Shown: positions 1 to 64,000 of the stretch, piece after piece
Position numbering within the stretch: position 1 is the first letter of the stretch
Layout of the letters: each line of letters opens with the position of its first letter
DNA from: Acidobacteriota bacterium
Lineage (GTDB): Bacteria; Acidobacteriota; UBA4820; DSQY01
Assembly: GCA_049591295.1 (NCBI GenBank)
Contig: JBAWEQ010000230.1
Location: 2,882 to 66,881, forward strand
DNA length: 64,000 nucleotides
Direction of reading: 5' to 3'
The notes under the pieces: generated by a model
Seen by the model: the letters and a program-made list of their open reading frames with translations, nothing else
What the model was told of the DNA's origin: nothing
The model's database searches: none
Made by a program: the position numbers and the translations under genes

Positions 1-222
1 CACGCCGGCCACGTAGGAGAGGGCCGTGGCCGTGTCGGTCACCGGAAGGGTCCGCAGCTCCGTGCCGGTGATCACGCTCACGGGGCGGAGCTGGGCACCC
101 ACGCGGGAGCCCGTGACGGTGACCTCCGTGGCGCCGCCCGAGGGCACCGGGTTGGTCTGGGCGGCGAGGGAGGCGCCCGCGAGGAGGGCGAGAAGGGTGA
201 AGGCGGCGCGCGACGAGGGCAT
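1..222 (-). CDS. TonB-dependent receptor, N-terminal fragment (gene continues beyond window start)
   Basis: Reverse complement of 1-222 translates MPSSRAAFTLLALLAGASLAAQTNPVPSGGATEVTVTGSRVGAQLRPVSVITGTELRTLPVTDTATALSYVAGV: signal peptide followed by TonB-dependent receptor plug-like motifs. AAGGA lies 7 nt upstream of the ATG at 222-220. Absent from the ORF track because the window edge truncates it. Confidence 0.55.
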   Translation of the reverse strand, partial: MPSSRAAFTLLALLAGASLAAQTNPVPSGGATEVTVTGSRVGAQLRPVSVITGTELRTLPVTDTATALSYVAGV

Positions 223-330
223 CTCGGATCCTTTCATGGGAGGGCAGGCGTGCGGGAACGGCCGCGGTCTACCCGGCCCGCCCCGCTTGGAGCGTTTCGC
301 TCTCTGCCTATGCCTGAGTGGTCCCGCGCC

Positions 331-1065
331 CTAATCCTTGGCGCGTCCCTCGAAGGGGTCGCGGGTGGGAGCGATGACGATCTCCTCGACGCAGGCGATG
401 GCGGGCTGGTCGATGGCGGCCAGGGCCGCCTCGGCCACCATCTCGGCCGACATCATCTTGTCCAGGGGAAGGGCCGCCTTGCCCCGGAGGGGCTCCCAGG
501 CGTGCGTGGCCGTGGGCCCTGGCAGCAGGGCGGTGACGCGGATGCCCCGCTCGCGCACCTCCTCGCGCAGCGCGGCCAGAAATCCCATGAGGCCCCACTT
601 GCTGGCGCAGTAGGCCGTCTCGCCGGGGAAGCCTTTGCGGGCCGCCACGCTGGAGACGGCCACGATGTGGCCGCCCGCCTGCTTGGTGAAGTGGGGGAGC
701 AGGGCGCGGCAGAGGAAGAAGAGGGAGGTGAGGTTGGTGTCCATCACCGAGCGGAACTCCTCGGTGGAGGAGTCCTCCAGTCGCGTGACGCGGAACACGC
801 CCGCACAGTGGACGAGCACGTCCACGGCGCCGAAGGTCCTGAGCGCCTCTGCCACCACCTTCTGGGCCTCCTGCTCGCGCGTGAGGTCGCCGGCGATGGC
901 GACCACGCGCTGTCCGCGTTTGGCCATCTCGCGCTCCATGGTCTGGAGCCGCTTGGCGTTGCGGCCGGTCAGCACCACCGTGTGGTGTTCCTGGGCGAGC
1001 CGGCGGGCGATGGCCTCGCCGATGCCCGATGTGGCTCCCGTCACCAGTGCTATCTTCTTGTCCAT
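331..1065 (-). CDS. SDR family short-chain dehydrogenase/reductase
   Basis: ORF 331..1275 with true start at internal ATG (MDKKIALVTGATSGIGEAIARR = Rossmann TGxxxGIG; YCASK active-site motif). The upstream 70 codons have no SDR similarity. Confidence 0.85.
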   Translation of the reverse strand: MDKKIALVTGATSGIGEAIARRLAQEHHTVVLTGRNAKRLQTMEREMAKRGQRVVAIAGDLTREQEAQKVVAEALRTFGAVDVLVHCAGVFRVTRLEDSSTEEFRSVMDTNLTSLFFLCRALLPHFTKQAGGHIVAVSSVAARKGFPGETAYCASKWGLMGFLAALREEVRERGIRVTALLPGPTATHAWEPLRGKAALPLDKMMSAEMVAEAALAAIDQPAIACVEEIVIAPTRDPFEGRAKD

Positions 1066-1265
1066 CTGCTCGCCTCCTTGCGCGGCGCTGACTTCTTCTG
1101 CCCAGCCCCCGATTCTAGCCCGGCCGGGAGACGAGCGGAAGCGTCGGGCCATGAGCCGCATCCATTGCCGTGGGTCGGCCGGTGAGGTTCCGCGCCTGGC
1201 GTGGCGTCTCTCCCGCCCTTCCGCAAAGGGATTTCCTCGGGAGTGTACGCACGGATTCTTGGGGG

Positions 1266-1305
1266 CCACACACAAAGAGAGGGCCAGCCGAAGCCGGCCC
1301 CCTCT
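1266..1305 (-). terminator. Candidate intrinsic terminator downstream of the FadL-like gene
   Basis: Imperfect GC hairpin (agaggg...ccctct arms) about 30 nt after the stop at 1332, followed on the minus strand by a U-rich run (UCUUUGUGUG). Coordinates approximate. Confidence 0.3.
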
Positions 1306-1331
1306 TCGTTCGGGTCAGGATCTTCGTGCGC

Positions 1332-2711
1332 CTAGAACTTCCAGCCCATCTGGATGCCGCTCAGCCACGCCGAGCCCACGTACTTGCCGTCCGGGGTAAT
1401 GGGGTAGCTGGTGGGGTAGATCTGGCCCTGGCCGGGGAGGTACACATACGGCAGGCCCGTCGATCCGTAGCGGTACATGTTGCTGGACGTAATGTTGGCA
1501 TCGGAGAACTTCAGGTACATGACGTACCAGTCCAGGTTGAAGGCGCCATTGTGGTAGCCGGTGCCGAACTGGGCCGACCAGCGGTCCGCGTCGGGAAGGA
1601 CGGGGCTGAGGGTCTTGTCCGGGACGGGGGCCTGGTCGTAGAGGAGGCCCCAGCGCAGATCCCAGTTGGGGTTGACGGCGTAGGAGAAGCCCAGGCGGTA
1701 GCACCAGGTGTCCTTCCAGTCGAACACGAACTCCTCGTCCGCGACGAGGGGCGTGCCATTGAAGGACGTCGGGTTGGCGAAGTGGGCCATGGATCTGCTC
1801 CAGGAGCTCCACTGGGTCCAAGTCACGTCGAACTCCACCTGGAGGGGGTTGCCCGAGTAGGCGAAGCCGAAGCGCGCGCTGGCCGGCACCGAATCGAGGC
1901 TCAGCTTGGTGCCCTCGCCGGGGAAGTAGGCGGCCAGAGGACCGATGGCGGCGGAGCTCCGGATGGAGGTGTGGCCGCTGTAGTTGAATTTGGCCTTGCT
2001 CGAATAGAAAAGGCCCAGGGAGAAGGGGTCGTTCTTGTACATGTAGCCCACGTTCCATCCCCAGGCCTGGTCGCGCAGGTGGGTCATCAGGCGTCCCTCC
2101 GACGGAGCATAGTAGGGGATGCCCGGCGGATAGGGTGGCGAGGGATAGCGGTTGGGGTTGATGGCAGTGGAGAGGGCCGAGGTGTTGACGGAACGGTAGA
2201 GGTCGAGCTGGGAATCGTAGTAGTCCGCTCCGATGGAGAAGGCATGATGGTCATCCAGCTTGAAGGCCAGGACTGGCCGCACGTTCATGGTCACGATCTT
2301 GGCGTGGCGGCTCGCCCAGCGGCCGGGGAAGTCGCTGCTCCAGTCCGTGGCCAGGTCGTAGGGAGCGTTCGCCATGATGCCGAAGCTGACCCGGTCGTTG
2401 ATGGGCATGCTGAAGTAGATCGCCGGAAGGAAGAAGTTTTTCGCGTTGTCCTTGAAGTTCCCCATGGAGGGGCTTTCGTACTTCACGTCGGCGTTAATGT
2501 AGGTCAGGTTGAACTGCAGATCGGCGTTTTTTTGAAAGGCCAAGCCGGCGGGGTTATAGAAAATGGCCGTCGCGTCGTTGGTCCTGGCGACGACCGCCCC
2601 CGCTTGAGCCGCCGCTGCCGCGCTCTGCTCGTAAATGAGCGTCCCCGAGGCCATGGCCCCGACGGAAACAGCGGACAGCAACAAGATTCCCACGACTCCT
2701 CTCATCCTCAT
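1332..2711 (-). CDS. FadL/OmpP1/TodX-family outer membrane hydrophobic-compound transporter
   Basis: 459 aa; N-terminal signal peptide; aromatic and Gly-rich beta-barrel composition; C-terminal Phe (..GWKF); ATG at 2711 preceded by AAAGGAGG. Confidence 0.8.
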   Translation of the reverse strand: MRMRGVVGILLLSAVSVGAMASGTLIYEQSAAAAAQAGAVVARTNDATAIFYNPAGLAFQKNADLQFNLTYINADVKYESPSMGNFKDNAKNFFLPAIYFSMPINDRVSFGIMANAPYDLATDWSSDFPGRWASRHAKIVTMNVRPVLAFKLDDHHAFSIGADYYDSQLDLYRSVNTSALSTAINPNRYPSPPYPPGIPYYAPSEGRLMTHLRDQAWGWNVGYMYKNDPFSLGLFYSSKAKFNYSGHTSIRSSAAIGPLAAYFPGEGTKLSLDSVPASARFGFAYSGNPLQVEFDVTWTQWSSWSRSMAHFANPTSFNGTPLVADEEFVFDWKDTWCYRLGFSYAVNPNWDLRWGLLYDQAPVPDKTLSPVLPDADRWSAQFGTGYHNGAFNLDWYVMYLKFSDANITSSNMYRYGSTGLPYVYLPGQGQIYPTSYPITPDGKYVGSAWLSGIQMGWKF

Positions 2712-3217
2712 ATGGACCTCCTTTCATCCTCTGGCCATGAGAATAATGCCCGATTTTGGGGGTGTCAAGGGGTTCCGGCCGGGGGCAAAGGCCCGCCGGG
2801 CGGCCAGGGGAGGTTCCGCGGGAGGTGAGACCCATTGAAAATGGCCCTCCTGGAGGCCCAGTCCCAAGAAAGGCTAGGCCGCTCGGCGCCCCGCCGGGTG
2901 AGCGCCGGCGGCCGCCAGGGATTCCAAGCCGCGGAGGGGAGGGGACGGCCAGGTGTGGCGGGCGTCGCACTGCGGCACCCCCCCGTCTCGGCTCCGCCAA
3001 GTGCCCGAAGGTCCGTGCATTGCGGGCCGTCCGTAGGGGATGCTACACTGACCACAGAAAAGGGGGACCGTTGCAGCGAAGGTCTTCGAGGCATGTCCCC
3101 TGAACGTCGGGGCGGGGGCGCACGGGCCGATGGATCGGTGTGCCCTTCTGCCGGAGCCCGGTGGCCCGCGATCACGGTGCCGGGAAGGGAAAATGGGCCT
3201 TGCCGAGGGGGTGTGCC

Positions 3218-4342
3218 ATGCGTTTCGGTGTTCCCAAGGAATGCGCGATTCAGCCGAACTGTGACGAGCGCCGGGTGGGACTTTCGCCCGCCGGCTGCCG
3301 GGATCTGGTGGCCATGGGGGCCGAGCTGTACATCGAAAGCGGCGCGGGAGCACCGGCGGGATTCCTCGACGAGGCCTACCGCAGGGTGGGAGCCCAGGTG
3401 GTCTACTCCCGGGAGGAGGTCTTCGGCCGCTCGGACATGGTGGTCAAGATCGGGAGGCCCACGATGGAGGACCTGGAGCTCATGTCTCCGGGGTCCGGCA
3501 TCATGGCCTTCCTCCACCTCGCCCTGGCCGGCGACGCCTACACCGCGAAGCTCGCCGAGCGCGGGGTGACGGCCATCGGATACGAAATCATCCAGGAGGG
3601 CGACGGGACGCTTCCCGTCCTCAAGATCTCCTCCGAGATCGCGGGCAAGATGGCCCCCCAGATCGCCGGGAGGCTCCTGGAGACCGGGGCCGGCGGTATG
3701 GGCATCCTGCTGGGCGGAGCCCCGGGCATTCCTCCGGCGGACGTGGTGATCATGGGGGCCGGAGTTCTGGGCTACCATGCGGCCCGCTCCTTCCTCGGGC
3801 TGGGCTGCTCCGTCTACGTCTTGGATATTTCGCAGATCAAGCTGGAAGCCATCGACCGCGCCTTCGAGGGGCGGGTGGTGACGGCCCACGCCACGACCGA
3901 GAACGTGGAGAAGTTCTCCGCCTTCGCCGAGGTCCTGGTGGGGGCGGTCCTGGTGGCCGGCGAGATCGCCCCCATCATCGTGACCCGCGAGATGGTCCAG
4001 CGCATGCGGCCGGGCAGCGTGATCATCGATTTCTCCTTCGACCAGGGGGGCTGCGTGGAGACCACGCGCATGCAGGGTCCGGCCGGCGGCGTCTTCGTGC
4101 GCGAGGGGGTCCTCCACTTCGCCGTGCCCAACTGCCCCTCCTACGTGGCGAGGACCTCCACCTACGCCCTGACCTACGCCCTGCTGCCCTTCCTCAAGAG
4201 CATGCAGGAGAAGGGCCTCAAGGAGGCGCTCCGGACCTGGGCGGATCTGCGGCGCGGCTGTTACGTGTATGAGGGGAGCGCGGTGAGCCGCCACGTCACG
4301 AGCAGTCCCGCCGACCTGAAGCGGCTGCTGGGGGAGGGCTGA
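3218..4342 (+). CDS. ald: Alanine dehydrogenase (AlaDH/PNT family)
   Basis: MRFGVPKE... N-terminus typical of Ald, ATG at 3218; NAD-binding Gly-rich motif GAGVLG. The upstream part of ORF 3140..4342 (GTG start) is unsupported. Confidence 0.7.
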   Translation: MRFGVPKECAIQPNCDERRVGLSPAGCRDLVAMGAELYIESGAGAPAGFLDEAYRRVGAQVVYSREEVFGRSDMVVKIGRPTMEDLELMSPGSGIMAFLHLALAGDAYTAKLAERGVTAIGYEIIQEGDGTLPVLKISSEIAGKMAPQIAGRLLETGAGGMGILLGGAPGIPPADVVIMGAGVLGYHAARSFLGLGCSVYVLDISQIKLEAIDRAFEGRVVTAHATTENVEKFSAFAEVLVGAVLVAGEIAPIIVTREMVQRMRPGSVIIDFSFDQGGCVETTRMQGPAGGVFVREGVLHFAVPNCPSYVARTSTYALTYALLPFLKSMQEKGLKEALRTWADLRRGCYVYEGSAVSRHVTSSPADLKRLLGEG

Positions 4343-4345
4343 GCC

Positions 4346-5641
4346 ATGGCATGGATCGACGGATACAAGGCGAAGCTCTGCTCGGCCGATGAGGCCGTGT
4401 CGCGCATCAAGTCGAACGACTGGGTGTGGCTGAGCGGGAACGCCGCCGCCCCCTTCCTCCTCATGGAGGCGCTGGGCCGACGCGCGCCGGAACTGCAAAA
4501 CGTCACCCTCTCCCACGTGCTCCTCATGGGCGAGGACCCCCTGTCCAAGCCGGGCATGGAGAAGGCCTTCCACCACAACTCCCTCTTCGTCGGGCCCGCG
4601 GACCGGCCTTCGGTGAACGACGGGCGCTCCGCGTACGTGCCCATCCACCTGCACATGATCCCCAAGGCCATCCGTACGGGGGCCTGCCGGGTTGACGTGG
4701 CCATGATCCAGTGTTCCCCTCCCGACGAGCACGGCTTCATGAGCCTGGGGCTGGAGGTGATGGCCCAGAAGGCCGCCGTGGAGATGGCCAAGACCGTCAT
4801 CGTCCAGGTGAACGACCAGATGCCCAGAACGCTCGGGGACTCCTTCCTGCACGTCTCGAAGGCCGCCCACATCGTGGAGCACAGCTTCCCCCTGCTGGAG
4901 CTCCGCGGGAAGGAGGCCACGGAGGTGGAGCGGAAGATCGGCGCCCTCATCGCCGAGATGATCCCCGATGGCGCGACCCTTCAGATGGGCATCGGCGGCA
5001 TCCCCGATGCCGTGCTCACGCTCCTGGAGGGCAAACGCGACCTGGGAATCCATACCGAGATGATCTCGGACGGGCTGGTGCGGGCCATGGAGCAGGGGAT
5101 CATCACCGGAAACAAGAAGACCCTGCACCCGGGCAAGGTGGTCGCCACCTTCATCCTGGGCACACGGAAGCTCTACGACTTCGTCCACGACAACCCGCTC
5201 TTCGAGGTCCACCCCGTGGACCACACCAACGATCCCTTCATCATCGCCCAGAACGACAACATGGTGGCCATCAACTCGGCCCTGGAGGTGGACCTGACGG
5301 GCCAGGTCTGCTCGGACTCCATCGGTACCTACATCTACAGCGGCTTTGGGGGGCAGCTGGACTTCATCCGCGGCGCGGCGGCCAGCAAGGGGGGCAAGCC
5401 CATCATCGCCCTCCCCTCCACGGCCAAACAGGGCACCATGTCGCGCATCGTACCCAAGCTCAAGGAGGGGTCGGGCGTGGTCACCACGCGGGCGGACGTC
5501 CACTACGTGGTCACGGAGCACGGAGCGACCAACCTCTGGGGCAAAAACCTGAGCGAGCGCGCCAAGGCCCTCATCGCCATCGCGGACCCCGCCTTCAAGG
5601 AGACGCTGGAAAAGGAGGCCCGGGAGCGCCACCTTATCTAA
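4346..5641 (+). CDS. Acetyl-CoA hydrolase/transferase family protein (4-hydroxybutyrate CoA-transferase-like)
   Basis: 431 aa with conserved family motifs (GIGGIPDAV, SGFGGQLDF); GGGAGGG RBS before the ATG; 3-nt gap after the upstream gene. Confidence 0.85.
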   Translation: MAWIDGYKAKLCSADEAVSRIKSNDWVWLSGNAAAPFLLMEALGRRAPELQNVTLSHVLLMGEDPLSKPGMEKAFHHNSLFVGPADRPSVNDGRSAYVPIHLHMIPKAIRTGACRVDVAMIQCSPPDEHGFMSLGLEVMAQKAAVEMAKTVIVQVNDQMPRTLGDSFLHVSKAAHIVEHSFPLLELRGKEATEVERKIGALIAEMIPDGATLQMGIGGIPDAVLTLLEGKRDLGIHTEMISDGLVRAMEQGIITGNKKTLHPGKVVATFILGTRKLYDFVHDNPLFEVHPVDHTNDPFIIAQNDNMVAINSALEVDLTGQVCSDSIGTYIYSGFGGQLDFIRGAAASKGGKPIIALPSTAKQGTMSRIVPKLKEGSGVVTTRADVHYVVTEHGATNLWGKNLSERAKALIAIADPAFKETLEKEARERHLI

Positions 5642-5760
5642 CACCAACAGGGGATGGGCCCTCTGGAGGTGGAGAGTGGAGGGCGGAGGTCAGGGAACAG
5701 GCCTGAACAGATTTCGACCCAGAGTATGCCGGCGAGGAGACGGGGGCCGTAGGAGGCATC

Positions 5761-5988
5761 ATGCGAGTGGAAATCGAATACTGCGGCGTCTGAAACTACG
5801 AGCCGAAGGCCGCCGGTCTGGCGGCCAAGATCAAGGCGGCGTTTGGCGTGGAGCCCCGACTCATCCGCTCCTCGGGAGGCGTCTTCGAGGTCGTGGTGGA
5901 CGGGGCCCTGGTCCACTCGAAGAAGGGATCGGGGCAGTTTCCCGATGAGGACGAACTAATCCGCCGGCTCCAGAATAGGGCCGGTTGA
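5761..5988 (+). CDS. SelW-like (Rdx family) selenoprotein; Sec encoded by in-frame TGA at 5791-5793
   Basis: ATG at 5761 with AGGAGG 4 nt upstream. Translation MRVEIEYCGV-U-NYEPKAAGLAAKIKAAFGVEPRLIRSSGGVFEVVVDGALVHSKKGSGQFPDEDELIRRLQNRAG* shows the Rdx/SelW CxxU motif and the conserved FEV.VDG.L.HSKK core. The frame stays open from the TGA to the TGA at 5986. A hairpin follows 15 nt downstream. Confidence 0.7.
5809..5825 (+). promoter_or_regulatory. SECIS-like hairpin downstream of the selenocysteine UGA
   Basis: GCCGCC-GGUCU-GGCGGC: 6-bp GC stem with an apical loop containing GGUC (as in the E. coli fdhF SECIS apical loop). The stem starts 15 nt after the UGA. Confidence 0.45.
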
Positions 5989-6009
5989 GACGGGTCCGGG
6001 AGACCGGCC

Positions 6010-6450
6010 GTGGATATGAACACCGTCATCGGAGTGGTGGAGCGCAACGCCGACAAACTGGCCGCGCGCTGGCTGGAGCGCCTCCGCAAGGAGGCGGGGA
6101 TGGAGGATTACGCGCGCGAGCCGGCGCCCCTACTGCTGGATCACGTCCGCGCCGCCTACCAGGAAATCGGCACCTTTCTGGACCAGCCGAGGCACCAGGT
6201 CAACGCCGAGCACTTCCGGGCGACAGGAAGGCGCCGGAGGGAGAAGGGACTGCCGCTGGCCGAGGTGATCAGGGCCGTGCAACTCGCCCGTACGGTGTTA
6301 TGGCAATACGTCATCGAGCAGGGGATCTTCGACTCCACCGTCAACCTCTACCAGGCCTTGAACCTCTACAGGCAGATCGTGGGTTTCTTCGATCAGGCCG
6401 TGCTCTACGTGGTGGAGGGGTACTTCGAGGCGGCGAGTGGAGAATCTTGA
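6010..6450 (+). CDS. Hypothetical protein (possible RsbRD N-terminal-like helical domain)
   Basis: 146-aa ORF with GTG at 6010 and ATG at 6016; weak GGGAGA RBS; helical, charged composition; no enzymatic motifs recognised. Confidence 0.5.
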   Translation: MDMNTVIGVVERNADKLAARWLERLRKEAGMEDYAREPAPLLLDHVRAAYQEIGTFLDQPRHQVNAEHFRATGRRRREKGLPLAEVIRAVQLARTVLWQYVIEQGIFDSTVNLYQALNLYRQIVGFFDQAVLYVVEGYFEAASGES

Positions 6451-6534
6451 AGAACGGGTGATGAGGGGAGGGGAGGGGGAGAATAGGGCCGTCGGCTCCT
6501 CTCCGTCCTCCGCGCTCCCCATTTCACCGTCGGT

Positions 6535-7941
6535 TCAGCTCGCGACCACGGGCAGGTGCGCGAGCGCCTCCTCGATGGCCCCTCCCGGGCAGCCCCCGTT
6601 GTTGATCTTGCCGTCGATGAAGGCCTCGTAGGCCGACAGATCCAGGAGGCCGTGACCGCTGAGCGAGAACAGGATCGTGGCGGTGCGGCCCTCCTCCTTC
6701 AATTCGAGCGCTTTCTTCACCACCGCCGCCACGGCGTGGCCCGATTCGGGTGCCGGGATGATGCCCTCGGTCCTGGCGAACAGCATGGCGCTCTCGAACA
6801 CCTCCTGCTGCGGCACGGTCTCGGCCTTCATGAGGCCCTTTTCCACGAGCGCGCTGACGATGGGCGAGGCTCCGTGGTAGCGAAGCCCCCCGGCGTGCAC
6901 GGCGGGCGGGACGAATCCGTGGCCTAGCGTGTACATGCGGAGGATGGGGGTGAGGCCCGCCGTGTCGCCGAAGTCGTAGGCCATGCGCCCCTTCGTGAGG
7001 GTGGGACAGCTCTCGGGTTCCACGGCGACGGCGGCCACGGGTCGTCCTTTCAGGGCCTCCCCGACGAAGGGGAGGGCCAGCCCCCCGAAGTTGGAGCCGC
7101 CGCCGTGACAGCCGTAGACGTAGTCCGGATAGTCCCCCGCCAGGGCCATCTGCTTCTGCGCCTCCTGTCCGATGACGGTCTGGTGGAGGAGGACGTGGTT
7201 CAGCACGCTGCCCAGCGAATAGTGGGTGTCCTCCCGCCCCGCCGCCTCCTCCACCGCCTCGCTGATGGCGATGCCCAGGCTTCCGGGGGAATCGGGATGT
7301 TCGGCCAGGATGGTCCGTCCCGAGGCCGTGAGCGGCGACGGACTGGCCAGTACTTCGGCGCCGTAAAGGCGCATGAAGGTCTTGCGGTAGGGCTTCTGGT
7401 CGAAGCTCACTCGCACCATGTAGACGCGGCATTGGAGGTCGAAGAGGCGCGAGGCGAAGGCCAGGGCGCTGCCCCACTGACCGGCCCCGGTTTCGGTGGT
7501 CAGGCGCTGGATGCCCGAGATCTTGTTGTAGTAGGCCTGCGGAACCGCCGTGTTGGGCTTGTGGCTTCCCGCGGGCGAGACCCCCTCGTGTTTGAAGTAG
7601 ATGCGGGCCGGAGTGCCCAGGGCCTTCTCCAGCCGCCGCGCCCGAATCATGGGAGTAGGGCGCCACATGGCCAGCACATCGAGCACCGGCTCGGGGATGG
7701 CAACGAGGCGGTCGTGCCCCATTTCCTGCTCGATGAGCTGGGGCGGGAAGATCCGCGCCATCTCGTCGAAGGTCACGGGCAGGCCCGTGGCGGGGGTGAT
7801 GGGCGGGGCGAGCTCGAAGGGGAGGTCCGCCAGGACGTTGTACCAGTGTGTCGGGATCTCGCGGACGGGGAGAAGGACGCGGTCCTCTCCCGAAGCCTGG
7901 TTGAGCCTGCCGGTTCCGGTCGTCGTGTCTGCGTGTGCCAT
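6535..7941 (-). CDS. TrpB-like pyridoxal-phosphate-dependent enzyme (tryptophan synthase beta, TrpB2 type)
   Basis: 468 aa; PLP-lysine region ..HEGVSPAGSHKPNTA..; GGGSN loop; length typical of stand-alone TrpB2; GGAGG 5 nt before the ATG at 7941. Confidence 0.85.
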   Translation of the reverse strand: MAHADTTTGTGRLNQASGEDRVLLPVREIPTHWYNVLADLPFELAPPITPATGLPVTFDEMARIFPPQLIEQEMGHDRLVAIPEPVLDVLAMWRPTPMIRARRLEKALGTPARIYFKHEGVSPAGSHKPNTAVPQAYYNKISGIQRLTTETGAGQWGSALAFASRLFDLQCRVYMVRVSFDQKPYRKTFMRLYGAEVLASPSPLTASGRTILAEHPDSPGSLGIAISEAVEEAAGREDTHYSLGSVLNHVLLHQTVIGQEAQKQMALAGDYPDYVYGCHGGGSNFGGLALPFVGEALKGRPVAAVAVEPESCPTLTKGRMAYDFGDTAGLTPILRMYTLGHGFVPPAVHAGGLRYHGASPIVSALVEKGLMKAETVPQQEVFESAMLFARTEGIIPAPESGHAVAAVVKKALELKEEGRTATILFSLSGHGLLDLSAYEAFIDGKINNGGCPGGAIEEALAHLPVVAS

Positions 7942-8329
7942 GGGATCCTCCGATTCTCTTCGGCCAACAAAAAAGCCCTCCGCTTCCGGAGGGCTTCGTA
8001 CGCGTTCGCTTGGTACGATGAGGCTACAGAGCCGCCTCGCGCCCTCCGGTTGCGCCGACGCACCACCACCAGCCGAGGATGGGGTTCGTGATCGGGGCTG
8101 AACCGAAGGGCATCATGGCCTCTGGGCCTCCAACACGGGGAGGCTACCGCATGGCCCGGGAGGTTGTCAAGCACGCGTCCTTCGCACGCGTCCTTCGCGG
8201 TTTCCATGTCTGGCCTTGGGTTCGTCCCTGGAATGGACTAACCTACCCGGAAGCCGGCAGCCCGCAGTGGATGGCCCGCGGGGAATGGGGGGAGGCATGG
8301 GGCCGTTGATGCCGTGATGACCGATAGGG

Positions 8330-10282
8330 ATGGAGGCTCGAGATGAAGGCTGGGGAGTAGGCGTGGCTGGTGGAGGAGGGCCCGAGACGCGGAAATCCCT
8401 CTCCGAGGTGCACAGCAGCGTCCACGTGCCGTGGACCGGCAATCTGTTGCGCCGCATCTTCGCCGTGGCGGGTCCGGCATACCTCGTCAGCGTGGGCTAC
8501 ATGGACCCGGGGAACTGGGCCACGGACCTGGCTGCAGGGGCCCACTACAACTATGCCCTGCTCTGGGTGCTCCTCATGTCCAACCTGATGGCCGTGCTGT
8601 TGCAGGCCCTGGCGGCACGGCTTGGCGTGGTGCGCGGCCTGGACCTGGCCCAGGCCTGCCGGAGAGAGTATCCACGCCCGGTGAACGCGGCCCTGTACGT
8701 GCTCTGCGAGATAGCCATCACCGCCTGCGACCTGGCGGAGGTCATCGGTTCGGCCATCGCGCTGAAGCTCCTCTTCGGCCTGCCGATGGTGTGGGGCGTG
8801 CTGATCACGGGGGCCGACACCTTCGCGCTCCTCTTCCTGAGCCACCTCGGGATCCGGAAGATGGAGGCCTTGATCCTCGGCCTCATCACGGTTATCGGCA
8901 CCGGTTTTCTCGTGGAGATCCTGTTGGCCAGACCCGAGTGGGGCGGCGTGGCAAGAGGATTCCTCCCGATCCTGCCCGACAAGGCGGCCCTCTTCGTCGC
9001 CATCGGAATGCTGGGGGCGACGGTCATGCCCCACAACCTCTACCTGCACAGCTCCCTGGTCCAGAGCAGGACCATCGGGGACACCCTGAAGGAGAAATGG
9101 CAGGCCATCAAGCTCAATACGCTGGACTCCGCGGTGGCCCTGAACATGGCTTTCCTCGTAAACGCCGCCATCCTCATCATGGCGGCGGCCGTCTTCTACC
9201 GCTCGGGGCACCGGGAGGTGGCGGAGATCCAGGACGCCTACCGTTTGCTGGAACCCATCCTCGGCGTGGCAGTAGCTCCCGTGGCCTTCGCGTTGGCCCT
9301 TCTGGCCTCAGGCCAAAGCTCAACCATCACGGGCACCCTGGCGGGCCAGATCGTGATGGAGGGCTTCCTCAACATCCGCATCGCGCCCTGGCTGCGGCGC
9401 CTCATCACGCGGCTGCTGGCCATCGTCCCCGCGGTCCTGACGCTCATCTACTTCGGCGAGCGGGGCACGGGCCCCCTCCTGGTCCTTTCTCAGGTGGTCC
9501 TTTCCCTGCAGCTCCCCTTCGCCATCATCCCGCTCGTGCACTTCGTCTCCGACAGGAAGCAGATGGGCGAACTGGCCATCGGCCGGCCCACGAAGGTCCT
9601 GGCGTGGGTCACGGCCGCCGTCGTGGTCGTTCTGAACGCCAAGCTGGTATCCGACTGGCTCGCGGAGTGGACCCACGCCGCGGGAGACCGGGCTCTCTGG
9701 ATCCTTCTGGTGGCCGTCCCACTCAACCTGGCCGTCGGCGGCCTTTTGCTGTACGTTACGGTCAAGCCTTGGGTGGGGGGCCTGGCTCGGCGTGCGCCAG
9801 CGGCCCCGCGGATGGGAGTGCACGCCCCCTCGGAGGGGTTGGACCTGGAGATGGCCGCCAGTCCGTACAAGAAGATCGCGGTTGCCCTGGACTTCTCGGG
9901 CCGGGACGGAGCCATCCTGAAGGAGACCCTGAAGATGGCCGGCGACGGTCGTCCGGAGCTGGCGCTCATGCACGTCGTCGAGAGTGCCGGGGCTCGGTTC
10001 CTGGGAAAGGACTCGGCTGACGAGGAGAGCCAGCACGACGCCGAGCGCCTGGAGGGCTACGCCGAGACGCTGAGAGCGAAGGGCTTCAAGGTAACGACGA
10101 AGCTCGGCAGGGGCAAGCCGGTGCCCGTACTGGCGGCCATGATCGAGGAGTTCGGGCCCGACCTGGTGGTCCTGGGCGCCCACGGCCACCGCTTCTTGCT
10201 CGACCTCTTCCTCGGCTCCACCGCCGACGCGCTCCGCCACCGCATCCAAACCAGCGTCCTCGTGGTCGGCAAGGGACGCTGA
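8330..10282 (+). CDS. NRAMP-family divalent metal (Mn2+/Fe2+) transporter fused to a C-terminal universal stress protein (UspA) domain
   Basis: 650 aa. N-terminal ~450 aa carry NRAMP signatures (GYMDPGNWATDL, MPHNLYLHS). C-terminal ~140 aa are a UspA fold (KKIAVALDFS...LVVLGAHGHRFLLDLFLGSTAD...VLVVG). GGAGG 6 nt before the ATG. Confidence 0.85.
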   Translation: MEARDEGWGVGVAGGGGPETRKSLSEVHSSVHVPWTGNLLRRIFAVAGPAYLVSVGYMDPGNWATDLAAGAHYNYALLWVLLMSNLMAVLLQALAARLGVVRGLDLAQACRREYPRPVNAALYVLCEIAITACDLAEVIGSAIALKLLFGLPMVWGVLITGADTFALLFLSHLGIRKMEALILGLITVIGTGFLVEILLARPEWGGVARGFLPILPDKAALFVAIGMLGATVMPHNLYLHSSLVQSRTIGDTLKEKWQAIKLNTLDSAVALNMAFLVNAAILIMAAAVFYRSGHREVAEIQDAYRLLEPILGVAVAPVAFALALLASGQSSTITGTLAGQIVMEGFLNIRIAPWLRRLITRLLAIVPAVLTLIYFGERGTGPLLVLSQVVLSLQLPFAIIPLVHFVSDRKQMGELAIGRPTKVLAWVTAAVVVVLNAKLVSDWLAEWTHAAGDRALWILLVAVPLNLAVGGLLLYVTVKPWVGGLARRAPAAPRMGVHAPSEGLDLEMAASPYKKIAVALDFSGRDGAILKETLKMAGDGRPELALMHVVESAGARFLGKDSADEESQHDAERLEGYAETLRAKGFKVTTKLGRGKPVPVLAAMIEEFGPDLVVLGAHGHRFLLDLFLGSTADALRHRIQTSVLVVGKGR

Positions 10283-10458
10283 GCGGGGGAGCGGAGCCTC
10301 CCATTCCACCGGTATCCCAATTGCCTTCGATTCATCAGGGCCGGGTCGTGGAGAGGCAGCCCCGCGGATGGCGGGACTTGAAGGGGGACTCGGGGCTAGT
10401 GTCCTGTCTCATTGGTTCCTTGAACAAGCTTGGGCGGTGTGACAGGACACGAAGGGGT

Positions 10459-10490
10459 GCGGGGAAGGCACTTCCCCGCTCTTTCGGGGT
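10459..10490 (+). terminator. Candidate intrinsic terminator (GC hairpin plus U-run) downstream of the NRAMP-Usp gene
   Basis: 9-bp stem gcggggaag/cttccccgc with a 3-nt loop, followed by TCTTTCGGGG. Lies about 180 nt after the stop, so the assignment is tentative. Confidence 0.3.
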
Positions 10491-10590
10491 AACAGCCTGC
10501 CGGAGGCAGGCGTCCTAGGGGCGGAGCCCCTTGGGAAGTGTGGCGTCTCTGGCCCAACCCAATGATTCAAGTTATTCCTGAGACGCCACA

Positions 10591-10890
10591 CTAGATCCCC
10601 AGGCCGCTGAGGGTGTCGACGACCTGTGCAACGGCCCAGGCGAGGTCGGGGTGGCTGGTCTCGAACAGGGCCATGGAGTCTTGCAGGCGCTCGCGCAGTG
10701 AGTGCTCGCGCTGGAAGGGGGGCTCGCCCGGGTTTTCAAGGAGCTCCCGGGTGTCCCGCATGAGGTCGCGAAGCAGCTCCCGGGTAGGCTCGTCGACGTT
10801 CCTGGCCTGCTGGAGCTGGTCGTGAAGCGCCTGAAGCTTCTCCCTGAGCTCCTCCGGGTTCTGAACGGGGACTTGCTTCTCGTCCGGCAT
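10591..10890 (-). CDS. DUF4404 family protein
   Basis: Start moved to the internal ATG (MPDEKQ...) because AAGGAGG sits 7 nt upstream; helical, charged ~100-aa protein matching DUF4404-like composition. Confidence 0.65.
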   Translation of the reverse strand: MPDEKQVPVQNPEELREKLQALHDQLQQARNVDEPTRELLRDLMRDTRELLENPGEPPFQREHSLRERLQDSMALFETSHPDLAWAVAQVVDTLSGLGI

Positions 10891-10959
10891 CGAAGGCCTC
10901 CTTTTCCTGTTCAAGTATGAGGCCTCGGAGCCCCGGGAGCCAGCACCGGCCTGGTGCCT

Positions 10960-13377
10960 CTACATCAGGACGTAGGGATCCACCTCCACCAGCATGTCGC
11001 GTCCGCTGTGCGGGCCGAGGGGGCCGTCCAGGAGGCCCGCGAGAAGAGTCTGGAGGCGCCTGCGCTCCCGGCTCCTCAGAAGGATGTGCTTGCGGTAGCG
11101 CCCCTCCAGGCGGGGGATGGGAGGGTCCACCGGGCCGAGGAGCCTGACCTCGCGGTCGGCACAGGCGCGCAGGTGCCGCTCGGCCTGGCGGGACAGGTCC
11201 TCGACCTTGGCGGGGTCGGCGTGGCGGAACTCGATCCGCGCCAGGGCCGCGGCGGGAGGGTAACCCACTGTTTTCCTGTACCGGATGTCCTTCTCGTAGA
11301 AGCTCACGAAGTCGTGGGTGGTGGCGGCCTGGACGGCGTAGTGCTCCGGATGGAAGGACTGGAGGACCACCCGGCCGGGAAGGCGGCCCCGTCCGGCACG
11401 GCCGGCGGCCTGCGTGATGAGCTGGAAGGTGCGCTCGGCGGCCCGAAAGTCGGGCAGCCCCAGCAAGAAGTCGGCGGAGAGGATGCCCACGAGCGTGACG
11501 TTGGGGATGTCGTGGCCCTTGGCCACCATCTGCGTGCCCGCCATGACGGAGATGCGCCCGGCCTCGAAGTCCCGCCAGAGTGTGTCGAAGGCCCGGGCGG
11601 TCCTCACCGCGTCGCGGTCCATGCGGGCCACCCGCACGCCGGGGAGAGCCTGTGCCACGGCCTCCTCGACCTTCTCCGTGCCCTCGCCCAGAAACTGGAG
11701 GATCTCCCCCCCGCAGAAGGGGCACTGCTGGGGGATCGGGATCTGGCGGCCGCAGTAGTGGCACTTGAGGTGAAGGGCCTTGCGGTGGAAGGTCATGGCC
11801 ACCGCGCAGGCCTCGCACTGGATGGTCCGTCCGCACTGCCGGCACAGGACGAAGGTGGCGTATCCCAGCCGGTTCCTCAAGAGGACCGCCTGGCGGCCCT
11901 GGGCGAGCTCCTCCTGGAGCGCCCCGGCGAGGGCCCGGGACAGGGTCGTCTTGGCGCCCGTGGCGCGGAACTCCTCCCGCATGTCCACGACCTGGACCGG
12001 AGGCAGGACCGCCGTTCCGGTCCGTTCGGGCAGGGTGAGCAGGCTGTATTTTCCCGCCTCGGTGGCGTTGTAGTAGGACTCCACGGAGGGGGTCGCCGAG
12101 CCCAGGACCACGGGGACTCCGGCCAGCATGGCCCGAATCACCGCCATGTCCCGCGCGTGGTAGCGGGGGAAGTCCTGCTGTTTGTAGCTTCCGTCGTGCT
12201 CCTCGTCCACCACCACGAGCCTGAGGTCGGGCAGGGGAGCGAAGAGGGCCGAGCGGGGGCCGATCACCACCTTGGCGCCGCCCCTGGCCACGCGCAGCCA
12301 CTGCCGAACCCTCTCGTGTTCGGTCATGGAGGAGTGGAGAATGGCCACGGAGCTACCGAAACGCTCGATCAGGCGCCGCGCGAGAAACGACGCCAGCGAG
12401 ATCTCGGGCACGAGGTAGAGCGCCGTTCCACCGGAGGCCAGGGCCTCCTCCATGAGCCTCAGGTAGACTTCGGTCTTTCCCGATCCCGTGACGCCGAACA
12501 GGAGAAAGGCCCGGTGGCGGGCCTCGCGCAGACAGTCGCGCACGGCGCACACCGCCTCCTCCTGGGCGCCGTTGAGCACGTGCGGCGAGGCGCGGCCGGG
12601 GAGCCTCGCCGTGAGAAGGTCGAAGAGCTCCACCCAACCCGCCTCCGCCATCTCCGAGAGGACGTGCTGGGGAACCCTCGCGGCGTGCGCCACCTGGGAC
12701 ACGGTGGGAAAACCGCGCTGCTCGAAATTGAGGAGCGCCGAGAGGGTCTTGGCGAAGAATTTCGGCTGGCCCTGATCGGAAGCCATGGCCCGCGCCTCAT
12801 CGGGAGGTATCAGGAGGGCTACGCGGTCCTGCCCCGCATAGCGGCGGCGGGCAGTCCACTGCGTATGCTCGATCACCAGTTCCTGGCGCACCGCCTCCTG
12901 GACCCAGAGCGTCGCGGAGGGCCCGAGGAGCGCCCTTAGGGTCGCCAGGCTCCGGGGACCGCCGCGGAGGGCCTCTGCGAGCGGACCGAGGGTGTGGCCG
13001 TCCGGCAGATCGCAGCCGGGCACCCATTCGTAGCTGGAGCGGGCGGAGGGATCGAGCCCCGAGGGGTAGGCGCAGTGGAGGACCGACCCCCATGAGACCA
13101 GGTAGTAGTCGGCGATCCAGCGGGTCAGGGCCAGGATGTCGGGCGGAAGGAGCGGGCTTCGGTCCAGCACCTCTTCCAGGGGGCGGAGCGTCTCGGGCGG
13201 TGCGCTCCCCGGATCGTCCACCGCGATGCCGATGTGGTGGGTCCTGGCGAAGGGAACGCGCACCCGGCACCCGGGCCCGGGGACGGGCTGGCCGGCCGGG
13301 ACGGCGTAGGTGAAGGTGCCGCGGACGGGGATGGGGAGGGCGACCTGCACGCTGGGCCCCCGGGTCCCACCGGTCAT
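10960..13377 (-). CDS. priA: Primosomal protein N' (replication restart helicase PriA)
   Basis: Walker A GVTGSGKTEVY; DEEH box; C-terminal Cys4 zinc-finger cluster (CRQCG...CEAC...CHYCG...CPFCG). Start set at ATG 13377, overlapping the lpxK stop (ATGA coupling). The ORF-track N-terminal extension is in-frame read-through. Confidence 0.9.
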   Translation of the reverse strand: MTGGTRGPSVQVALPIPVRGTFTYAVPAGQPVPGPGCRVRVPFARTHHIGIAVDDPGSAPPETLRPLEEVLDRSPLLPPDILALTRWIADYYLVSWGSVLHCAYPSGLDPSARSSYEWVPGCDLPDGHTLGPLAEALRGGPRSLATLRALLGPSATLWVQEAVRQELVIEHTQWTARRRYAGQDRVALLIPPDEARAMASDQGQPKFFAKTLSALLNFEQRGFPTVSQVAHAARVPQHVLSEMAEAGWVELFDLLTARLPGRASPHVLNGAQEEAVCAVRDCLREARHRAFLLFGVTGSGKTEVYLRLMEEALASGGTALYLVPEISLASFLARRLIERFGSSVAILHSSMTEHERVRQWLRVARGGAKVVIGPRSALFAPLPDLRLVVVDEEHDGSYKQQDFPRYHARDMAVIRAMLAGVPVVLGSATPSVESYYNATEAGKYSLLTLPERTGTAVLPPVQVVDMREEFRATGAKTTLSRALAGALQEELAQGRQAVLLRNRLGYATFVLCRQCGRTIQCEACAVAMTFHRKALHLKCHYCGRQIPIPQQCPFCGGEILQFLGEGTEKVEEAVAQALPGVRVARMDRDAVRTARAFDTLWRDFEAGRISVMAGTQMVAKGHDIPNVTLVGILSADFLLGLPDFRAAERTFQLITQAAGRAGRGRLPGRVVLQSFHPEHYAVQAATTHDFVSFYEKDIRYRKTVGYPPAAALARIEFRHADPAKVEDLSRQAERHLRACADREVRLLGPVDPPIPRLEGRYRKHILLRSRERRRLQTLLAGLLDGPLGPHSGRDMLVEVDPYVLM

Positions 13378-14414
13378 GGCCCCGCTCCGACCAGCTTCCG
13401 CAGGATCCGATCCAGATGGCCGTCCGGGTCTTCCACCCTCGCCTCCAGGCGCGGGAAGAGGAGGGGAGCCGGACCCGGCCAGAGCGGCGCCCACTTCACG
13501 TGGTCCTTCTCGGTGGTCAGGACGGCGCGGGCGTGCGTCCGCTCAACCTCGTCGAGGAGGCGCTGGAGCCTGGAGCCGTCGGGACGCGCGTGGTCCGGCC
13601 AGGCCAGGCTCGCTTCGAGCCTCAGGCCGGCCTCCCGGGCCTGCTGGAAAAAGGCGCCCGGGTTGCCGATCCCGGCGAAGGCCACCAGGGGGAGGCCCCT
13701 TAACGCCTCCCAGGAGCCGAACGGAGAGGCGGGCTCGGGCGCGGAGACCCACTCGAAGCGCACGCCTGCGCGCGGGACGCCCTCCACCCGGGAGGCCAGC
13801 CGCGCGGGCAGGTCCGATATGCTTCCCCTGGTCACTACCACGAGATCCGCCCTCCTGGCCGCCCGCAGCGGCTCCCTCAGCCGTCCCACGGGCGGGGCGT
13901 GGAGGTCCTGCGGGCGAGAGGCGTCCACGAGGAGGAGATCGGCCTCGCGCCGGACGCGCACGTGCTGGAACGCGTCGTCCAGCAAAAGAACGTTGGCGCG
14001 GCCAGCGACAAGCGCCGCACCCTCCTCTCGCCGTTCGGCCACGGCTACGGCCACGCCCGGCAGGCTCCGGGCCAGAAGCAGCGCCTCCTCGCCCACAGCC
14101 TCGGGAGGGCTGTCGGGCGTCACCAGAGAGGCCCCGACGGTGGCGCGCCCGTATCCCCTGAGGAGCACGGCGGGTCTGAGCCCCATGGCCTGGAGGCGGC
14201 GGGCCAGGTGGATCGTGAAGGGGGTCTTGCCGGTTCCTCCGAAGGTGAGGTTGCCCACGGAGAGCGCAGGGAGCCCGAGGCTGACCCCTCGGCCGCGGCG
14301 GGCCATCAGGCTCGTCTTGGCAGCCGACATGGCCAAGAAGAGAGCCCCCAGAGGCCAGAGCGCATAGGCCCACGCGGGTGCTTTCTCCGAGATCCGGGAT
14401 TCTCCCTCCGCCAT
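13374..14414 (-). CDS. lpxK: Tetraacyldisaccharide 4'-kinase
   Basis: P-loop GNLTFGGTGKTP and LpxK-family C-terminal motifs; 346 aa. Confidence 0.85.
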   Translation of the reverse strand: MAEGESRISEKAPAWAYALWPLGALFLAMSAAKTSLMARRGRGVSLGLPALSVGNLTFGGTGKTPFTIHLARRLQAMGLRPAVLLRGYGRATVGASLVTPDSPPEAVGEEALLLARSLPGVAVAVAERREEGAALVAGRANVLLLDDAFQHVRVRREADLLLVDASRPQDLHAPPVGRLREPLRAARRADLVVVTRGSISDLPARLASRVEGVPRAGVRFEWVSAPEPASPFGSWEALRGLPLVAFAGIGNPGAFFQQAREAGLRLEASLAWPDHARPDGSRLQRLLDEVERTHARAVLTTEKDHVKWAPLWPGPAPLLFPRLEARVEDPDGHLDRILRKLVGAGP

Positions 14415-14487
14415 CGCAGCACCCCCGCGGCGCCGAGCGAGCGGGCGCCGCCGGCCTCAGGATACCGCACTTGAGGGCTGCTTAGGG

Positions 14488-15519
14488 TTACTCCACGATC
14501 CCGTCGCGGAGGGCGTTCAGGCTGTGTACGGGCACGGGGTGGAAGACGTCGCGCCAGGGGTTGTAGAGGGCCCGGTAGGAGAAGCCGTGGTTGCCCTGGC
14601 CGCCCATGGCCGTCCATCCCCGGAGCAGGTAGGGGCAGGCGTCATTGAAGCAGACGTACAGGTAGGGGACCTCCCATTCCGTGAAGGGGGTTTGGGGCAC
14701 GGCCCACTTGCTCATCTGCTCGCCGCAGTAGGGGCAGCGCAGGGTGGCTCGGGTCTCGCGCTTGCGGGATTCCACAACCTCGGGGGGAGGAAGGGGGACG
14801 GTCTCGAGTTCGGGATCGGGACGGCCGGGCCTGGAAGCGTCTCCTCCGCTCCGCTCGGCGTAGACCGCGTAGACCGGATCACTGGGAATTCCGCATCCGG
14901 CGTACTGGTCCTGGGCGGGCCTGGGAAGGCCCTTGGAGAGGAAGGTGCGGGGGCGCTGGAATCCCCCAGCCAGATGGAAGAACTCTTCAACGAGGCCCAA
15001 TCGGACCCCCTCGCTCGATTCCCGCCAGATCTTGACGGCCTTCGGGGGAAACATCCGGTTCGAAAAGACCACGAGGAAAAGCCCGCCTCGTTTCAGCACC
15101 CGGGCGACCTCCCGGAAAACCTCGACGGGCCGGGTCAGGTAGTCCACGGAAACGGTGTTCAGCACTGCGTCGAAGGTGCCGTCTGCGAAGGGCAATCGCG
15201 GGTCTCGGTTGAGGTCGTGGAGGAGGCGGGACGTGAGGGCGGGATTGTCCGCCATCTCTCTGCCGTTGAGGCCGAGCCCGACGACGCTGGAGGGGGCCAG
15301 GGCAGGAGGAAGATGGGAATCCAGGCTCGCCATGAGATCCAGAATGGCCGGGGCCTCCTCCACCACCAGGGTGCCGATGATCCTGGAGACGGTCCGGAGG
15401 GCCGTCTCGTCCAGGTGGCTCACCCGACGGGCCACGGCGTAGAACGCCGAATCGTCGGAGTCGTCCAGGCGCGAGAAATCGTCGGTTGTGAAGGGGTTCA
15501 TTTCTCTCGCTTCGTCCAT
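14488..15519 (-). CDS. Class I SAM-dependent methyltransferase with C-terminal Cys-rich (zinc-ribbon-like) domain
   Basis: SAM-binding motif VVGLGLNGRE/DAVLNTVSVDY; C-terminal CPYCG...CFNDACPY. Start moved to ATG 15519 (AAGGAGG 4 nt upstream). Confidence 0.75.
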   Translation of the reverse strand: MDEAREMNPFTTDDFSRLDDSDDSAFYAVARRVSHLDETALRTVSRIIGTLVVEEAPAILDLMASLDSHLPPALAPSSVVGLGLNGREMADNPALTSRLLHDLNRDPRLPFADGTFDAVLNTVSVDYLTRPVEVFREVARVLKRGGLFLVVFSNRMFPPKAVKIWRESSEGVRLGLVEEFFHLAGGFQRPRTFLSKGLPRPAQDQYAGCGIPSDPVYAVYAERSGGDASRPGRPDPELETVPLPPPEVVESRKRETRATLRCPYCGEQMSKWAVPQTPFTEWEVPYLYVCFNDACPYLLRGWTAMGGQGNHGFSYRALYNPWRDVFHPVPVHSLNALRDGIVE

Positions 15520-15640
15520 CGGACCTCCTTCTGCCGCCGCCGCCCCCCGCACCGCTTCCGGGGATTCGGATTGATCAGGGAAACCGAGGGTAGCGCCCCA
15601 AAATTTCGGATGGAGGGGGGAAGGGCCGGCTGGGCCGGCG

Positions 15641-16657
15641 TCAGATGCCGAGATAGCGGGCGTACAGGGCGCGGGCGCGGGCCGGGTCGCCGGTCTTCTG
15701 GATGAGGGCCCGGCCGTCCGGATAGAGGGTGACCGGGTGCCCCTCCCATTCGGTCTGGATCAGGTAGGGGTTCTCGAAGATGGGTCCGGCCGTGGCGAGC
15801 CTGGCCTTCACGGCCGCCAGGTCCAGGCGGGTTCCCTTGGGTGCCAGGACGAGAATGCCGTCACGACCGCAGACCCGGTGGGTCCGGCTCACTCCCCGCT
15901 CCTCCAGGAAGTCGAATCGTCCGGCTCCGCAGCACGGGCACGCGGGATCGCGCGGGACCTCGACCCGACTGAAGGACCAGGTTTGGAGGTCCACGGTCAG
16001 CAGACCTCCGGCCACGAGGTCTCCGCGCCCGGCGAGGAGTTTGAGGGCTTCGCCGGCCTGTAAGGAGCCCACCGCACCCACGGCGGGTCCTATCACGCCC
16101 GCCGTATCGCAGGTGGGCGAGGAGCCGGCGGGGGGCGGCGCGGGAAAGCAGCACCGCAGACAGCCCCTCTTCCCCGGTTCCACCACCAGCACGGAGCCGT
16201 AGCTGGAAACGGCCCCGCCGTAGACCCAGGGCTTCCCTGACTTCACGGCGGCGTCGTTCAGGAGATAGCGGGTCTCGAAGTTGTCCGTGCCGTCCACGAC
16301 CATCTCGCACCGGGCGAAGAGGTCCGTGGCCAGCTCGGGGTCCAGGTCCGCGCTGTGGGCCTCCACCTCAAGGTCTCTCCGGGCTTCCAGGAGATGGTTC
16401 TGGGCGGCCACGGCCTTGGGAAGGCGCCTCTCGCAGTCTTCCTCGGTGTACAGGAGCTGACGGGTCAGATTGGAAACTTCCACGAAGTCCCGGTCCACCA
16501 GGACTAGAGCCCCGACGCCGGCCCTGGCCAGGAAGGCCGAGGAGACGCATCCGAGGGCGCCCAGCCCCACGATCCCCACGCGGGCTCCGGCGATGCGGGC
16601 TTGGCCCGCATCACCAATCCACGGAAGGAGCCGCTGCCGGCTGAAGCGGTCGGTCAC
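15641..16657 (-). CDS. ThiF/MoeB/HesA-family E1-like adenylyltransferase with unrecognised ~95-aa C-terminal extension
   Basis: RFSRQ...GIVGLGALG nucleotide-binding motif; CxxC...CxxC zinc motif (CLRCC...CPCCG). Likely GTG start at 16657-16655, overlapping the rodA stop (GTGA). The first ~230 codons of ORF 15641..17359 overlap rodA in another frame and are rejected. Confidence 0.7.
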   Translation of the reverse strand: MTDRFSRQRLLPWIGDAGQARIAGARVGIVGLGALGCVSSAFLARAGVGALVLVDRDFVEVSNLTRQLLYTEEDCERRLPKAVAAQNHLLEARRDLEVEAHSADLDPELATDLFARCEMVVDGTDNFETRYLLNDAAVKSGKPWVYGGAVSSYGSVLVVEPGKRGCLRCCFPAPPPAGSSPTCDTAGVIGPAVGAVGSLQAGEALKLLAGRGDLVAGGLLTVDLQTWSFSRVEVPRDPACPCCGAGRFDFLEERGVSRTHRVCGRDGILVLAPKGTRLDLAAVKARLATAGPIFENPYLIQTEWEGHPVTLYPDGRALIQKTGDPARARALYARYLGI

Positions 16658-17763
16658 TGCGCGTACCTTCTCGAACGGACGTTGGCCGCCAGTCCCACGA
16701 AGAGGCTCATGCTGACCAGGAAGGAGCCGCCGTAGGAGAGGAAGGGGAGCGGGATGCCCGTGGTGGGCACGAGGCCGATGACCATTCCGATGTTGATCAG
16801 CACGTGGTACAGGATGACGGCGAAGGCGCAGAGGACGATGAACCGGCCTTCGGAATCCCGGGCTGCCGAGGCGGTGCTCAGGAACCTCAGCAGGAGCGAG
16901 AGGTAGAGCCCGAGGAGGGCCAGGGAACCCAGAAATCCAGTCTCTTCGGCCACTACGCCGAAGATGAAATCGGTGTGGGGCGCCGGAAGGAAATTGAGCC
17001 GGTTCTGCGTGCCCGAGTAGAGACCCTTCCCCAGCAACTCGCCCGAGCCCACGGCGATGCGGGCCTGGTTCACCTGGTAGCCGGCTCCCCTCGTGTTCGC
17101 GGTGGGGTGGATGAAGGTGATGATGCGGTCCTTCTGGTAGGGCTTGAGGAAGGTGAACCATCCCAGCGCCAGGAGCAGTACGAGCGTCAGGATCCCGATG
17201 GCGCACCATTTCACGATCTGAGTCAGGGGAAGGAAGCTGAGGTAGAGGGCTACCGCAACGAGGGGGATAAAGGTCGTGGCTGTCCCGAAGTCTGGCTGCA
17301 GTAGAGTCAGGAGCATGGGCAACCCGATGATCCCCGAGAGGATGCCGATCTCCCGCCATCCCATGGCCCTGCCCACGAGCTCCTTGATGAAGGCCGCTCC
17401 GGCGAGGGCTGCGGCGATCTTGGCAAACTCAGACGGCTCGAAGCCGATGGGCCCGATGTAGAGCCAGGACTTGTGGCCACCGACGTAATGTCCCAACACG
17501 GGCATCGAGAGGAGCACCACGACGCAAAGGCCGTAAAGCAGGTAACTGTACTCGACCCAGATTTCATAGGGGATCAGGAACGCCAGGGAAAACGCGCCAA
17601 AGGCAAGGACAGCCCAGAACATCTGACGGTTGCCGAGATAAGCGAAGCGCGTCCCGAATGTGGCCGAGCGCACCATCAAAACTCCAAAGATGAGCAGGGT
17701 CAGGTAGAGCGCCACGGTGACGAAGTCTCCGTAGGACACGGCCTCCCGAAGCGTCTTCTTCAT
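16654..17763 (-). CDS. rodA: Rod shape-determining protein RodA (SEDS family)
   Basis: 369 aa, polytopic, FtsW/RodA motifs; 4-nt overlap with mrdA upstream. Confidence 0.9.
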   Translation of the reverse strand: MKKTLREAVSYGDFVTVALYLTLLIFGVLMVRSATFGTRFAYLGNRQMFWAVLAFGAFSLAFLIPYEIWVEYSYLLYGLCVVVLLSMPVLGHYVGGHKSWLYIGPIGFEPSEFAKIAAALAGAAFIKELVGRAMGWREIGILSGIIGLPMLLTLLQPDFGTATTFIPLVAVALYLSFLPLTQIVKWCAIGILTLVLLLALGWFTFLKPYQKDRIITFIHPTANTRGAGYQVNQARIAVGSGELLGKGLYSGTQNRLNFLPAPHTDFIFGVVAEETGFLGSLALLGLYLSLLLRFLSTASAARDSEGRFIVLCAFAVILYHVLINIGMVIGLVPTTGIPLPFLSYGGSFLVSMSLFVGLAANVRSRRYAQ

Positions 17764-19712
17764 GGCTGGCCTCGGGGGTTCGCGCCCCCTCCGTACCGGG
17801 CTGTGATGAGCCGCTGCGGCTCCTGCGGGGTCAGGCGTACCTTGAGGGGGGCATCCGGCTTGGGCGGCGTCTCCTGGTTCGGCGCTTGGCCCTCTGGCGC
17901 CGCCTTGGTGCCTTCATCCGGCTGGGCCGGCTTTTTGCCCAGCAGGATGTACTCCAGTCCAGCTTTGGCGATCTTGGCCGCGAGTGTGCCCCCGTGGCCG
18001 CCGTGCTCCACCATGACGACGAAGGCCACGGAGGGATTGCCGGCCGGAGCGAATCCCGCGAACCAGGCGTGGTCGCGCTGGTCTTTCGGGAGCGACATGG
18101 AGTTGCGGCCCGCGCTGGCTGCCACCACCTGGGCCGTGCCCGTCTTTGCGCAGACCGCCACGCCGGGGATGCGGCAGGCCGTACCGGTGCCGCTCTCCAC
18201 CACCAATTGGAGCGCCTGCTTGAGGACGGCCTCAGTCTGGGGGGAGATGGCGACCGAGCTCTCGAGCTTGGGCGGACCCTCCAGGAGCTTGGGCTGAAAG
18301 CGCTCTCCGCCCGTGGCGAGGGTCGAGTAGATGGAAAGGAGCTGAAGGGGCGTGACGGTCAAATAGCCTTGCCCGATGGCCACGGGCAGGTTGTCGCCCG
18401 GGTACCAGGGGCCCAAATGTCGTTTGGCTTTCCATGCCGGCGACGGGAAAAAGCCGCCGATCTCGGAGGGCAAATCGACGCCGGTTTTGATGCCGAGGCC
18501 AAAGAACTTTGCCCATTTGTCCATGCGCTGGATGCCGATCCGGTCTCCGGCGTGGTAGAAGTAGACGTCGCAGGAATCCTGGATGCCCTTCAGAAGATCG
18601 ACGGTACCGTGGCCGCCCTTGGCCCAGCAGTGAAAGACGCGTCCGCCGAAATCCCAATATCCAGGACAGTAAAAGGTGGTGTCCGGCGTCAGAACGCCGT
18701 CTTCGAGACCGACCAGGGCCACAAAGGGTTTGAAGGTGGAGCCCGGAGGATAGACCCCCTGGATTGGGCGGTCGAGAAGCGGGTGGCTCGGTTCTTCGGA
18801 GAGTTCCCGCCACTTGGAGGCGGGTATGGCGCCCGAGAAGAGATTGGGGTCGAAGTTGGGCAGGCTGACCCAGGCCAGGATGTCACCGGTGTAGGGATTC
18901 ATGAAGACCGCCGAGCCGTGCTCTTCCCCGAAGGCCTGTTCCAGGATGTTCTGGAGCTGAATGTCCAGAGTCAGGTGCACCGTCTGCCCCGGAACGGGCT
19001 CACGCCGGATGCCTACACCCGGCAGCTTCAGGGTGGGGTCCTCCACCTCTCGCCCCAGGCTGTTGACCTGAGCCATGCGCAGGCCATTCTTACCCATGAG
19101 GAGCGCGTTGGCGGTGCGCTCCACTCCCGACTTGCCCACCTCGATGAAGGGGTCGTTGTCCGACACTCGCAGCTTCTGGGCCTCTTCGGGAGAGAGGAGC
19201 CCCACATAGCCCAGTGCGTGGCTGGCCACAGGCCCGAAGGGATACTCTCGCCGGAGCTCCATCTCGATTCTCAGCATCTTGAGCTCGTCCTGATTGGCCT
19301 CCACCTTCTGCATCCAGGCGGTCGGTATGTCCCGGGCCAGGACGGCCAGGCTCGGCACGGGGCTGCGGCGCAGGGCGGCCTGCACCTCTTCCCTAGTCAT
19401 GACCAGGCCCAGGATCCGCTGCATGCTCAGAAGGGTCTGGTCAAGAGAGCCCCCCTTCGCCGTGTCCAGCACGAGGGAGAAGGAGACTTGGTTTCTGCAG
19501 AGAACCGCGCCGTTTCGGTCCAGGAGCATGCCACGGGGCGCCCGCAGCACCGTGGGACGGGTGTAGTTGTTTTCCGAAAGCAACCGGTAGTACGGGCCCT
19601 GAATGACCTGGAGGTAGAAAAGCCTGAGGGCGAAGACCACGAACAGGATCCAGAGAATGGCCTGGAGGAATTGGATCTTGTTCTGCAGGGAGGGTTCCTG
19701 CGCGCCGTTCAT
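17760..19712 (-). CDS. mrdA: Penicillin-binding protein 2 (peptidoglycan D,D-transpeptidase MrdA)
   Basis: 650 aa; SxxK (STFK), SxN and KTG(T) motifs; N-terminal TM anchor; follows mreD with a 4-nt overlap. Confidence 0.9.
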   Translation of the reverse strand: MNGAQEPSLQNKIQFLQAILWILFVVFALRLFYLQVIQGPYYRLLSENNYTRPTVLRAPRGMLLDRNGAVLCRNQVSFSLVLDTAKGGSLDQTLLSMQRILGLVMTREEVQAALRRSPVPSLAVLARDIPTAWMQKVEANQDELKMLRIEMELRREYPFGPVASHALGYVGLLSPEEAQKLRVSDNDPFIEVGKSGVERTANALLMGKNGLRMAQVNSLGREVEDPTLKLPGVGIRREPVPGQTVHLTLDIQLQNILEQAFGEEHGSAVFMNPYTGDILAWVSLPNFDPNLFSGAIPASKWRELSEEPSHPLLDRPIQGVYPPGSTFKPFVALVGLEDGVLTPDTTFYCPGYWDFGGRVFHCWAKGGHGTVDLLKGIQDSCDVYFYHAGDRIGIQRMDKWAKFFGLGIKTGVDLPSEIGGFFPSPAWKAKRHLGPWYPGDNLPVAIGQGYLTVTPLQLLSIYSTLATGGERFQPKLLEGPPKLESSVAISPQTEAVLKQALQLVVESGTGTACRIPGVAVCAKTGTAQVVAASAGRNSMSLPKDQRDHAWFAGFAPAGNPSVAFVVMVEHGGHGGTLAAKIAKAGLEYILLGKKPAQPDEGTKAAPEGQAPNQETPPKPDAPLKVRLTPQEPQRLITARYGGGANPRGQP

Positions 19713-20191
19713 GGCCGTTCCTCCGGAAAGAGCTTGCGCGCGGCCAATTCGAACCCCGCCGCCATCAGCCCCGTCACCAGACTGCCCAGGAGAACGGGGA
19801 CGAAGAACGGGGCGGCCAGGGGAAGGCCGAGCAGGAGGTAGAGTAGCGCCACCAAGCCCGCGTCCACAATGTAGCTGGCCCAGCCGAAGAAGGCCAAGGG
19901 AACCACCCCTTGCAGCATGACCTTGGAACCGATCCAGCCGAGCAGATAACCCAGCAAGGTGAAGGCGGTGCCGTGGAAGCCCACGTACGGGAGGAAATAG
20001 GCGTCGCAGAGGGCTCCGAGAAAGGCTCCCCAGAGCAGCCCGGAGAGCTTACCGCCCCTGAGCGCCAGGACCGTGAGCAGGGCGAGGAAGGGGTTGGCGA
20101 TGGTGAGCCCGCCCGACACGAGGGGCAGCAGGGTTTGCACGGCCACGGCCATGAACAGGAGCAGGAGGGAGGCGATGAGTCGCTTACCCAT
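19709..20191 (-). CDS. mreD: Rod shape-determining protein MreD
   Basis: 160-aa hydrophobic protein between mreC and mrdA; overlaps both neighbours. Confidence 0.8.
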   Translation of the reverse strand: MGKRLIASLLLLFMAVAVQTLLPLVSGGLTIANPFLALLTVLALRGGKLSGLLWGAFLGALCDAYFLPYVGFHGTAFTLLGYLLGWIGSKVMLQGVVPLAFFGWASYIVDAGLVALLYLLLGLPLAAPFFVPVLLGSLVTGLMAAGFELAARKLFPEERP

Positions 20192-20995
20192 TGGTCTTCC
20201 TGAGGAGCAGAACCCACATGAGGTCGCCGAGGCGGGATGCCGGGCTGAGGGTGATCCGCTTCAGGTAGTCCGGGCCGTCCGACACCTCGGTGACGGTGCC
20301 CATCCGGATCCCCGGAGGGAAGATCCCGTCCTCGCCTGAGGTCACGAAGAGGTCGCCCGCCTTCACGTCGGCCTCGTTGGATACCCAGCGGACGGAGAGG
20401 GTGCGTCCCTCTCCCACGGCCACGCCGTGGACGCCCGAACGGTCCGACATGACCCCCACCGCCGAGCTGGGGTCCGTCACCAGCAGGATCCGGTACAGGG
20501 GGCCGATGCGCGTCTGAACCCTTCCCACGGCGCCCTGGGGCCCGATCACCGGCGTACGGTCCGGAAAGGACAGATCGCTTCTGCACGACACGAGCAGGTA
20601 GCGCCCGAAGGGCACCCCGAATTCCGTGAGCGCCTTGGCGCCGAACACCTGGTAGCCAGTCGGCTTCGGCGCCTTGATGAGTTCGCGGAGCTGGAGCACC
20701 TCCTTTTCGAGGGCCTGGCTGATCTCCAACCTGCCTTGGAGTTCCCGGTTGTCCTCCTCCAGCCTCTCGGCCTTCACGGCGGCGTCCCTCTGCCAAAAAT
20801 AGGCTTGGAGGCCCTCCCTGGTGAGCCGGTTGGCCGAGTCGTAGACGGACAAGAAAGGGCCGAACGCGCCGAGGGCGAGGCTGCTGAGGGCAGATTGCGT
20901 CCCCCGCCTGACCTGCCAGCCCAGGAGGACGAGGTAGCCGGCCATCAAGAGGACGAGCAGGACTTCGGGCCGGCGGATGGGCGACCTGCGGGACA

Positions 20996-20996
<1 letters not shown>
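20184..20996 (-). CDS. mreC: Rod shape-determining protein MreC
   Basis: N-terminal TM helix, coiled-coil (LQ.RL.ELE..L..L), C-terminal beta domain; directly after mreB. Confidence 0.9.
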
Positions 20997-23103
<2,107 letters not shown>

Positions 23104-23124
23104 GGCCGGCCCATCAGAAGGGTG

Positions 23125-24552
23125 TCAGTACGAAGAAACCGACTGGAACTGCTTCCGCCAGATCGTCTCGTTGCCCTCGTCGTCGAAGGCGCGCACCTGT
23201 ACGGCCTGGGTCCCGTAGTCGGAAAAGATCACGATTTTGCTGAAGGTGCCGTCGGCGTTGACGGGCACTTCGATGTCGTTCACAGAGATGGAGACGCCCG
23301 GGTCGGTCGTGCCCTGGAGGATGACCCCGTCGCCGATGGGTGTGGCGTCCACGCTCAACTTGAGATCACGCTTGATCTTGGGGCGCTGGTAGATCTGCAG
23401 GATCCGGAACCGGTAGATGGGCGACCAGAAGGTCCTCTTGTCGTCCCCCTCGGTTCGCAGCCGCCAGTAGTAGGTTCCGGCCGGCATGCCCTTCACGGTC
23501 ACGTTATCGTCCCCTCGCACGGTCTGGTCCGTGAGCAGGGTCGAGAAGAGCGGCTTGGCCGAGAGTTCGAACCTCGTCACCGCGCCGCCGCCCTTCCACT
23601 TGAACACCATCGGCTGGTGGACCGGGTCCTCCAGCCGGAAGATCTGTTGGTCTTTCGGGGTGTCCGCCGCAGGGGGAGGGACAAGGGCCTCCGTCTGTCC
23701 CATGCCCGTGGAGGTCGTCACCACGGATACCCCCGTGGCACCCGCCTGAAGGGTCTCTTTCCGCCCGGCGGCCTCGATCTCGCCGGTGCCCGTGAAGATG
23801 GACGTGGTCACGTCCCCGTTGGCGGCCTGGCCCACGCCGACGCGAGAGGCCGCTGCCGGCCGGACCTTGGTGGTGTCCGTCGCGATGATGGACTCATCCT
23901 TCGCGGTCATGGTCTCCGGCGTCTGCGTCTCCACGAAGCCCTGCTTCAGAGCCACCTCGATGCGGCTGCCGCCGGCGGGACTGGTGCTCAACGCCTGGAT
24001 CACGACCAGGGAGTCGGAGGAGATGATCTGGATCTGGCCGTTGTGGTATTTGATCTGGGCCGAGCTGTTCTTACCGGTACGCACGATGTCCCCATCCTCC
24101 AGGATCATCTGTTCGGAGGCATTCGTGAAGAGGTGCTGGCCCGTCCGCTTGACTTCCACCTGGCCCTCCGTCGTGACCAGGGTGGCGTACTTCTGCGACG
24201 TGCTCGAACTCGCCTGGGCATTCTTCAGGGTTTCCAGCACGTCGTTGGCCATGGATAGGGCCTTCGGGAAGTGCCCGGCCGCGAACTCGTTGCGGGCTTG
24301 CTGGAGCATGGTGCTGGTCTGTCTGAGGGTGGCCCTCACCTCGCCCGAGACGTCGGGGGTGTCCATCGTGTCCTGGAGCCGCTGGGCCTTCGTAAGCGCC
24401 CGTTCGGCCTGGATTTTGGGGTTTCCGTGCCAGCGCCAGTAGAAGAAGACCCCTCCACCGATCAGCCCGAGGGCGGCGAGCACAAGGATGATGCTGTAAA
24501 TATCCTTGTACTTGATCGTGATCCAATCGAGCTCGCGGCCCCTCTGTGCCAT
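23125..24552 (-). CDS. FecR-domain membrane-anchored protein
   Basis: N-terminal TM helix (IILVLAALGLIGGGVFFYW), then a beta-rich FecR-like region. Start set at the second ATG (GGAAAGGGG upstream). Confidence 0.6.
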   Translation of the reverse strand: MAQRGRELDWITIKYKDIYSIILVLAALGLIGGGVFFYWRWHGNPKIQAERALTKAQRLQDTMDTPDVSGEVRATLRQTSTMLQQARNEFAAGHFPKALSMANDVLETLKNAQASSSTSQKYATLVTTEGQVEVKRTGQHLFTNASEQMILEDGDIVRTGKNSSAQIKYHNGQIQIISSDSLVVIQALSTSPAGGSRIEVALKQGFVETQTPETMTAKDESIIATDTTKVRPAAASRVGVGQAANGDVTTSIFTGTGEIEAAGRKETLQAGATGVSVVTTSTGMGQTEALVPPPAADTPKDQQIFRLEDPVHQPMVFKWKGGGAVTRFELSAKPLFSTLLTDQTVRGDDNVTVKGMPAGTYYWRLRTEGDDKRTFWSPIYRFRILQIYQRPKIKRDLKLSVDATPIGDGVILQGTTDPGVSISVNDIEVPVNADGTFSKIVIFSDYGTQAVQVRAFDDEGNETIWRKQFQSVSSY

Positions 24553-24695
24553 GGGAAACCCCTTTCCAGCCAATCGAATGATACCCCATAGCCGTCAAGG
24601 GCTCAAGCCCGATGAGGCCTTTGCCGGGCCGGTGCGATGTTCACTTGCCGGAGGGCTCCCTCCGGCCCCATAATACGGCTCCAGGAGGTCCGTCC

Positions 24696-25274
24696 ATGAA
24701 GGGTCAGAATGCTGCTCCGGCTGGTTCGGGAGGCTCCATGAGGAGCTTTTGGATCGTCATCGCCTTGGCCGTGGCGATCCTCGGCGTCTACTTGCTCCGG
24801 ACGGGCCTTCGCGGCGGTGGGCCTGCGGGGCTGGTACCCTCGGGCCAACGTTCTCCCGCCGGTACGGCGGCCATCGAGCCCGTGACGTCCGGTGCCAGCT
24901 CCGTGGACCTGGCTTCGTTGAAGGGAAAGGTCGTCGTTCTCCACTTCTGGGCGACCTGGTGCCCGCCCTGCAGGGCCGAGTTTCCGGAGTTTGCACGGTA
25001 CGCCGGGGCTCACCAGGAGGACCCTGGAATCGTCATCCTCCCGGTGTCGGTAGACAACGACAAGGCGCCGGTTCTGACCTTCCTCCAGGCCATTCCGCAG
25101 CATTTCCCCGTCTACATCGACCAGGGCGGACTGGCGGACCAGATGGGCGTGACCGCCATCCCCACGACCGTAGTCCTGGACCGGGAGGGCAAGGTGGCCT
25201 GGACGGCGCAGGGCGCCACGGACTGGTCGTCCAAGGGCGTCCCGGCGGTGGTCCGAAAGCTGGATCATGAGTGA
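24696..25274 (+). CDS. TlpA-family thiol:disulfide oxidoreductase (thioredoxin fold, periplasmic)
   Basis: WATWCPPC active site; signal/anchor FWIVIALAVAIL; ATG at 24696 with AGGAGG 7 nt upstream. Confidence 0.8.
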   Translation: MKGQNAAPAGSGGSMRSFWIVIALAVAILGVYLLRTGLRGGGPAGLVPSGQRSPAGTAAIEPVTSGASSVDLASLKGKVVVLHFWATWCPPCRAEFPEFARYAGAHQEDPGIVILPVSVDNDKAPVLTFLQAIPQHFPVYIDQGGLADQMGVTAIPTTVVLDREGKVAWTAQGATDWSSKGVPAVVRKLDHE

Positions 25275-26889
25275 GCCGGCCGGCCGGGCGCCCCAGCGAG
25301 TCGATGCCAAGGTCCTGATCGGGGGGGAGTGGTACCAGAAGGACGACCGCCTGGAGAGCCTCAACCCGGCCACCGGCGAGATCATCGGATACGCGCCCCT
25401 CTGCAACAAGGAGGACGTGGGTTTGGCCGTGCGCGCCGCCAGGGAGGCGCAGCCCTCCTGGGCGGCCCTGCCGCTGGATCGCAGGATCGGTCACCTGGAG
25501 ACGCTGAGGGGGCTGGTGGCGCAGGAGGGCGACGCCCTGGCCTCTCTCATCACCCAGGAATCGGGCAAGCCGCTTCAGGAAGCCCACTTTTTGGAGATTC
25601 TGGGCACCCTCGATCTCATAGCCGGCCTCTGCAAGGGGGCGCCGGCCTACCTCGACGACCGCCGTGTGAGGGGAGGAAATCCTCTCCTGTGGGGGAAGCG
25701 CCACTGGATCCGCAGGGTGCCGCTCGGCGTGCTGGGAGTGATCTCGCCGTGGAACCTGCCGCTGGCCATCCCCATGGGGCAGATCCTGCCCGCCCTCCTG
25801 GCCGGCAACACCGTCGTGTTCAAGCCGTCCGAACTCGCGCCGCTCGTGGGAACGAAGCTGGCTGGGCTCTTCCACCGGGCGGGCTTCCCTCCCGGCGTGC
25901 TCAACCTGGTGACGGGCGGGCGCGAGACGGGCGCCCATCTGGTGGAAGGCGGATTGGACGGCCTCCTCTTCACTGGGTCCACGGGCGCCGGACATGAAAT
26001 CCAGGCTAAGCTAGCGCCGAGGCTCATCCCCACGGGGCTGGCGTTGGGGGGGAAGGACGCCTTCCTGGTTCTCCCGGACGCCCCGTTCGCGAGGACCGTC
26101 AACGGGGCCGCATGGGCGGCCTGCTCCGGGACCGGCCAGGCCTGCGCTTCCGCGGAGCGGTTCTTCGCGCCGGCCCACATGAAGGATAGATTCGCCGCCG
26201 CCGTGGCGGACAAGGTCGGGGCGCTCAGGGCTGGGAACGGCATGGAGGAGGGAGTCGAGGTCGGCCCCCTGATCTCTTCCCAGCAGCTCGAACGGGTTGA
26301 GGCCCACGTGCAAGAAGCCGTCTCGAAGGGGGCGCGCCTTCTGTGCGGCGGACGGCGACTGCCCGGCCCAGGCTTCTTCTTCCAGCCCACGGTACTGGTG
26401 GACGTGCCCCTGGACTGCGCTCTCATGAGGGAGGAGACCACGGGACCGGTGGTGCCCGTCATGGGGTACGCCGACCTGGATGAGGCGGTCCGATGGACCA
26501 ACGACTCTCGTTACGGCCTGTCCGCTTCGATCTGGACCGCGGATGTGGAGCGGGGCCTGGCCCTCGGCCGCCGGCTGGCCGTGGGCTCCGTCTGGATCAA
26601 CGACGTCTCCTACATCCATACCCAGGCGCAGTTCCCCTGGGGCGGAATGAAGCAGTCCGGATCGGGCCGCACCCCCTGGCTTGGTTCGCTCCATGAATGG
26701 ACCTCGATCCAGCTCCTGGGGGCCGACAGAGGTCAGCGGGAGGGAGAGCTCTGGTGGTTTCCCTACAGCTCCGACGGCCTGGACCTGGCTAGGCGGATGC
26801 GGTTTCTCCTCGCCGAGGGGCTGGCGGGACGCCTCATCAACCTGATACCCTTCTTCAAAGACCTGGTGAAGGTGAGAGGGACTCGTTGA
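25267..26889 (+). CDS. Aldehyde dehydrogenase family protein with ~60-aa C-terminal extension
   Basis: 540 aa; ALDH Glu and Cys active-site regions (ELGGK-like GGKDAFLV; catalytic Cys region ..GQACASAERF..); overlaps the TlpA stop by 8 nt. Confidence 0.85.
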   Translation: MSEPAGRAPQRVDAKVLIGGEWYQKDDRLESLNPATGEIIGYAPLCNKEDVGLAVRAAREAQPSWAALPLDRRIGHLETLRGLVAQEGDALASLITQESGKPLQEAHFLEILGTLDLIAGLCKGAPAYLDDRRVRGGNPLLWGKRHWIRRVPLGVLGVISPWNLPLAIPMGQILPALLAGNTVVFKPSELAPLVGTKLAGLFHRAGFPPGVLNLVTGGRETGAHLVEGGLDGLLFTGSTGAGHEIQAKLAPRLIPTGLALGGKDAFLVLPDAPFARTVNGAAWAACSGTGQACASAERFFAPAHMKDRFAAAVADKVGALRAGNGMEEGVEVGPLISSQQLERVEAHVQEAVSKGARLLCGGRRLPGPGFFFQPTVLVDVPLDCALMREETTGPVVPVMGYADLDEAVRWTNDSRYGLSASIWTADVERGLALGRRLAVGSVWINDVSYIHTQAQFPWGGMKQSGSGRTPWLGSLHEWTSIQLLGADRGQREGELWWFPYSSDGLDLARRMRFLLAEGLAGRLINLIPFFKDLVKVRGTR

Positions 26890-26890
26890 G

Positions 26891-27607
26891 ATGCTGCACG
26901 TGGGGATTACGGCGGACTGGGAAGAGGGCGAAGGAGGCCGCAAGCTCGTCCTGAGCCGGGAGTACTTCGAGTGGGTCAAGGGTGCGGGGCTCCTGCCCAT
27001 CGCCCTGCCGGCGCTTCCGGGCTCCGAGGCGGAGGCCCTGGCGGGCCTGTCGGCCCTGGTGCTCTCGGGAGGCCACGACATTGCCCCCTCCCTCTACGGA
27101 GCCGATCCGGAACCCCGTCCCGGGGAGCACTACTCCCACCCCGACCGGACGGCGTTTGAATTCACGCTCCTCTGGCGCTGCCTGAAGCTCGGCGTTCCCG
27201 TTCTGGGCATCTGTCTGGGATGTCAGACCATCAACGCGGCCCTCGGCGGCGACCTGGTCCGGCACCTGGAGGACCCCCGCCTGCGGCACCGCCGAAGCGC
27301 TCCAGGAAAACCCTCTCCCCGCCACCGTCTTCACGTGGAGCCGGGCACCCTGGTGGCAAGCCTCTATCCTGGTCGGGACACGAGGGTCCACTCCTCCCAT
27401 CACCAGGCCGTGGGGAACCTGGCGGCGGGCTGGAGGATTACGGCGCGGGGTCCCGATGAGGTGCCCGAAGCCATCGAGCACCCCGCGCATCCGCGCGTCC
27501 TGGGCATCCAATGGCACCCGGAGCGAACGCCACGATCGCCCTTTTCGCGAAACCTCGGCCGCTGGCTCAGGGACCAGGCGGAGAGATATGGCGGGCATGG
27601 TGGATGA
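26891..27607 (+). CDS. Class I glutamine amidotransferase-like peptidase C26 (gamma-glutamyl-gamma-aminobutyrate hydrolase PuuD-like)
   Basis: GICLGCQ catalytic Cys motif and His (HHQAV...WHPE); starts 2 nt after the ALDH stop. Confidence 0.75.
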   Translation: MLHVGITADWEEGEGGRKLVLSREYFEWVKGAGLLPIALPALPGSEAEALAGLSALVLSGGHDIAPSLYGADPEPRPGEHYSHPDRTAFEFTLLWRCLKLGVPVLGICLGCQTINAALGGDLVRHLEDPRLRHRRSAPGKPSPRHRLHVEPGTLVASLYPGRDTRVHSSHHQAVGNLAAGWRITARGPDEVPEAIEHPAHPRVLGIQWHPERTPRSPFSRNLGRWLRDQAERYGGHGG

Positions 27608-27658
27608 GGGACGACAGATGAGGAATGAAGAAACCAAGGCGGGGATGAGCCCTTCGCT

Positions 27659-27687
27659 CCCTGTTTCCCTGTTTCCCTGTTTCCCTG
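27659..27687. repeat. Tandem octamer repeat (CCCTGTTT) x3 plus partial, 14 nt upstream of the DinG-like start
   Basis: Three perfect head-to-tail CCCTGTTT copies at 27659-27682, then CCCTG. Confidence 0.8.
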
Positions 27688-27700
27688 GCTCGATCTTCGC

Positions 27701-29641
27701 ATGAAAGGCCCCCGCCCGGAGGAGCCCGACTTTCGAGCGCTGCTCGGCCCCGAAGGGCCGCTGGCCAGGGAGCCCTTCTACGAGTACCGGCCCGGTCAGG
27801 AGGAGATGGCCGCCGCCGTTTGGCGCGCCCTGCGCCACGAGGGGTTCCTGTTGGCCGAGGCGGGGACGGGAACGGGGAAAAGCCTGGCCTATCTGCTCCC
27901 GGCCGCCCACCTGGACCGCAGGGTCGTGATCTCAACGGGCACCAAGGCCCTCCAAGAGCAGCTGGCCAGGAAGGACATCCCGCTTCTTGAGCGGATTCTG
28001 GAGCGGCCTGTGCGCGCCGTAACGGTGAAGGGGCGCGCCAACTACCTGTGTCTCCATTACTGGCGCCGCTTTCTGGCGGAGCCGCTGTTCACCTCGCCGG
28101 CGGACGCGGCCCACCTGAAACGGCTGGAGGCCTGGGCCTCCTCCACCAAGACGGGCGACAAGGCCGAGTGGGATGGGATCCCTGAGGATTTCTCCACATG
28201 GCGGGAGATCAACGCGCGGGGAGAGCGCTGCCTGGGATCCTCCTGCCCGCTGTTCAACGACTGCCACGTGGTTCAGCTCAGGCGCCAGGCCGAGGCCGCC
28301 GATCTGGTCGTGACCAACCACCACCTGCTCTGCGCCGACCTGGCGCTGAAGAACCGCTGGGACGCCGCCGCCCTGCCCGAGTACGCGCACCTCGTCATGG
28401 ACGAGGCCCACGAGGCGGAGGAGGCGGCCACCTCCTTCTTCGGGGTGAGTGTGAGCCGCCGCATGGTGCAGGAGTGGCTCCACGACGCGGCGAAAGTCGC
28501 CGGCGGGGGCGAAGGCAATCTGAGCCGCATCCTGCAGGACGCAACGCAGGCGGTGCTCTTCTTCTTCGGACCCATAGAGGCCCGCGGGGAGCGGCGCGAG
28601 GTCATTCGTGCGGGCCGTCCCGGTGGGGGCGAGGAGGCCCTGCGCGAGAGGATGGACAATGCCCTGGACGCCGCGGGCCTCGCCTTGCAGGGCACGGACG
28701 GCGGGGGCGAGGTGGAGGGGCTGCTGGGCCGGCTCGAAACCCTTCGGGAGGCCGTGGAGTTCGTGCTGGACGGCGCGGACGACGCCTACGTGCGCTACGT
28801 GGAGGCCCGCGGCCGGAACGTGATCCTGGGCGCCAGCCCCATCGACGTGGGGGATCTGATGCGCGAGAACCTCTACGGCCGGCTCAACGGCGCCGCCTTC
28901 ACCTCGGCCACTCTCACGGTTGGGGGCTCCTTCGCCTATTTTAGAAGCCGCATGGGGATTCCCGAGGGGACCGAGGAACTCCGCCTGCCCAGTCCGTTCG
29001 ACTACGGCCGGCAGGGCCTCCTCTACGTCCCGGCGCGATTTCCGGACCCCGGCGACGAGGGGTTTCTGGATGCCCTCCTGGCCGCCCTCCCCCCGTTGAT
29101 CGGATTCTCCCGCGGCCGGGCCTTCGTGCTGTGCACCTCCTACCGCAACATGCGGGCCGTGGCCCAGTCCCTGGAAGCCCTGCTGCCCTTTCCGGTCCTG
29201 GTCCAGGGGGAGGAGCCCAAGGCGTTGCTGCTGGAGCGTTTCCGGCAGGCGGGCAACGCGGTGCTCGTGGCCACCGCCTCCTTCTGGCAGGGCGTGGACG
29301 TTCAGGGCGAGGCACTCTCTCTCGTGGTCATCGACAAGCTGCCCTTCGCCGCCCCCAACGATCCCCTGACCCAGGCGAGGATCGACGGCCTGCGAAAGTC
29401 CGGGCAGGACCCCTTCACGGGCTACCAGGTGCCCATGGCCGCCATCATGCTCCAGCAGGGGGTGGGCCGCCTGATCCGCTCCACGCGGGACCGGGGCGTG
29501 GTGGCCTGCTTCGACGTGAGGCTGAGGCGGAGATCCTACGGCCGGCTGCTGCTGGCCTCGCTCCCCCCCTTCGCCGTGACCGAGAGCCTGGACGCGGTGG
29601 AGGCCTTCTTCTCCTCCGAAGCCGAGCAGGAGGCGCCTTGA
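27701..29641 (+). CDS. ATP-dependent DNA helicase, DinG/Rad3-like (DEAD_2 + Helicase_C_2)
   Basis: Walker A AEAGTGTGKS; DEAH box (VMDEAHEAEE); C-terminal helicase motifs (ATASFWQGVD, QGVGRLIRS). Confidence 0.85.
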   Translation: MKGPRPEEPDFRALLGPEGPLAREPFYEYRPGQEEMAAAVWRALRHEGFLLAEAGTGTGKSLAYLLPAAHLDRRVVISTGTKALQEQLARKDIPLLERILERPVRAVTVKGRANYLCLHYWRRFLAEPLFTSPADAAHLKRLEAWASSTKTGDKAEWDGIPEDFSTWREINARGERCLGSSCPLFNDCHVVQLRRQAEAADLVVTNHHLLCADLALKNRWDAAALPEYAHLVMDEAHEAEEAATSFFGVSVSRRMVQEWLHDAAKVAGGGEGNLSRILQDATQAVLFFFGPIEARGERREVIRAGRPGGGEEALRERMDNALDAAGLALQGTDGGGEVEGLLGRLETLREAVEFVLDGADDAYVRYVEARGRNVILGASPIDVGDLMRENLYGRLNGAAFTSATLTVGGSFAYFRSRMGIPEGTEELRLPSPFDYGRQGLLYVPARFPDPGDEGFLDALLAALPPLIGFSRGRAFVLCTSYRNMRAVAQSLEALLPFPVLVQGEEPKALLLERFRQAGNAVLVATASFWQGVDVQGEALSLVVIDKLPFAAPNDPLTQARIDGLRKSGQDPFTGYQVPMAAIMLQQGVGRLIRSTRDRGVVACFDVRLRRRSYGRLLLASLPPFAVTESLDAVEAFFSSEAEQEAP

Positions 29642-31092
29642 ATCGCGGAAGGGTCAAAGCCTCGTGGGTCAGGGTCCTGGCCGCGGCGGTGGGCTTGGGA
29701 TTGCCCGTAGCCGCGCTGCCCCAGGAAACGGGCCAAGTCCACGCCGCCATCGGCGAGCTGCTCCCGCTCTGGTCCATCCTGCCCTTCGCGGGAATCCTGC
29801 TCTCCATAGCCCTCTTTCCGCTGATGGCTCCGCACTTCTGGCACCGGCACTACCCCAAGGTCTCCCTCTTCTGGGCGCTGGTCTTCGGCGTGCCCTTCCT
29901 GCTGGTCTACCGGATGAGCGCCTGGCACGAGGTGCTCCATATCTACCTCGTGGACTACGTCCCGTTCATCATCCTTCTCTGGGGCCTCTTTGCGGTGTCG
30001 GGCGGATTGGTCCTGCGGGGGACCATGGCCGGGACTCCCAAGGTGAACACGCTCTTCCTCCTGATCGGCACGGTCATCGCCTCCTGGACCGGCACCACGG
30101 GCGCGGCGATGCTGCTCATCCGCCCCCTGCTGCGGGCTAACGCCGCCCGGCACCACAAGGCCCACGTGGTCGTCTTCTTCATCTTCCTGGTGGCCAACAT
30201 CGGAGGGAGCCTCACACCGCTCGGCGATCCGCCCCTCTTCCTGGGGTTCCTGCACGGCGTGCCCTTCTTCTGGACGCTGCGGCTTCTGCCGATGATGGGT
30301 GCTGCCTCGGTGGTGCTGCTCGCGGTCTTCTATGGCATCGACAGGTACTACTTCCGGAAGGAACCGGACGAGGTTCACAGGAAAGAGGAGACGGCCCAGA
30401 CCCCGCTACGCCTAGACGGGTGGCACAACCTCTTCTACCTGGCCGGCATCCTGGGGGCGGTCCTGCTGTCGGGGTTCTGGCACGGGGGGGTGCTCGACGT
30501 GCTGGGCGTCCACCTGGAGGTGCAGGACCTCGTCCGCGATGCCATCATCGTGGCCATGGCCCTCCTCTCGGTGTGGACGACGCCTGGCCGCCTGAGGAAG
30601 GACAACGGGTTCACGTGGGAGCCCATCCGGGAGGTGGCCCTCCTCTTCGCCGGAATCTTCGCGACGATCATCCCGGCCTTGGCCATCCTGAAGGCGGGCG
30701 AGAGCGGTCACATGGCTTTCCTGGTTGCCTCCGTCCGCGAGCCGTGGGAATACTTCTGGGCCGCCGGCGGGCTCTCGTCGTTCCTGGACAACGCTCCCAC
30801 CTACTTGACCTTCTTCAACATGCAGCTCGGCAGGTTCTACCCCGGCCTGCCTGAATCGCAAGCCGTGGTCCAGCTGATTCAGACGCACGCACGTTTTCTC
30901 GAGGCGGTGGCCACGGGGGCGGTCTTCATGGGGGCCAACACGTACATCGGGAACGCGCCCAACTTCATGGTGCGCTCGATCGCTGAGGAGGCTGGGGTGG
31001 ATATGCCGTCCTTCTTCGGCTACCTATTCAAGTGGGCGGTCCCGATCCTCCTCCCGCTTTTCGTACTCATCAGCCTTATATTCTTTCTGTGA
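29638..31092 (+). CDS. NhaD/ArsB-like ion transporter family permease (putative Na+/H+ antiporter)
   Basis: About 480 aa, polytopic with signal-like N-terminus. Start uncertain: TTG at 29638 overlapping the DinG stop, or a downstream GTG. The upstream part of ORF 29131.. lies in another frame over dinG and is rejected. Confidence 0.6.
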   Translation: MNRGRVKASWVRVLAAAVGLGLPVAALPQETGQVHAAIGELLPLWSILPFAGILLSIALFPLMAPHFWHRHYPKVSLFWALVFGVPFLLVYRMSAWHEVLHIYLVDYVPFIILLWGLFAVSGGLVLRGTMAGTPKVNTLFLLIGTVIASWTGTTGAAMLLIRPLLRANAARHHKAHVVVFFIFLVANIGGSLTPLGDPPLFLGFLHGVPFFWTLRLLPMMGAASVVLLAVFYGIDRYYFRKEPDEVHRKEETAQTPLRLDGWHNLFYLAGILGAVLLSGFWHGGVLDVLGVHLEVQDLVRDAIIVAMALLSVWTTPGRLRKDNGFTWEPIREVALLFAGIFATIIPALAILKAGESGHMAFLVASVREPWEYFWAAGGLSSFLDNAPTYLTFFNMQLGRFYPGLPESQAVVQLIQTHARFLEAVATGAVFMGANTYIGNAPNFMVRSIAEEAGVDMPSFFGYLFKWAVPILLPLFVLISLIFFL

Positions 31093-31112
31093 TCGCGTTG
31101 TAGGAGGCGGCC

Positions 31113-31694
31113 ATGGCGGTCAGGTACGCCGAGCTGGTGGTTGACGGCCCACGGGGATGGGACATCGGGTTCATCCGTGGCTTTCTGCGCGCAAAGGGGC
31201 TGGCAGACAGGGTCCTGAACGCGGAAGCCGAAGGGTTCGACTGCGCCCACCTGCGGGAGCAGGTTCGTGAGTTCCTCCATCCCGCCGCTGAGACTCTGCA
31301 CCTTCTCGTTCCCGAGGACCTCGTGCCCGACGTCCTCGCTGCCGTGGACGATTCGTCCAAGGCGGGAAGACCCATGGCGGTGCGGCACCGGCGCAGCGTC
31401 GCGGGGGCTCGGTTCCGGTTCACGGTCCACGTCTTCTCGAAGGAGCATGCGGAGCGCGCGAGGGCGATCTTCGACGGCCTCCCGGAAGGCGTAGCGCTCT
31501 CCCCGGACGCGTCCTTCGAGGAGATCGTGGACGACGGCGTGAGAGGCGTGGACTTGTACGCGCCCGTCCACGCCTATGAGATGAAGGGGGAGGGAGCCGT
31601 GGAGGGAGATCTGGAAGGCGTGCTGGCCGTCCACCGAACCTGCCGGGACGACGAGCAGGTGCACCCGGAGGCGCTCCACATTCTGGCCGAGTAG
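31113..31694 (+). CDS. Hypothetical protein
   Basis: 193 aa; AGGAGG 5 nt before the ATG; GC3-rich coding signal; no recognisable domain. Confidence 0.5.
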   Translation: MAVRYAELVVDGPRGWDIGFIRGFLRAKGLADRVLNAEAEGFDCAHLREQVREFLHPAAETLHLLVPEDLVPDVLAAVDDSSKAGRPMAVRHRRSVAGARFRFTVHVFSKEHAERARAIFDGLPEGVALSPDASFEEIVDDGVRGVDLYAPVHAYEMKGEGAVEGDLEGVLAVHRTCRDDEQVHPEALHILAE

Positions 31695-31826
31695 GGCCCC
31701 TTCACCGCCGGGACACGAAGGCGCCCCGGTTCATCTTCGGGCGACCGGTGCCAAGGTTCCCCTGCAAGAGCCCTCAATGTCTTTCTTGGTGCCTTGGTGA
31801 CTTGGTGGTGAACCCCTGAACTGCCC

Positions 31827-31861
31827 GAAAAAAAGGAGGGCGGGGAGTGATCCCCGCCCTC
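31827..31861 (-). terminator. Intrinsic terminator of hppA (possibly bidirectional)
   Basis: Perfect 11-bp stem gagggcgggga/tccccgccctc with a 4-nt loop at 31836-31861, followed on the minus strand by a U7 run (plus-strand AAAAAAA at 31828-31834); 23 nt after the hppA stop. Confidence 0.6.
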
Positions 31862-31883
31862 GATGTTTCCGGCAGGTTCTCGC

Positions 31884-34124
31884 CTAGATGAACAGAGGCG
31901 CGAGCACCAGCGTGATGGTGGAGAGCAGCTTGATGAGGACGTGCAGCGACGGGCCGGCGGTGTCCTTGAAGGGGTCGCCGACGGTGTCGCCCACCACGGC
32001 CGCGCCGTGGGTGGGGTTCTTCACCTTGTTGCCCTGGGCGTCAGTCAGGTACTTGCCGCCGTGGGCGCCCGATTCGATGTATTTCTTGGCGTTGTCCCAA
32101 GCGCCGCCGCCGTTGTTGAGGAAGAGGGCCATGAGGATGCCGCAGATGGTGCCGACCATGAGGAGGCCGGCCACGGACTCGGCGGCGATCAGGGGGTGTG
32201 CCGGTGAGGCGAAGAGAAGCTTGAAGAGGTAGCCCGTGGCGATGGGGGTCAGGACCACGAGAAGCCCGGGCGCCACCATCTGACGAAGGGCGGACTTGGT
32301 GACGATGTCCACGCAGGAGCCGTAATCCGGCTTGAAGTCCTTGGGGAACTGGATCATGTCGTTCAGCCTGGGCAGCTTGGCGTACTGCCTGCGGACCTCG
32401 GCGATGATTGCCTGCGCCGCCTTGCCCACGGCACGGATCGCCATGGAGGAGAACAGGAAGACCAGGGTGGCGCCGATGAGCCCGCCCACGAAGACCACGG
32501 GCTTGCTCAGATCCACGACGCCGAGCGGCTTGCCGGCGTACTTGCCGACCTCATCCATGTAGGCCTGGAAGAGCAGGAAGGCGGCGAGGCCCGCGGAACC
32601 CACGGCGTAACCCTTGGTCAGGGCCTTGGTGGTGTTGCCCACGGCGTCCAGGCGGTCGGTCTTCTTGCGGATCTCCTCCGGCTGTTCCGACATCTCGACG
32701 ATGCCGCCGGCGTTGTCGGTGATTGGCCCGAAGGTGTCCATGGCCAGGATGTAGGCCGCCGTGGCGAGCATGCCCATCGTGGCCACGGCCGTCCCGAAGA
32801 GCCCAGCGCCGGGCATTCCGGGGATGCTCTCACCCAGGAAATAGGAGATCAGAAGGGCGGCGCTCATGGAGAGGGCGGGCATCCAGACGCACTCGAGGCC
32901 GACGCCGATGCCGGCGATGATGTTCGTCGCGGGACCCGTGGTGGAGGCCTCTGCGATGGACTGCACGGGGCGAAAACGGTATTCGGTGTAGTACTGGGTG
33001 ATGTAGACGAAGGCGACCGAGCAGAGGACGCCCACGATGCCGCAGAGGAAGAAGTGCCACCACGCATCGGGCGCCTTGGGGCTGTTGAGGAGCCAGTAGG
33101 TGGCTCCGCCGAAGGCGATCATGGCCAGGACCACGGCCACGTAGTAGCCGCGGTTCAGGACCTGCATGGGGTCCATCTTCTCTTCCTTGTCCATCCGCAC
33201 GGACATGATCCCGATGATGCAGGCGATGATGCCGAAGGCGCGGGCCACGAGGGGGAACATCATGACGCCGATGATGCCCATAGAGAAGCCCACCCCTAGC
33301 TTATCGGCGGTGGTGGCCAGAGAAGCCCCGAGGATCATGGCGCCGATGTTCTCGGCGGCGGTGGATTCAAAGAGGTCGGCACCGCGGCCAGCGCAGTCGC
33401 CCACGTTGTCGCCCACCAGGTCGGCGATGACGGCGGGGTTCCGCGGGTCGTCTTCAGGGATGCCCGCCTCCACCTTACCCACGAGGTCGGCGCCCACGTC
33501 GGCGGCCTTGGTGTAGATTCCTCCGCCGAGCTGGGCAAACAGGGCCACGAAGGAGGCACCGAACCCGTAGCCGATGATCAGCAGGGGGATGTCCTCGGGC
33601 TTGGTCGTCTTGGAGGCATCCACGATGGCGTAGAGCCCAGCCACGCCCAGGAGGCTCATGGCCACCACGAGAAGGCCGGACACCGCGCCGCCGCGAAGGG
33701 CGATCTGCATCGCGTCGTTCAGGCTCGTGAGGGCCGCGTTTGCGGTCCGGATGTTGCTTCGAATCGAAACCCACATGCCCACGTAACCGGCGAATACCGA
33801 GCAGAGGGCGCCGAGGACGAAGGAGAGGGTGATCCAGAAGGCCAGGTGCAGCGGGTTCTGAACTGGGTCGAACTGGTGGTGGGCACGGGCGAAGCCGTAA
33901 CCGATGAAGAGGACGACGGCGAAGACGGCCGCTAGAACCAGGATGGTCCGGTTCTGCCTGCGCAGGAAGGCTTCAGCCCCCTCCTTGATGGCGTCCGAGA
34001 TACGCCGCATGGCGTCGGAGCCGGTGGGCTTGCCCACGACCCACCGGGCAAGGAAGGCCGCGAACAACAGCCCGAAGACGCTGATCCCGATGATCAGACT
34101 CATCAGCAACCACAATTCACTCAT
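31884..34124 (-). CDS. hppA: Membrane-bound proton-translocating pyrophosphatase (V-type H+-PPase)
   Basis: 746 aa, about 16 TM segments; signature GDNVGDCAGRGADLFES and GDTVGDPFKDTAGPS motifs. Confidence 0.95.
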   Translation of the reverse strand: MSELWLLMSLIIGISVFGLLFAAFLARWVVGKPTGSDAMRRISDAIKEGAEAFLRRQNRTILVLAAVFAVVLFIGYGFARAHHQFDPVQNPLHLAFWITLSFVLGALCSVFAGYVGMWVSIRSNIRTANAALTSLNDAMQIALRGGAVSGLLVVAMSLLGVAGLYAIVDASKTTKPEDIPLLIIGYGFGASFVALFAQLGGGIYTKAADVGADLVGKVEAGIPEDDPRNPAVIADLVGDNVGDCAGRGADLFESTAAENIGAMILGASLATTADKLGVGFSMGIIGVMMFPLVARAFGIIACIIGIMSVRMDKEEKMDPMQVLNRGYYVAVVLAMIAFGGATYWLLNSPKAPDAWWHFFLCGIVGVLCSVAFVYITQYYTEYRFRPVQSIAEASTTGPATNIIAGIGVGLECVWMPALSMSAALLISYFLGESIPGMPGAGLFGTAVATMGMLATAAYILAMDTFGPITDNAGGIVEMSEQPEEIRKKTDRLDAVGNTTKALTKGYAVGSAGLAAFLLFQAYMDEVGKYAGKPLGVVDLSKPVVFVGGLIGATLVFLFSSMAIRAVGKAAQAIIAEVRRQYAKLPRLNDMIQFPKDFKPDYGSCVDIVTKSALRQMVAPGLLVVLTPIATGYLFKLLFASPAHPLIAAESVAGLLMVGTICGILMALFLNNGGGAWDNAKKYIESGAHGGKYLTDAQGNKVKNPTHGAAVVGDTVGDPFKDTAGPSLHVLIKLLSTITLVLAPLFI

Positions 34125-34540
34125 GGCGACTCTCCTTCATGGACTCTGTACATGGGTTCTGTCGAAGTGAGATCATGGCCCCCCCATTTGCGTAAGTCTC
34201 AAGCAAGAAGGAATCATAGTGCGGCATCCCGGCTTCCGAGTCAAGAGCGAAAAACGATACAACCTGATGCGCCCTGGGCGGCTACTGCGGTCACGGACGA
34301 AGCGAATGTGAGGAGCGAGAGGTCCGGTTCCGCACGCTTTGAGAGGGGAGGACGGAAACTCTCCACTTGCAGTAGCGATGGCCGGGAAAGGACAATGGGG
34401 CGGAAAAGGTGCGGACGGGCATATGGGGGAATTGCCGCAGGCCTCCGGAGTGGCCGAGATGTACATGGGGTCCGTATGGGCGAAGGGCTCACCGGAAACG
34501 CGGCGCGCAGGGACGAGCACCTTCCTGCCACCCCGATTTT

Positions 34541-34587
34541 CGGATCAACGGGAAACAGAAGCGGGGGGAACGTCTCCATTCCCCCCG
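34541..34587 (-). terminator. Candidate terminator of the tonB-exbB-exbD-exbD operon
   Basis: 8-bp G/C stem gcgggggg/ccccccgc with a 12-nt loop at 34560-34587, followed on the minus strand by CUUCUGUUUCCCGUU; about 70 nt after the exbD stop. Confidence 0.35.
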
Positions 34588-34653
34588 CGACTGGCTCGAG
34601 ACTGTGGTTCAGGGTTGGTTCAAAGCCGGAGTGTGAAGCCCCGGCCGGTTGGC

Positions 34654-35058
34654 TCAGTTCAGCACGAAGCCGATCGTCTCCACCTTACCCTGGCCCCTGG
34701 CGATGTCCAGGGCCTTGATGACCGTCTCGTAGGCGACCTTGTTGTCGGCGTCGACAAAGAGGACCTTGTCAGCCCGGGTGGCGTAGATGGCACCGAGCTT
34801 CTCCCCAAGATCCTGCATGGTGACGGGGCCCTTGTTGATGGCCATGCTGCCGTCCGCGCTGATCTGTAGCACGATCGCGTTGCTGTTCGACGGGTTGGTG
34901 CTGGGCGGGGCCTTCGGGGGCACCTGGGTTTCGAAGCCCTTCTGCATGATGGGTGTGATCACCATGAAGATGATCAGCAACACCAGCAGAATGTCCACCA
35001 GGGGCGTGATGTTGATGTCCGACTTGGGGCCGCCGCTGCTCTTCACGTCCATGCTCAT
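34654..35058 (-). CDS. exbD: Biopolymer transport protein ExbD/TolR
   Basis: 134 aa; INITPLVDILLVLLIIFMV TM segment and ExbD periplasmic domain. Confidence 0.85.
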   Translation of the reverse strand: MSMDVKSSGGPKSDINITPLVDILLVLLIIFMVITPIMQKGFETQVPPKAPPSTNPSNSNAIVLQISADGSMAINKGPVTMQDLGEKLGAIYATRADKVLFVDADNKVAYETVIKALDIARGQGKVETIGFVLN

Positions 35059-35072
35059 GGCTTAACCCCTTC

Positions 35073-35540
35073 TTAGCCGTTGCCCGCGACCGCGGAGGCA
35101 GCGTTCCCGGTAACCACGTTGCCCTTCGCGTCCACGTGCTGGGAGACGAGCCCGACGCCCTTGAATCCGACGGCCTGCGTGTAGCGGAGAACGTCCTTGA
35201 CCTGGCCGAAGTCCAGGCGCTTGTCACCCTTGATGTAGACGGCGCGGCCGGGATTCCTGGCGTAAGCCTCCTGCAGGTTGTCCTTCAGGACGTCGATGGG
35301 CACCCACTTGTCCCCGTAATAGATCTTGCCGTCGGCCTGAATGCTGATGGTGACGTTGGATTCCTTCTCTGGCTCGTTGGACGGGTTCATGGCCGTGGGC
35401 AGCTGAACCGGGACGCCCTTCTGGAGCAGGGGCGTGACCACCATGAAGATGATCAGGAGCACCAGGCACACGTCGCAGAAGGGCGTGACGTTGATATCAT
35501 TCTTGAAACCCCCACTGCCGTTGCCTACATCCATACTCAT
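35073..35540 (-). CDS. exbD: Biopolymer transport protein ExbD/TolR (second paralogue)
   Basis: Start at internal ATG (MSMDVGNG..., AGGAGG 5 nt upstream); INVTPFCDVCLVLLIIFMV TM segment. Confidence 0.85.
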   Translation of the reverse strand: MSMDVGNGSGGFKNDINVTPFCDVCLVLLIIFMVVTPLLQKGVPVQLPTAMNPSNEPEKESNVTISIQADGKIYYGDKWVPIDVLKDNLQEAYARNPGRAVYIKGDKRLDFGQVKDVLRYTQAVGFKGVGLVSQHVDAKGNVVTGNAASAVAGNG

Positions 35541-35554
35541 GGTGACCTCCTGGG

Positions 35555-36229
35555 TTACTTCTCTTCGATGCCCGTGACCTTGATGAAGTGGTCCACCAAC
35601 TCGGAGGAGGCGTTGCTCATCTCGATGGAAATGAGGTCGGCCTTGTTGACGAAGTAGTTGTAGAACCACACCGCGGGAATGGCCACGAACAAGCCGAAGG
35701 CCGTGGTGATCAGGGCTTCGGAGATACCGCCGGCCACAGCGCCGATGCCGCCCGACCCGGTGAGGGCCATGCCGCGGAAGGCGTTGATGATGCCGATGAC
35801 CGTTCCGAACAGACCGACGAAGGGCGCCGTGGCGCCGATGGTGGCCAGGGAGCTCAGGCCGCGCTTCATCTCGGACGAGGTCTTCACGGTGGCGCGCTCG
35901 ATGGCCCGCTTCGCCGCCTCGATGACGTTGTACTGGACGCCGCCGCTCGTGTTGGCCTTGAACTCCAAGAGCGCGGCGGAGAAGACCTTGGCGAGGTGGC
36001 TATTCTTGGACTTCTTGGCCAGGTCGATGCACTCATCCAGCTTGTTCTGCTTCAGCAGGTTGCCCACCTTGCCGATGAACTCCAGCGACTGCTTCTTGGC
36101 CGACCGGAAGACAATGAAGCGGTCGATGAACACCCAGATGGAAATCAAGCTCATGAGCATGAGCAGCATGGCCACGGACTTGGCCAGAAAACCCATACTG
36201 TTCCAGAGGTCAATAATGCTGAAACCCAT
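35555..36229 (-). CDS. exbB: MotA/TolQ/ExbB proton-channel family protein
   Basis: 224 aa; three TM helices and the conserved LATIGATAPFVGLFGTV motif. Local GC (~52%) is well below the window average. Confidence 0.9.
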   Translation of the reverse strand: MGFSIIDLWNSMGFLAKSVAMLLMLMSLISIWVFIDRFIVFRSAKKQSLEFIGKVGNLLKQNKLDECIDLAKKSKNSHLAKVFSAALLEFKANTSGGVQYNVIEAAKRAIERATVKTSSEMKRGLSSLATIGATAPFVGLFGTVIGIINAFRGMALTGSGGIGAVAGGISEALITTAFGLFVAIPAVWFYNYFVNKADLISIEMSNASSELVDHFIKVTGIEEK

Positions 36230-36267
36230 TGCCTGGACTCCTTTCTTCGGTAAGCCAACCGTGAACC

Positions 36268-36987
36268 CTACTGAACCTTAAAGTTTATCGTCACGAGCCA
36301 ATAGACCGACACCGCCTGACCGGCTTCCGTCGTGGGCGTCGAGTACTTCCACCTGCGCACGGCGTCCAGCGCCGCCTGATTAAAGATGGGGTTGGTGGAC
36401 TGAACCACGCGGGCGTTCGTCACGTCGCCGTGTTCGTTGATGACGATCTCCACGACGACTCTCCCGGCGAGTCCCATGGCCTGGGCGGCCGGGGGATACG
36501 TGGGGTTGACCTGGTCGATCAATTTGGGCTGGCGGATCGAGCCCATGGGGAGGATCTTCTGCTGCTGCTGGCCGGTGTCCACGCCGCCCAGTACTCCACC
36601 GAGCACGCCGCCTTCCACGCCGCCCTCGACGCCGCCCTCGACGCCGCCCTCACCGCTGCCACCGGCATTCGGGTTGGGGGGGGGAAGCTTCTCGGGGATG
36701 ACCGTGGGGGCCACCAGCTTGTCTGGGTTGATCGGCGGGGCCACGGGAGTCTTGACCACGGCCACCTTGGGGGGCGGCGGCGGAGGAGGCGGTGGCGGCG
36801 GAGGAGGAGCCGCGCTGAAGAAGCTGATGGTGATGGGCGGGGGCTCCAGCGTGTCCGCGGCATAGATCGAGTAGAGGACGAGCCCCAGAATCAAGACGAC
36901 GTGCAACGCAACGGTAATGGGGAAGGTCCACATCTTGATCTTGGAGACCTTCGGCCGTTTCGTTTCGACTAGCGAGTCTTCAAACAT
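36268..36987 (-). CDS. tonB: Energy transducer TonB
   Basis: N-terminal TM anchor, 13-residue poly-Pro linker plus (GGVE) repeats, and the conserved TonB C-terminal domain. Confidence 0.85.
   Translation of the reverse strand: MFEDSLVETKRPKVSKIKMWTFPITVALHVVLILGLVLYSIYAADTLEPPPITISFFSAAPPPPPPPPPPPPPKVAVVKTPVAPPINPDKLVAPTVIPEKLPPPNPNAGGSGEGGVEGGVEGGVEGGVLGGVLGGVDTGQQQQKILPMGSIRQPKLIDQVNPTYPPAAQAMGLAGRVVVEIVINEHGDVTNARVVQSTNPIFNQAALDAVRRWKYSTPTTEAGQAVSVYWLVTINFKVQ
36607..36654. repeat. Coding 12-mer tandem repeat (gccgccctcSac x4) inside tonB, encoding (GGVE/GGVL)n
   Basis: Direct inspection; adjacent GGN run encodes P13. Confidence 0.6.
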
Positions 36988-36999
36988 GCGGGCACCTCG

Positions 37000-37923
37000 T
37001 CAATTCTGGGAAGCGTTCGCCGAAGGGGAACCCGGAGCCGTCGCGGTGGCGGGCGAACCGCTGCCTCCCTTGCGAATTTCCAGGGCAATGTCGCGTTCCT
37101 TGTTCGCCATGGTGAGGAAGTCGTCGGCCTGCTGGAGCAGCTCCTTCTTCTTCTGGCGGTTCTTCTCCTGGTCGGCCGCGTTCTTGGCCAACTCGGACTT
37201 CTGCCGGTAGAGAAGGTTCATGTAGAGGTGGCCGGTGAAGTTCTTGGGATCGAGCTGGAGGGCCTTCTGCAGGGCCGCCACGCCCTCGTCCACGATCTGC
37301 GAGCGCAAGGCGTCGGGGTCCTGCTTCTGATAGGAGCGCTGCCAGCAAAGGGCGCCGATGAAGAGATAGCCGGCGGGATCGTTGGGCGTGAGCTCGGCCT
37401 TCTTCTTCGAATATTCGAGTGACTTCGGGAAGTTGCCCATCTTCCCGTACATGGTGGCGAGAATCTGCATGATGCGGGGGTCGGTGGGGTCTTTCTGAAG
37501 GGCCTTCTCGTAGTATTTGATCCCGTCTGCGAGAAGGTTCTGGTTGATGTAGAGGTTGATGATGTAATCCTGGACCTGATCGTCCTTGCCGACGATGTCG
37601 AGGTACTTCTGAAAGGCGTTCAGGGCCTTCTGGGTGTAGTCCTGGTCCTTCTTCTGCATGGAGCCGGGAGTCACCAGGCTCCAGTAGCAGAAGGCGAGGT
37701 ACTTCCAGTTCTCGGCCCGGCTCGGGTTGATGGCGAGCGCCTGCTCGTAGTCCTTGGCGGCCTCCTCGAAGTGGCCGGCCTTGTATGCCTTGGCCGCATC
37801 CTTCATGGCGATGTGCTCGTTGAGGGAAGCACAACCCGAAAGCATGGCCGCGAGGAAGAGAGCCCCCAGCAGCCATATGACCCTGCTTTTCCATTTCAGC
37901 CTGTCAGAATGGCCCAGACTCAT
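37000..37923 (-). CDS. Tetratricopeptide-repeat lipoprotein (first gene of the Ton cluster)
   Basis: Lipobox LLGALFLAAMLSGC; multiple TPR-like A/Y/W-rich helices; ATG at 37923. Confidence 0.8.
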   Translation of the reverse strand: MSLGHSDRLKWKSRVIWLLGALFLAAMLSGCASLNEHIAMKDAAKAYKAGHFEEAAKDYEQALAINPSRAENWKYLAFCYWSLVTPGSMQKKDQDYTQKALNAFQKYLDIVGKDDQVQDYIINLYINQNLLADGIKYYEKALQKDPTDPRIMQILATMYGKMGNFPKSLEYSKKKAELTPNDPAGYLFIGALCWQRSYQKQDPDALRSQIVDEGVAALQKALQLDPKNFTGHLYMNLLYRQKSELAKNAADQEKNRQKKKELLQQADDFLTMANKERDIALEIRKGGSGSPATATAPGSPSANASQN

Positions 37924-38339
37924 TGCAATGGCCTCCCAGAGGGTTCCCTAGTTCATAGGGCTGATTCGACGGTTGTGGTGCTTTCTGTGAAGCCGGCCGC
38001 GGTGACTGCCCGCCGCCGAAGCTTGACCCCGCTGTCGCAACGACTCCGCTGAAAACCACCCCTTACGCATGGACCACCCGTGCGGCCCAGCCAAGAGGGC
38101 CATAAGAACATATCCAGGGAATTTTGGCAAGCTCCCCAGCACCCCCCTCTGAAATGGGGGTTTTAGCCCAATCCTGAGGGCAAATGTAAGGCATGAAAGA
38201 AGGTTGCGCCACGATCCGGCAACAGGGCGCAGGGGGCGCGGACGGGTGAGGCGAGGATTGCGGTGGAGCTTGCCTTGGACGCTGAAGGGGCAAATAATCC
38301 ATGCTCCCTGGCGTTAGGAGAGCCTGAAGGAGCCGGACG

Positions 38340-41219
38340 ATGCGCGATTCACCACCTCTGGGCAGTTTTCACCGAGATCCGGCCCACCTGGCCGTCTATT
38401 CCCGGGCGGCCTGCATTTACAGGCGCCGCCCCGCCGGGGTCCTGTTTCCAAGGGCGGAAGAGGACCTGCAGTGGGCCCTCTCCTATGCGAGGGAGAACCG
38501 CCTGCCCTTGACCCTGCGCGGTGGCGGCTCGGGCCTGGCCGGGCAGACGGTGGGACGCGGCCTGGTGGCCGATGTCTCGCGGTGGATGAATCGCGTCCTG
38601 TCGGTGAACCCGGAGCGCCAGGAGGCCGTTGTCCAGCCCGGCGTGGTGCTCTCCGACTTGAATCGAGGCCTGGCCCCCCATTCTCTCCGTTTCGCCCCGG
38701 ATCCTTCCAGCCAGGACTTCTGCACGATCGGAGGGATGCTGGCCGACAATTCCAAGGGAGCCCGGTCCGTCAAGTACGGCCCCACCAGCGCGCACGTGAA
38801 GGCACTCGGCCTGATCCTCGCCGACGGCAGCCACCTCACCCTTGAGCGCGGGGCCAGGCGTCCGGAGGAATACGGCCACCCGGCGCTGGCCAAGGCCGCC
38901 GCGCTCATTGGGGGCAGGCGGGCCGATATCCTGGAACGCTGGCCCAGGAGCAGGACCAACGCCTCGGGATACAACCTGAAGGGCTGCCTGGGCGAGCCCG
39001 GCTTCGTAGACCTCGTTCCGCTCTTCATCGGTTCCGAAGGCACTCTGGCCATCTTCACCGAAGCCGTTCTCGATCTGACCCCGCTTCCCCTTCATCAATC
39101 CATGGTCATGCTCGAATTCGGCGACGTGGAATCGGCCGGACAGGCGGTGCTGGACATCCTGCCGTGCGGGCCGTCGGCCTGCGAAATCCTGGACAACACC
39201 TTTCTGGAGATCATCCGTGCCGGCTTGGGGACCTTCCCGCTGCCCGTGGACGATGGGGCGCGAACGATCCTCCTGGTGGAAGCGGACGGCGCCACGAGGG
39301 AGGAAGCGGAGGCCGGCATGGACCGCCTTCTCGAAGCCGCGGCATCGGCGCGCCCCACTGGCGTGCACCGAGCCGTCACTGCCACCGACCGGGCTGCCAT
39401 CTGGTCTTTCCGCAAGGCGGCCAGTCCTCTGCTGAACAAGGGCCGGGGGCGGCTGAAGTCCGTGCGCTTCATCGAGGATGGCGCCGTGCCCACGGAGGCA
39501 ATTCCGGCTTACCTGCACGGGGTGTCGGCGATCCTGGCCTCCCGGCGGATCGATTCGGTCATCTTCGGCCACGCGGGCGACGGGAACTTCCACGTGAACC
39601 CCTTCCTGGATCTGAAGGACCCCTCTCATTTCGCGCAGGTGCCGCTCATCGCCCGGGAAGTGGCCGAGCTGCTCTCCGGCCTTCATGGCAGCCTGTCCGG
39701 TGAGCATGGCGACGGACGCCTGAGAACCCCCTTCCTCCCGATGATCTATGGGGACCTCACGGACCTCTTCCGGCAGATCAAGCTGGCCCTCGATCCGGAC
39801 GAGGTGCTCAATCCGGGCATCATCGCACCCGCAGAAGCGGAACCCATGGATACCGGCCTCCGCTTCCACCCCGACTACCGGCGGGCTGCCCTGCCCGGGC
39901 GGCTCTCCGAGGAGTCCTGGGCCTTCGAGGCCGAGCGCTGCCACGGGTGCGGGACCTGCCGGGATTTCTGCCCGACGGCCCAGGCCACCGACCACGACCT
40001 CCTCTCGAGCCGGGGGAGGGGCCACCTACTGCAGGTCCTGCTCGACGGGGAGCTGAGCCCTCGCGATGCCGGCAGTCCGGAGGTTCGGGCCATTTTCGAC
40101 TCCTGCCTCGGCTGTTCCCTCTGCGCCATCCACTGCCCCACGGGGGTGGACATCGCCCCCCTCGCGGCGGCCTTTCGCGAAGTGTTCACGCCCCCCCTCG
40201 ACCGGATCAGGGATCGCTTCCTCGGCCAGGTTCCGTCGCTGGGGTACAAGACCGGGGCGAGGGCGGGCCGCCTCGCCCTGAAGGCCGGGAACCTCTTTCC
40301 CCTGCGCCATCTGAACGGAGCCCTGTTGGGTCTGAGGAGTGACCTCGATGCCCCCGAGATGGCGGGCAGGTTCGCCTTCGACCCGGGCCGCCTCTACCAC
40401 TATTCCGGTGATGGCGCGGGGAAGGCCCTTTACTTTTACGGGTGCTACGGCAACACCTACAACCCGGACGGCGAGGCGGAGCTGGTCGTGGCGGTCCTCT
40501 ACGCTCTGGGCGTCGAGGTCGTGGTTCCTCCCCAGGCCTGCTGCGGCGTGAGCAAGCTGACCCGGGGGCTCGTGGACGCCGCCGCGCCGGATGTCCTCTT
40601 CAACCGGACCTCCTTCCTGCCGTACATCCGGGAGGGATTCTCGCTGGTCGCCTCCGCCCCTTCGTGCCTGCTCGCCCTCGTCAAGGAGCAGCCGCGCTTC
40701 TTCCCGTGCGGCGAAGCTCAGGAGCTCGCCCAGGCCTCGACGGGCCTCTTCACCTTCCTGCTGGGGATTCTCAAGAGGCAGCCGGACAGGCTGCGTCCGG
40801 TGCCCCTGCGGGTGGTCTACCAGACCCCCTGTCACGGCGCCGTTCTCGGGAGCTTCAGGGACGAGGTGGAACTGCTCAGACGAATCCCGGGGCTGGAGGT
40901 GCTGGATGTGACGGCCGAGTGCTGCGGCCTGGCCGGCTCCTTTGGGGCGGAGTCCAGGCACGCCGGACTGTCGGAGGCCATCGCCTCGCCCCTCTACGAG
41001 CGGATCCGGCGCGCATCGCCCCAGGCCGTCGTGACGCCCTGCGGGTCGTGCAAGGCCCAGGACGAGAGCCACCTCTCCTGGCCGGTGGTTCACCCCCTGA
41101 CCCTGCTGGCCAGGGCGCTGGGAATCGAGGCGCCCGGGATCTCCGGCGCGCCGTGTCCCGCCAAGGGATCCCAGCCTCCGAAGCGCCACGCGGACCGCCT
41201 CCCGTCAAGTCTTCAGTAG
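38340..41219 (+). CDS. FAD-linked oxidase fused to 4Fe-4S dicluster and CCG domains (GlcD-GlcF/D-lactate dehydrogenase-like fusion oxidoreductase)
   Basis: 959 aa. N-terminal FAD_binding_4 and FAD-oxidase_C regions; two CxxCxxCxxxCP ferredoxin motifs (CHGCGTCRDFCP, CLGCSLCAIHCP); two C-terminal Cys-rich CCG repeats; GAAGGAG RBS. Confidence 0.85.
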   Translation: MRDSPPLGSFHRDPAHLAVYSRAACIYRRRPAGVLFPRAEEDLQWALSYARENRLPLTLRGGGSGLAGQTVGRGLVADVSRWMNRVLSVNPERQEAVVQPGVVLSDLNRGLAPHSLRFAPDPSSQDFCTIGGMLADNSKGARSVKYGPTSAHVKALGLILADGSHLTLERGARRPEEYGHPALAKAAALIGGRRADILERWPRSRTNASGYNLKGCLGEPGFVDLVPLFIGSEGTLAIFTEAVLDLTPLPLHQSMVMLEFGDVESAGQAVLDILPCGPSACEILDNTFLEIIRAGLGTFPLPVDDGARTILLVEADGATREEAEAGMDRLLEAAASARPTGVHRAVTATDRAAIWSFRKAASPLLNKGRGRLKSVRFIEDGAVPTEAIPAYLHGVSAILASRRIDSVIFGHAGDGNFHVNPFLDLKDPSHFAQVPLIAREVAELLSGLHGSLSGEHGDGRLRTPFLPMIYGDLTDLFRQIKLALDPDEVLNPGIIAPAEAEPMDTGLRFHPDYRRAALPGRLSEESWAFEAERCHGCGTCRDFCPTAQATDHDLLSSRGRGHLLQVLLDGELSPRDAGSPEVRAIFDSCLGCSLCAIHCPTGVDIAPLAAAFREVFTPPLDRIRDRFLGQVPSLGYKTGARAGRLALKAGNLFPLRHLNGALLGLRSDLDAPEMAGRFAFDPGRLYHYSGDGAGKALYFYGCYGNTYNPDGEAELVVAVLYALGVEVVVPPQACCGVSKLTRGLVDAAAPDVLFNRTSFLPYIREGFSLVASAPSCLLALVKEQPRFFPCGEAQELAQASTGLFTFLLGILKRQPDRLRPVPLRVVYQTPCHGAVLGSFRDEVELLRRIPGLEVLDVTAECCGLAGSFGAESRHAGLSEAIASPLYERIRRASPQAVVTPCGSCKAQDESHLSWPVVHPLTLLARALGIEAPGISGAPCPAKGSQPPKRHADRLPSSLQ

Positions 41220-41282
41220 GACGGGAAAGGGGCCGGGATGCCCCGGCCCCTTCTTGCCTCGCTTAGGGTGAGAGATCCTAGC

Positions 41283-43553
41283 TCAGGAAGCCTTCAGCAC
41301 GTTCAGGGCGCTGCCCGCCCTGAACCACTCGATCTGCTCCGCGTTCAGCGAGTGGCGAAGGGGAAGCTCCTCGCCCGTGCCGTCGGCATGGTGCAGGACC
41401 GCGCGCACCGGTTTGCCCGGAACCAGCTCCTTCAGCCCCAGGATGCTGATGCGATCGGTTTCCTCGACCTTGTCGTAGTCTTGCGGATTGGCGAAGGTGA
41501 GGGGGAGGATCCCCTGTTTCTTGAGGTTGCTCTCGTGGATCCGGGCGAAGGAGCGCGCGATGACCGCGGCCGCGCCCAGGAAACGCGGGGACATGGCCGC
41601 GTGCTCCCGGCTGGAGCCCTCGCCGTAGTTCTCGTCCCCCACGGCCACCCAGCGCAGGCCCTTGGCCTTGTACTCCCTGGCGGTCTGGGCGAAGGGCTCG
41701 CCCTTCCGGCCAAGGAGTTGGTTCAGCCCCTTCCCCGGTTCGCCCGAGAATGCGTTGACCGCGCCGTTGAACATGTTGTCGCTGATCTTGTCGAGGTGGC
41801 CCCGGAAGCGGAGCCAGGGCCCGGCCGGGGAAATGTGGTCGGTGGTGCACTTCCCCTTGGCCTTCAGGAGGAGCGGAAGCTCCGTGAAGTCCTTGCCGTC
41901 CCAGGCGGGAAAGGGGGTGAGGATCTGGAGGCGCCCGCTGTCGGGGGCGACCCTCACCGCCACCGCCGAGCCGTCGGAGGCTGGCGGGGCATACCCCGCC
42001 GTGTCCTTCACGAAGCCCTTCTCGGGAAGATCGGGGGCGCTGCCGGGCGCTTCCAGAGCGAATTCCGAGCCGTCGGGAGCCCTCAGCTTGTCGGTGACGG
42101 GGTTGAAGGTCAGACGGCCCGCCAGGGCGTAGGCCACAACCAGCTCGGGGCTGGTGAGGAAGGAGAGGGTCGTGGGGTTGCCGTCATTGCGGCGCGGAAA
42201 GTTGCGGTTGAAGGAGGAGATGATGGAGTTCTTCTCTCCCGGCTTGAGGTCGTCTCTTTTCCACTGACCGATGCAGGGGCCGCAAGCGTTGGCGAGGACC
42301 AGGGCGCCGATGGCCTCCAGGGCGGCCATCTGTCCGTCCCGTTCGATGGTGGCCCTGACCTGCTCGCTCCCGGGAGTGACCATCAGGGGCACCGCGGTCT
42401 TCATGCCCCGCGCGGAGGCCTGGCTTGCCACCTGGACGGCGCGGCCCATGTCCTCGTAGGAGGAGTTGGTGCAAGAACCGACCAGGGCGAAGGTCAGGGC
42501 CTCCGGGTACCCCTCCTTGGAAACGGCGGCCTTCAGCTCCGAGGTGGTCCGGGCCAGATCCGGCGTGTGGGGCCCCGTGACGTGCGGCTCCAGCTTCGAG
42601 AGGTCGATCTCGATGATCTGCTCGAAGAACCGGGCCGGTTCAAGCTCCACCTCGGGATCGGCGCCCAGCAGCTCGGGGTGCTTCCGGGCCAGGTCGGCCA
42701 GCGCCGTCCGGGCCGTGCCGCGGAGGTAGGCATCCATGCGTTCATCGTAGGGAAAGACCGAAGTGGTGGCGCCCAGCTCGGCGCCCATGTTGGTGATCGT
42801 ACCTTTGCCCGTGCAGGAGAGGGCCCTGACGCCGGGCCCGAAGTACTCCACCACGCGGTTGGTTCCTCCCTTCACCGTGAGGATGCCCAGGAGCTTGAGA
42901 ATCACGTCCTTGGGGCTGGTCCAGCCGGAGGGCGTGCCCGTGAGGCGCACCCCCAGGATCTTCGGATGCAGCACCTCCCATGGGAACCCGGCCATGACGT
43001 CCACGGCGTCGGCGCCCCCCACGCCCGAGGCCCACATGGCGAGTCCGCCCGCGTTGGGAGTGTGGCTGTCGGTCCCGATCATCATGCCGCCGGGAAAGGC
43101 GTAGTTCTCCAGGACCACCTGGTGAATGATGCCCGCGCCCGGTTTCCAGAAACCGATCCCGTACTTGGCCGAGGCGGATGCGAGGAATTCGTAGACCTCG
43201 CGGTTCTCGTCCAGGGCCGTCTTCATATCGGCGCCGGCACCGGCGTGGGCGCGAATGAGGTGGTCGCAGTGGACGGTCGTGGGCACCGCGACGCTCGGCC
43301 TGCCCGCCTGCATGAACTGAAGGATGGCCATCTGGGCCGTGGCGTCCTGCATGGCCACCCGGTCCGGCCGAAGGGCGAGGTAGCTCTTGCCGGGCTCCAG
43401 CTCGGCCCGCTCGGGGTTGTCCAGGTGGCCGTAGAGCAGCTTTTCTGCGAAGGTGAGAGGGCGCCCCAGGCGTCGCCGGATGACCGCCAGGGCGGCGGCC
43501 GTCCGATCATAGGTCCGGGCCACCAGCTCGGGGGTCGTTTCGATGGTCGGCAT
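41283..43553 (-). CDS. Aconitate hydratase (mitochondrial-type aconitase family, ~757 aa)
   Basis: Aconitase cluster-ligand and active-site motifs ([30 protein letters not shown]); start at ATG 43553 with AAGGAG RBS. Confidence 0.9.
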
Positions 43554-43701
43554 GGCTTTCTCCTTGATCGATTTCATGCCCAGTCTATCGTAAAACGTGG
43601 ATCGGGGCGAATGATTCCGCGGGATGGAAGAGCCTGGCGAGAGACGCGGGATGTGGGAGGCGAAACGCGAGGCGCGAGACGCGAGACGCAAAGAGGCTTC
43701 T

Positions 43702-44697
43702 TCATTCCCTTTGCGGTCTGTCGGGAGGGATGACCTCCACGCCCAGCTCCTGAAGGAGCACGCTGGCGTAAGAGCCGGGCGGCAGCTCGAAGGACAGGAA
43801 CGCCGCGCCGCTTTCCATGGTGAGCGCGATGGGATCCGCTGGAACCCGCAGGAACCGCCTCGTGCCGGGCACGCGCGATGCGCCCAGGCTGCCGGGAGTC
43901 AGGCCGTGGGAGGCCAGAACTCCGCACTCCAGCCGCCAGGCCTCCCCGCAGGGCCTTGCCATCTTGCCTCCGAAAATGGGCCCGGTGGGGGAGATCTCCA
44001 GTCGGGCCACTCGACTTCGGAGGGGCTCGTCCACCTCCTCTGCGACGAACTCGCCGCCCGAGTCGTGCCGCTTCATGAGGTCGCCGGACAAGGGCCAGGG
44101 CCAGAGGCCTCGCGCCCGCCGGAGAGCCAGGAGCTCGTTGAAGAGGAGGGCCTGAAAGACCGAGACGGCAAAGCGCGACCGGCGGAAGGCGCCCGGGCGC
44201 CTGATGCCCAGAAAGGTCCTGTGCCCCTCCTCGATGGCGGAGCCGTCGGCGAAACGCTGGGGGCCGAAGGCGTTGGCGAGGCCGTCGGCTTCGATGCGGC
44301 GGCACCCCTCGGCAAGCGGTCCCTCCTCATGGCCTCCCTCCAGCTCGACGCGGATGGAGAAGCGGTTTCCTGCCAGCTTGCCGGTCCGAAGCTTGTGGGG
44401 GTGCTGGATCGCCGAGAGCACCTCGCAGCCCAGCTCGCGAAGCACGCGCTCGGCCTGTCGGGCCGCGTGCCTTGGCAGGGAGAGGGTCTGCACCGACACG
44501 GCGTCCCGGTCCTTCATCCCCGCGCAGCCCAGATCCTCCTCCTTCAGGCGCAGGCGGCGCTGGAGCTCCCTCAGGAGAAAGGGGGTGGACATCCCCGAGC
44601 GGCGCACCGTGAGGTAGAGGTGGTCCCCCCGGCCGCTCGGGGCGAACAGCGGCAACTCCTCGACGGTAAAGGTGGCGGGGGACTGGCGGAAGCGCAT
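43702..44697 (-). CDS. truD: tRNA pseudouridine(13) synthase TruD
   Basis: 331 aa; TruD-family catalytic region ..[11 protein letters not shown].. and overall architecture. Confidence 0.75.
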
Positions 44698-44790
44698 GGC
44701 AGGGCCTCCCCAGGGATCAGCCGGCGCGGCGGCCGATATGCCTGATGAAGGGGGGATTCGAGGGAGGGAGCTCTGGACGGCGCGATCGCC

Positions 44791-45942
44791 TCATTTCAGG
44801 AAGGGCTCCAGCTCCTGGAGAAGGAGCAGGGCGGGCACGCCGGTCGCCTCGCTGAGGGCGCGGAGGTCCTCCCACTCGACGTGGGAGCGCCGCGCGCCGG
44901 AGGGCGCCGTGATCCGTTTCACTCGCAAAGGTCCGCGGGGCGTGGCGACCGACTCGACCTGACGGGGCAGCTCTCTCCGCTCCCAGCGGGTGAAGCGCAC
45001 ACCCGTGGTGGTGGTGTGCTCGAGGAGGAGGTCTGAGAACCGGGCCTCTTCTCCTACCCCGCACAGAAGCGTGACGATCCAGGCGGAGCGTCCCTTCTTG
45101 GCCACGACGGGGGTGAGAAAGAGGTCGAGCGCACCCTGTGCCCGGATCGCCTCCAGTGCTCCGGCCAGGAGCTCGGGGCTCATATCGTCCACCTGGGTCT
45201 CGATGACGGCCACCGCTCCGTCGGTCGGCTCCTCGGCCACGAGCAGGGCCCGCAGAACGTTGGGGGCGCCTTCGGAGTCGTGGGAGCCGGCGCCGTACCC
45301 CACGCCGGCGATTCTCCCGCGGGGCAGCGAACCGAATCGCCGGGCCAGCGTCACGGCCAGGGCCGCGCCGGTGGGCGTGGTCCTCTCCAGGGGAGCGCCG
45401 GCGCTGAAGACCGGTACGCCCTTCAATATTTCCACCACCGCCGGAGGCGGCACGGGGAAGGTGCCGTGTTCCATGGTGGTGAAGCCGCTGCCCAGGTTCA
45501 TGGGGCCGCATTCCACCTCCGGCCGGCCGAGGGCCTCCCATGCGGCGCACGCGCCCACGATGTCGGCGATGGCGTCCGCCGCGCCGACCTCGTGGAAGTG
45601 CACCTTCTCCACCGCGACTCCGTGCACCTTCGCCTCGGCCTCGCCCAGCCTTCGAAAGGCCTCGCAGGCCCGCTCCGAAACGGCTGCGGGCAACCCCGCC
45701 CCTCCAATGAGGGAGAGTATGGAGGAAAGGCCTCGATGGCCGTGCTCAGCGGGCATCTCCACGCGGCCGTATGTGGCCGCGAGGCCCTGCCTGCGCACCT
45801 TTTGGAAACGAAACGCCAAACCTCCCATGCCGAGTCGTCCCAGTGCGCCGTTGACGGCCTCGGGCGCCGCGCCGGCGTCCACGAGGGCGGCCACGGTCAT
45901 GTCGCCGGCCATCCCCATGAAGGGATCGAAGTAGAGGATCAT
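44791..45942 (-). CDS. larC: Nickel-pincer cofactor biosynthesis / nickel insertion protein LarC (DUF111 family)
   Basis: Start at internal ATG (MILYFDPFMGMAGDM...), the typical LarC N-terminus; the extended N-terminus from the ORF track is rejected. Confidence 0.75.
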   Translation of the reverse strand: MILYFDPFMGMAGDMTVAALVDAGAAPEAVNGALGRLGMGGLAFRFQKVRRQGLAATYGRVEMPAEHGHRGLSSILSLIGGAGLPAAVSERACEAFRRLGEAEAKVHGVAVEKVHFHEVGAADAIADIVGACAAWEALGRPEVECGPMNLGSGFTTMEHGTFPVPPPAVVEILKGVPVFSAGAPLERTTPTGAALAVTLARRFGSLPRGRIAGVGYGAGSHDSEGAPNVLRALLVAEEPTDGAVAVIETQVDDMSPELLAGALEAIRAQGALDLFLTPVVAKKGRSAWIVTLLCGVGEEARFSDLLLEHTTTTGVRFTRWERRELPRQVESVATPRGPLRVKRITAPSGARRSHVEWEDLRALSEATGVPALLLLQELEPFLK

Positions 45943-46098
45943 GGTTGAAGCCTCGCGGAAAGCGTGACAAAAAGACCAAGGACCGAGGACTGAGGACCGA
46001 CTGGGCAATTGGCAGCGAGCGTGCTTTTCATCGTCATTGGATCCGCACCCTTTTCCGTTTCGTTGCGAGCACGCAGCGCCCGGCACGCAGTCCTCATC

Positions 46099-46881
46099 CT
46101 ACGAGATCCCCTTCGCCTTCTCGTCCCCAAGTTCTTCCAGAATGGCCGTCCGCGCCCGCACGAGAAGGTCGTCTCGATCCTCGTAACCCAGGCCTTCGGT
46201 GGAAATCGGCTCCAGGAAAGTGACGCGGATGGTGTCCGGCCGCACCGTGAAAACATGGCGCCCCTGCACCCTCCGCGCACCGTGGATGACGAAAGGCACC
46301 AGCGAAACGCCGGCGTCGATGGCCAGTACGAAGGGACCCTTCTTGAACGCCATCAGCTCATTGTGCGTGCTGCGCGTGGCCTCCGGGAAGAAGACGAGGC
46401 TCATCCCCATTTTGCGGATGCGCTCCGCGAGCCTCTTCATGGTTTGAAGGGACTTGTGGCTCCGTCCCCGGTCGATGAAGGGGAAGCGGCTCGCCCAGAG
46501 GGCCCAGCCAAGAACAGGCACCCACTGAAGCTCCTTCTTCGGAGTAAAACGGAAGCGGTGGTCCCTAAGGGCCAGGACCATGACGTAGATATCGAAGTTG
46601 CTCGTATGGTTTCCTACCAGCACCCGGGCCTCGTTGCGCACCAATCTCTCCATCCCCTCGATCTCCAGGCGGACGCCCGCCACGCGCAGGATGGACCGGG
46701 ACCAAAGCCGCGCGAGAAACAAGACCATGTCCCCGCGGCTGATGGGAGAGAGAAGAATGGCGATGGGGCCGAGGATGAGAACCCCCGCCGCCATCACGGC
46801 GTGGGTCGCCAGACTGCGGACGAGGGAGGCCTGGGGTGCATCGGCGCGGTCCGAGGCCAGCGCCATGTCGTCACTCGGCAA
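46099..46881 (-). CDS. plsC: 1-acyl-sn-glycerol-3-phosphate acyltransferase (lysophospholipid acyltransferase)
   Basis: HxxxxD motif (NHTSNFD) and FPEATRS motif. Start is TTG at 46881; alternative ATG at 46866. Confidence 0.8.
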   Translation of the reverse strand: MPSDDMALASDRADAPQASLVRSLATHAVMAAGVLILGPIAILLSPISRGDMVLFLARLWSRSILRVAGVRLEIEGMERLVRNEARVLVGNHTSNFDIYVMVLALRDHRFRFTPKKELQWVPVLGWALWASRFPFIDRGRSHKSLQTMKRLAERIRKMGMSLVFFPEATRSTHNELMAFKKGPFVLAIDAGVSLVPFVIHGARRVQGRHVFTVRPDTIRVTFLEPISTEGLGYEDRDDLLVRARTAILEELGDEKAKGIS

Positions 46882-46946
46882 AGGGACACCCCTCCACTAC
46901 CCGATTATACACGGCTGCCCGAGGCGATGGCGAGTCCGGGTCCCCC

Positions 46947-47648
46947 TCACCCCACCATGGCGGCCATGATGTGCAGCGGCAGCGAGATGAAAAGAAAGGA
47001 GGAGACCGCCAACAGGGGCTGCAGGACAAAGTTGAGCAGGGGCGTGAAGAAGATCAACAGCAGGAGGATGGGACCGTAACGACGGATTCCCTCGTAGAAC
47101 CGGTGGACGCCGTACGGCAGGAGGGCGGAGAGGATCCAGGAGCCGTCCAGTGGCGGTATGGGGATGAGGTTGAAGGTGGCGAGCACGAGGTTGATCATGC
47201 CCAGCTGGAGAACCCACCAGGGACCGCTGTAGCGGGTGCCGAGCTGATCGAAGAGGCTGGCGGCCGGCATGAAGAACAGGAACGTCCCCAGGATCAGGGT
47301 GGTGAGCAGGGTCAGGAGCAGGTTGCTGATGGGACCCGCGGCGCCCACCAGGGCTCCGTCGCGGCGAACGTGCTTGAAGTTGCGGCTGATCACGGGTACC
47401 GGCTTGGCCCACCCGAAGATCGGCCCTCCCAGAAAGGCCATGACCGCGGGAAGAAGGATGGTTCCCAGCGGGTCGATGTGGGGGATGGGGTTCAGGGTGA
47501 TCCTGCCCAGCATGCGGGCGGTGTGGTCCCCGAGTTTGTCGGCCATCCAGCCGTGCGCGCTCTCGTGAACCGAGAGGGAGAACAAGATGATGAGGACCTG
47601 CAAAATGATGGTGAGAACGCTTTGTGGGGTGAGGTCAATACCGTGCAA
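46947..47648 (-). CDS. Site-2 protease family (peptidase M50) membrane metalloprotease
   Basis: HESAH zinc-binding motif in TM1 and a second conserved LDG motif; TTG start with AAGGAG 8 nt upstream. Confidence 0.8.
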   Translation of the reverse strand: MHGIDLTPQSVLTIILQVLIILFSLSVHESAHGWMADKLGDHTARMLGRITLNPIPHIDPLGTILLPAVMAFLGGPIFGWAKPVPVISRNFKHVRRDGALVGAAGPISNLLLTLLTTLILGTFLFFMPAASLFDQLGTRYSGPWWVLQLGMINLVLATFNLIPIPPLDGSWILSALLPYGVHRFYEGIRRYGPILLLLIFFTPLLNFVLQPLLAVSSFLFISLPLHIMAAMVG

Positions 47649-47671
47649 CGGTGATCTCCTTGAGGTGGCGG

Positions 47672-48781
47672 TTAGAGCCGCATGGGGGCGAGGATGGTCT
47701 CATCCAGAAGCGGGGCCACCCGGCGGATTCGCTCCCCGCGGTCCCCGCCCGAGGCCCGAATCTCCACTGCATCCTGCTCCCTTCCATCGGAGTAGCGGGC
47801 CACGATGGCCGCGCACAGGGCCTCCTCCGCTTCGGATGGGAGGGACTCGTCGGTGACGGCCACGGGGCCCTTCACGGCAACGGCCTCCAGCCGCACGCGG
47901 CCGGCGGTGAAGCGCTCGAGGAAGAGGTTCTCCTCCTCCCTCCGTCCGAGAACCAGCTTCAGGGTCGGCGAGATCCGGAAGTGCCTTCCCACCTTGAGGA
48001 GGGCCACGTCCTCCCAGCCCATGCGCTCCTTGCCCCTGTGCGTCATCTTGTCGCGGAACTTTCTGGTGTAGTTCTCGTCGGTCAGGAAGCAGCAGCCCCC
48101 CGCCGGGGAGGGGTAGTCGGTGATGCCGCGGGCCTCGACGAGGTCCATCTGGACTCGTCGGCCCCGGCCGCGGATGGACAGGAGTTTGGACCGGTCCACC
48201 ATGCCCTGGCGCTCGGGCGCCGTGGCCTCGAGGAGCTGCGCCGACAGGGGGCGGAGGAGCCTGTCGCCCAGTCCGGACTCGCGCTGGATCACGCGCATGG
48301 GGTCCTTCCTCTGGCTCATGGGCCGCTGGCCCAGCACCTCGCCCGTGGCCACGAAGTCCGCACCCTCCTCCTCCATGAGGGCCTTGGCCTTCTTGAGCAT
48401 GTGGGTCCGGCAGTCGATGCAGGGGTTCATGTGGGCGCCGTAGCCGTGCTTGGGGTTGAAGACCACCTCCAGATAATCTTCGGAGAGGTCCACCATCCGG
48501 ACGGGAATCTTCAGGTCGGCGCCGGCCCGGAGAGCCTCATTCCTCAGTTTCCTGGGGTCCTCCTCCACGGAGGCGGTGGCGCGCTTGTGGTCGGAGACGC
48601 AGAATCCCGTTGAGAAGTGGACTCCCACCACCTCAACGCCCTGCTCTTGGAGGATCCTGGCGGCCAGCGTGGAGTCCAGGCCGCCGCTCATGAGAACGAC
48701 CGCCTTGGGGCGCTTCGCTGGACGCTCTACCGATTTTTCTTGAGCGGCCGTAATGGAGGCCGGTGTTTCATTCTCGCTCAT
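47672..48781 (-). CDS. PP-loop ATP pyrophosphatase of the ThiI/tRNA-sulfurtransferase type, lacking THUMP domain, with ~140-aa C-terminal extension
   Basis: SGGLDS PP-loop at residue ~31; ThiI-like CxxC...EEGADFVATGEVLGQRPMSQ...RPL block. Confidence 0.65.
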   Translation of the reverse strand: MSENETPASITAAQEKSVERPAKRPKAVVLMSGGLDSTLAARILQEQGVEVVGVHFSTGFCVSDHKRATASVEEDPRKLRNEALRAGADLKIPVRMVDLSEDYLEVVFNPKHGYGAHMNPCIDCRTHMLKKAKALMEEEGADFVATGEVLGQRPMSQRKDPMRVIQRESGLGDRLLRPLSAQLLEATAPERQGMVDRSKLLSIRGRGRRVQMDLVEARGITDYPSPAGGCCFLTDENYTRKFRDKMTHRGKERMGWEDVALLKVGRHFRISPTLKLVLGRREEENLFLERFTAGRVRLEAVAVKGPVAVTDESLPSEAEEALCAAIVARYSDGREQDAVEIRASGGDRGERIRRVAPLLDETILAPMRL

Positions 48782-49197
48782 GCTCGTCCACCCTTCAAGA
48801 TAGTAGCATACACGCTCACGCTCGGGTTCATTCCCTTCGCCCCCGAAATTCTGCGTTGGGGATGCTGTTCCTCCGGTGGCGATTGTGCTTCACCGAAAGA
48901 AAGGACATTTTCTGTGAAGAGGGAGGGCCATTCCCTCCCCCTCCGCAGGCAAAGTCTGACGGAGGGACCCCCGCCCTTGGAGGCCTTCTTCCCCAGATCC
49001 AGTCCGGGGTCGAAGGCCCCCACCAATCCCTAATCAGGTGAAAGGCCATTTGCGTAAAGCAACGAGTCAACGCCGTTTGGGGCCTCCCTTTCAGTTCGAT
49101 CGCGGGATTGGGGTTGCCCGGCGTCGCTCGTCCTGATACGGGGGCGTGATAAAATTCAAGCCTTGGACGATTGCGGACAGAAGGGAGGCGGTGCGTG

Positions 49198-49416
49198 GGC
49201 CTTCAGAGCGACAAGAAGACTCTGCAGGGAAATGTTCAGCCGTGGCGCTGTGACCTCTGCGGGGAACCCTTCGACCCCGGTCTCGACGCCATCTGCATCC
49301 GCTGCGGCCGCCTCTGCTGCCCCGAGCACCGGGCCACGGGACGCCATCCCGGAAGCCCGGGCCTTTGCACGGAGTGCGCGGCCGCCGCCTCGCGGCTGGG
49401 GGATGAAGGCCAGTGA
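49198..49416 (+). CDS. Small Cys-rich zinc-ribbon-like protein (hypothetical)
   Basis: GTG at 49198 with GGGAGG 8 nt upstream; CDLCG...CIRCGRLCCPEH...CTEC motif; stop overlaps the EamA GTG (GTGA). Confidence 0.45.
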   Translation, partial: GLQSDKKTLQGNVQPWRCDLCGEPFDPGLDAICIRCGRLCCPEHRATGRHPGSPGLCTECAAAASRLGDEGQ

Positions 49417-50312
49417 CGGGGACCGACCGGCGTACCGTGAGCATCCTGGCCGTGGGCCTGGCCTCGCTCTCCTTCGCCGCCATCCTCGTTCGCTACTGCA
49501 ACGCGCCGGCCCCGGTCATCGCCTTCTGGCGCATGGGTCTGGCCACGCTCATCCTCACGCCGGTGCTCCTCGGAAGGTTGCGCCGGGAGCCCTGGAGACC
49601 GGCACTCCAGGCGCGGCTCCTGCCCTACACGCTGGGTGCCGGGGCCCTGCTGGCCATCCACTTCGCCACCTGGATCGCCTCGGTGCAGCTCACGACGGTG
49701 GCCTCTTCGCTCATCCTCATGTCGGCGCAGCCGGTGTGGGCGGGACTGCTGGGCTACCTCTTCCTGCGCGAACCCGTGCCGAGGCGGGGGCTTCTCGCCA
49801 TCGTCCTGGCCATGGCCGGTGTTGCCGTCATCGCCTGGGGCGACCTGGGTCGCGGGCCGGCCGGACTGGCGGGGGACGGCCTCGCGCTGGTCTCGGGGAT
49901 TGCCGTGGCCGGTTATCTCACGGTGGGGCGCCACCTGCGCCTAAAGCTGCCGCTCACACACTACTTGGTGGCGGTCTACGGGGTCTCGGCCATGGTCCTG
50001 GGGCTGCTCGTGTTGGGTTCGGGGGAGCGGTTCACCGGCTACGACGACCGGACGTGGCTGATGCTCGGGCTCTTGGCCCTCCTGCCCTCGGTGGTGGGCC
50101 ATTCCCTGGTGAACTACGCCATCCGGCACATCGAATCGTACCGGGTGAACCTGTCCATCCTGGTGGAGCCCGTGGTCTCCACGATCCTGGCGGCCATCCT
50201 CTTCGGGGAGATCCCGGGGACTAGGTTCTACCTGGGGGCCGGGTGCGTGGTGGCCGGCGTGGTGCTCGCCCTGTGGCTGCCGTCGGGCTGGTCGTTGGCC
50301 CGCCCGAAGTGA
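49413..50312 (+). CDS. DMT superfamily (EamA-type) transporter
   Basis: About 10 TM segments in two EamA halves; 299 aa. Confidence 0.85.
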   Translation: MTGTDRRTVSILAVGLASLSFAAILVRYCNAPAPVIAFWRMGLATLILTPVLLGRLRREPWRPALQARLLPYTLGAGALLAIHFATWIASVQLTTVASSLILMSAQPVWAGLLGYLFLREPVPRRGLLAIVLAMAGVAVIAWGDLGRGPAGLAGDGLALVSGIAVAGYLTVGRHLRLKLPLTHYLVAVYGVSAMVLGLLVLGSGERFTGYDDRTWLMLGLLALLPSVVGHSLVNYAIRHIESYRVNLSILVEPVVSTILAAILFGEIPGTRFYLGAGCVVAGVVLALWLPSGWSLARPK

Positions 50313-50400
50313 GGCCTCAAGAGGGGGATTTCTCCGCGAGGGTCTTGACGGCCTGGAGCACCTGCTCGTCGTGGCCCTTCACCGTGACGTTCCGCCAGAT

Positions 50401-50904
50401 CTAGCACACGATGCCGTTGGCGTCGATGAGAAAGGTGGAGCGGTTCACGCCCAGCGCCGTCCTCCCGAAGAGGCTGTGCGCCTTCCACGCGCCGTAGAGG
50501 CTGATGATCTTGCCTTCGGGATCGGAGACGAGCGTGAAGTTCAGGTGGTGCTTCCGGATGAACTCGTCGTGGGAGGCCATGGAATCCTTGCTGACCCCGA
50601 TGACCACGGCGCCCAGCTTCCGCAAGGCCGAATCGGTGTCCCTGAAGGAACAGGCCTCGCGCGTGCAGTAGGGGGTCTCGTCCTTGGGGTAGATGTAGAG
50701 GACCACGATCCTGCCCCTGAAGTCGTGCAGGCTGATGGTGCCTCCGGTGCTCGCGGGGGCCGTGAAATCGGGCGCCTTCGCACCGACCACGATGGGTGGA
50801 TACGCCATTTCGCTCTCCTTCGCTCCAGCGGGAGTGATCGCCCACGGGCCGGAGAGGGCGACGAGTCCAAGCAGGGCCAGTCCCAGCAAAGGTTCCGCTC
50901 GCAT
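50401..50904 (-). CDS. bcp: Secreted peroxiredoxin Bcp (AhpC/TSA family), cut short by an in-frame TAG; conserved C-terminus continues in frame to 50317
   Basis: Start at ATG 50904 (AGGAGGG 5 nt upstream) followed by a signal peptide. CP-x4-CR motif TPYCTREAC. ORF ends ..FLIDANGIVC at TAG 50401-50403. The next 27 in-frame codons read IWRNVTVKGHDEQVLQAVKTLAEKSPS*, matching the usual Bcp C-terminus. Confidence 0.7.
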   Translation of the reverse strand: MRAEPLLGLALLGLVALSGPWAITPAGAKESEMAYPPIVVGAKAPDFTAPASTGGTISLHDFRGRIVVLYIYPKDETPYCTREACSFRDTDSALRKLGAVVIGVSKDSMASHDEFIRKHHLNFTLVSDPEGKIISLYGAWKAHSLFGRTALGVNRSTFLIDANGIVC

Positions 50905-51038
50905 GCTTCCCTCCTGTGGCGCGGCCTGCGCCCTATAGGGAAAAACAACAACGGAGGGCCGCCGCCATTCCCACGCGGCTACCTTCCGCCCCTCCGGCGA
51001 GTCTCCCTCCGGCACCCGCTGGGGCAATTACTGATCCG

Positions 51039-51066
51039 AGAGGGAAGGGGTTGGCCCCTTCCCTCT
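51039..51066. other. Perfect 12-bp hairpin (AGAGGGAAGGGG-TTGG-CCCCTTCCCTCT) in the bcp / malic-enzyme divergent intergenic region
   Basis: Direct inspection; further palindromes nearby (gcccaccgtggtgggc; cccccgccttcgcggggg). No flanking U-run. Confidence 0.4.
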
Positions 51067-51319
51067 TGGCGCTCGGCTGGGCAAAGCCCACCGTGGTGGG
51101 CTGGTTTCGCAAGCAGGCCCCCCCGCCTTCGCGGGGGCAGGCTCAGGCTTCGGCCTCGCTGCTCTCCCATCCCCACTTCGAAGCTGCCCTTTGCAGAGAG
51201 TCAACCATGCTGGTGTCGGAGTAGTATCACAAGGGCGTCGGCGGGGAGTGGGGCCATCCCCGCCTCAAGGGCCAGATTTGGTTCTATACTGCCACCCCTG
51301 CTAGGGAGGAGGAATCCCG

Positions 51320-53050
51320 ATGAAAACGTTCGAATTCAAAATAGACCCTCTCACGAGCGAAGAGTATTACGAGGTCTATCTCCGCGGACGCCAACTGCTC
51401 AACGATCCCCACCTCAACAAGGCCTCGGCCTTCACTCCCGAGGAGCGCATGAGCCTGGGCCTGACCGGGCTGCTGCGGAGCGGTATCTCCACTCTCGAAA
51501 GCCAGGTCCAGCGGAGCCTCGAGGCCTTCAAGCGGAAGCCTGACGATCTGGAGCGCTACATCTTCCTCATCGGGATGCAGGACAGGAGCGAGCCCCTCTT
51601 CTACAAGCTGCTGGTGGAGAACCTGGAGGAGATGGTGCCCATCGTCTACACCCCCACGGTGGGGCAGGCGTGCCTCCAGATGAGCCACATCGTGCGGCGC
51701 TTCAGGGGGCTCTACATCGATCCCGACAACATCGCCGACATCGACCAGATCTTCCAGAACATCGCCCTTCCCCACGTCTACCTCATCGTCGTGACGGACG
51801 GGGAGCGGATCCTGGGGCTGGGCGACCTGGGGTCGGACGGCATGGGCATTCCGGTGGGGAAGGTGAGCCTCTACGTCGCGGCTGGGGGGCTGCATCCCTC
51901 GGTCTGCCTTCCGATCTGCCTGGATGTGGGCACCAACAACGAACGCCTCCTGAAGGATCCCCTCTACCTAGGCTATCGCAAGCCGCGCCTCACGGGCTCC
52001 GCCTACGAAGAGATGGTGGAGAAATTCGTGCTGGGCGTCCGCCGCAATTTCCCCGATGCCCTTCTGCAGTGGGAGGACTTCGCCAAGCACACCGCCTTCA
52101 AGAACCTGGAGCGCTATCGCGACCGCATCCTCTCCTTCAACGACGACATCCAGGGTACCGGCGCCACGGCCCTGGGGGCGCTCATCACCGCCATGCGGAT
52201 CAAGGGCAGCCGGTTTTCCGATCAGCGCTTCCTCATCGTGGGCATGGGCCAGGCCGGCGTCGGCAATGCCATGAACATCCGCACGGCGCTCCGGGAGGAG
52301 GGGCTGTCCGAGAAGGAGATCCAGGCGAGAATCTTCGTGGTGGACGTGCAGGGGCTCCTGATGGAGGACGATCCCAAGCTGGAGGATCCGCAGCGCCCCT
52401 TCGCCCAGCCTCGGACCGCCATAGAAGGGTGGACGCTGGAATCGTCCGACCGGGTCGGTCTTGAGGATGTGATCCGCAATGCCCGTCCCACCGTACTGAT
52501 CGGCGTCACTGCCAAGCGAGGTCTTTTCAGTGAATCCATCCTGAGGCAGGTGGCGAAGAACACGGACCGTCCGGTGATTCTCGCCCTTTCCAACCCGACG
52601 GCGAAAACCGAGTGCACTCCCGAGGAGGTGGCCAAGGCCACGGGCGGGAAGGGACTGCTCGCCACGGGGAGCCCCTTCAAGCCCCTGAACTGGGACGGCC
52701 GTCAGATCATGACCTCCCAGTGCAACAACCTCTACATGTTCCCCGGAGTGGGCCTCGGCGCCCTGGTGGGCCACGCCGCCAAGGTGACGGACGCCATGTT
52801 CCTGACCGCCAGCAAGACCCTGAGCGACATGGTTACACCGGAGCAGAGGGAGGCCGGCCTGCTCCTGCCGCCCATGGCGGACATCCGGGCCGTTTCGCGC
52901 CGGGTCGCCGTGGCGGTGGCCCGGGAGGCGAGGGACTCGGGACTCGGGCGTCTGGTGGACGACGAGCAACTGGAGCACCTGGTAGCCAAGGCCCAGTGGA
53001 CTCCCCACTTCGCGTCCTACCGGCCTGGGCCCGTGCGCGGCGGGGGTTGA
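51320..53050 (+). CDS. NAD(P)-dependent malic enzyme (large eukaryotic-like form)
   Basis: 576 aa; FNDDIQGTGA and GMGQAGVG dinucleotide motifs; GGGAGGAGG RBS. Confidence 0.9.
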   Translation: MKTFEFKIDPLTSEEYYEVYLRGRQLLNDPHLNKASAFTPEERMSLGLTGLLRSGISTLESQVQRSLEAFKRKPDDLERYIFLIGMQDRSEPLFYKLLVENLEEMVPIVYTPTVGQACLQMSHIVRRFRGLYIDPDNIADIDQIFQNIALPHVYLIVVTDGERILGLGDLGSDGMGIPVGKVSLYVAAGGLHPSVCLPICLDVGTNNERLLKDPLYLGYRKPRLTGSAYEEMVEKFVLGVRRNFPDALLQWEDFAKHTAFKNLERYRDRILSFNDDIQGTGATALGALITAMRIKGSRFSDQRFLIVGMGQAGVGNAMNIRTALREEGLSEKEIQARIFVVDVQGLLMEDDPKLEDPQRPFAQPRTAIEGWTLESSDRVGLEDVIRNARPTVLIGVTAKRGLFSESILRQVAKNTDRPVILALSNPTAKTECTPEEVAKATGGKGLLATGSPFKPLNWDGRQIMTSQCNNLYMFPGVGLGALVGHAAKVTDAMFLTASKTLSDMVTPEQREAGLLLPPMADIRAVSRRVAVAVAREARDSGLGRLVDDEQLEHLVAKAQWTPHFASYRPGPVRGGG

Positions 53051-53103
53051 TCGAGAGCGGACGGGACCACCGGCCCGGTGGCGCGGCCGGGAGCTCTTGC
53101 GGC

Positions 53104-53700
53104 CTAGGGCTCGCCCGCCAGGAGGGCGTGCCATTCTTCCTGGTTGTTCACATTGGTCAGCGAGCGCGGGTCGCAGCCGCCGGCTTCGGCCCCCTCCTCG
53201 TCCACCAGGTCGGCATTCAGGGCGGATAGCAGGTGGTGGGCCGTGGCATCGCCTGAGCGAAGCGCGCTCTCCACGAAGGGCCAAGCGGTCTTTGGATAAC
53301 AGGCGGGAAGGGGATGGACCCTTCCGTTCACGAAGGGTGCGCAGGGCCGGCCCGTCTTCATGCAGCGCCCGACCAAGAGGTCCAGCCATTGGAATGTGAG
53401 GAGGGGAGTGTCCACGGCGACGCAGAGGACCTCGGAGAAGGAGGCCCCGATCAGCGCGGCGTGGATCCCCCCCAGCACGCCCATGCCGGGAATCCGGTCG
53501 GGCACCCGGGGCACCCTCAGTTCGACGGGAAACGGCTCGGGCGCCACCACGAAGACCTCACCGCAAACCTCCCCCAGAAGGAACAGGGCGCGATCCAGGA
53601 GGGTCAGGCCGTCAAGGACCAGCAACCGTTTGTCCTGGCCCATTCTCCGAGAGCGCCCTCCGGCGATGAGGGCGCCCGTCGCTTCAGGGTTTCTGGGCAT
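53104..53700 (-). CDS. mobA: Molybdenum cofactor guanylyltransferase MobA
   Basis: N-terminal LIAGGRSRRMG.DK motif, ~198 aa. Confidence 0.8.
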   Translation of the reverse strand: MPRNPEATGALIAGGRSRRMGQDKRLLVLDGLTLLDRALFLLGEVCGEVFVVAPEPFPVELRVPRVPDRIPGMGVLGGIHAALIGASFSEVLCVAVDTPLLTFQWLDLLVGRCMKTGRPCAPFVNGRVHPLPACYPKTAWPFVESALRSGDATAHHLLSALNADLVDEEGAEAGGCDPRSLTNVNNQEEWHALLAGEP

Positions 53701-53817
53701 GATCGAGCTCCTGGGCCCGGAAGGGTGCGGGCGCCCCGGGGACGCGATAACTCCCCCTTGGCAATTTGGGGCACGGTTCCTAAGCTGACCAGCCCGGGCT
53801 CTTCAGCCTGAAGGGGG

Positions 53818-53917
53818 CCCCTTCGCCGCGCCGCCTCAGGTGGGCAGGGCCTGGGCCGCGAGTTCGAGGACGTCGTGGGTGGCGAATTCCTCATGCCCCG
53901 TCTCGCCGGCGGCGTCG
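53818..53917. repeat. Diverged (~93% identical) ~100-nt direct repeat of the 3' end of the downstream Fe-S oxidoreductase gene; partner copy at 54052-54151
   Basis: Direct alignment shows about 6-7 mismatches over 100 nt. The relic copy still reads as a gene end (..RDAAGETGHEEFATHDVLELAAQALPT*) on the minus strand but has no upstream gene body. GC hairpins at 53965-53984 and 54023-54048 lie between the copies. Confidence 0.75.
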
Positions 53918-54068
53918 CGCGGGGCGCTCCTCAAGGAGGGGCTCGGCCGCCCCTCCTCGACGCTCCCCCCGCTTTGGCGGGGGGAGCTGCTCCTCCGTGC
54001 CCTCGCGTGGGGATGCCTCTGAGCGGGGGAACCTTCCCGTTCCCCCGCACCCCCTTCGCCGCGCCGCC

Positions 54069-56108
54069 TCAGCTGGGCAGGGCCTGGGCCGCGAGTTCGA
54101 GGACGTCGTGGGTAGCGAACCCCTCATGCCCCGTCTCACCGGCGGCGTTGTTCATCATGACGTTGCAGAAGGGGCAGGCGACGGCCACGCCCTGCGCTTT
54201 GGTTTCGAGGGCCTGCTCCAGGCGCAGGTGGTTGACCCGCTTCCCGAGCTTTTCCTCCAGCCACATTCGCCCGCCGCCGGCTCCGCAGCACATGGCGTTC
54301 TTCCCGCTGTGGTCCATCTCCGTGAGGCTCAGGCCGGGAATGGCCTTCAGGATGGCCCTTGGGGCTTCGACCTGGTCGTTGTACCGGCCGAGGTAGCAGG
54401 GGTCGTGGTAGGTCAGGCTCTCGCGCACCTCTTGGGTGAGCTTCAGGCGGCCCTCCGCCACCAGGCGGGCCACCAGCTCCGTTCCGTGGACCACCTCGTA
54501 GTGGCCGCCGAATGAGGGGTACTCGTTCTTGAGGGTGTTCAGGCAGTGGGGGCAGTTGGTGACGATCTTCTTGACCTTGTATCCGTTGAGGGTCTCGATG
54601 TTGGTCTCGGCCAGGGTTTGGAAGAGGTACTCGTTGCCCAGCCGTCGGGCCGAGTCGCCCGTGCAAGTCTCCTCCTCGCCCAGGATGGCGAACTTGATCC
54701 CCGCCGCGCGGAGTAGCTTGACCAGGGCCACGGAGACCTTCTTGCCCCTGTCCTCGTAGGAGCCGGCGCATCCCACCCAGAACAGGAATTCGGCGTCCGG
54801 TTCCTCCGCCATGGTGGGAACCTCGAGGCCCTCGGCCCACTTGGCGCGGTCGGCCTGGGCCATGTTCCACGGGTTGCCCTGGCGCTCCATGCCCTTGAAG
54901 CCCACCTGGGCCTCCGCCGGGAAATTGCTCTCCTCCAGGGTGAGGTAGCGCCGCATGCCCACGAGCTTGTCCACGAACGTGATGTGGAGCGGACAGGCGT
55001 GTTCGCAATAGCCGCAGGTGGTGCAGGCCCAGATCGTGTCCTCGCTGATGCAGCCGCCGAGCTGCTCTTGCGTCCAGGGCGGGTGCTCCTCCTTCCGCTG
55101 CCACACGGAGCCCGCCGGCACCGGCCCGCCGATGACGAGGCGGTTCTCCGGCACGGCCTTGTCCTGGGCCATGTCCGCCAGGGGGGTGTCGTACAGGTAG
55201 TCCCGCAGGTCGTTGCCGTAATTCTTGGGGCGGAGAGGTTTGCCCGTGAGCGTGGTGGGACATACCTCGGTGCAGCGCCCGCATTCGGTGCAGGTGTAGA
55301 AATCCAGCATCTGCTTCCAGGTGAAGTCCTGGATCTTGTTGACGCCGAAGTGCTCGGCCTCGAGGTTCATGGGCTTGATGTTCCTGGTCGGTTCGAGTTC
55401 CCGGAAGTAGACGTTGAAGAGGGCGGTCAGGACGTGGAAGTGCTTGGAGTAGGGGAGGAAGTTCAGAAAGCCGAAGAGGATCACCAGGTGGAACCACCAC
55501 ATGGTGTGATAGAGCAGAGAGAGGGAGGAGCTGCCCATGCCCCCGAGAAGGGCCGCCACGAATTCACCCGCAGGGGACCAGGCAGCCCAGGCGGGGTTGT
55601 GTAGCGCGATGAAGGCGCCGTCGGCCAGCAGGTCCGTCACCATGAGGCCGCCGATGAGCGAGAGGGTGGCCCACGCATCCCAGGAGTTCTCCAGCCGGTC
55701 GGGAGGGAAAAAGAGCCGCCGGGCGGAGGCCATGAGGATCCCCAGGATCACCAGCACCTCGAAGATGTCCTTGGTGACCTGGTAGCCCAGGCCCCAGAAG
55801 CCCATCATCTCGGTCAGGTGAAAGGAGGGGAAGAGGCCTTCGGCCACCAGCGACAGCGACCGCAGCGCCAGGACCATGAAGCCCCAGAAGATCAGGAGGT
55901 GGAAGAAGCCGGCGTACCGGTCGCGCACCATGCGCTTCTGGACGAAGGCATACAGGATGAGGCCCTTCAGCCTTTCCCAGGGCCTGTCGAAGCGGTTGTC
56001 CGGGAGCCCGGCCATGAGGGCGCCGATCCGAACCCGCGCCGTGTTGGCGAAGAGCGCCAGTGATCCGATGACGAACGCCCAAAAGAGCCAGGTTTCCACT
56101 GGGTGCAT
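54069..56108 (-). CDS. Membrane-anchored (Fe-S)-binding oxidoreductase, HdrD/DsrK-like (NarI-like TM domain + 4Fe-4S ferredoxin + CCG domains)
   Basis: N-terminal ~5 TM helices with His residues; CTECGRCTEVCP and CTTCGYCEHACP ferredoxin motifs; two CCG Cys-rich repeats. Start at ATG 56108 (GGAGG RBS); the longer ORF-track N-terminus is rejected. Confidence 0.8.
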   Translation of the reverse strand: MHPVETWLFWAFVIGSLALFANTARVRIGALMAGLPDNRFDRPWERLKGLILYAFVQKRMVRDRYAGFFHLLIFWGFMVLALRSLSLVAEGLFPSFHLTEMMGFWGLGYQVTKDIFEVLVILGILMASARRLFFPPDRLENSWDAWATLSLIGGLMVTDLLADGAFIALHNPAWAAWSPAGEFVAALLGGMGSSSLSLLYHTMWWFHLVILFGFLNFLPYSKHFHVLTALFNVYFRELEPTRNIKPMNLEAEHFGVNKIQDFTWKQMLDFYTCTECGRCTEVCPTTLTGKPLRPKNYGNDLRDYLYDTPLADMAQDKAVPENRLVIGGPVPAGSVWQRKEEHPPWTQEQLGGCISEDTIWACTTCGYCEHACPLHITFVDKLVGMRRYLTLEESNFPAEAQVGFKGMERQGNPWNMAQADRAKWAEGLEVPTMAEEPDAEFLFWVGCAGSYEDRGKKVSVALVKLLRAAGIKFAILGEEETCTGDSARRLGNEYLFQTLAETNIETLNGYKVKKIVTNCPHCLNTLKNEYPSFGGHYEVVHGTELVARLVAEGRLKLTQEVRESLTYHDPCYLGRYNDQVEAPRAILKAIPGLSLTEMDHSGKNAMCCGAGGGRMWLEEKLGKRVNHLRLEQALETKAQGVAVACPFCNVMMNNAAGETGHEGFATHDVLELAAQALPS

Positions 56109-56306
56109 GGGTAGATCCTCCCCCTTGAACGCGCCCCGCGCGCGGCTACTGGGTAGCATAGAGTCCCGGCGGCTCCCTGTCAATGTATTTGAATGCTCAT
56201 CCATGGCCGGTGTTCAGAGCCCATCCATCCGTGAAGCCAAAGCACTACATGGCTTCCGTTGGGTGGATTCCTCCGGCACTGGCCGCTTGTGGCAGTGAGC
56301 AACTGC

Positions 56307-57446
56307 TTACATTTGGGGGTTGGCGGGCGGCAGAAATCCGACCAGCCCAGCCTTCGCCAGCTTCTTGAAGGTCATGAGGGCCTGGATTTCCTGGAGGGGC
56401 GAGATGCGGATGATGGCCTGGACCGGGCTCACCCCGTTGATGCGGCTCAGGATGTAGTTCTCCTGCGGCGTGAAGGAGAGTTCGTTCAGCTCGTTCATGG
56501 AGCGCTGGAGGAAGGGAACGTGCTCGATCGTAAAGGTGTCCGAGACGAGCTGCTCCTTCATCTCCTTATAGGTCTTGGGAATCATGGTCTGCGCCAGGGC
56601 ATGTCCCGGGGATTGGAGCAGGACCTGCTTGAAGATCTCGATGGACTCCTCGTACCGGCCCGAGTTGAAAAGCTTGAGGCCCTGGTTGGCGAGGCCCCGG
56701 ACCTCCTCCTCCACCCGGACCTCGGAGCGCGGCGGAGGCGGCGGCACTTCGATCACCTCGATGATGCCCATCTGGACCATATCGAAGAGCGTCTTGCTCA
56801 CCGCGAAGTCGGAGGCGTGGAACATGAGACAGAGGTCCGATATCCTCCGCGGGACCTCCATCAACTGGATGACCCGGTTGTAGAGCGGGTCAGCCAGGAT
56901 GGCCCGGGTGAGGGCCTCTGGAATGATGCGGATGACCGCCTCCGAGGTGGGGAAGATGCGCCGGATTCTCTTCCACTCGTCGGAGCGCCGGGTGCCCTCC
57001 ATCAGCACGGAGGTCACGTCCATTTCGATGGGGACGTGGCTTTCCTGCGCCGGCGCGTCGTTGTAGAACTTGAATTCGCCTCCCTCCCACAGGAAGAGGT
57101 CGTAGATGGTCTCCTCCGCCTTGATCCGCAGGAAGCGCTGGACCTCCTCCTCCTCCAGGAGGCCGTCCTGCACGAGGATGCGCCCGAGCTTGGTGCCCGT
57201 CTCCCCCTGCTTGACGAAGGCCCGCATGAGGTCCTCTTCTCGAATCTTGCCGTAGGAGAGGAGGAGCTGCCCGAAGTACTCCCGGGGATCGTTGCTCGCC
57301 GAGGCCACGATCTTGCCGTCGCGGAAGTAGATCTCCTTCACGATCTCGCCGCGCTGGAGCAGCAGGATGCCCGTTCTCTGGCCGATAGCCAGCCACTGGA
57401 GGAGGTCGGGCAGGGGCATGGTGGCGAAATCGCCCTGGAAGCTCAT
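56307..57446 (-). CDS. DUF4388 domain-containing protein
   Basis: N-terminal GDF..MPLPDLLQWL signature typical of DUF4388 (PatA-like N-domain); 379 aa. Confidence 0.7.
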   Translation of the reverse strand: MSFQGDFATMPLPDLLQWLAIGQRTGILLLQRGEIVKEIYFRDGKIVASASNDPREYFGQLLLSYGKIREEDLMRAFVKQGETGTKLGRILVQDGLLEEEEVQRFLRIKAEETIYDLFLWEGGEFKFYNDAPAQESHVPIEMDVTSVLMEGTRRSDEWKRIRRIFPTSEAVIRIIPEALTRAILADPLYNRVIQLMEVPRRISDLCLMFHASDFAVSKTLFDMVQMGIIEVIEVPPPPPRSEVRVEEEVRGLANQGLKLFNSGRYEESIEIFKQVLLQSPGHALAQTMIPKTYKEMKEQLVSDTFTIEHVPFLQRSMNELNELSFTPQENYILSRINGVSPVQAIIRISPLQEIQALMTFKKLAKAGLVGFLPPANPQM

Positions 57447-57506
57447 GGTGGGATTCTACCGGCAAAGCTCTGGTGGGGGAAGGTGGGCGGGGAGAGGTCT
57501 GAGGAG

Positions 57507-57553
57507 GGGCCACAAGAGAAGGCGAAGGAGCCGGCGCGATGGACGCCGGCTCC
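57507..57553 (-). terminator. Intrinsic terminator after rplT (end of infC-rpmI-rplT operon)
   Basis: 10-bp stem GGAGCCGGCG/CGCCGGCUCC with a 7-nt loop at 57527-57553, followed on the minus strand by a U-rich run (UUCGCCUUCUCUUG); 20 nt after the rplT stop. Confidence 0.55.
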
Positions 57554-57572
57554 TTCAGCCCCCTCGAACTCT

Positions 57573-57929
57573 CTAGGCAATGGCCTTCTTGGCGCGTTCG
57601 ACCAGGCTGGCGAAGGCCTGGGGATCGGTGAGGGCCACGCCGGCGAGCGACTTCCTATCGAGGTTGAGGCCCGCTTTCTTGAGGCCATCCATGAAGCGGC
57701 TGTAGCTAATGCCGTTCTGGCGGCAACCCGCGTTGATGCGGACGATCCAAAGGCGGCGGAAATCGATCTTCTTGACCTTGCGGCCCGCGAAGGCGAAGAC
57801 CAGGGACCGCTCCACCTGCTCCTTGACGGAGCGGTAGAGGCGGCTCTTAGCGCCGAAGTAACCTTTGGCGATACCTTTCAGCTTTTTGCGGCGCTCAACT
57901 TTGTGATGGCCGCGGCGGACTCTGGGCAT
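57573..57929 (-). CDS. rplT: 50S ribosomal protein L20
   Basis: 118 aa with strong identity to the L20 consensus (..GYFGAKSRLYR...RRLWIVRINAGCRQNGISYS..). Confidence 0.95.
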   Translation of the reverse strand: MPRVRRGHHKVERRKKLKGIAKGYFGAKSRLYRSVKEQVERSLVFAFAGRKVKKIDFRRLWIVRINAGCRQNGISYSRFMDGLKKAGLNLDRKSLAGVALTDPQAFASLVERAKKAIA

Positions 57930-57953
57930 GATTCAACTCCTCGACGACTGAGC

Positions 57954-58145
57954 CTAAAATCCAATCAATTGCTTGACCTTGCGGACGTCGGCCTCGTGGA
58001 CGAGGTCGGCGCTCCCAAGGCGGTTCTTGCGCTTGCGGTCCTTGGAGGACAAGATGTGCCTATGGTAGGCTTTGCCCCGCTTGATCTTTCCCGTGGCGGT
58101 CAGCTTGAACCGCTTGGCCGCAGCCCGGTTGGTCTTCTTCTTTGG
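57954..58145 (-). CDS. rpmI: 50S ribosomal protein L35
   Basis: MPKKKTNRAAAKRFKLTATGKIKR... ; start at ATG 58145 with GGGAGG 6 nt upstream. Confidence 0.9.
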   Translation of the reverse strand, partial: PKKKTNRAAAKRFKLTATGKIKRGKAYHRHILSSKDRKRKNRLGSADLVHEADVRKVKQLIGF

Positions 58146-58170
58146 CATGGATATCAACCTCCCGCGTTGC

Positions 58171-58665
58171 CTACTTCTTCGTGGGCGTGAGCAGCATGGT
58201 CATCATGCGGCCCTCCATCCCGGGGGCCCGCTCAATCTTGCCCTTCTGAACCACTTCGGTGGCAATTCTGGTCAGCAGCCTCTGGGCCAGTTCGGGGTGG
58301 ACGATCTCACGCCCGCGAAAGCGGACCGTGATCTTGACCTTGTCCCCGTCCTCCAGGAATTCCTCGATCCGGCGCTTCTTGACCTGGAAGTCGTGCTCTT
58401 CGATCTTCGGCCTCAGCTTGATTTCCTTGACGACGACCTGCTTCTGCTTCTTTCTCGCCTCTTGGGCCTTCTTCTTCTCGTCGTAGAGGAACTTGCCGTA
58501 ATCGATGATCCGGCAAACCGGCGGCTGGGCGGTGGGCGCTATCTCCACCAGGTCCAGCCCCTTGGCCTCCGCCATGACCAACGCCTCATCGGGCGTCATG
58601 ATGCCGAGCTGGGCCCCGTCGTCATCGATGACCCGGATCTCCCGAACCCGGATCTGCCGATTCAA
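58171..58665 (-). CDS. infC: Translation initiation factor IF-3
   Basis: IF3 N- and C-domains (..EIRVIDDDGAQLGIM...PPVCRIIDYGKFLYD..). Annotated start is TTG at 58665 with GAGGA upstream; infC commonly uses rare start codons. Confidence 0.85.
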   Translation of the reverse strand: MNRQIRVREIRVIDDDGAQLGIMTPDEALVMAEAKGLDLVEIAPTAQPPVCRIIDYGKFLYDEKKKAQEARKKQKQVVVKEIKLRPKIEEHDFQVKKRRIEEFLEDGDKVKITVRFRGREIVHPELAQRLLTRIATEVVQKGKIERAPGMEGRMMTMLLTPTKK

Positions 58666-58704
58666 CCTCGGTCCTCTGGCTGTTGCGTCTCGGATAGCTG
58701 CCTC

Positions 58705-60636
58705 CTACTCCAGTTCCAGGGATCGGCTCTCCACCCGTCGGAGAGCCATCTCAACAAAGGTATCCACGGTCATGCTCCCCCGGTCTCCAGTCGAGCGAGT
58801 CCGCAGGGAAACGCTCGCGGATTCCTGCTCGCGGTCCCCGATCACCAGCATGTAGGGAATCTTCAGCAGCTGGGCCTCGCGAACCTTGTACCCCGTCTTC
58901 TCGGGGCGGGCGTCCACCGTCACCCTCAACCCGGCCCCCCTCAGGCGGGAGGCCACAACCTCGGAGTATGCCACATGTCGGTCGGCGATGGGAAGGAGCC
59001 TGACCTGCTCGGGGGCCAGCCAGAGCGGAAAGGCCCCGGCGAAGTGCTCGATGAGCACGCCCATGAACCGCTCGATGGACCCCATGATGGCCCGGTGGAT
59101 CATGACCGGCCTCTCGGGCGCGTTCTCGGGCCCCGTATAACTCAGTTCGAACCTCTCGGGCAGGTTGAAGTCTAGCTGTATGGTCGCGAGCTGCCACTCC
59201 CGCCCGATGGCGTCCTTGACGACGAAATCGATCTTCGGTCCGTAGAAGGCTCCATCGCCCGGGTTTACAGTGAAAGCGATCCCTTGAGCCTGGAGGATGC
59301 TGTCGAGGGCGGCCTCGGCCCGCTGCCAGATCTCGTCCGAGCCCACCGAGTTCTCGGGGCGCGTGGAGAAGTACACGTGCGGATCGCTGAAGCCGAAGAT
59401 CTCGTAGGTCCGGCGGACCAGTTCGAAGAGCGAGCGGATCTCCGACTCGATCTGCTCGGGCCGGCAGAAGATGTGGGCATCGTCCTGCGCGAAGGAGCGC
59501 ACTCGCGTGAGCCCCTGGGTGACGCCCGAGCGCTCGTAGCGGTGCAGGCGGCCGAAGTCGGCGATCCTCAGGGGCAGCTCGCGGTAGGAGTGGCTCTCGC
59601 TGCCGTAAAGCAGACAGTGGCCCGGGCAGTTCATGGGCTTGAGGCCGAATTCCCGCTTGTCGATCTCCGCCAGGAACATGTTCTCGCGGTAGTGCTCGTA
59701 GTGCCCGGACCGCTTCCAGAGCTCCACGTCGAAGACCTGGGGCGTGATGACCTCCTGGTAGCCGTATTCCCGATAGAACTCCCTCATCAGGCCCACGAGC
59801 TCGTTGTAGACGATGGCCCCCTTGGCCGTAAAGAAGGGGGAGGCGGGCGCCCACGGGTGGAGCATGAACAGGCCGAGATCCCGGCCGAGCTTGCGGTGGT
59901 CGCGGGCCTTGGCCTGCTCCAGCCGCTTCAGGTGCTCCTCCAGCTCCTTGCGGGAGAGGAAGGCCGTGGCGTAGATCCTCTGGAGCATCTTGTTGTGTTC
60001 GTCGCCCTTCCAGTAGGCGCCTGCCACGGAGAGGAGCTTGAAGGTGTCGGGCTTGATCCGTCCTGTGCTCGGCAGGTGGGGACCGCGGCAGAAGTCGTCG
60101 AAGGCGCCCTGGCGGTAAATGGAGACCGGCTCGTTCTGGCCGCGTTCGTAGGCCAGCTCTGACTTGTAGGGTTCCTGCTGCCGGTCGAAGAGCGCCTTGG
60201 CCTCCTGCCAGGGGAGCTCCTGGCGCCGGATCGGGGTGTCTCGGGCGATGATCTCGCGCATGCGCGCCTCGATCCGTTCGAGGTCCTCCGGCGTGAAGGG
60301 GGCGTCGCGGTCGAAGTCGTAGTAGAAGCCCTCCTCGATCACGGGCCCGATGGCGATCTTGGCCTCGGGGAAGAGTTCCTTCACGGCGTTGGCCATGAGG
60401 TGGGCGCAGGTATGGCGGTAGATCCCGAGCGCATCGGGAGAGCGCTCCGTGATGAGCTCCAGGGTGCAGTCGTGGTCGAGCGGCCGGTACACGTCCACGA
60501 GGCCGCCGTCGCTCTTGGCAGCGAGGCTGGCGGCGGCAAGCCGCGGGGAGATGCTCTCTCCCACCTGCTGCGGCGTCGCCCCCGAGGGGAAGACCTTGCT
60601 GGTCCCGTCGGGCAGCGTCACGCGGATCTCGGGCAC
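58705..60636 (-). CDS. thrS: Threonine--tRNA ligase
   Basis: TGS, editing and class-II catalytic core plus anticodon-binding domains. Start moved to GTG 60636 (GGAGG 5 nt upstream, giving VPEIRVTLPDG like typical ThrS); ORF-track start is TTG 60648. Confidence 0.9.
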   Translation of the reverse strand: MPEIRVTLPDGTSKVFPSGATPQQVGESISPRLAAASLAAKSDGGLVDVYRPLDHDCTLELITERSPDALGIYRHTCAHLMANAVKELFPEAKIAIGPVIEEGFYYDFDRDAPFTPEDLERIEARMREIIARDTPIRRQELPWQEAKALFDRQQEPYKSELAYERGQNEPVSIYRQGAFDDFCRGPHLPSTGRIKPDTFKLLSVAGAYWKGDEHNKMLQRIYATAFLSRKELEEHLKRLEQAKARDHRKLGRDLGLFMLHPWAPASPFFTAKGAIVYNELVGLMREFYREYGYQEVITPQVFDVELWKRSGHYEHYRENMFLAEIDKREFGLKPMNCPGHCLLYGSESHSYRELPLRIADFGRLHRYERSGVTQGLTRVRSFAQDDAHIFCRPEQIESEIRSLFELVRRTYEIFGFSDPHVYFSTRPENSVGSDEIWQRAEAALDSILQAQGIAFTVNPGDGAFYGPKIDFVVKDAIGREWQLATIQLDFNLPERFELSYTGPENAPERPVMIHRAIMGSIERFMGVLIEHFAGAFPLWLAPEQVRLLPIADRHVAYSEVVASRLRGAGLRVTVDARPEKTGYKVREAQLLKIPYMLVIGDREQESASVSLRTRSTGDRGSMTVDTFVEMALRRVESRSLELE

Positions 60637-60658
60637 GGTGGCCTCCAAAAATGAAAAG

Positions 60659-60734
60659 TGGTAGGCGCGAGCGGGATCGAACCGCTGACCTCTACCGTGT
60701 CAAGGTAGCGCTCTCCCATCTGAGCTACGCGCCT
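60659..60734 (-). tRNA. tRNA-Val (anticodon GAC), 76 nt with encoded CCA
   Basis: Manual cloverleaf: acceptor AGGCGCG/CGCGCCU, D-stem GCUC/GAGC, anticodon stem CUACC/GGUAG with loop UUGACAC, T-stem AGCGG/CCGCU with loop UUCGAUC, discriminator A, CCA. Confidence 0.9.
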
Positions 60735-60806
60735 ACGGGAGCCCCAAGACTACCAGAGAAAGGGCCGCATGTCAAGCGGGGCGAGGGGTTTGGGGATGTG
60801 TCGAGG

Positions 60807-61757
60807 TCAAGGCCCGGCCTGGAGAAGGTCACCCGGCAGCTCCTCCAGCGAGAGAATGCCCACCGTCCCGCCCTTCTCCGTGAGGGCCGCCCACGTGCAC
60901 CCGGAGTCTCGAAGCAGGTGCAGGAGCTCGCTCAAGGGCGTGGCAGCGGGCACGGTGGCGGGAGGCGCTGGCCAACTGCGGGGGGGCGGCCCGCCCGGGT
61001 CCAGGCCCAACAGATCCAAGGGGCGGGCGAGGGCGAGGAGCCTTCCACCCCGGTCCACCACTCGGAGCGGCCCTCCGGCCGCCTCGGCGAGCCTGGACCT
61101 CCACACCTTAGAGGCGGAGGGAAACGGGAGAACGGGAATGGACTCCACCGGCGTCATGAGAGACCAAGCGGGCTCGTGGAGCCGGGCCAGGATCCCCTTG
61201 GCCAGCGCCCGAACCGTATCCGCGTGGCGCAATCGGGCTGAGAAGACCCTGATCAGCTCGTCGCGGGAGGCCCACGGAAGGGTTCCGCGGCCGCCCTTGG
61301 CGCGCCGTCGGCGCAACCCCATGGTCAGCAGGCGCAGCAGGCCTCCCAGCGGGGCCGCTGGCACGAGGAGGATGAGCAGCACGGGCACCACGCCCAGCGA
61401 CCAGCCCGTGGCGACAGGGCGCAGGAGGAGCTTGGGAAGTATCTCGCCGAATACCAGCACGGCCAGAACGAGGCCCATCCCCGTCACGGGGAGGAGCCAT
61501 CCCGGTCCACGAGCGGCCCAGCTCTGGGCGAAGAAGGCGCCGGAGACCACGCAGAGGTTGGTGCCCAGCACCGTGGCGGCCAGCCAATAATCGGGCTTCC
61601 TGAAGAACCCGATGAGACGCCGCGCCCTCCAGTCCCCGCGTCGCGCCTTCCGGTACACGATTGCCGGGCTCGCGTTCAGCAGCGCGATCTCGGTGCCCGA
61701 GAAGAAGGCCTCTCCGAGGAGCGAAAGCGCCGTGCCCAGCAGGAGAAGATGATTCAC
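60807..61757 (-). CDS. CNNM/HlyC-CorC-family transporter (DUF21 membrane domain + CBS-like region)
   Basis: N-terminal DUF21 TM region (GEAFFSGTEIALLNASP...GEILPK); 316 aa. Confidence 0.75.
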   Translation of the reverse strand: MNHLLLLGTALSLLGEAFFSGTEIALLNASPAIVYRKARRGDWRARRLIGFFRKPDYWLAATVLGTNLCVVSGAFFAQSWAARGPGWLLPVTGMGLVLAVLVFGEILPKLLLRPVATGWSLGVVPVLLILLVPAAPLGGLLRLLTMGLRRRRAKGGRGTLPWASRDELIRVFSARLRHADTVRALAKGILARLHEPAWSLMTPVESIPVLPFPSASKVWRSRLAEAAGGPLRVVDRGGRLLALARPLDLLGLDPGGPPPRSWPAPPATVPAATPLSELLHLLRDSGCTWAALTEKGGTVGILSLEELPGDLLQAGP

Positions 61758-62230
61758 TTCCTATTCCTCTCCACCGTGAAAGGCACCGTCGCCGGGTGCT
61801 CGCCGCGCCGGCCCAAAGTCACGGCCAGAGGCGCGGCCCTGTAGCCGTCCACCGAGAGGTCGAAGGCGAGGTGCGTCACCGAGGGACTGAGCTGAAAATC
61901 CACGCCATCGGCTCCACCGTCCGCGGCGGCGTCGAAGCGGATCTCGTTCTCCCCCGTCTTCTTGATGAAATCGCGGCGCTCCTTGGATTCGGGCTTCACG
62001 TGGAGAAAGATGCCGTCACAGACGATGGATCCCGTGAAGACGTGCCTCTTGCCCTTGGTTGTCCACCGCACGTGCCAGCCCTCGCCGTCGTGCCAGATGA
62101 AGTAGCCTTTGGCGTAACCCGCCACGAAGTAGGGCCTGCCCTCCAGGAACCGCTTATCCACGGCCGAGGCCGCAAGGGCAGACACGAGAATCATGAAGCC
62201 CATCAGGACCGCCGCCGTCACTTTTCGCAT
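61754..62230 (-). CDS. Hypothetical secreted protein
   Basis: Signal peptide MRKVTAAVLMGFMILVSALAASA; start at second ATG (GGGAGG 6 nt upstream); 4-nt overlap with the downstream CNNM gene. Confidence 0.5.
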   Translation of the reverse strand: MRKVTAAVLMGFMILVSALAASAVDKRFLEGRPYFVAGYAKGYFIWHDGEGWHVRWTTKGKRHVFTGSIVCDGIFLHVKPESKERRDFIKKTGENEIRFDAAADGGADGVDFQLSPSVTHLAFDLSVDGYRAAPLAVTLGRRGEHPATVPFTVERNRK

Positions 62231-62249
62231 AATAACCTCCCGCATTCGT

Positions 62250-64000
62250 CTAGGGTGTCATGGAGGGGACCCTGGCTGGCTGGGCGTCCCGCATGAACAG
62301 GTGCGCCTCGGCCCCGACGGCCCCACCCGTCCCGTCCGCATACAGCCTGCCATACTCCCACTGGTTCAAGAGAATCCTGCGGACGTAGGAACGCGTTTCC
62401 CGGAAAGGTATCGATTCGATGAAGAGGTCGGGGTCTTTGGGGCACCCGGGCCGGCGGAGCCACTCGTCCACCCGCCCGGGGCCGGCGTTGTAGGCAGCCA
62501 GCGCCAGATGCACCTGGCCACCGTACCGCTTGAGCATCTCGGTCATGTAGGCGCAGCCCGCCAGGGCATTCCACGCGGGATCCCTAAGGCGCGAGAGGTC
62601 GGTGTGCTTCAGATCGAATTTCCGGGCCACTGCCCTGGCCGTCCCCGGAAGGAGCTGCATGAGCCCTACGGCGCCCGAGGCCGAGAGGGCGTCGGGATCC
62701 CAGAGGCTTTCCTGGCGGATCACCGAGCAGACGAAGAAGACCGGCAGGTCGAAGGTGCTGGCCGCCGTCCTTACTTGAGGCCAGAAGGGCCTGGGGAAGA
62801 GAATCCGCCAGGCTTCCGCGGGGACGCTGTCCCCAGACTGTCCGAAGGCGTTCGGATAGAGCCGGCGGAGGCTGCGGATGGCTCCGGTGTAGTCGTCGGC
62901 CTCGGCCATGGCCCTGGCCATGGCCCACTGGGTGCCGGGGTCGTCGGCCGCCCGCGAAGCCATCTCGAACTCTCCCCCGGCCTCCGGGAGGAGTCCGCAG
63001 CGGAGCAGCTCGAAGCCCTTGGCCGCGTGGCTTCCGGGCTGTACGGGCGCTGGAGCGGGCGGTGGCGGAGCCGGTTGGTCGGGCGCCGGCGGCCCGCCCC
63101 GCACCCTGTAGCCGAAGTACCCGTATCGGTCCTCGCGGAGTATGTCCAAGCGGAGCGCCGCCGCCTCCTCTCCCGAAACGCGGCCGAGCCTGATCAGGGA
63201 GTAGGCCGCCGCGCTCCGGTAATCGCTGGAGGGGGGCAGGGCCCTCACGAGCACCCTCCAAAGGCCGTCCGCGCGGTCCCGTTTCCCGGCCATGACGTAA
63301 TGCCACCCGGACTCGTAAAGATATTCGCCGGCGGACGTCTGCCCGAACCCGCCCGCCAGTAACGCCTCCGCGGTCCGCACGGCCTTCCCCTCGTCGCCCT
63401 CCCGGTCGTACCGGCGCATGAGGGCTAGGAGGGAGCGGCCCCGCCCGGGCGTATCGGCGGGGAGCCCGAGAAGGCCGGCCTCGGCCGCCGCGGCCGACTT
63501 GCCCGAAAGCGCTCCCGCGGCGGTCAGCATCCCGAGCCTCACCTTGCTCGCCGCCGCCGCCTCCGGAGGAATCTCCAACCCCGCGTAATCCTTGGCCGCG
63601 TCTCCCAATCGTCCGCGCGCTTCGAGCAGGCGGCCAGCCAGGTAGCGCCGCCAACCCGCCTCGGAGGGCGAGGAGGGAATGAAGGCCGGCAGCTCCCTGC
63701 GAAGCTCGGCCCACTGCCCAGTCTCTGCGAGAGACCGGAGGTGGACGAGCTGGTCCGCCGGAGGCAGGCGCTCCACCCAGCCTCTCCATTCGGGCCTCCG
63801 GGAGAGCAGCTCCTGGGTCTGTCGACTCGTGGGGCGGTGGATCCAGAGGTCACGAACCATCGATTCAGCCTCCGCCCTGCGGCCCGAATCCTCGTAGAGG
63901 ACCGCCAGCCTGGCTATCCATTCGGGATCGGAGGGCGCCGCCCGGTGCAGGGCCTCGGCACAAGGAATGGCCTCCGGCTCGGCTCCTCTGGCCGGCAGGT
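62250..64000 (-). CDS. Soluble lytic murein transglycosylase (Slt family), 5'-partial (reading frame stays open to the window end)
   Basis: C-terminal lysozyme-like SLT domain (SVIRQESLWDPDALSASGAVGLMQL, AYNAGPGRV); upstream superhelical, TPR-like region. Frame is open from 63861 to 64000 with no stop. Confidence 0.8.
   Translation of the reverse strand, partial: LPARGAEPEAIPCAEALHRAAPSDPEWIARLAVLYEDSGRRAEAESMVRDLWIHRPTSRQTQELLSRRPEWRGWVERLPPADQLVHLRSLAETGQWAELRRELPAFIPSSPSEAGWRRYLAGRLLEARGRLGDAAKDYAGLEIPPEAAAASKVRLGMLTAAGALSGKSAAAAEAGLLGLPADTPGRGRSLLALMRRYDREGDEGKAVRTAEALLAGGFGQTSAGEYLYESGWHYVMAGKRDRADGLWRVLVRALPPSSDYRSAAAYSLIRLGRVSGEEAAALRLDILREDRYGYFGYRVRGGPPAPDQPAPPPPAPAPVQPGSHAAKGFELLRCGLLPEAGGEFEMASRAADDPGTQWAMARAMAEADDYTGAIRSLRRLYPNAFGQSGDSVPAEAWRILFPRPFWPQVRTAASTFDLPVFFVCSVIRQESLWDPDALSASGAVGLMQLLPGTARAVARKFDLKHTDLSRLRDPAWNALAGCAYMTEMLKRYGGQVHLALAAYNAGPGRVDEWLRRPGCPKDPDLFIESIPFRETRSYVRRILLNQWEYGRLYADGTGGAVGAEAHLFMRDAQPARVPSMTP

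Follow-up and report, generated by a model that had tools for sequence, protein, structure and literature searches.

A probable SelW-like selenoprotein gene with an in-frame UGA and a conserved SECIS-type hairpin in an uncultured Acidobacteriota lineage

The locus lies in a 64-kb stretch of DNA from an uncultured Acidobacteriota lineage, and the window refers here to the whole of the stretch that was analysed. It contains a short coding frame on the forward strand at 5761-5988, which comprises 75 codons including a candidate selenocysteine codon, plus the terminal TGA at 5986-5988. Translation of this frame gave MRVEIEYCGV, an internal stop at TGA 5791-5793, the sequence NYEPKAAGLAAKIKAAFGVEPRLIRSSGGVFEVVVDGALVHSKKGSGQFPDEDELIRRLQNRAG and the terminal stop. 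A Shine-Dalgarno-like AGGAGG at 5751-5756 (+) was separated from the ATG at 5761 by the 4-nt spacer CATC. The redox motif C8-G9-V10-U11 (TGC GGC GTC TGA) occupied positions 5782-5793 (+), and its last codon, the in-frame UGA at 5791-5793 (+), is the presumed selenocysteine codon 11. A hairpin of the bacterial SECIS type was located at 5808-5826 (+), with the stem 5808-5814/5820-5826 enclosing the loop GGUCU at 5815-5819. A preliminary description of this DNA had reported the frame beginning with MRVEIEYCGV-TGA, an AGGAGG four nucleotides before its ATG, and the hairpin GCCGCC-GGUCU-GGCGGC 15 nt past the TGA (here 5809-5825), and each of these was recovered. It had also claimed that standard ORF calling misses the gene, and indeed the only entry in the same frame of a mechanical ORF listing was a 46-aa ORF starting with GTG at 5848-5988.

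The neighbours of the gene include an AlaDH/PNT-family dehydrogenase (3140-4339), an upstream acetyl-CoA hydrolase/transferase (4346-5638) and, after it, a 144-146-aa ORF (6010/6016-6450) with a sub-threshold match to RsbRD_N (20.4 bits against 24.3). No consensus for a sigma-70 promoter or an intrinsic terminator was found in 5400-6700. The closest relatives of the window were L001 (Acidobacteria bacterium BP9.bin43), L002 and L003, with nucleotide identities of about 95%, 93% and 79%, respectively. The gene was intact in L001 and L002 with a protein conservation of 93-96%, and the hairpin and the TGA were identical in these two genomes and the window. The gene order was common to L001, L002 and L003 only; synteny gives no functional clue because the other 77 loci at which relatives were found have different neighbours. 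The gene in the window adjoins unrelated metabolic genes and the small RsbRD_N-like ORF, unlike its orthologues in two relatives described below (L075 and L053).

With selenocysteine written as cysteine, the product matched the Pfam family PF10262 (Rdx) at 72.7 bits (cutoff 22.6), residues 2-71 aligning with profile positions 1-73 of 74, and the NCBIfam model TIGR02174 (CXXU_selWTH) at 62.6 bits (cutoff 34.2). The product is therefore a member of the Rdx or SelT-SelW-SelH family, and the earlier assignment to Rdx/SelW with an N-terminal YCxxU, together with the profile comparison proposed there, held at both curated cutoffs. The closest subfamily model was the NCBIfam equivalog NF041051 (SelTWH_Campy), for which the score of 83.5 bits fell below the cutoff of 88, so that membership of this subfamily is not assigned. 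A phmmer search against solved structures matched residues 2-73 to eight Rdx-fold chains, including Agrobacterium Atu0228 (2FA8, E 7.9e-10), MIEN1 (2LJK, E 3.7e-8) and mouse SelW (2NPB, E 9.8e-6). In these alignments U11 fell on the second cysteine of the solved Rdx/SelW proteins (CTQC of 2FA8 and CEPC of 2LJK). By homology to the eight chains, the product is predicted to adopt a thioredoxin-like alpha/beta fold.

To define the conservation of the UGA, one genome per species was scanned for relatives, and 80 loci encoding full-length relatives were obtained. Together with the window they made up a set of 81 sequences, of which 77 were distinct. The loci came from about ten phyla in all and included Acidobacteriota, Desulfuromonadales, Desulfobulbales, Gemmatimonadota, Krumholzibacteria, Fibrobacteres, Calditrichota, Planctomycetota, Verrucomicrobiota, Dehalococcoidia and others. 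The motif C-x-x-TGA was present in 81/81 sequences, and at the last position of the motif no codon other than TGA was seen (81/81). The terminal stops of the same 81 genes were mixed (TGA 41, TAA 24, TAG 16). The mean entropy at the three codon positions was 0.78/0.72/1.46 for the eight codons leading up to the TGA and 0.71/0.67/1.20 for the 12 codons after it; no periodicity was seen 5' of the start (1.85/1.86/1.87). Coding periodicity was thus equal on either side of the TGA. These observations bear on the reading that the locus is a pseudogene, in which a CxxC Rdx gene acquired a TGC-to-TGA nonsense mutation and the hairpin arose by chance in a stretch rich in GC and in alanine. TGC and TGA are one base apart and cysteine forms of the family do exist, but TGA occupies this codon in every orthologue, from about ten phyla, and purifying selection acts on both flanks of it. 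The orthologues are not assembly copies either, as shown by the 77 distinct sequences from different phyla, and the gene is intact at the above protein conservation in L001 and L002.

Of the ordinary stops in the window, TGA was the most frequent (24/51 genes). The standard genetic code therefore applies, and the UGA at 5791-5793 would be recoded locally. Taken with its conservation among the orthologues, this UGA is very probably a selenocysteine codon. A read-through of the terminal TGA at 5986-5988 into the downstream in-frame ORF was considered as well; it was rejected in view of the mixed terminal stops of the relatives, and was further disfavoured by the lack of a second match to the covariance model R1 described below. 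A screen of the window for TGA-spanning frames that were coding on both sides, as would be expected of a second selenoprotein, returned gene junctions and antisense shadows only.

Close homologues of the gene have been shortened in public databases. The homologous protein search gave four matches, all of them N-terminally truncated, and the public-database versions of homologues measured 42-57 aa. One of them, P0001, is 49 aa long and 96% identical, and bears the JGI name 'selenoprotein W-related protein'. The Thermomicrobium roseum gene, retrieved along with the three Cys homologues described below, is another TGA form with the hairpin, and its RefSeq CDS begins downstream of the TGA. These two entries confirm that gene callers truncate close homologues, as had been supposed. 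The gene is truncated or missed by standard callers because its in-frame UGA very probably encodes selenocysteine. It could be argued instead that the annotations are right, and that the true product is a short ORF starting at GTG 5848 or at another start after the TGA, with the ten upstream codons serving as a leader or remaining untranslated. Such a product would agree with the mechanically called 46-aa frame at 5848-5988, with the lengths of the database homologues and with the T. roseum annotation. However, the match to the family profile begins at residue 2 and takes in the catalytic CxxU, and periodicity in the same frame was found in the codons from the TGA to 5848 as well as in the eight codons that precede the TGA. 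In addition, a start codon was placed 10 codons upstream of the TGA in 64 of the 80 relatives (56 ATG, 4 GTG, 4 TTG), and truncation would cost the protein its redox motif and its first beta strand. We consider the short product extremely improbable.

The hairpin was first judged on its own sequence. The 6-bp hairpin GCCGCC-GGUCU-GGCGGC (5809-5814/5815-5819/5820-5825) begins 15 nt past the TGA, and an extra G-C pair, 5808/5826, extends it to a perfect 7-bp stem with the inverted repeat GGCCGCC/GGCGGCC. The distance from the UGA to the loop is 21 nt, and the loop is 5 nt long. The 2005 bSECISearch consensus of Zhang and Gladyshev is reported to allow a UGA-loop distance of about 16-37 nt and a loop of 3-14 nt with a G in the first two loop bases; a small apical loop with a G shortly 3' of the UGA, as seen here (21 nt, 5-nt loop, 7-bp stem), falls within these ranges. 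The folding energy of the conserved hairpin was -16.4 kcal/mol within 55 nt of context and -14.9 kcal/mol for the isolated hairpin. In stretches of 55-60 nt, the minimum-free-energy fold was a longer alternative pairing with a downstream GGCGGCG (-21.9 kcal/mol versus -16.4 for the hairpin), and this alternative was not conserved among the relatives. Compared with shuffled sequences, folding was no better in a 141-nt context (z -0.10) and better in a 60-nt stretch (z -3.6). Moreover, 84 perfect 7-bp hairpins were counted on the forward strand of the window, which has a GC content of 66%, and this abundance of GC-rich 7-bp hairpins is a further point in favour of a pseudogene. Without comparison, the hairpin alone is weak evidence.

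The comparison of the relatives provided the stronger evidence. The 55 nt from the TGA onward could be aligned without gaps in all 81 sequences, and RNAalifold returned the same stem in the same register (columns 20-25 with 29-34). The conserved core of the hairpin spans 5810-5824, and G5816 and U5819 (G26 and U29 of the alignment) were invariant in the 81 sequences. For the 7-bp stem, 86.5% of the cells were paired, versus 28-59% when the 3' partners were slid by one to three columns. Double-sided changes occurred in 58 cells of the stem, and the covariation score was reached by none of 500 shuffles. The column pairs 21:33 and 24:30 consist of third codon positions on both sides and yet covary. 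At 21:33, the alanine codon GCC faced NNG in 50/50 cases, GCU faced NNA or NNG in 20/20, and GCG faced NNC in 5/7; at 24:30, the only two departures from C:G were GCG/CUC and GCA/CUU, both compensatory and synonymous. The amino acids at +7 and +10 changed together with the pairing kept (A/A, V/A, S/G, S/E and T/V). Synonymous covariation at third positions cannot be produced by selection on the protein. The hairpin therefore stands far above chance, because the TGA is found in 81/81 sequences and the stem keeps its register and covaries. The shared register and the covariation across the 80 relatives bear out the SECIS-like hairpin suggested earlier downstream of the UGA, and support its reading as a SECIS-type element. 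Retention of the hairpin with synonymous covariation also contradicts the pseudogene reading, to which we attach practically no probability. It is highly probable that the frame 5761-5988 (+) is intact, that its UGA is recoded and that it codes for a bacterial SelW-like selenoprotein of 75 residues; independent tests back each of the family membership, the Sec-type UGA and the SECIS-type hairpin.

The SECIS families of Rfam gave no match, either in the whole window at the gathering score or in 5700-6050 at E<=10, and the sole matches of the scan were chance ones to a miRNA, psaA RNA and a snoRNA. A covariance model, R1, was then built from the loci L003-L080, with the window, L001 and L002 excluded. 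In the 64-kb window R1 identified a single site at 5791-5832 with 56.2 bits (E about 1e-10), and the next best hit reached 9.5 bits. Because R1 also encodes conserved coding sequence, this score marks the family and does not test structure alone. As controls, three homologues with TGC (CxxC) from Sinorhizobium, Nocardia and Klebsiella were inspected; they retained two to three of the seven pairs in the hairpin register, and R1 did not match these three Cys homologues, the only controls of this kind. Prediction of the SECIS by covariance model, whose failure the preliminary description would have counted against the gene, thus failed with Rfam at E<=10 and succeeded with the purpose-built R1. 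We judge the missing Rfam match to be a gap in the coverage of Rfam and not a refutation.

Genes of the selenocysteine (Sec) machinery were sought in the window as well. Pfam searches of the 50 called genes found no selA, selB or selD, tblastn of the SelD, SelA and SelB proteins of L075 against the window found none, and ARAGORN found only a tRNA-Val and no tRNA-Sec in the window. Two of the 80 relatives (L075 and L053) have the orthologue as the first gene of a same-strand selC-selD(-selA-selB) cluster. The cluster of L075, a Verrucomicrobiae MAG, continues directly downstream of the SelW-like gene with tRNA-SeC (6282-6376), SelD (6468-7454), SelA (7442-8806; Pfam SelA, 399.9 bits) and SelB (8788-10731; GTP_EFTU, SelB beta-barrel and SelB winged helix domains). 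That of L053 continues with tRNA-SeC (6441-6537) and a SelD gene that itself contains an in-frame TGA (N-terminal motif G-TGA-A-S-K). Because two of the 80 relatives have this arrangement, there is a hint that the SelW-like protein might be tied to the Sec pathway, for example as a selenium-handling redox partner, or that its UGA might gauge the Sec-decoding capacity for the downstream genes, although we regard the chance of this as slim.

The empty search of the window might also suggest that the UGA is read through without Sec here, either because the Sec machinery was recently lost or because Cys or Trp is inserted, in which case the gene would be silent or would yield a Cys/Trp variant. 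Sister lineages have been documented to lose the Sec trait and SelW-like genes (PMC1794560). Nevertheless, the TGA and the hairpin are intact here, and L001 and L002 (nucleotide identities of about 95% and 93%) carry them unchanged; such conservation would be unexpected after a loss of SelB, and TGA is a normal stop here, without reassignment of the code. Orthologues furthermore adjoin selC-selD-selA-selB. Read-through without Sec is accordingly considered very unlikely, and decoding of the UGA as Sec is the reading we retain.

Under decoding as Sec, SelB-GTP-Sec-tRNA(Sec) would be recruited by the loop GGUCU of the hairpin at 5808-5826 to a ribosome paused at the UGA. The UGA at 5791-5793 would then be decoded as selenocysteine with the hairpin 14-15 nt downstream, inside the coding region. 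The case for these recoding steps, namely Sec insertion at this site and binding of SelB, comes from conservation and from what is established for E. coli. The product would be a 75-aa protein with the C-G-V-U motif by which the Rdx family is defined. Judged from the chemistry of the family, its most likely function is that of a small thiol/selenol oxidoreductase that forms a Cys-Sec selenenylsulfide reversibly. By alignment to the solved Rdx proteins, the AAGLAA segment lies just after the CxxC/CxxU motif. The constraints on the protein and on the RNA overlap, because the nucleotides of the hairpin also encode A-A-G-L-A-A.

The closest known counterparts are the bacterial SelW-like CXXU selenoproteins of Geobacter sulfurreducens, Desulfotalea psychrophila and the Sargasso Sea. 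Like the predicted protein of the window, they have about 70-80 aa, an N-terminal CxxU and a GGVFEV..DG......SKK core, and their genes carry an in-CDS SECIS hairpin after the UGA with a G in the small apical loop (PMC1088965, PMC1794560). No difference of substance was seen between them and the gene in the window, whose host belongs to an uncultured Acidobacteriota lineage. Their role is thought to be redox (PMC1088965, PMC1794560). The SelW-like CXXU family, with 48 genes, ranked first in abundance among the selenoprotein families of the Sargasso Sea survey, where bacterial SECIS elements were shown for it (PMC1088965). Members have also been recorded in Geobacter, Desulfotalea, Symbiobacterium and others, and selenoproteins are known from Acidobacteria (PMC1794560).

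More distant members of the family differ in length and in the codon of the motif. Mammalian SelW (2NPB) and MIEN1/C17orf37 (2LJK) share the Rdx family with the window protein over the aligned residues 2-71 and have CxxU or CxxC at the same place, but the similarity is only distant and their chains are longer (96-117). In eukaryotes the SECIS of SelW lies in the 3'-UTR and works with SBP2/eEFSec. The Cys-containing bacterial Rdx proteins (2FA8, the Sinorhizobium meliloti 'SelT/SelW/SelH family protein', and those of Nocardia and Klebsiella) share the family and the position of the motif (CTQC/CSQC) and show 34-39% identity over about 95% of the query, whereas their genes have TGC in place of TGA and the proteins extend about 20-30 residues further at the C terminus.

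The SECIS of E. coli fdhF resembles that of the window in lying immediately 3' of the UGA within the CDS and in encoding Gly-Leu by GGU CUG in an identical frame. These codons read GCA GGU CUG C with their flanks in fdhF and GCC GGU CUG G in the window. The loop GGUC, which had been likened to that of fdhF, was found in the K-12 sequence, where it follows the UGA as UGA-N18-GGUC, compared with UGA-N21-GGUCU in the window. The loop therefore begins 18 nt after the UGA in fdhF and 21 nt after it in the window, that is one codon further. The fdhF stem is longer and predicted with interruptions, whereas that of the window is a perfect GC-rich 7-mer, and the family-specific model R1 did not match the fdhF SECIS.

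The SelW-like gene has thus been identified correctly and is of a kind already known, because the SelW-like CXXU family, its SECIS and the mis-annotation of its genes have been described since 2005. Annotation pipelines systematically truncate or omit selenoprotein genes (PMC13326102, PMC12013277), and for this genome the finding amounts to an annotation correction, in which a 75-aa selenoprotein would replace a truncated or absent ORF. Its value is local, as an annotation and as a pointer to the use of Sec in the lineage; it would not surprise a specialist and opens no new question. The locus also offers a clean worked example of overlapping constraints, in which the A-A-G-L-A-A codons both encode protein and form the putative SECIS stem-loop, and synonymous as well as amino-acid covariation preserves the RNA pairing over about ten phyla. 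For the organism itself, the SelW-like gene marks it as a probable user of selenocysteine.

The SECIS-type hairpin of the SelW-like gene was compared with that of Escherichia coli fdhF. In both fdhF and the SelW-like family, the codons GGU CUG (Gly-Leu) make up the apical part of the element and are read in the same frame (5815-5820 in the window); the residues at the apex are V-A-G-L in fdhF and A-A/S/V-G/S-L in the SelW-like family. The spacing from the UGA to the loop in fdhF differs from that in the window gene by exactly one codon. Downstream, an ORF of 144-146 aa (6010-6450, plus strand) begins 22-28 nt past the stop of the SelW-like gene, with which it may share a transcript. It lies on the same strand and in the same frame, the latter perhaps by coincidence. 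Its conservation is limited to the three closest Acidobacteriota loci (L001-L003), and its match to Pfam RsbRD_N is sub-threshold (20.4 bits against a cutoff of 24.3).

Further redox genes were found elsewhere in the window. Two encode large Fe-S/CCG-domain oxidoreductases, namely a fusion of FAD-oxidase, 4Fe-4S and CCG domains (38340-41216, plus strand) and a GlpC/HdrD-like protein (54072-56204, minus strand). Among the selenoprotein families known from Deltaproteobacteria are the GlpC-type Fe-S oxidoreductases (PMC1794560). A coarse GC3-based screen of TGA-spanning frames in the window retained neither gene. Two others encode thioredoxin-fold peroxiredoxins/redoxins (AhpC-TSA/Redoxin; 50404-51027, minus strand, and 24612-25271, plus strand), in which no in-frame TGA was seen. 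Their Pfam domains start at residues 81 and 78, respectively, reflecting either over-called starts or N-terminal extensions or signal sequences.

Two regions of the window lacked a clear gene assignment. Within 26858-31691, a crude gene caller predicted a run of four ORFs without a Pfam match (26858-27910, 29539-30378 and 30415-30888 on the minus strand; 31113-31691 on the plus strand), which could be unusual genes or frames called in error. Codon-position GC was atypical in three of the four (GC1 0.78-0.92, GC3 0.64-0.73) and near-typical in 31113-31691 (GC3 0.84). In the second region, of ~1.1 kb (15553-16653), no gene was called with confidence and no match to Rfam reached the gathering score; its sole ORF (15737-16063, 108 aa) showed weak coding statistics.

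In the complete genome of Thermomicrobium roseum, a cultured organism, the RefSeq "Rdx family protein" WP_012642931.1 (locus L083:328-540, about 408197-408409 of NC_011961.1) is annotated to start at L083 position 358, past an in-frame TGA at 328-330. The frame upstream of this start reads ...RIRIEYCTS-TGA and a CCACC/GGUGG hairpin occupies the SECIS register; the annotation appears to truncate a Sec form.

At L053, one of the loci carrying SelW-like orthologues, tRNA-SeC (6441-6537) lies 210 nt downstream of the SelW-like gene and is followed by a SelD homologue (region 6441-7625), whose mechanical ORF begins only downstream of an in-frame TGA. This SelD is probably a selenoprotein in its own right, because its N-terminal active-site motif contains that TGA (G-TGA-A-S-K). 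At L075, from a Verrucomicrobiae MAG, the SelW-like gene is the first in a cluster of genes on one strand (6001-10731); it is followed by tRNA-SeC (6282-6376), SelD (6468-7454), SelA (7442-8806) and SelB (8788-10731). A full Sec-decoding gene set adjoins a SelW-like selenoprotein gene here.

What the first reader, a model, noticed from the sequence alone, without database searches (positions are those of the whole stretch)
50317..50904. Peroxiredoxin bcp interrupted by an in-frame amber codon while the conserved C-terminus persists downstream
The secreted Bcp ORF ends ..STFLIDANGIVC at TAG 50401-50403. The next 27 codons in the same frame read IWRNVTVKGHDEQVLQAVKTLAEKSPS*, which is the canonical Bcp tail (..VW.KVKV.GHVEEVL.AL). 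The stop sits where Bcp homologues have K/R/H, so a single substitution fits (AAG or CAG to TAG). The peroxidatic and resolving Cys (PYCTREAC) are intact. Possible explanations: a recent nonsense mutation or pseudogene, a sequencing or assembly error, a functional truncated enzyme, or stop-codon readthrough.
Basis: seen in the sequence. Interest (0 to 1): 0.55.

Follow-up and report, generated by a model that had tools for sequence, protein, structure and literature searches.

The report
Peroxiredoxin gene cut by nonsense mutation
One lineage of an uncultured Acidobacteriota bacterium carries an ordinary, recent C-to-T nonsense mutation (Gln codon CAG to stop codon TAG) in its exported Bcp/PrxQ peroxiredoxin gene; the mutation cuts off the last strand and helix of the enzyme, and nothing points to stop-codon recoding.

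Summary
A Bcp/PrxQ peroxiredoxin gene lies on the minus strand (50904 to 50317). It is interrupted by TAG at 50401-50403, and 27 in-frame codons of a typical Bcp tail follow.

All 16 related loci I fetched (89-95% nucleotide identity, same gene order) are intact at this site. They read GTG CGC CAG/GAG ATC where the window reads GTG TGC TAG ATC. The window lineage therefore carries two C>T transitions 3 nt apart: R167C and Q168stop.

TAG is a normal stop codon here. It ends 16 of the 49 other predicted genes, and five conserved neighbours end at TAG exactly where their orthologues end. No suppressor tRNA gene lies in the window, and no RNA structure follows the TAG. All 14 other neighbouring genes compared are intact.

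On the window's branch, bcp shows an excess of amino-acid changes (7:5 against 99:297 in the neighbours, p=0.016). This fits relaxed selection.

In a confident AlphaFold model of the 93%-identical orthologue, the stop falls inside the last core beta-strand. It removes half of that strand, the C-terminal helix, and the invariant W170 and H178.

An independent public assembly (Logan, SRR28003013) gives the same 2.1 kb, including the TAG.

Verdict: an ordinary, lineage-specific loss-of-function or truncation allele. Interest is low.

The parts
50404..50904 (-). Retained 5' part of the bcp/PrxQ gene (167 codons). This is the protein as annotated at NCBI: MGA9753026.1, 'MAG: peroxiredoxin [Acidobacteriota bacterium]'.
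50909..50914 (-). Shine-Dalgarno-like GGAGGG, 4 nt upstream of the ATG at 50904-50902. It is conserved in the orthologues and supports this start over the upstream TTG at 51027.
   Evidence: read from the sequence and the alignment
50839..50904 (-). N-terminal hydrophobic segment (residues 1-22, MRAEPLLGLALLGLVALSGPWA). Presumed signal peptide or membrane anchor.
   Evidence: Conserved in orthologues. Modelled as a low-confidence helix, residues 5-17. Export itself is inferred.
50650..50688 (-). Active-site motif P73-K-D-E-T77-P-Y-C80-T-R-E-A-C85 (peroxidatic Cys80, resolving Cys85). Intact.
   Evidence: invariant columns
50440..50442 (-). Codon for the catalytic Arg155 (NRSTF). Intact.
50404..50406 (-). 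Codon 167, TGC (Cys). Every relative has CGC (Arg), so this is a window-specific C>T change.
50401..50403 (-). In-frame amber codon TAG at codon 168. The sister clade has CAG (Gln), the outgroup GAG (Glu).
50320..50400 (-). Stranded 3' remnant of bcp: 27 codons, IWRNVTVKGHDEQVLQAVKTLAEKSPS. It encodes the second half of the last beta-strand, the invariant W170 and H178, and the C-terminal helix.
50317..50319 (-). Original stop codon (TGA) of the full-length 195-codon gene.
49413..50312 (+). Convergent neighbour, an EamA-family transporter gene. It ends 4 nt from the original bcp stop and is intact.
50973..51091 (.). Window-specific insertion of about 118 nt in the bcp-malic enzyme intergenic region, about 70 nt upstream of the bcp ATG. 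It contains a hairpin with 15-nt arms at 51036-51069. Whether it bears on bcp expression is unknown.

Best explanation
This is a genuine, lineage-specific nonsense allele of an exported Bcp/PrxQ-type (atypical 2-Cys) peroxiredoxin in an uncultured Acidobacteriota bacterium.

On the branch leading to this genome, two C>T transitions 3 nt apart turned CGC CAG (Arg167-Gln168) into TGC TAG. Ribosomes terminate at the TAG and release a 167-residue product. That product keeps the signal segment and all catalytic residues. It lacks half of the last core beta-strand (strand 165-171), the invariant Trp170 and His178, and the C-terminal helix (178-192) of the thioredoxin fold. It most probably folds poorly and is inactive or strongly impaired, so the gene is a young pseudogene or a loss-of-function variant.

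The 81-nt tail still looks like Bcp only because too little time has passed for it to decay.

Shown: the mutations, their direction, their uniqueness to this lineage, the normal use of TAG as a stop, and which structural elements are removed. Inferred: loss of folding and activity, and export of the protein.
For: 1. Sequence: the TAG is in frame and 27 homologous codons follow.
2. Direction: L001, L003-L017 and 13 cluster members all read Arg + Gln/Glu/His at codons 167-168; only the window and its identical Logan copy read Cys + stop. A 20-kb alignment gives ((window, L012 clade 94.7%), L015/L016 89%), so the intact state is ancestral.
3. None of the 120 homologues listed, out of 1635 hits, is a short form ending at this point.
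4. TAG is a stop here. It ends 16 of the 49 other predicted genes, and the sequence after those stops does not look coding. thrS, infC, rplT, the NTP-transferase gene and the acyltransferase gene end at TAG exactly where the orthologous proteins end.
5. The damage is isolated: 14 of 14 other neighbouring genes have no in-frame stop. EamA's TGA is shared with the outgroup and is therefore ancestral.
6. Relaxed constraint: window-branch nonsynonymous:synonymous changes are 7:5 in bcp against 99:297 in 15 neighbours (Fisher p=0.016). With strict polarisation the counts are 4:1 against 56:207, p=0.0096.
7. Structure: in the AlphaFold2 model of the 93%-identical P0001 (mean pLDDT 87, core 96-98), residues 165-171 form a strand and 178-192 a helix, so the stop at 168 cuts through the strand. 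W170 and H178 are invariant in A1, and H178 also in A4.
8. A second assembly, Logan SRR28003013, is 100% identical over 2102 bp including the TAG.
Against: - Read pile-ups could not be inspected.
- The Logan contig may come from the same reads as the MAG, so it rules out an assembler artefact but not a low-coverage consensus error or a minority strain variant.
- The N:S excess rests on 12 substitutions, and two neighbours (the acyltransferase gene 13:14, truD 14:19) have similar ratios.
- The truncated product keeps the whole Pfam AhpC-TSA domain (profile positions 1-121 of 124) and every catalytic residue, so residual activity is not excluded.
- Loss of folding is inferred from the model, not measured.
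Confidence: 0.75

Rival explanations
1. Sequencing or consensus artefact, or a minority strain variant. In this reading the dominant population carries an intact CGC CAG gene, and the TGC TAG in the MAG comes from low coverage, damaged template (cytosine deamination gives exactly C>T) or a rare haplotype picked up by the assembler.
For: The sequence is from a MAG. Both changes are C>T on the same strand, 3 nt apart, which is the signature of deamination damage. A relative's MAG has only about 6.6x coverage according to its contig title, so low coverage is plausible in these data sets. Reads were not available.
Against: A second assembler (Logan) gives a 100% identical 2102-bp contig. From my own knowledge, Logan unitigs require k-mers seen at least twice. 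The other 14 genes in 20 kb show no disruption. Pairs of substitutions within 3 nt of each other are common on this branch (51 pairs among 423 substitutions). bcp carries other window-specific amino-acid changes spread along the gene (S23I, A92S, K148R, A188T), and its N:S is elevated, which an isolated error would not produce.
Confidence: 0.12
2. A functional truncated enzyme. In this reading the 167-residue product is a working peroxidase, perhaps with the new C-terminal Cys167 as an extra redox-active or resolving thiol.
For: All catalytic residues (P73, T77, C80, C85, R155) and the full Pfam AhpC-TSA domain lie upstream of the stop. NCBI annotates the gene as a peroxiredoxin and not as a pseudogene. 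The two mutations together place a Cys at the very C-terminus.
Against: None of the listed homologues ends here, and all that cover this region keep the tail. The cut goes through a core beta-strand and removes the terminal helix and the invariant W170 and H178. The allele is seen in one lineage only. The excess of amino-acid changes fits relaxation better than a new constraint.
Confidence: 0.08
3. The TAG is decoded and does not terminate translation. This could be through pyrrolysine, an amber suppressor tRNA (for example a Gln-inserting one), a reassigned genetic code, or programmed readthrough, any of which would give a full-length protein.
For: The tail is perfectly in frame and preserved. 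The ancestral residue is Gln, which is what near-cognate tRNA-Gln or supE-type suppressors insert at UAG (own knowledge). Position 168 is variable (Q/E/H/K/R), so any inserted residue would probably be tolerated.
Against: TAG ends about one third of the genes in the window, including five conserved genes that stop exactly where their orthologues do. No other gene in 20 kb has an in-frame TAG. No orthologue has TAG at this site, so it is not a conserved recoding site. The only tRNA gene in the window is tRNA-Val(GAC). The RNA after the TAG is less structured than shuffled controls (z=+1.19). The preserved tail is explained by the youth of the mutation.
Confidence: 0.03

Closest known systems
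BCP/PrxQ subfamily of peroxiredoxins (atypical 2-Cys, CxxxxC). Examples: Burkholderia PDB 5ENU; Xanthomonas campestris PrxQ/BCP PDB 3GKK, 3GKN, 3GKM; E. coli Bcp.
   Same: PxxxTxxC with the resolving Cys five residues after the peroxidatic Cys, and the catalytic Arg in an RSTF motif. The intact orthologue P0001 matches 5ENU at E=8.5e-45 and 3GKK at 3.3e-31 over residues 38-191. Pfam AhpC-TSA and Redoxin both match.
   Different: This copy has an N-terminal hydrophobic export or anchor segment that the crystallised cytoplasmic enzymes lack. It is cut at codon 168 and so lacks the last half-strand and the C-terminal helix that all solved BCP structures possess.
Ordinary bacterial pseudogenes and loss-of-function alleles caused by single nonsense substitutions
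   Same: A single transition creates a stop. The downstream reading frame is still recognisable, orthologues in sister lineages are intact, and amino-acid substitutions are locally elevated.
   Different: Nothing notable, except that a second C>T change sits in the adjacent codon (R167C).
Pyrrolysine-encoding in-frame UAG (methylamine methyltransferases mtmB/mtbB/mttB)
   Same: An in-frame TAG with conserved protein sequence on both sides.
   Different: In Pyl genes the TAG is conserved among orthologues and the organism carries pylTSBCD. Here the TAG is unique to one lineage, the family is not a known Pyl protein, and TAG is an abundant ordinary stop.
Selenocysteine-containing peroxiredoxins (in-frame TGA at the peroxidatic position plus a SECIS element)
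   Same: A stop codon inside a peroxiredoxin reading frame.
   Different: The codon is TAG and not TGA. It lies far from the catalytic Cys, at a variable surface position, and no downstream stem-loop is present.

Membership tests
Peroxiredoxin, BCP/PrxQ subfamily | Match to the AhpC-TSA / Redoxin thioredoxin-fold domain | tested here: met
   Pfam PF00578 at E=1.5e-39 (residues 40-166) and PF08534 at E=8.1e-21. PDB BCP entries match at E down to 8.5e-45 for the 93%-identical orthologue.
Peroxiredoxin, BCP/PrxQ subfamily | Active-site PxxxTxxC with the peroxidatic Cys, plus the conserved catalytic Arg | tested here: met
   P73, T77, C80 and R155 are present and are invariant columns in A1 and A4.
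Peroxiredoxin, BCP/PrxQ subfamily | Resolving Cys five residues after the peroxidatic Cys (CxxxxC, atypical 2-Cys) | tested here: met
   C80-T-R-E-A-C85; C85 is invariant in A1 and A4.
Peroxiredoxin, BCP/PrxQ subfamily | Complete thioredoxin fold, including the final beta-strand and C-terminal helix | tested here: not met
   The stop at codon 168 lies inside strand 165-171 of the model, and helix 178-192 is not translated. The gene is a member by descent, but the encoded product is incomplete.
Peroxiredoxin, BCP/PrxQ subfamily | Thioredoxin-dependent peroxidase activity | not testable with these tools
   Needs a biochemical assay of the 167-residue and 195-residue forms.
Pyrrolysine / amber recoding system | In-frame TAG conserved at the same position among orthologues | tested here: not met
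   All 16 related loci and 13 cluster members have a sense codon (CAG, GAG or CAC) there.
Pyrrolysine / amber recoding system | TAG rare or avoided as a terminator, or in-frame TAGs in several genes | tested here: not met
   TAG ends 16 of 49 other predicted genes. No other in-frame stop was found in the 14 neighbouring genes compared with orthologues.
Pyrrolysine / amber recoding system | Presence of tRNA(CUA) and pylS/pylBCD (or another suppressor tRNA) in the genome | tested here: inconclusive
   None in the 64-kb window, which holds only tRNA-Val(GAC). The rest of the genome was not available.
Pseudogene / nonsense allele | Derived premature stop relative to intact orthologues, with a homologous remnant downstream | tested here: met
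   (polarity given by the outgroup L015/L016).
Pseudogene / nonsense allele | Relaxed purifying selection on the affected gene | tested here: inconclusive
   N:S is 7:5 against 99:297 in the neighbours, p=0.016. This is suggestive, but it rests on 12 substitutions.

The most novel reading that the evidence does not exclude
The paired changes R167C and Q168stop might not be decay. They could be an adaptive remodelling that yields a shorter exported peroxiredoxin ending in a free C-terminal cysteine, which would act as a new resolving or partner-binding thiol. Alternatively, the amber codon could be partly read through as Gln by near-cognate tRNA, which would tune the level of the full-length enzyme.
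Probability: 0.03. Interest if true: 0.5.

Novelty: already known. Interest (0 to 1): 0.08.

Why it matters
It matters little beyond annotation.
- The NCBI record (MGA9753026.1) calls this a 167-aa 'peroxiredoxin'. It would be better flagged as a truncated or probably inactive allele.
- If the mutation is real, this lineage has lost or weakened one exported peroxide-scavenging enzyme that all its close relatives keep. That is a small strain-level physiological difference.
- The case also shows that an in-frame stop with a conserved tail in a MAG is most simply explained by a young nonsense mutation, without invoking recoding.

Tried and rejected
**Amber recoding or a suppressor.** Rejected on stop-codon usage, the absence of a suppressor tRNA gene in the window, the absence of RNA structure after the TAG and the lack of TAG in any orthologue.

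**General gene decay or a poor assembly.** Rejected: 14 of 14 neighbouring genes are intact.

**A second nonsense mutation in the convergent EamA gene** (TGA at 50310-50312 against CGA in the L012 clade). Rejected: the outgroup L015/L016 also has the 299-aa form, so the window state is ancestral and the L012 clade gained a 12-residue extension.

**R167 as the second active-site arginine of peroxiredoxins.** Rejected when I counted human Prx2 by hand, using the sequence from memory. R167 (GIVRQIW) corresponds to Prx2 Arg139 (GVLRQIT). The active-site Arg150 named in PMC10215765 corresponds to the invariant His178 in the lost tail.

**A clustered double mutation as a sign of an unusual mutational process.** Not supported. 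Pairs of substitutions within 3 nt are common on this branch (51 pairs of 423). The branch's C>T share (43%) is only moderately above that of the sister branch (33%).

**Template-switch mutation at a quasi-palindrome.** The ancestral CGCCAGATCTGGCG is a perfect 14-nt palindrome, and the mutations break it instead of perfecting it. This argues against a template switch.

**Other copies of the amber allele.** An exact-pattern scan covering both alleles found only the intact BP9.bin43 genome among the GTDB representatives. It found nothing in the JGI metagenomes.

**Literature.** A search for the run, assembly and protein accessions found nothing.

**A bcp paralogue in the window that could compensate.** None found.

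Full report
**1. The observation**

Reading window 50317-50904 on the minus strand gives a 195-codon frame: MRAEPLLGLALLGLVALSGPWAITPAGAKESEMAYPP...NRSTFLIDANGIVC*IWRNVTVKGHDEQVLQAVKTLAEKSPS*. The internal stop is TAG, the reverse complement of 50401-50403. The final stop is TGA at 50317-50319.

The product is a clear peroxiredoxin, with Pfam AhpC-TSA at E=1.5e-39 and Redoxin at 8.1e-21. The motif P73xxxT77xxC80, the resolving C85 and the catalytic R155 are all upstream of the stop.

The start is the ATG at 50904. It is preceded by GGAGGG, and both are conserved in the orthologues. The longer TTG-started ORF is not supported by that conservation.

The finding is therefore real and sits at the stated coordinates.

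**2. Where the window comes from**

The 167-residue product is identical to NCBI MGA9753026.1, 'MAG: peroxiredoxin [Acidobacteriota bacterium]', on a 75.6-kb contig. It is also encoded on a Logan contig from run SRR28003013. That contig (L002, 2102 bp) is 100% identical to window 48962-51063, including the TAG.

**3. Comparison with relatives**

A search of 5.8 billion proteins returned 1635 homologues. The closest, P0001, is 94% identical and is a full-length 195-residue protein.

The 90%-identity cluster holds 15 members. Every member that reaches this region reads GIVR[Q/E/H]IWRNVTVKGHDEQVLQAVKALA. None of the 120 listed homologues is a short form ending at ..GIVC.

I fetched 16 related loci, L001 and L003-L017.
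- At the DNA level the relatives read GTG CGC CAG ATC, with GAG in the L015/L016 clade. The window reads GTG TGC TAG ATC.
- A 20-kb alignment gives window against the L012 clade at 94.7% identity. Both are about 89% identical to L015/L016, which therefore serves as an outgroup.
- The intact state is ancestral. The window lineage acquired two C>T transitions 3 nt apart, R167C and Q168stop.
- Gene order is identical in all long loci: CNNM, thrS, infC, rpmI, rplT, PatA_N, Fer4/CCG, NTP-transferase, malic enzyme, bcp, EamA, ThiI, M50, acyltransferase, LarC, TruD, aconitase.

**4. Is TAG a stop in this organism?**

A composition-filtered ORF set of 50 genes uses TGA 24 times, TAG 17 times (16 without bcp) and TAA 9 times. 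After the other TAG stops the in-frame continuation does not look coding, or it is simply the next gene.

Five conserved genes end at TAG exactly where the orthologous proteins end: thrS, infC, rplT, the NTP-transferase gene and the acyltransferase gene.

The window holds one tRNA gene, tRNA-Val(GAC), and no other Rfam family. The 120 nt around and after the TAG fold less well than shuffled controls (z=+1.19).

Nothing supports pyrrolysine, a suppressor tRNA, a reassigned code or programmed readthrough.

**5. Is the damage isolated, and is it likely to be real?**

All 14 other neighbouring genes compared align end to end with their L012 orthologues, without stops or frameshifts.

EamA appears to carry an in-frame TGA relative to the L012 clade. 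The outgroup has the same 299-residue form, so that state is ancestral.

Within bcp the window has 11 private substitutions:
- five synonymous changes;
- four amino-acid replacements (S23I, A92S, K148R, A188T);
- R167C and Q168stop.

Counted the same way for every gene, nonsynonymous:synonymous changes on the window branch are 7:5 for bcp against 99:297 for 15 neighbours (Fisher p=0.016). With strict outgroup polarisation the counts are 4:1 against 56:207, p=0.0096. This fits relaxed selection on bcp in this lineage. The numbers are small, and two neighbours have similar ratios.

The tail carries 2 private changes in 81 nt, no more than the background of about 2% on this branch (423 derived substitutions in about 20 kb). 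Its preservation therefore needs no special explanation.

Substitution pairs within 3 nt are frequent on this branch (51 pairs), and the C>T share is only moderately raised (43% against 33% on the sister branch). The adjacent double change is not remarkable.

**6. Consequence for the protein**

The AlphaFold2 model of P0001 used 56 aligned sequences and has mean pLDDT 87.4, with 96-98 in the core.

Its secondary structure runs E48-51, E56-58, E66-71, H78-96, E99-105, H109-119, E124-127, H132-136, E140-145, E148-153, E156-160, E165-171, H178-192.

The stop at 168 lies inside the last strand. The product loses half of that strand, W170 (invariant in A1, at least 90% in A4), H178 (invariant in both) and the C-terminal helix. 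Together these form the closing beta-alpha unit of the thioredoxin fold (established knowledge of the fold).

All solved BCP/PrxQ structures matched by sequence extend through this region. For example, 5ENU aligns to residues 38-189 and 3GKK to 40-191.

I infer that the truncated protein is unstable or inactive. This was not measured, and the product does keep every catalytic residue and the whole Pfam domain.

A caution on R167. It is present in all 26 close homologues of A1 but is below 90% in the wider A4 alignment. It corresponds to Arg139 of human Prx2 (GVLRQIT), not to the active-site Arg150 named in PMC10215765. Arg150 lines up with H178 instead. This mapping rests on my own count of the Prx2 sequence.

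**7. Explanations ranked**

- **Best (0.75):** a real, lineage-specific nonsense allele that gives a truncated and probably non-functional exported PrxQ, that is, a young pseudogene.
- **Rival (0.12):** a consensus error, DNA damage or a minority haplotype. The identical Logan contig and the pattern of other private changes reduce this, but it cannot be excluded without reads.
- **Rival (0.08):** a functional truncated enzyme.
- **Rival (0.03):** decoding of the TAG.

**8. Novelty and score**

This is an ordinary event, a CAG>TAG nonsense mutation in a well-known enzyme family. It has no conserved or recurrent character and shows no sign of recoding. A specialist would not be surprised. Interest is 0.08.

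The only practical consequence is for annotation: the gene should be flagged as truncated or a probable pseudogene.

Noticed in passing
window 50973-51091 (hairpin arms 51036-51050 / 51055-51069): An insertion of about 118 nt lies in the bcp-malic enzyme intergenic region, about 70 nt upstream of the bcp start. It is present only in the window and absent from all six aligned relatives. It contains a 15-nt inverted repeat and is not repeated elsewhere in the window. The same spacer shows further indels between clades, so it is a hot spot for small insertions. The insertion might have disturbed the bcp promoter before or after the nonsense mutation.
   Followed up: partly
window 58660-58707, minus strand: infC follows thrS in the same frame, directly after the thrS TAG. 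Gene callers start infC at the TTG at 58665. An ATC at 58695-58693 sits 5 nt after a perfect GGAGG and would add 10 residues. IF3 genes are known for non-canonical AUU/AUC starts, so the true start is ambiguous.
   Followed up: no
window about 57940-58670 (rpmI, infC): rpmI (L35) is only 85% identical in protein to the L012 orthologue, whereas its neighbours are 97-100% identical. infC has 17 synonymous and 0 nonsynonymous window-branch changes, against 0 on the sister branch. Private substitutions are densely clustered at 57948-58017 and 58252-58318. This looks like a recombination tract from a more distant lineage.
   Followed up: no
window 50310-50345; L012 10461-10496: The convergent EamA gene ends at TGA in the window and in the outgroup (299 aa). 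The L012/L001/L008 clade has CGA there and reads on for 12 more residues, overlapping the 3' end of bcp by 32 nt. This is a stop-loss extension in the sister clade and not a defect in the window.
   Followed up: yes
window 50392-50406, minus strand; L001, L012, L017: The ancestral sequence across codons 167-171, CGCCAGATCTGGCG, is a perfect 14-nt palindrome that contains a BglII-type AGATCT and a GATC. Both window mutations fall in its left arm and break it. The new allele also creates a CTAG. That tetranucleotide is strongly under-represented in the window (28 observed, about 199 expected from base composition).
   Followed up: partly
L012, L013, L014 around the bcp start: In the sister clade the bcp start is GTG, with a 2-nt difference from the window's ATG region. 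Public gene calls there start at the internal Met33 (163 aa) and drop the conserved hydrophobic N-terminal segment. The export signal of this family is therefore systematically missed in those annotations.
   Followed up: partly

Follow-up and report, generated by a model that had tools for sequence, protein, structure and literature searches.

A structured non-coding element between two copies of a gene end in Acidobacteriota

Why does the 3′ end of an oxidoreductase gene occur twice in front of a mobA-like gene? The question is raised by a 64,000-nt stretch of DNA from an Acidobacteriota bacterium, here called the window, in which a 98-nt direct repeat (Table 1) is identical at 93 of 98 positions (94.9%), with a start-to-start offset of 233 nt and sharp edges on both sides. 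This pair is the sole near-identical short-range direct repeat of the whole window; BLAST within the window retrieved it with an E-value of 8e−40 and found no third copy in the 64 kb. Read on the minus strand, each copy comprises 26 codons, a TGA stop and 18 nt beyond the stop. Since the order of genes on this strand is DUF4388 gene, CCG/4Fe-4S oxidoreductase, repeat region and mobA-like gene, the extra copy sits downstream of the real gene end in the sense of transcription. We call the working end copy U and the displaced end copy D. They differ by two synonymous and two nonsynonymous codon changes, which from D to U read, in the coding sense, C>T, AA>GG, C>T and C>G. The original prediction had described a gene-end duplication of ~93% identity and an offset of 234 nt at 54052–54151 and 53818–53917. 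The duplication exists, but its identity and offset are those given above and its coordinates are corrected to 54051–54148 and 53818–53915; the predicted translations of both copies are correct, and copy D does keep frame and stop. As for the gene itself, database protein P0124 begins at M33 of the open reading frame (~56108), and from M33 onwards the frame is identical to the NCBI MAG protein MGA9753029.1; NCBIfam matches for the HdrD-like oxidoreductase were under the cut-off.

Table 1. Window positions of the gene-end copies, the element E and neighbouring features
Feature	Positions	Strand	Description and basis
E core, 135 nt	53916..54050	-	Three GC hairpins and a terminal hairpin; ends ..GCGCG(AC)
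E 5′ arm (GGCGGCGCGGCGAAGGGG)	54051..54068	-	Alignment with family members; fold pairs the arm with the start of copy D
Site a (CGCCGCC)	54141..54147	-	Left edge of duplicated segment; complementary to 5′ arm; read from sequence
Hairpin 1 (GCGGGGGAAC-GGGAAG-GTTCCCCCGC)	54023..54048	-	Sequence and family scan
Hairpin 2	53963..53986	-	Sequence variable across family, with compensatory changes; helix 5: 5/6 pairs changed on both sides
Hairpin 3 (GGAGGGGC-GGCCGA-GCCCCTCC)	53932..53959	-	Fold and covariation (helix 6)
Second E member, shorter and diverged	10436..10559	+	Covariance model 44.3 bits, E = 1.6e−8; without flanking duplication
CCG / 4Fe-4S 'HdrD-like' membrane oxidoreductase gene	54069..56204	-	Longest ORF 711 aa; Pfam CCG and Fer4 domains
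Copy U, working gene end	54051..54148	-	26 codons, stop 54069–54071, 18 nt = E 5′ arm
Copy D (also called copy B), displaced gene end	53818..53915	-	26 codons, in-frame TGA 53836–53838
Native spacer to mobA-like gene	53701..53817	-	Common to relatives without E core
mobA-like NTP transferase gene	53104..53700	-	Gene annotation

The sequence between the two copies, first taken for mere hairpins, is a dispersed structured element, which we designate E. Both GC hairpins noted earlier are present, together with a third and a short terminal one, and the window hairpins have purine-rich sequence directly 3′ of them. A covariance-model match for E spans 53913–54072 (111.7 bits, E = 7e−24), and a 171-nt stretch folds at −116.8 kcal/mol compared with −88.7 ± 4.9 kcal/mol for its shuffles (z = −5.7). 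The 5′ arm of E contains the motif a′, GGCGGCG (54062–54068). Copy D, whose junction with E has a 2-nt ambiguity (AC), carries a second, solo 5′ arm at 53818–53835, the window thus holding one full unit and a displaced end that bears this solo arm. The second E member of the window follows an Nramp-Usp gene of the same strand at a distance of 154 nt. A widespread REP-like element had been named as a finding that would speak against the original prediction: the 98-nt repeat is not dispersed, whereas the sequence between its copies is.

E is a dispersed, non-coding, strongly structured and previously uncatalogued element family in Acidobacteriota, with a core of ~135 nt and a 5′ arm of ~20 nt. 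All data on it come from metagenome assemblies. Hairpin 1 was found in 49 metagenome contigs; its pattern served as the search criterion, hence its match in every retrieved copy. In Acidobacteriota metagenome contigs the covariance model gave 21 full-length matches at 95–136 bits, and two copies lie in the window; shorter matches in other contigs have only hairpin 1 in common. In the family alignment, 93.5% of the cells assigned to helices are paired, compared with 40–57% when partners are slid. Compensatory change was observed in 13 pairs, and the covariation score of 0.266 (0.113 when shuffled) was reached by none of 500 shuffles. G.U cells (41) exceed A.C cells (8), and the folding strand is therefore that of the gene sense. 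The alignment ends are ..GCGARGGGG.. and an invariant 3′ ..GCGCGAC, and, depending on the locus, 4 to 112 nt lie between the stop codon and the core. The orientation and position of E relative to the upstream gene are fixed.

Comparison of the window region with Rfam 15, including the Moco riboswitch, gave at best an E-value of 0.27 and 19.9 bits, where the gathering score is 100, and the best match for the copy at locus L120 was to an unrelated family (E = 0.037); with no Rfam 15 match near the gathering score, a riboswitch was rejected. E was unmatched in a plasmid collection (blastn) and in viral contigs (pattern), a tRNA/tmRNA search of seven loci retrieved solely an unrelated tRNA-Val, and a literature search with generic terms found no description of such an element, which is weak evidence of absence. 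An intrinsic terminator was likewise rejected, as no hairpin with a U-tract occurs on the minus strand at 53500–54300. The suggestion that the duplicated end lies in the mobA promoter region gained no support, since a consensus scan of the region found neither a sigma-70-like promoter nor an intrinsic terminator.

At 16 of the 21 E copies, the invariant 3′ end (GCGCGAC) adjoins a second copy of the last 13–32 codons and the stop of the upstream gene, although loci of one gene family may share ancestry and the counts are therefore not independent events. The flanking direct repeats at these 16 copies have z-scores of 6–74; the duplication is 38–100 nt long depending on the locus, its downstream copy begins −8 to +4 nt from the model 3′ end, and short microhomology is present at the E 3′ junction. 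The upstream genes are unrelated and encode an HdrD-like/CCG oxidoreductase, an FtsX/MacB permease, a radical-SAM/SPASM protein, a thiolase and Lpd; a repeat around E was also found downstream of xerD (L117). The duplication goes with E, not with the HdrD-like gene. Three E copies (L093, L104 and the window copy at 10436) have no duplication. Neighbouring genes at 14 loci included no recurrent mobility gene, only housekeeping genes.

The displaced ends keep frame and stop at all loci. Compared with the working ends, they show 47 synonymous, 9 stop-to-stop and 13 nonsynonymous differences (P = 1.6e−12 against a model in which U is constrained and D neutral). At the Lpd, FtsX and radical-SAM loci the displaced ends differ almost solely synonymously, and the two ends at L114 have only 62% nucleotide identity, yet 21 of 24 codons are conserved. 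The displaced ends are, in all probability, former working ends. The HdrD-type loci alone show 7 synonymous and 8 nonsynonymous differences, a ratio that fits plain in-situ duplication, with the copy decaying or being homogenised; neither this ratio nor the 2:2 of the window bears out the earlier suggestion of purifying selection on copy D. In the young-looking cases W, L102 and L117 the non-coding flanks are identical. Read-through or in-frame translation into copy D was rejected, because the offsets (233, 223, 225, 278 and 215 nt) have no common frame. Tandem duplication of gene end and E with subsequent loss of the second E does not fit those loci where tails and stop codons differ.

Strains that are at least 95% identical carry 0, 1 or 2 units of gene end + E at the HdrD-like locus: two in L135, one in L129 and L130, a truncated E in L132–134 and none in L001, L002 and L136. 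Gene-end copies show 0–5 differences within a genome versus 6–13 between genomes. Two contigs of the same metagenome, one ending inside an E copy (L112) and the other starting inside one (L121), seem to come from a single Lpd locus; read as one, they give the order gene-U0-E1-D1-E2-D2 with three synonymous versions of the end. In the W clade, the solo 5′ arm after copy D and the two E copies of L135 fit a tandem duplication followed by loss of the second E.

The 5′ arm is complementary to coding sequence of the gene that precedes it. Its longest perfect match in its own upstream sequence averages 9.0 nt, compared with 6.7 nt in non-native pairs (P = 1.4e−6), the complementarity being short and GC-rich. 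The complementary site lies 53–77 nt upstream at 13 of 16 loci, and one compensatory pair was found (CCTGCCACGCC/GGCGTGGCAGG in L114 versus CCAGCCACGCC/GGCGTGGCTGG in L121). The longest perfect match was used in place of duplex energy because GC-rich arms pair promiscuously; the duplex energy of arm and 3′ flank was −22.4 kcal/mol for native and −19.6 kcal/mol for non-native pairs. At L086, which has no duplication, the 5′ arm still pairs with the coding region over 13 nt.

To the explanation that we favour we give about even chances: E would be a non-coding module that is acquired, deleted and homogenised when copies of a gene end recombine; the 98-nt repeat is the gene-end pair around one such E. 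The module occupies the 3′ untranslated region of a gene in the same orientation, its 5′ arm starting at or near the stop codon and its invariant 3′ end running straight into a repeat of the final 40–100 nt of the gene. Gene end, tail and E together behave as a tandemly accreting unit, of which the leftmost end is in use and the copies to the right are displaced. Recombination between gene-end copies adds, removes and homogenises units, producing the 0-, 1- and 2-unit alleles of near-identical strains. Because displaced ends elsewhere are still coding but synonymously diverged, exchange with DNA of diverged relatives is suggested, in which the downstream gene-end copy would serve as the right-hand homology arm. 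The founding step would presumably be element-specific: the fixed 3′ terminus of E would be joined to a GC-rich coding site with which the 5′ arm can pair and which precedes this arm by ~65 nt. Snap-back, rolling-circle and RNA-ligation schemes are conceivable for this step. Neither an enzyme nor an intermediate was found, the neighbours being ordinary housekeeping genes. Against this explanation, homologous recombination over arms of 40–100 nt, or between ends only 62% identical as in L114, would be inefficient, and another joining activity may be needed.

More speculatively, and with a rather low probability, E could represent a new class of non-coding mobile elements that select their targets by base pairing. 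The 5′ arm would pair with ~10 nt of coding sequence within the final ~25 codons of a gene, thereby bringing the fixed 3′ end of E beside this site for joining, either self-splinted or guide-directed, as RNA or single-strand DNA. Insertion would be harmless owing to a full gene end made or carried upstream of E, and the downstream copy would be a portable homology arm for spread between species.

Alternatively, E with its gene-end fragment may be a miniature integrative element, in which the circular junction between the E 3′ end and the gene-end fragment acts as attP. A recombinase encoded elsewhere, such as a tyrosine/Xer-type enzyme that possibly works on folded single strands, would insert it at the end of the gene that the fragment matches, where it would bring a new stop and tail and displace the resident end. 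We regard this as unlikely, although much of the layout agrees with it. The attL/attR-like arrangement is that of gene-3′-end targeting, with a reconstituted gene, an intact displaced end and differing stops and tails; arrays accrete on the left, a precise empty site exists, the junction between E and D is precise, and ends as dissimilar as those of L114 are hard to join by homologous recombination. In addition, the sequence after one E copy appears to be a 3′ half of a tRNA gene, whose upstream partner is lost at the contig start. However, no integrase was found in or next to any unit, the lone nearby recombinase being the housekeeping XerD of L117, which scores above the equivalog cut-off. 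The interior is merely ~135–250 nt long, and its alignment lacks the R″/R′ boxes (RYYYAAC/GTTRRRY) of integrons. Moreover, such integration gives no account of how one family gained the ends of at least six different genes, and the homogenisation of U and D within genomes requires homologous exchange anyway.

Somewhat more doubtful is a non-autonomous retroelement comparable to SINEs, whose RNA with a fixed 3′ end would be reverse-transcribed where the target gene is nicked, with microhomology priming the reaction, while a second nick 40–100 nt away would yield a long target-site duplication of variable length. The constant 3′ end, the variable stop-to-core segment and duplication length, the junction microhomology, selection on the sense-strand structure, as expected for an RNA, and the identical flanks of the young-looking cases all agree with this origin. 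On the other hand, the two copies of a target-site duplication start out identical, and the unused one would be expected to decay neutrally. The copies flanking E differ synonymously and have swapped stops, and so they are not simple target-site duplications; the excess of synonymous and stop-to-stop differences rejects a neutral unused copy over all loci, while the HdrD loci alone are compatible with one. No reverse transcriptase was found near any E copy, although it could act in trans, and we know of no comparable system in bacteria.

It is improbable that E is chiefly a cis-acting RNA of the 3′ untranslated region, for example a stabiliser, a terminator or an insulator between the oxidoreductase gene and mobA, with the duplication as a by-product of replication slippage at the hairpins. 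The fixed orientation and position, the G.U bias on the sense strand, the strong and conserved fold and the pairing of arm and coding region even at the duplication-free L086 are what such a function would lead one to expect. Yet slippage would produce two units of gene end and E with identical tails rather than synonymously diverged ends with different stops and tails. A terminator with a U-tract is lacking, presence or absence in near-identical strains argues against an essential role, and spread behind unrelated genes would still require a mechanism of mobility.

The original prediction had suggested a relic of a paralogous HdrD-like gene whose body was deleted, and this now seems very improbable. 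Copy D does retain its frame and stop, and two paralogues of the gene (L035 and L039) are found on one Holophagaceae MAG contig (JADKJH010000001.1). However, copy D is 95% identical to the end of its own gene, with which it has lineage-specific states in common, and its exact C-terminus (..HEEFATHDVLELAAQALPT) is found in no cluster member; it is a duplicate of the end of the same gene. The duplication starts exactly at the E 3′ end here and at 15 other loci, and the same layout stands behind unrelated genes wherever E occurs. In the close relatives L001, L002 and L136/137 a single gene end is joined straight to the 3′ flank of copy D, and other relatives hold one or two units. In spirit, the original prediction was right, in that copy D is the displaced end of a gene and recombination has a part in it. 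Least probable of all is an assembly artefact concatenating two strain variants of the gene end: the window does come from a MAG, and two related records (L062 and L009) have 100-N gaps exactly at the repeat, but the order U-E-D recurs in assemblies made independently, from different samples and with different assemblers (L129 from NCBI, L130 from ENA k141, L135, L008 and L099), the 135-nt interior is a conserved family member rather than a strain variant, and at 95–98 nt the repeat falls below the k of 141 that the assemblers used.

Should the pattern hold across the family, E would represent a so far undescribed way for a tiny non-coding element to occupy gene 3′ ends harmlessly. The synonymous divergence of displaced ends suggests that E marks sites of repeated gene-end exchange between lineages, which would make it a small-scale analogue of toxin C-terminal displacement without change of the protein. 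E is a new structured family for curation, and its long-range pairing to coding sequence can be tested. The pattern is also a source of annotation artefacts, namely short 'pseudo-C-terminal' open reading frames and assembly gaps in Acidobacteriota MAGs. In the window, the interval between the oxidoreductase gene and mobA is a polymorphic hotspot and not a conserved promoter.

Several known systems resemble E in part. A MITE was rejected, as the flanking repeat of 38–100 nt is variable and not of a fixed 2–10 bp, and the sole inverted repeat is that of the 5′ arm with the start of the duplicated segment. So was a diversity-generating retroelement, the differences not being adenine-specific and the two scanned flanking genes being mobA-like and malic enzyme. 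With non-LTR retrotransposons and SINEs, E shares the constant 3′ end, the variable 5′ side, the flanking duplication of variable length and the junction microhomology, but its host is bacterial and no reverse transcriptase was identified. Like integron attC sites, E is a structured single-strand element right after the stop of an open reading frame, conserved in structure over sequence, and new units join at the promoter-proximal side; unlike them, it has no R″/R′ (AAC/GTT) boxes at its alignment ends, no integron integrase and no attI, and its 'cassette' is a fragment of the neighbouring gene.

REP, BIME and REPIN sequences are likewise multicopy GC-rich hairpins in 3′ intergenic regions and are known to be recombination-prone. 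E is extragenic, with at least two copies per 64 kb, but its unit spans ~150 nt, compared with the imperfect palindromes of 20–40 nt, present at high copy number, that define the REP/BIME/REPIN class. The E unit folds into five helices with conserved single-stranded motifs, is fixed in orientation to the upstream gene and is coupled to a gene-end duplication of 40–100 nt. In the C-terminal displacement of Rhs and CdiA, as with E, a new 3′ end stands at the left and older ends persist downstream as fragments that start with a short conserved stretch of the gene, and homologous recombination has been invoked. This class was rejected, because the displaced ends at E loci encode the same peptide as the working end, with synonymous differences, rather than divergent toxin tips; there is no toxin/immunity polymorphism, and a conserved structured element lies between the copies. 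Integrative elements at gene 3′ ends and CIMEs likewise have direct repeats that correspond to the 3′ end of the target gene, so that one junction restores the gene while the other carries the displaced old end, as well as tandem accretion and precise empty alleles. E differs from them in that its interior, 135 nt in the window and ~135–250 nt overall, consists only of non-coding hairpins, without an integrase or other recombinase within any unit, and in that a single E family is associated with six or more unrelated genes, always together with the end of the gene concerned.

The gene end of the oxidoreductase is duplicated in the window as a 98-nt direct repeat (53818-53915 and 54051-54148; 93/98 identity, offset 233, sharp edges), which is the window's sole near-identical short-range direct repeat and has no third copy across the whole 64 kb. 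The ~93% identical gene-end copy of the original prediction is a real repeat, with the codons of the displaced copy in frame up to a TGA; its offset is 233 rather than 234. All genes around the repeat lie on the minus strand, in the order DUF4388 gene, oxidoreductase, repeat region and mobA-like gene, with 117 nt between the displaced downstream copy (D) and the latter. The spacer separating D from the working upstream copy (U) is the core of a structured non-coding element, E. Its fold is very strong (−116.8 kcal/mol, z = −5.7), and both GC hairpins initially noticed between the copies lie within it, together with two further ones. A 32-aa TTG-started ORF (MRSAPRDAAGETGHEEFATHDVLELAAQALPT; 53836-53934, minus strand) is listed that consists of the element 3′ end and D; mis-annotation of such pseudo-ORFs is likely. 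A separate 125-nt direct repeat (34915-35039 and 35394-35518; 70% identity, offset 479) is contained in a pair of neighbouring minus-strand genes (34654-35058 and 35073-35669) and looks like tandem paralogues unrelated to the gene-end finding.

Features of the window and classes of loci in other contigs
Feature	Position or locus	Strand	Remarks
CCG/4Fe-4S 'HdrD-like' oxidoreductase gene	54069-56204	minus	
Copy U, real gene end	54148-54051	minus	26 codons + TGA + 18 nt
Spacer (E core)	54050-53916	minus	135 nt
Copy D	53915-53818	minus	same 26 codons in frame + TGA + same 18 nt
mobA-like gene	53104-53700	minus	
Second E member	10436-10559	plus	shorter, diverged; covariance model 44 bits, E = 1.6e−8
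Hairpin-1-only matches	L089, L094, L096, L097, L103, L108, L110, L113, L122, L123, L125, L126		
Purine-rich tandem repeats downstream of D or E	L008 (~3700-3740), L009, L087, L090, L092, L106, L115, L099		

Judging by the oxidoreductase, the window derives from an Acidobacteriota MAG, and its nearest relatives (95-97% identical) differ at exactly the repeat spot. L001, L002 and L136/L137 have a single gene end joined straight to the flank that follows D in the window. Two independent assemblies (L129/L130) contain U-spacer-D, with U identical to D over 95 nt, which disfavours misassembly. In L135, U-spacer-D is followed by a second, truncated spacer, and L132-L134 have one truncated spacer and have lost mobA. 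In one sub-lineage (L132-L135) the truncation of E falls within hairpin 3, the mobA-like gene is absent, and the convergent malic-enzyme gene comes next after the oxidoreductase gene. The more distant L008, L009 and L099 (79% protein identity) again have a homologous spacer (~75% nucleotide identity), and each duplicates the end of its own gene; among the remaining relatives an ordinary terminator hairpin mostly takes the place of the spacer. Since U and D differ at 0-5 positions within a genome and at 6-13 between genomes, the copies have been either repeatedly made or homogenised. The relic of a paralogous gene, one of the two origins first proposed for the extra copy, is disfavoured, because the relatives' single ends join the same flank, the duplication starts at the 3′ end of E and within-genome copies are the closest. 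Two public MAG records have runs of exactly 100 N precisely between both gene-end copies (L062, 8149-8248; L009, 8251-8350), most likely scaffold gaps caused by the repeat, so that assemblies from short reads break at the element. In three relatives lacking E (L011, ~3700-3730; L001, 8133-8150; L002, 8085-8102), GGCGGCGCGGCG(A/G/G)AG straight after the stop matches the element 5′ arm and represents either a trace left by an earlier E or a motif preferred as target.

Scanning metagenome contigs for hairpin 1 yielded 49 loci, ~20 of which align along the whole spacer; diverged E members are under-sampled by this search key. A covariance model scores 21 copies at 95-136 bits. An Nramp-Usp fusion gene (8330-10282) precedes the second member in the window by 154 nt, and a separate 11-bp hairpin (10539-10594) comes after it. 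The consensus comprises five helices and its fold is well supported, with double changes at 13 pairs and a covariation score above all 500 shuffles. All sequences come from metagenome assemblies, and shared ancestry is possible among loci belonging to the same gene family, so that cell and codon counts are not independent events. Of the pair cells, 93.5% are paired, versus 40-57% with partners slid, and wobble pairs strongly favour the gene-sense strand (41 G.U versus 8 A.C cells); as RNA or single-stranded DNA, this is the folding strand. E has no match in Rfam or in plasmid and viral collections. A lone hairpin resembling hairpin 1 (CGGGGGGAA-TGGAGACG-TTCCCCCCG; 34562-34587, minus strand) reaches 16 bits (E = 0.04) against the covariance model. 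The hairpin-1-only matches share just GTCCGCGAAGCGGAC-CGGTCGAGGGGG and hairpin 1 before unrelated sequence, one lying between rplL and rpoB (L122) and another forming two tandem 71-nt units (L113); they may represent, in other high-GC bacteria, either the 5′ module of E or a relative of simpler, REP-like type. A further conserved repeat, TTGCGCT(G/C)CGGCCGAAGTGAATTCGGCCTCGCGCG, forms a hairpin with a GAATTC centre; it recurs close to E in L086 (~4600-4640), L101 (~13010-13050) and L112 (~11760-11795), which are unrelated to one another, and may be a second dispersed family. Purine-rich tandem repeats of 6-9 nt (e.g. GGATTTCGGAATT.., GTGAAAAGTGAAAAG.., GGGGACAGGGGACAG.., CGAGACGCGAGACG..) often follow the unit of gene end, tail and E.

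A significant direct repeat flanks E in 16 of the 21 copies (z = 6-74), and its downstream member begins within a few nt of the invariant 3′ end, ..GCGCGAC. At coding loci the duplicated stretch is the 3′ end of whichever gene lies upstream: HdrD-like, FtsX/MacB permease, radical-SAM/SPASM, thiolase or dihydrolipoyl dehydrogenase (Lpd). Two further duplications are non-coding, a hairpin downstream of xerD (L117) and a terminator hairpin (L120); in L120, the sequence after E also resembles a tRNA 3′ half, but the contig does not reach far enough upstream to include its partner. Three E copies, including the second one in the window, have no flanking duplication. E and its upstream gene have the same orientation, and the 5′ arm of E usually begins 0-30 nt past the stop codon. 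The variable segment just upstream of the conserved GCGARGGGG, a guide-like arm, is complementary to the stretch of coding sequence where the duplicated segment has its left edge: within the 170 nt upstream at the same locus, the longest perfect match averages 9.0 nt, versus 6.7 nt for non-native combinations (P = 1.4e−6). An energy-based version of the test did not separate the two clearly. The site lies 53-77 nt upstream in 13/16 loci, and complementarity extends to duplication-less copies (e.g. 13 nt in L086). The two Lpd loci differ by a compensatory change, with TGC or AGC in the gene and GCA or GCT in the arm. In the window, the arm (GGCGGCG, 54062-54068) has two possible partners, CGCCGCC where U begins (54141-54147) and where D begins (53908-53914); in the predicted fold it pairs with D, closing the element.

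Every D keeps the reading frame and stops in frame where U does; U and D often differ in stop codon (TAG, TGA or TAA) and in the sequence past it. Across 14 U/D comparisons, codon differences are synonymous in 47 cases, stop-to-stop in 9 and nonsynonymous in 13, the last concentrated at D's left edge, adjoining E; ~61% nonsynonymous would be expected if only the working copy were constrained (P = 1.6e−12). At the extreme, L114 conserves 21/24 residues and the stop at 62% nucleotide identity. A single metagenome yielded both L112, which ends inside an E copy, and L121, which starts inside one; the two appear to be pieces of a single Lpd locus and, joined, read gene-U0-tail-E1-D1-E2-D2, with three synonymous end versions. 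These patterns indicate that U and D each diverged mainly while in use as gene ends, new ends coming in on the left and old ones being pushed right. The evidence is weaker at the window locus (2 synonymous, 2 nonsynonymous differences; 7:8 for HdrD-type loci together), which fits recent in-situ duplication or homogenisation.

E is a dispersed structured non-coding family coupled to duplication of the upstream gene end, with unit numbers varying among close strains and displaced ends remaining coding-competent. Units would be gained, lost and homogenised by recombination between gene-end copies, including unequal exchange with incoming DNA of relatives, for which D may provide homology to the right of E even where downstream regions differ between species. 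Such exchange would explain why middle segments are identical, left edges decayed and right ends synonymously diverged, with tails of foreign origin. The single-copy alleles of L001 type, which keep the 18-nt solo arm, would arise by deletion between U and D. At each new gene E would be founded by an element-specific joining reaction, as suggested by its fixed 3′ end, by microhomology of 2 nt at the junction (AC in the window) and by the complementarity of arm and site; a categorically new insertion chemistry is rather unlikely. Competing explanations are a mini integrative element mobilised in trans, a retroposon-like insertion that duplicates long stretches of its target, and a regulatory RNA acting in cis, with slippage as a by-product.

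Our literature searches, which were weak, found no published description of an E-like element. Like MITEs, E is a small non-coding repeat, but it has neither terminal inverted repeats nor a short fixed duplication. DGRs likewise have a repeat at a gene 3′ end, whereas the U/D differences are not adenine-specific and no reverse transcriptase occurs among the neighbouring genes scanned. Integron attC is also a structured site past a stop codon, but E lacks R''/R' boxes. Integrative elements at gene 3′ ends and CIMEs share with E direct repeats of the gene end and a displaced old end; however, no integrase lies inside or beside any E unit. Finally, although E loci are free of the toxin or immunity polymorphism of Rhs/CdiA C-terminal displacement arrays, both have the new end at the left and old ends retained downstream.
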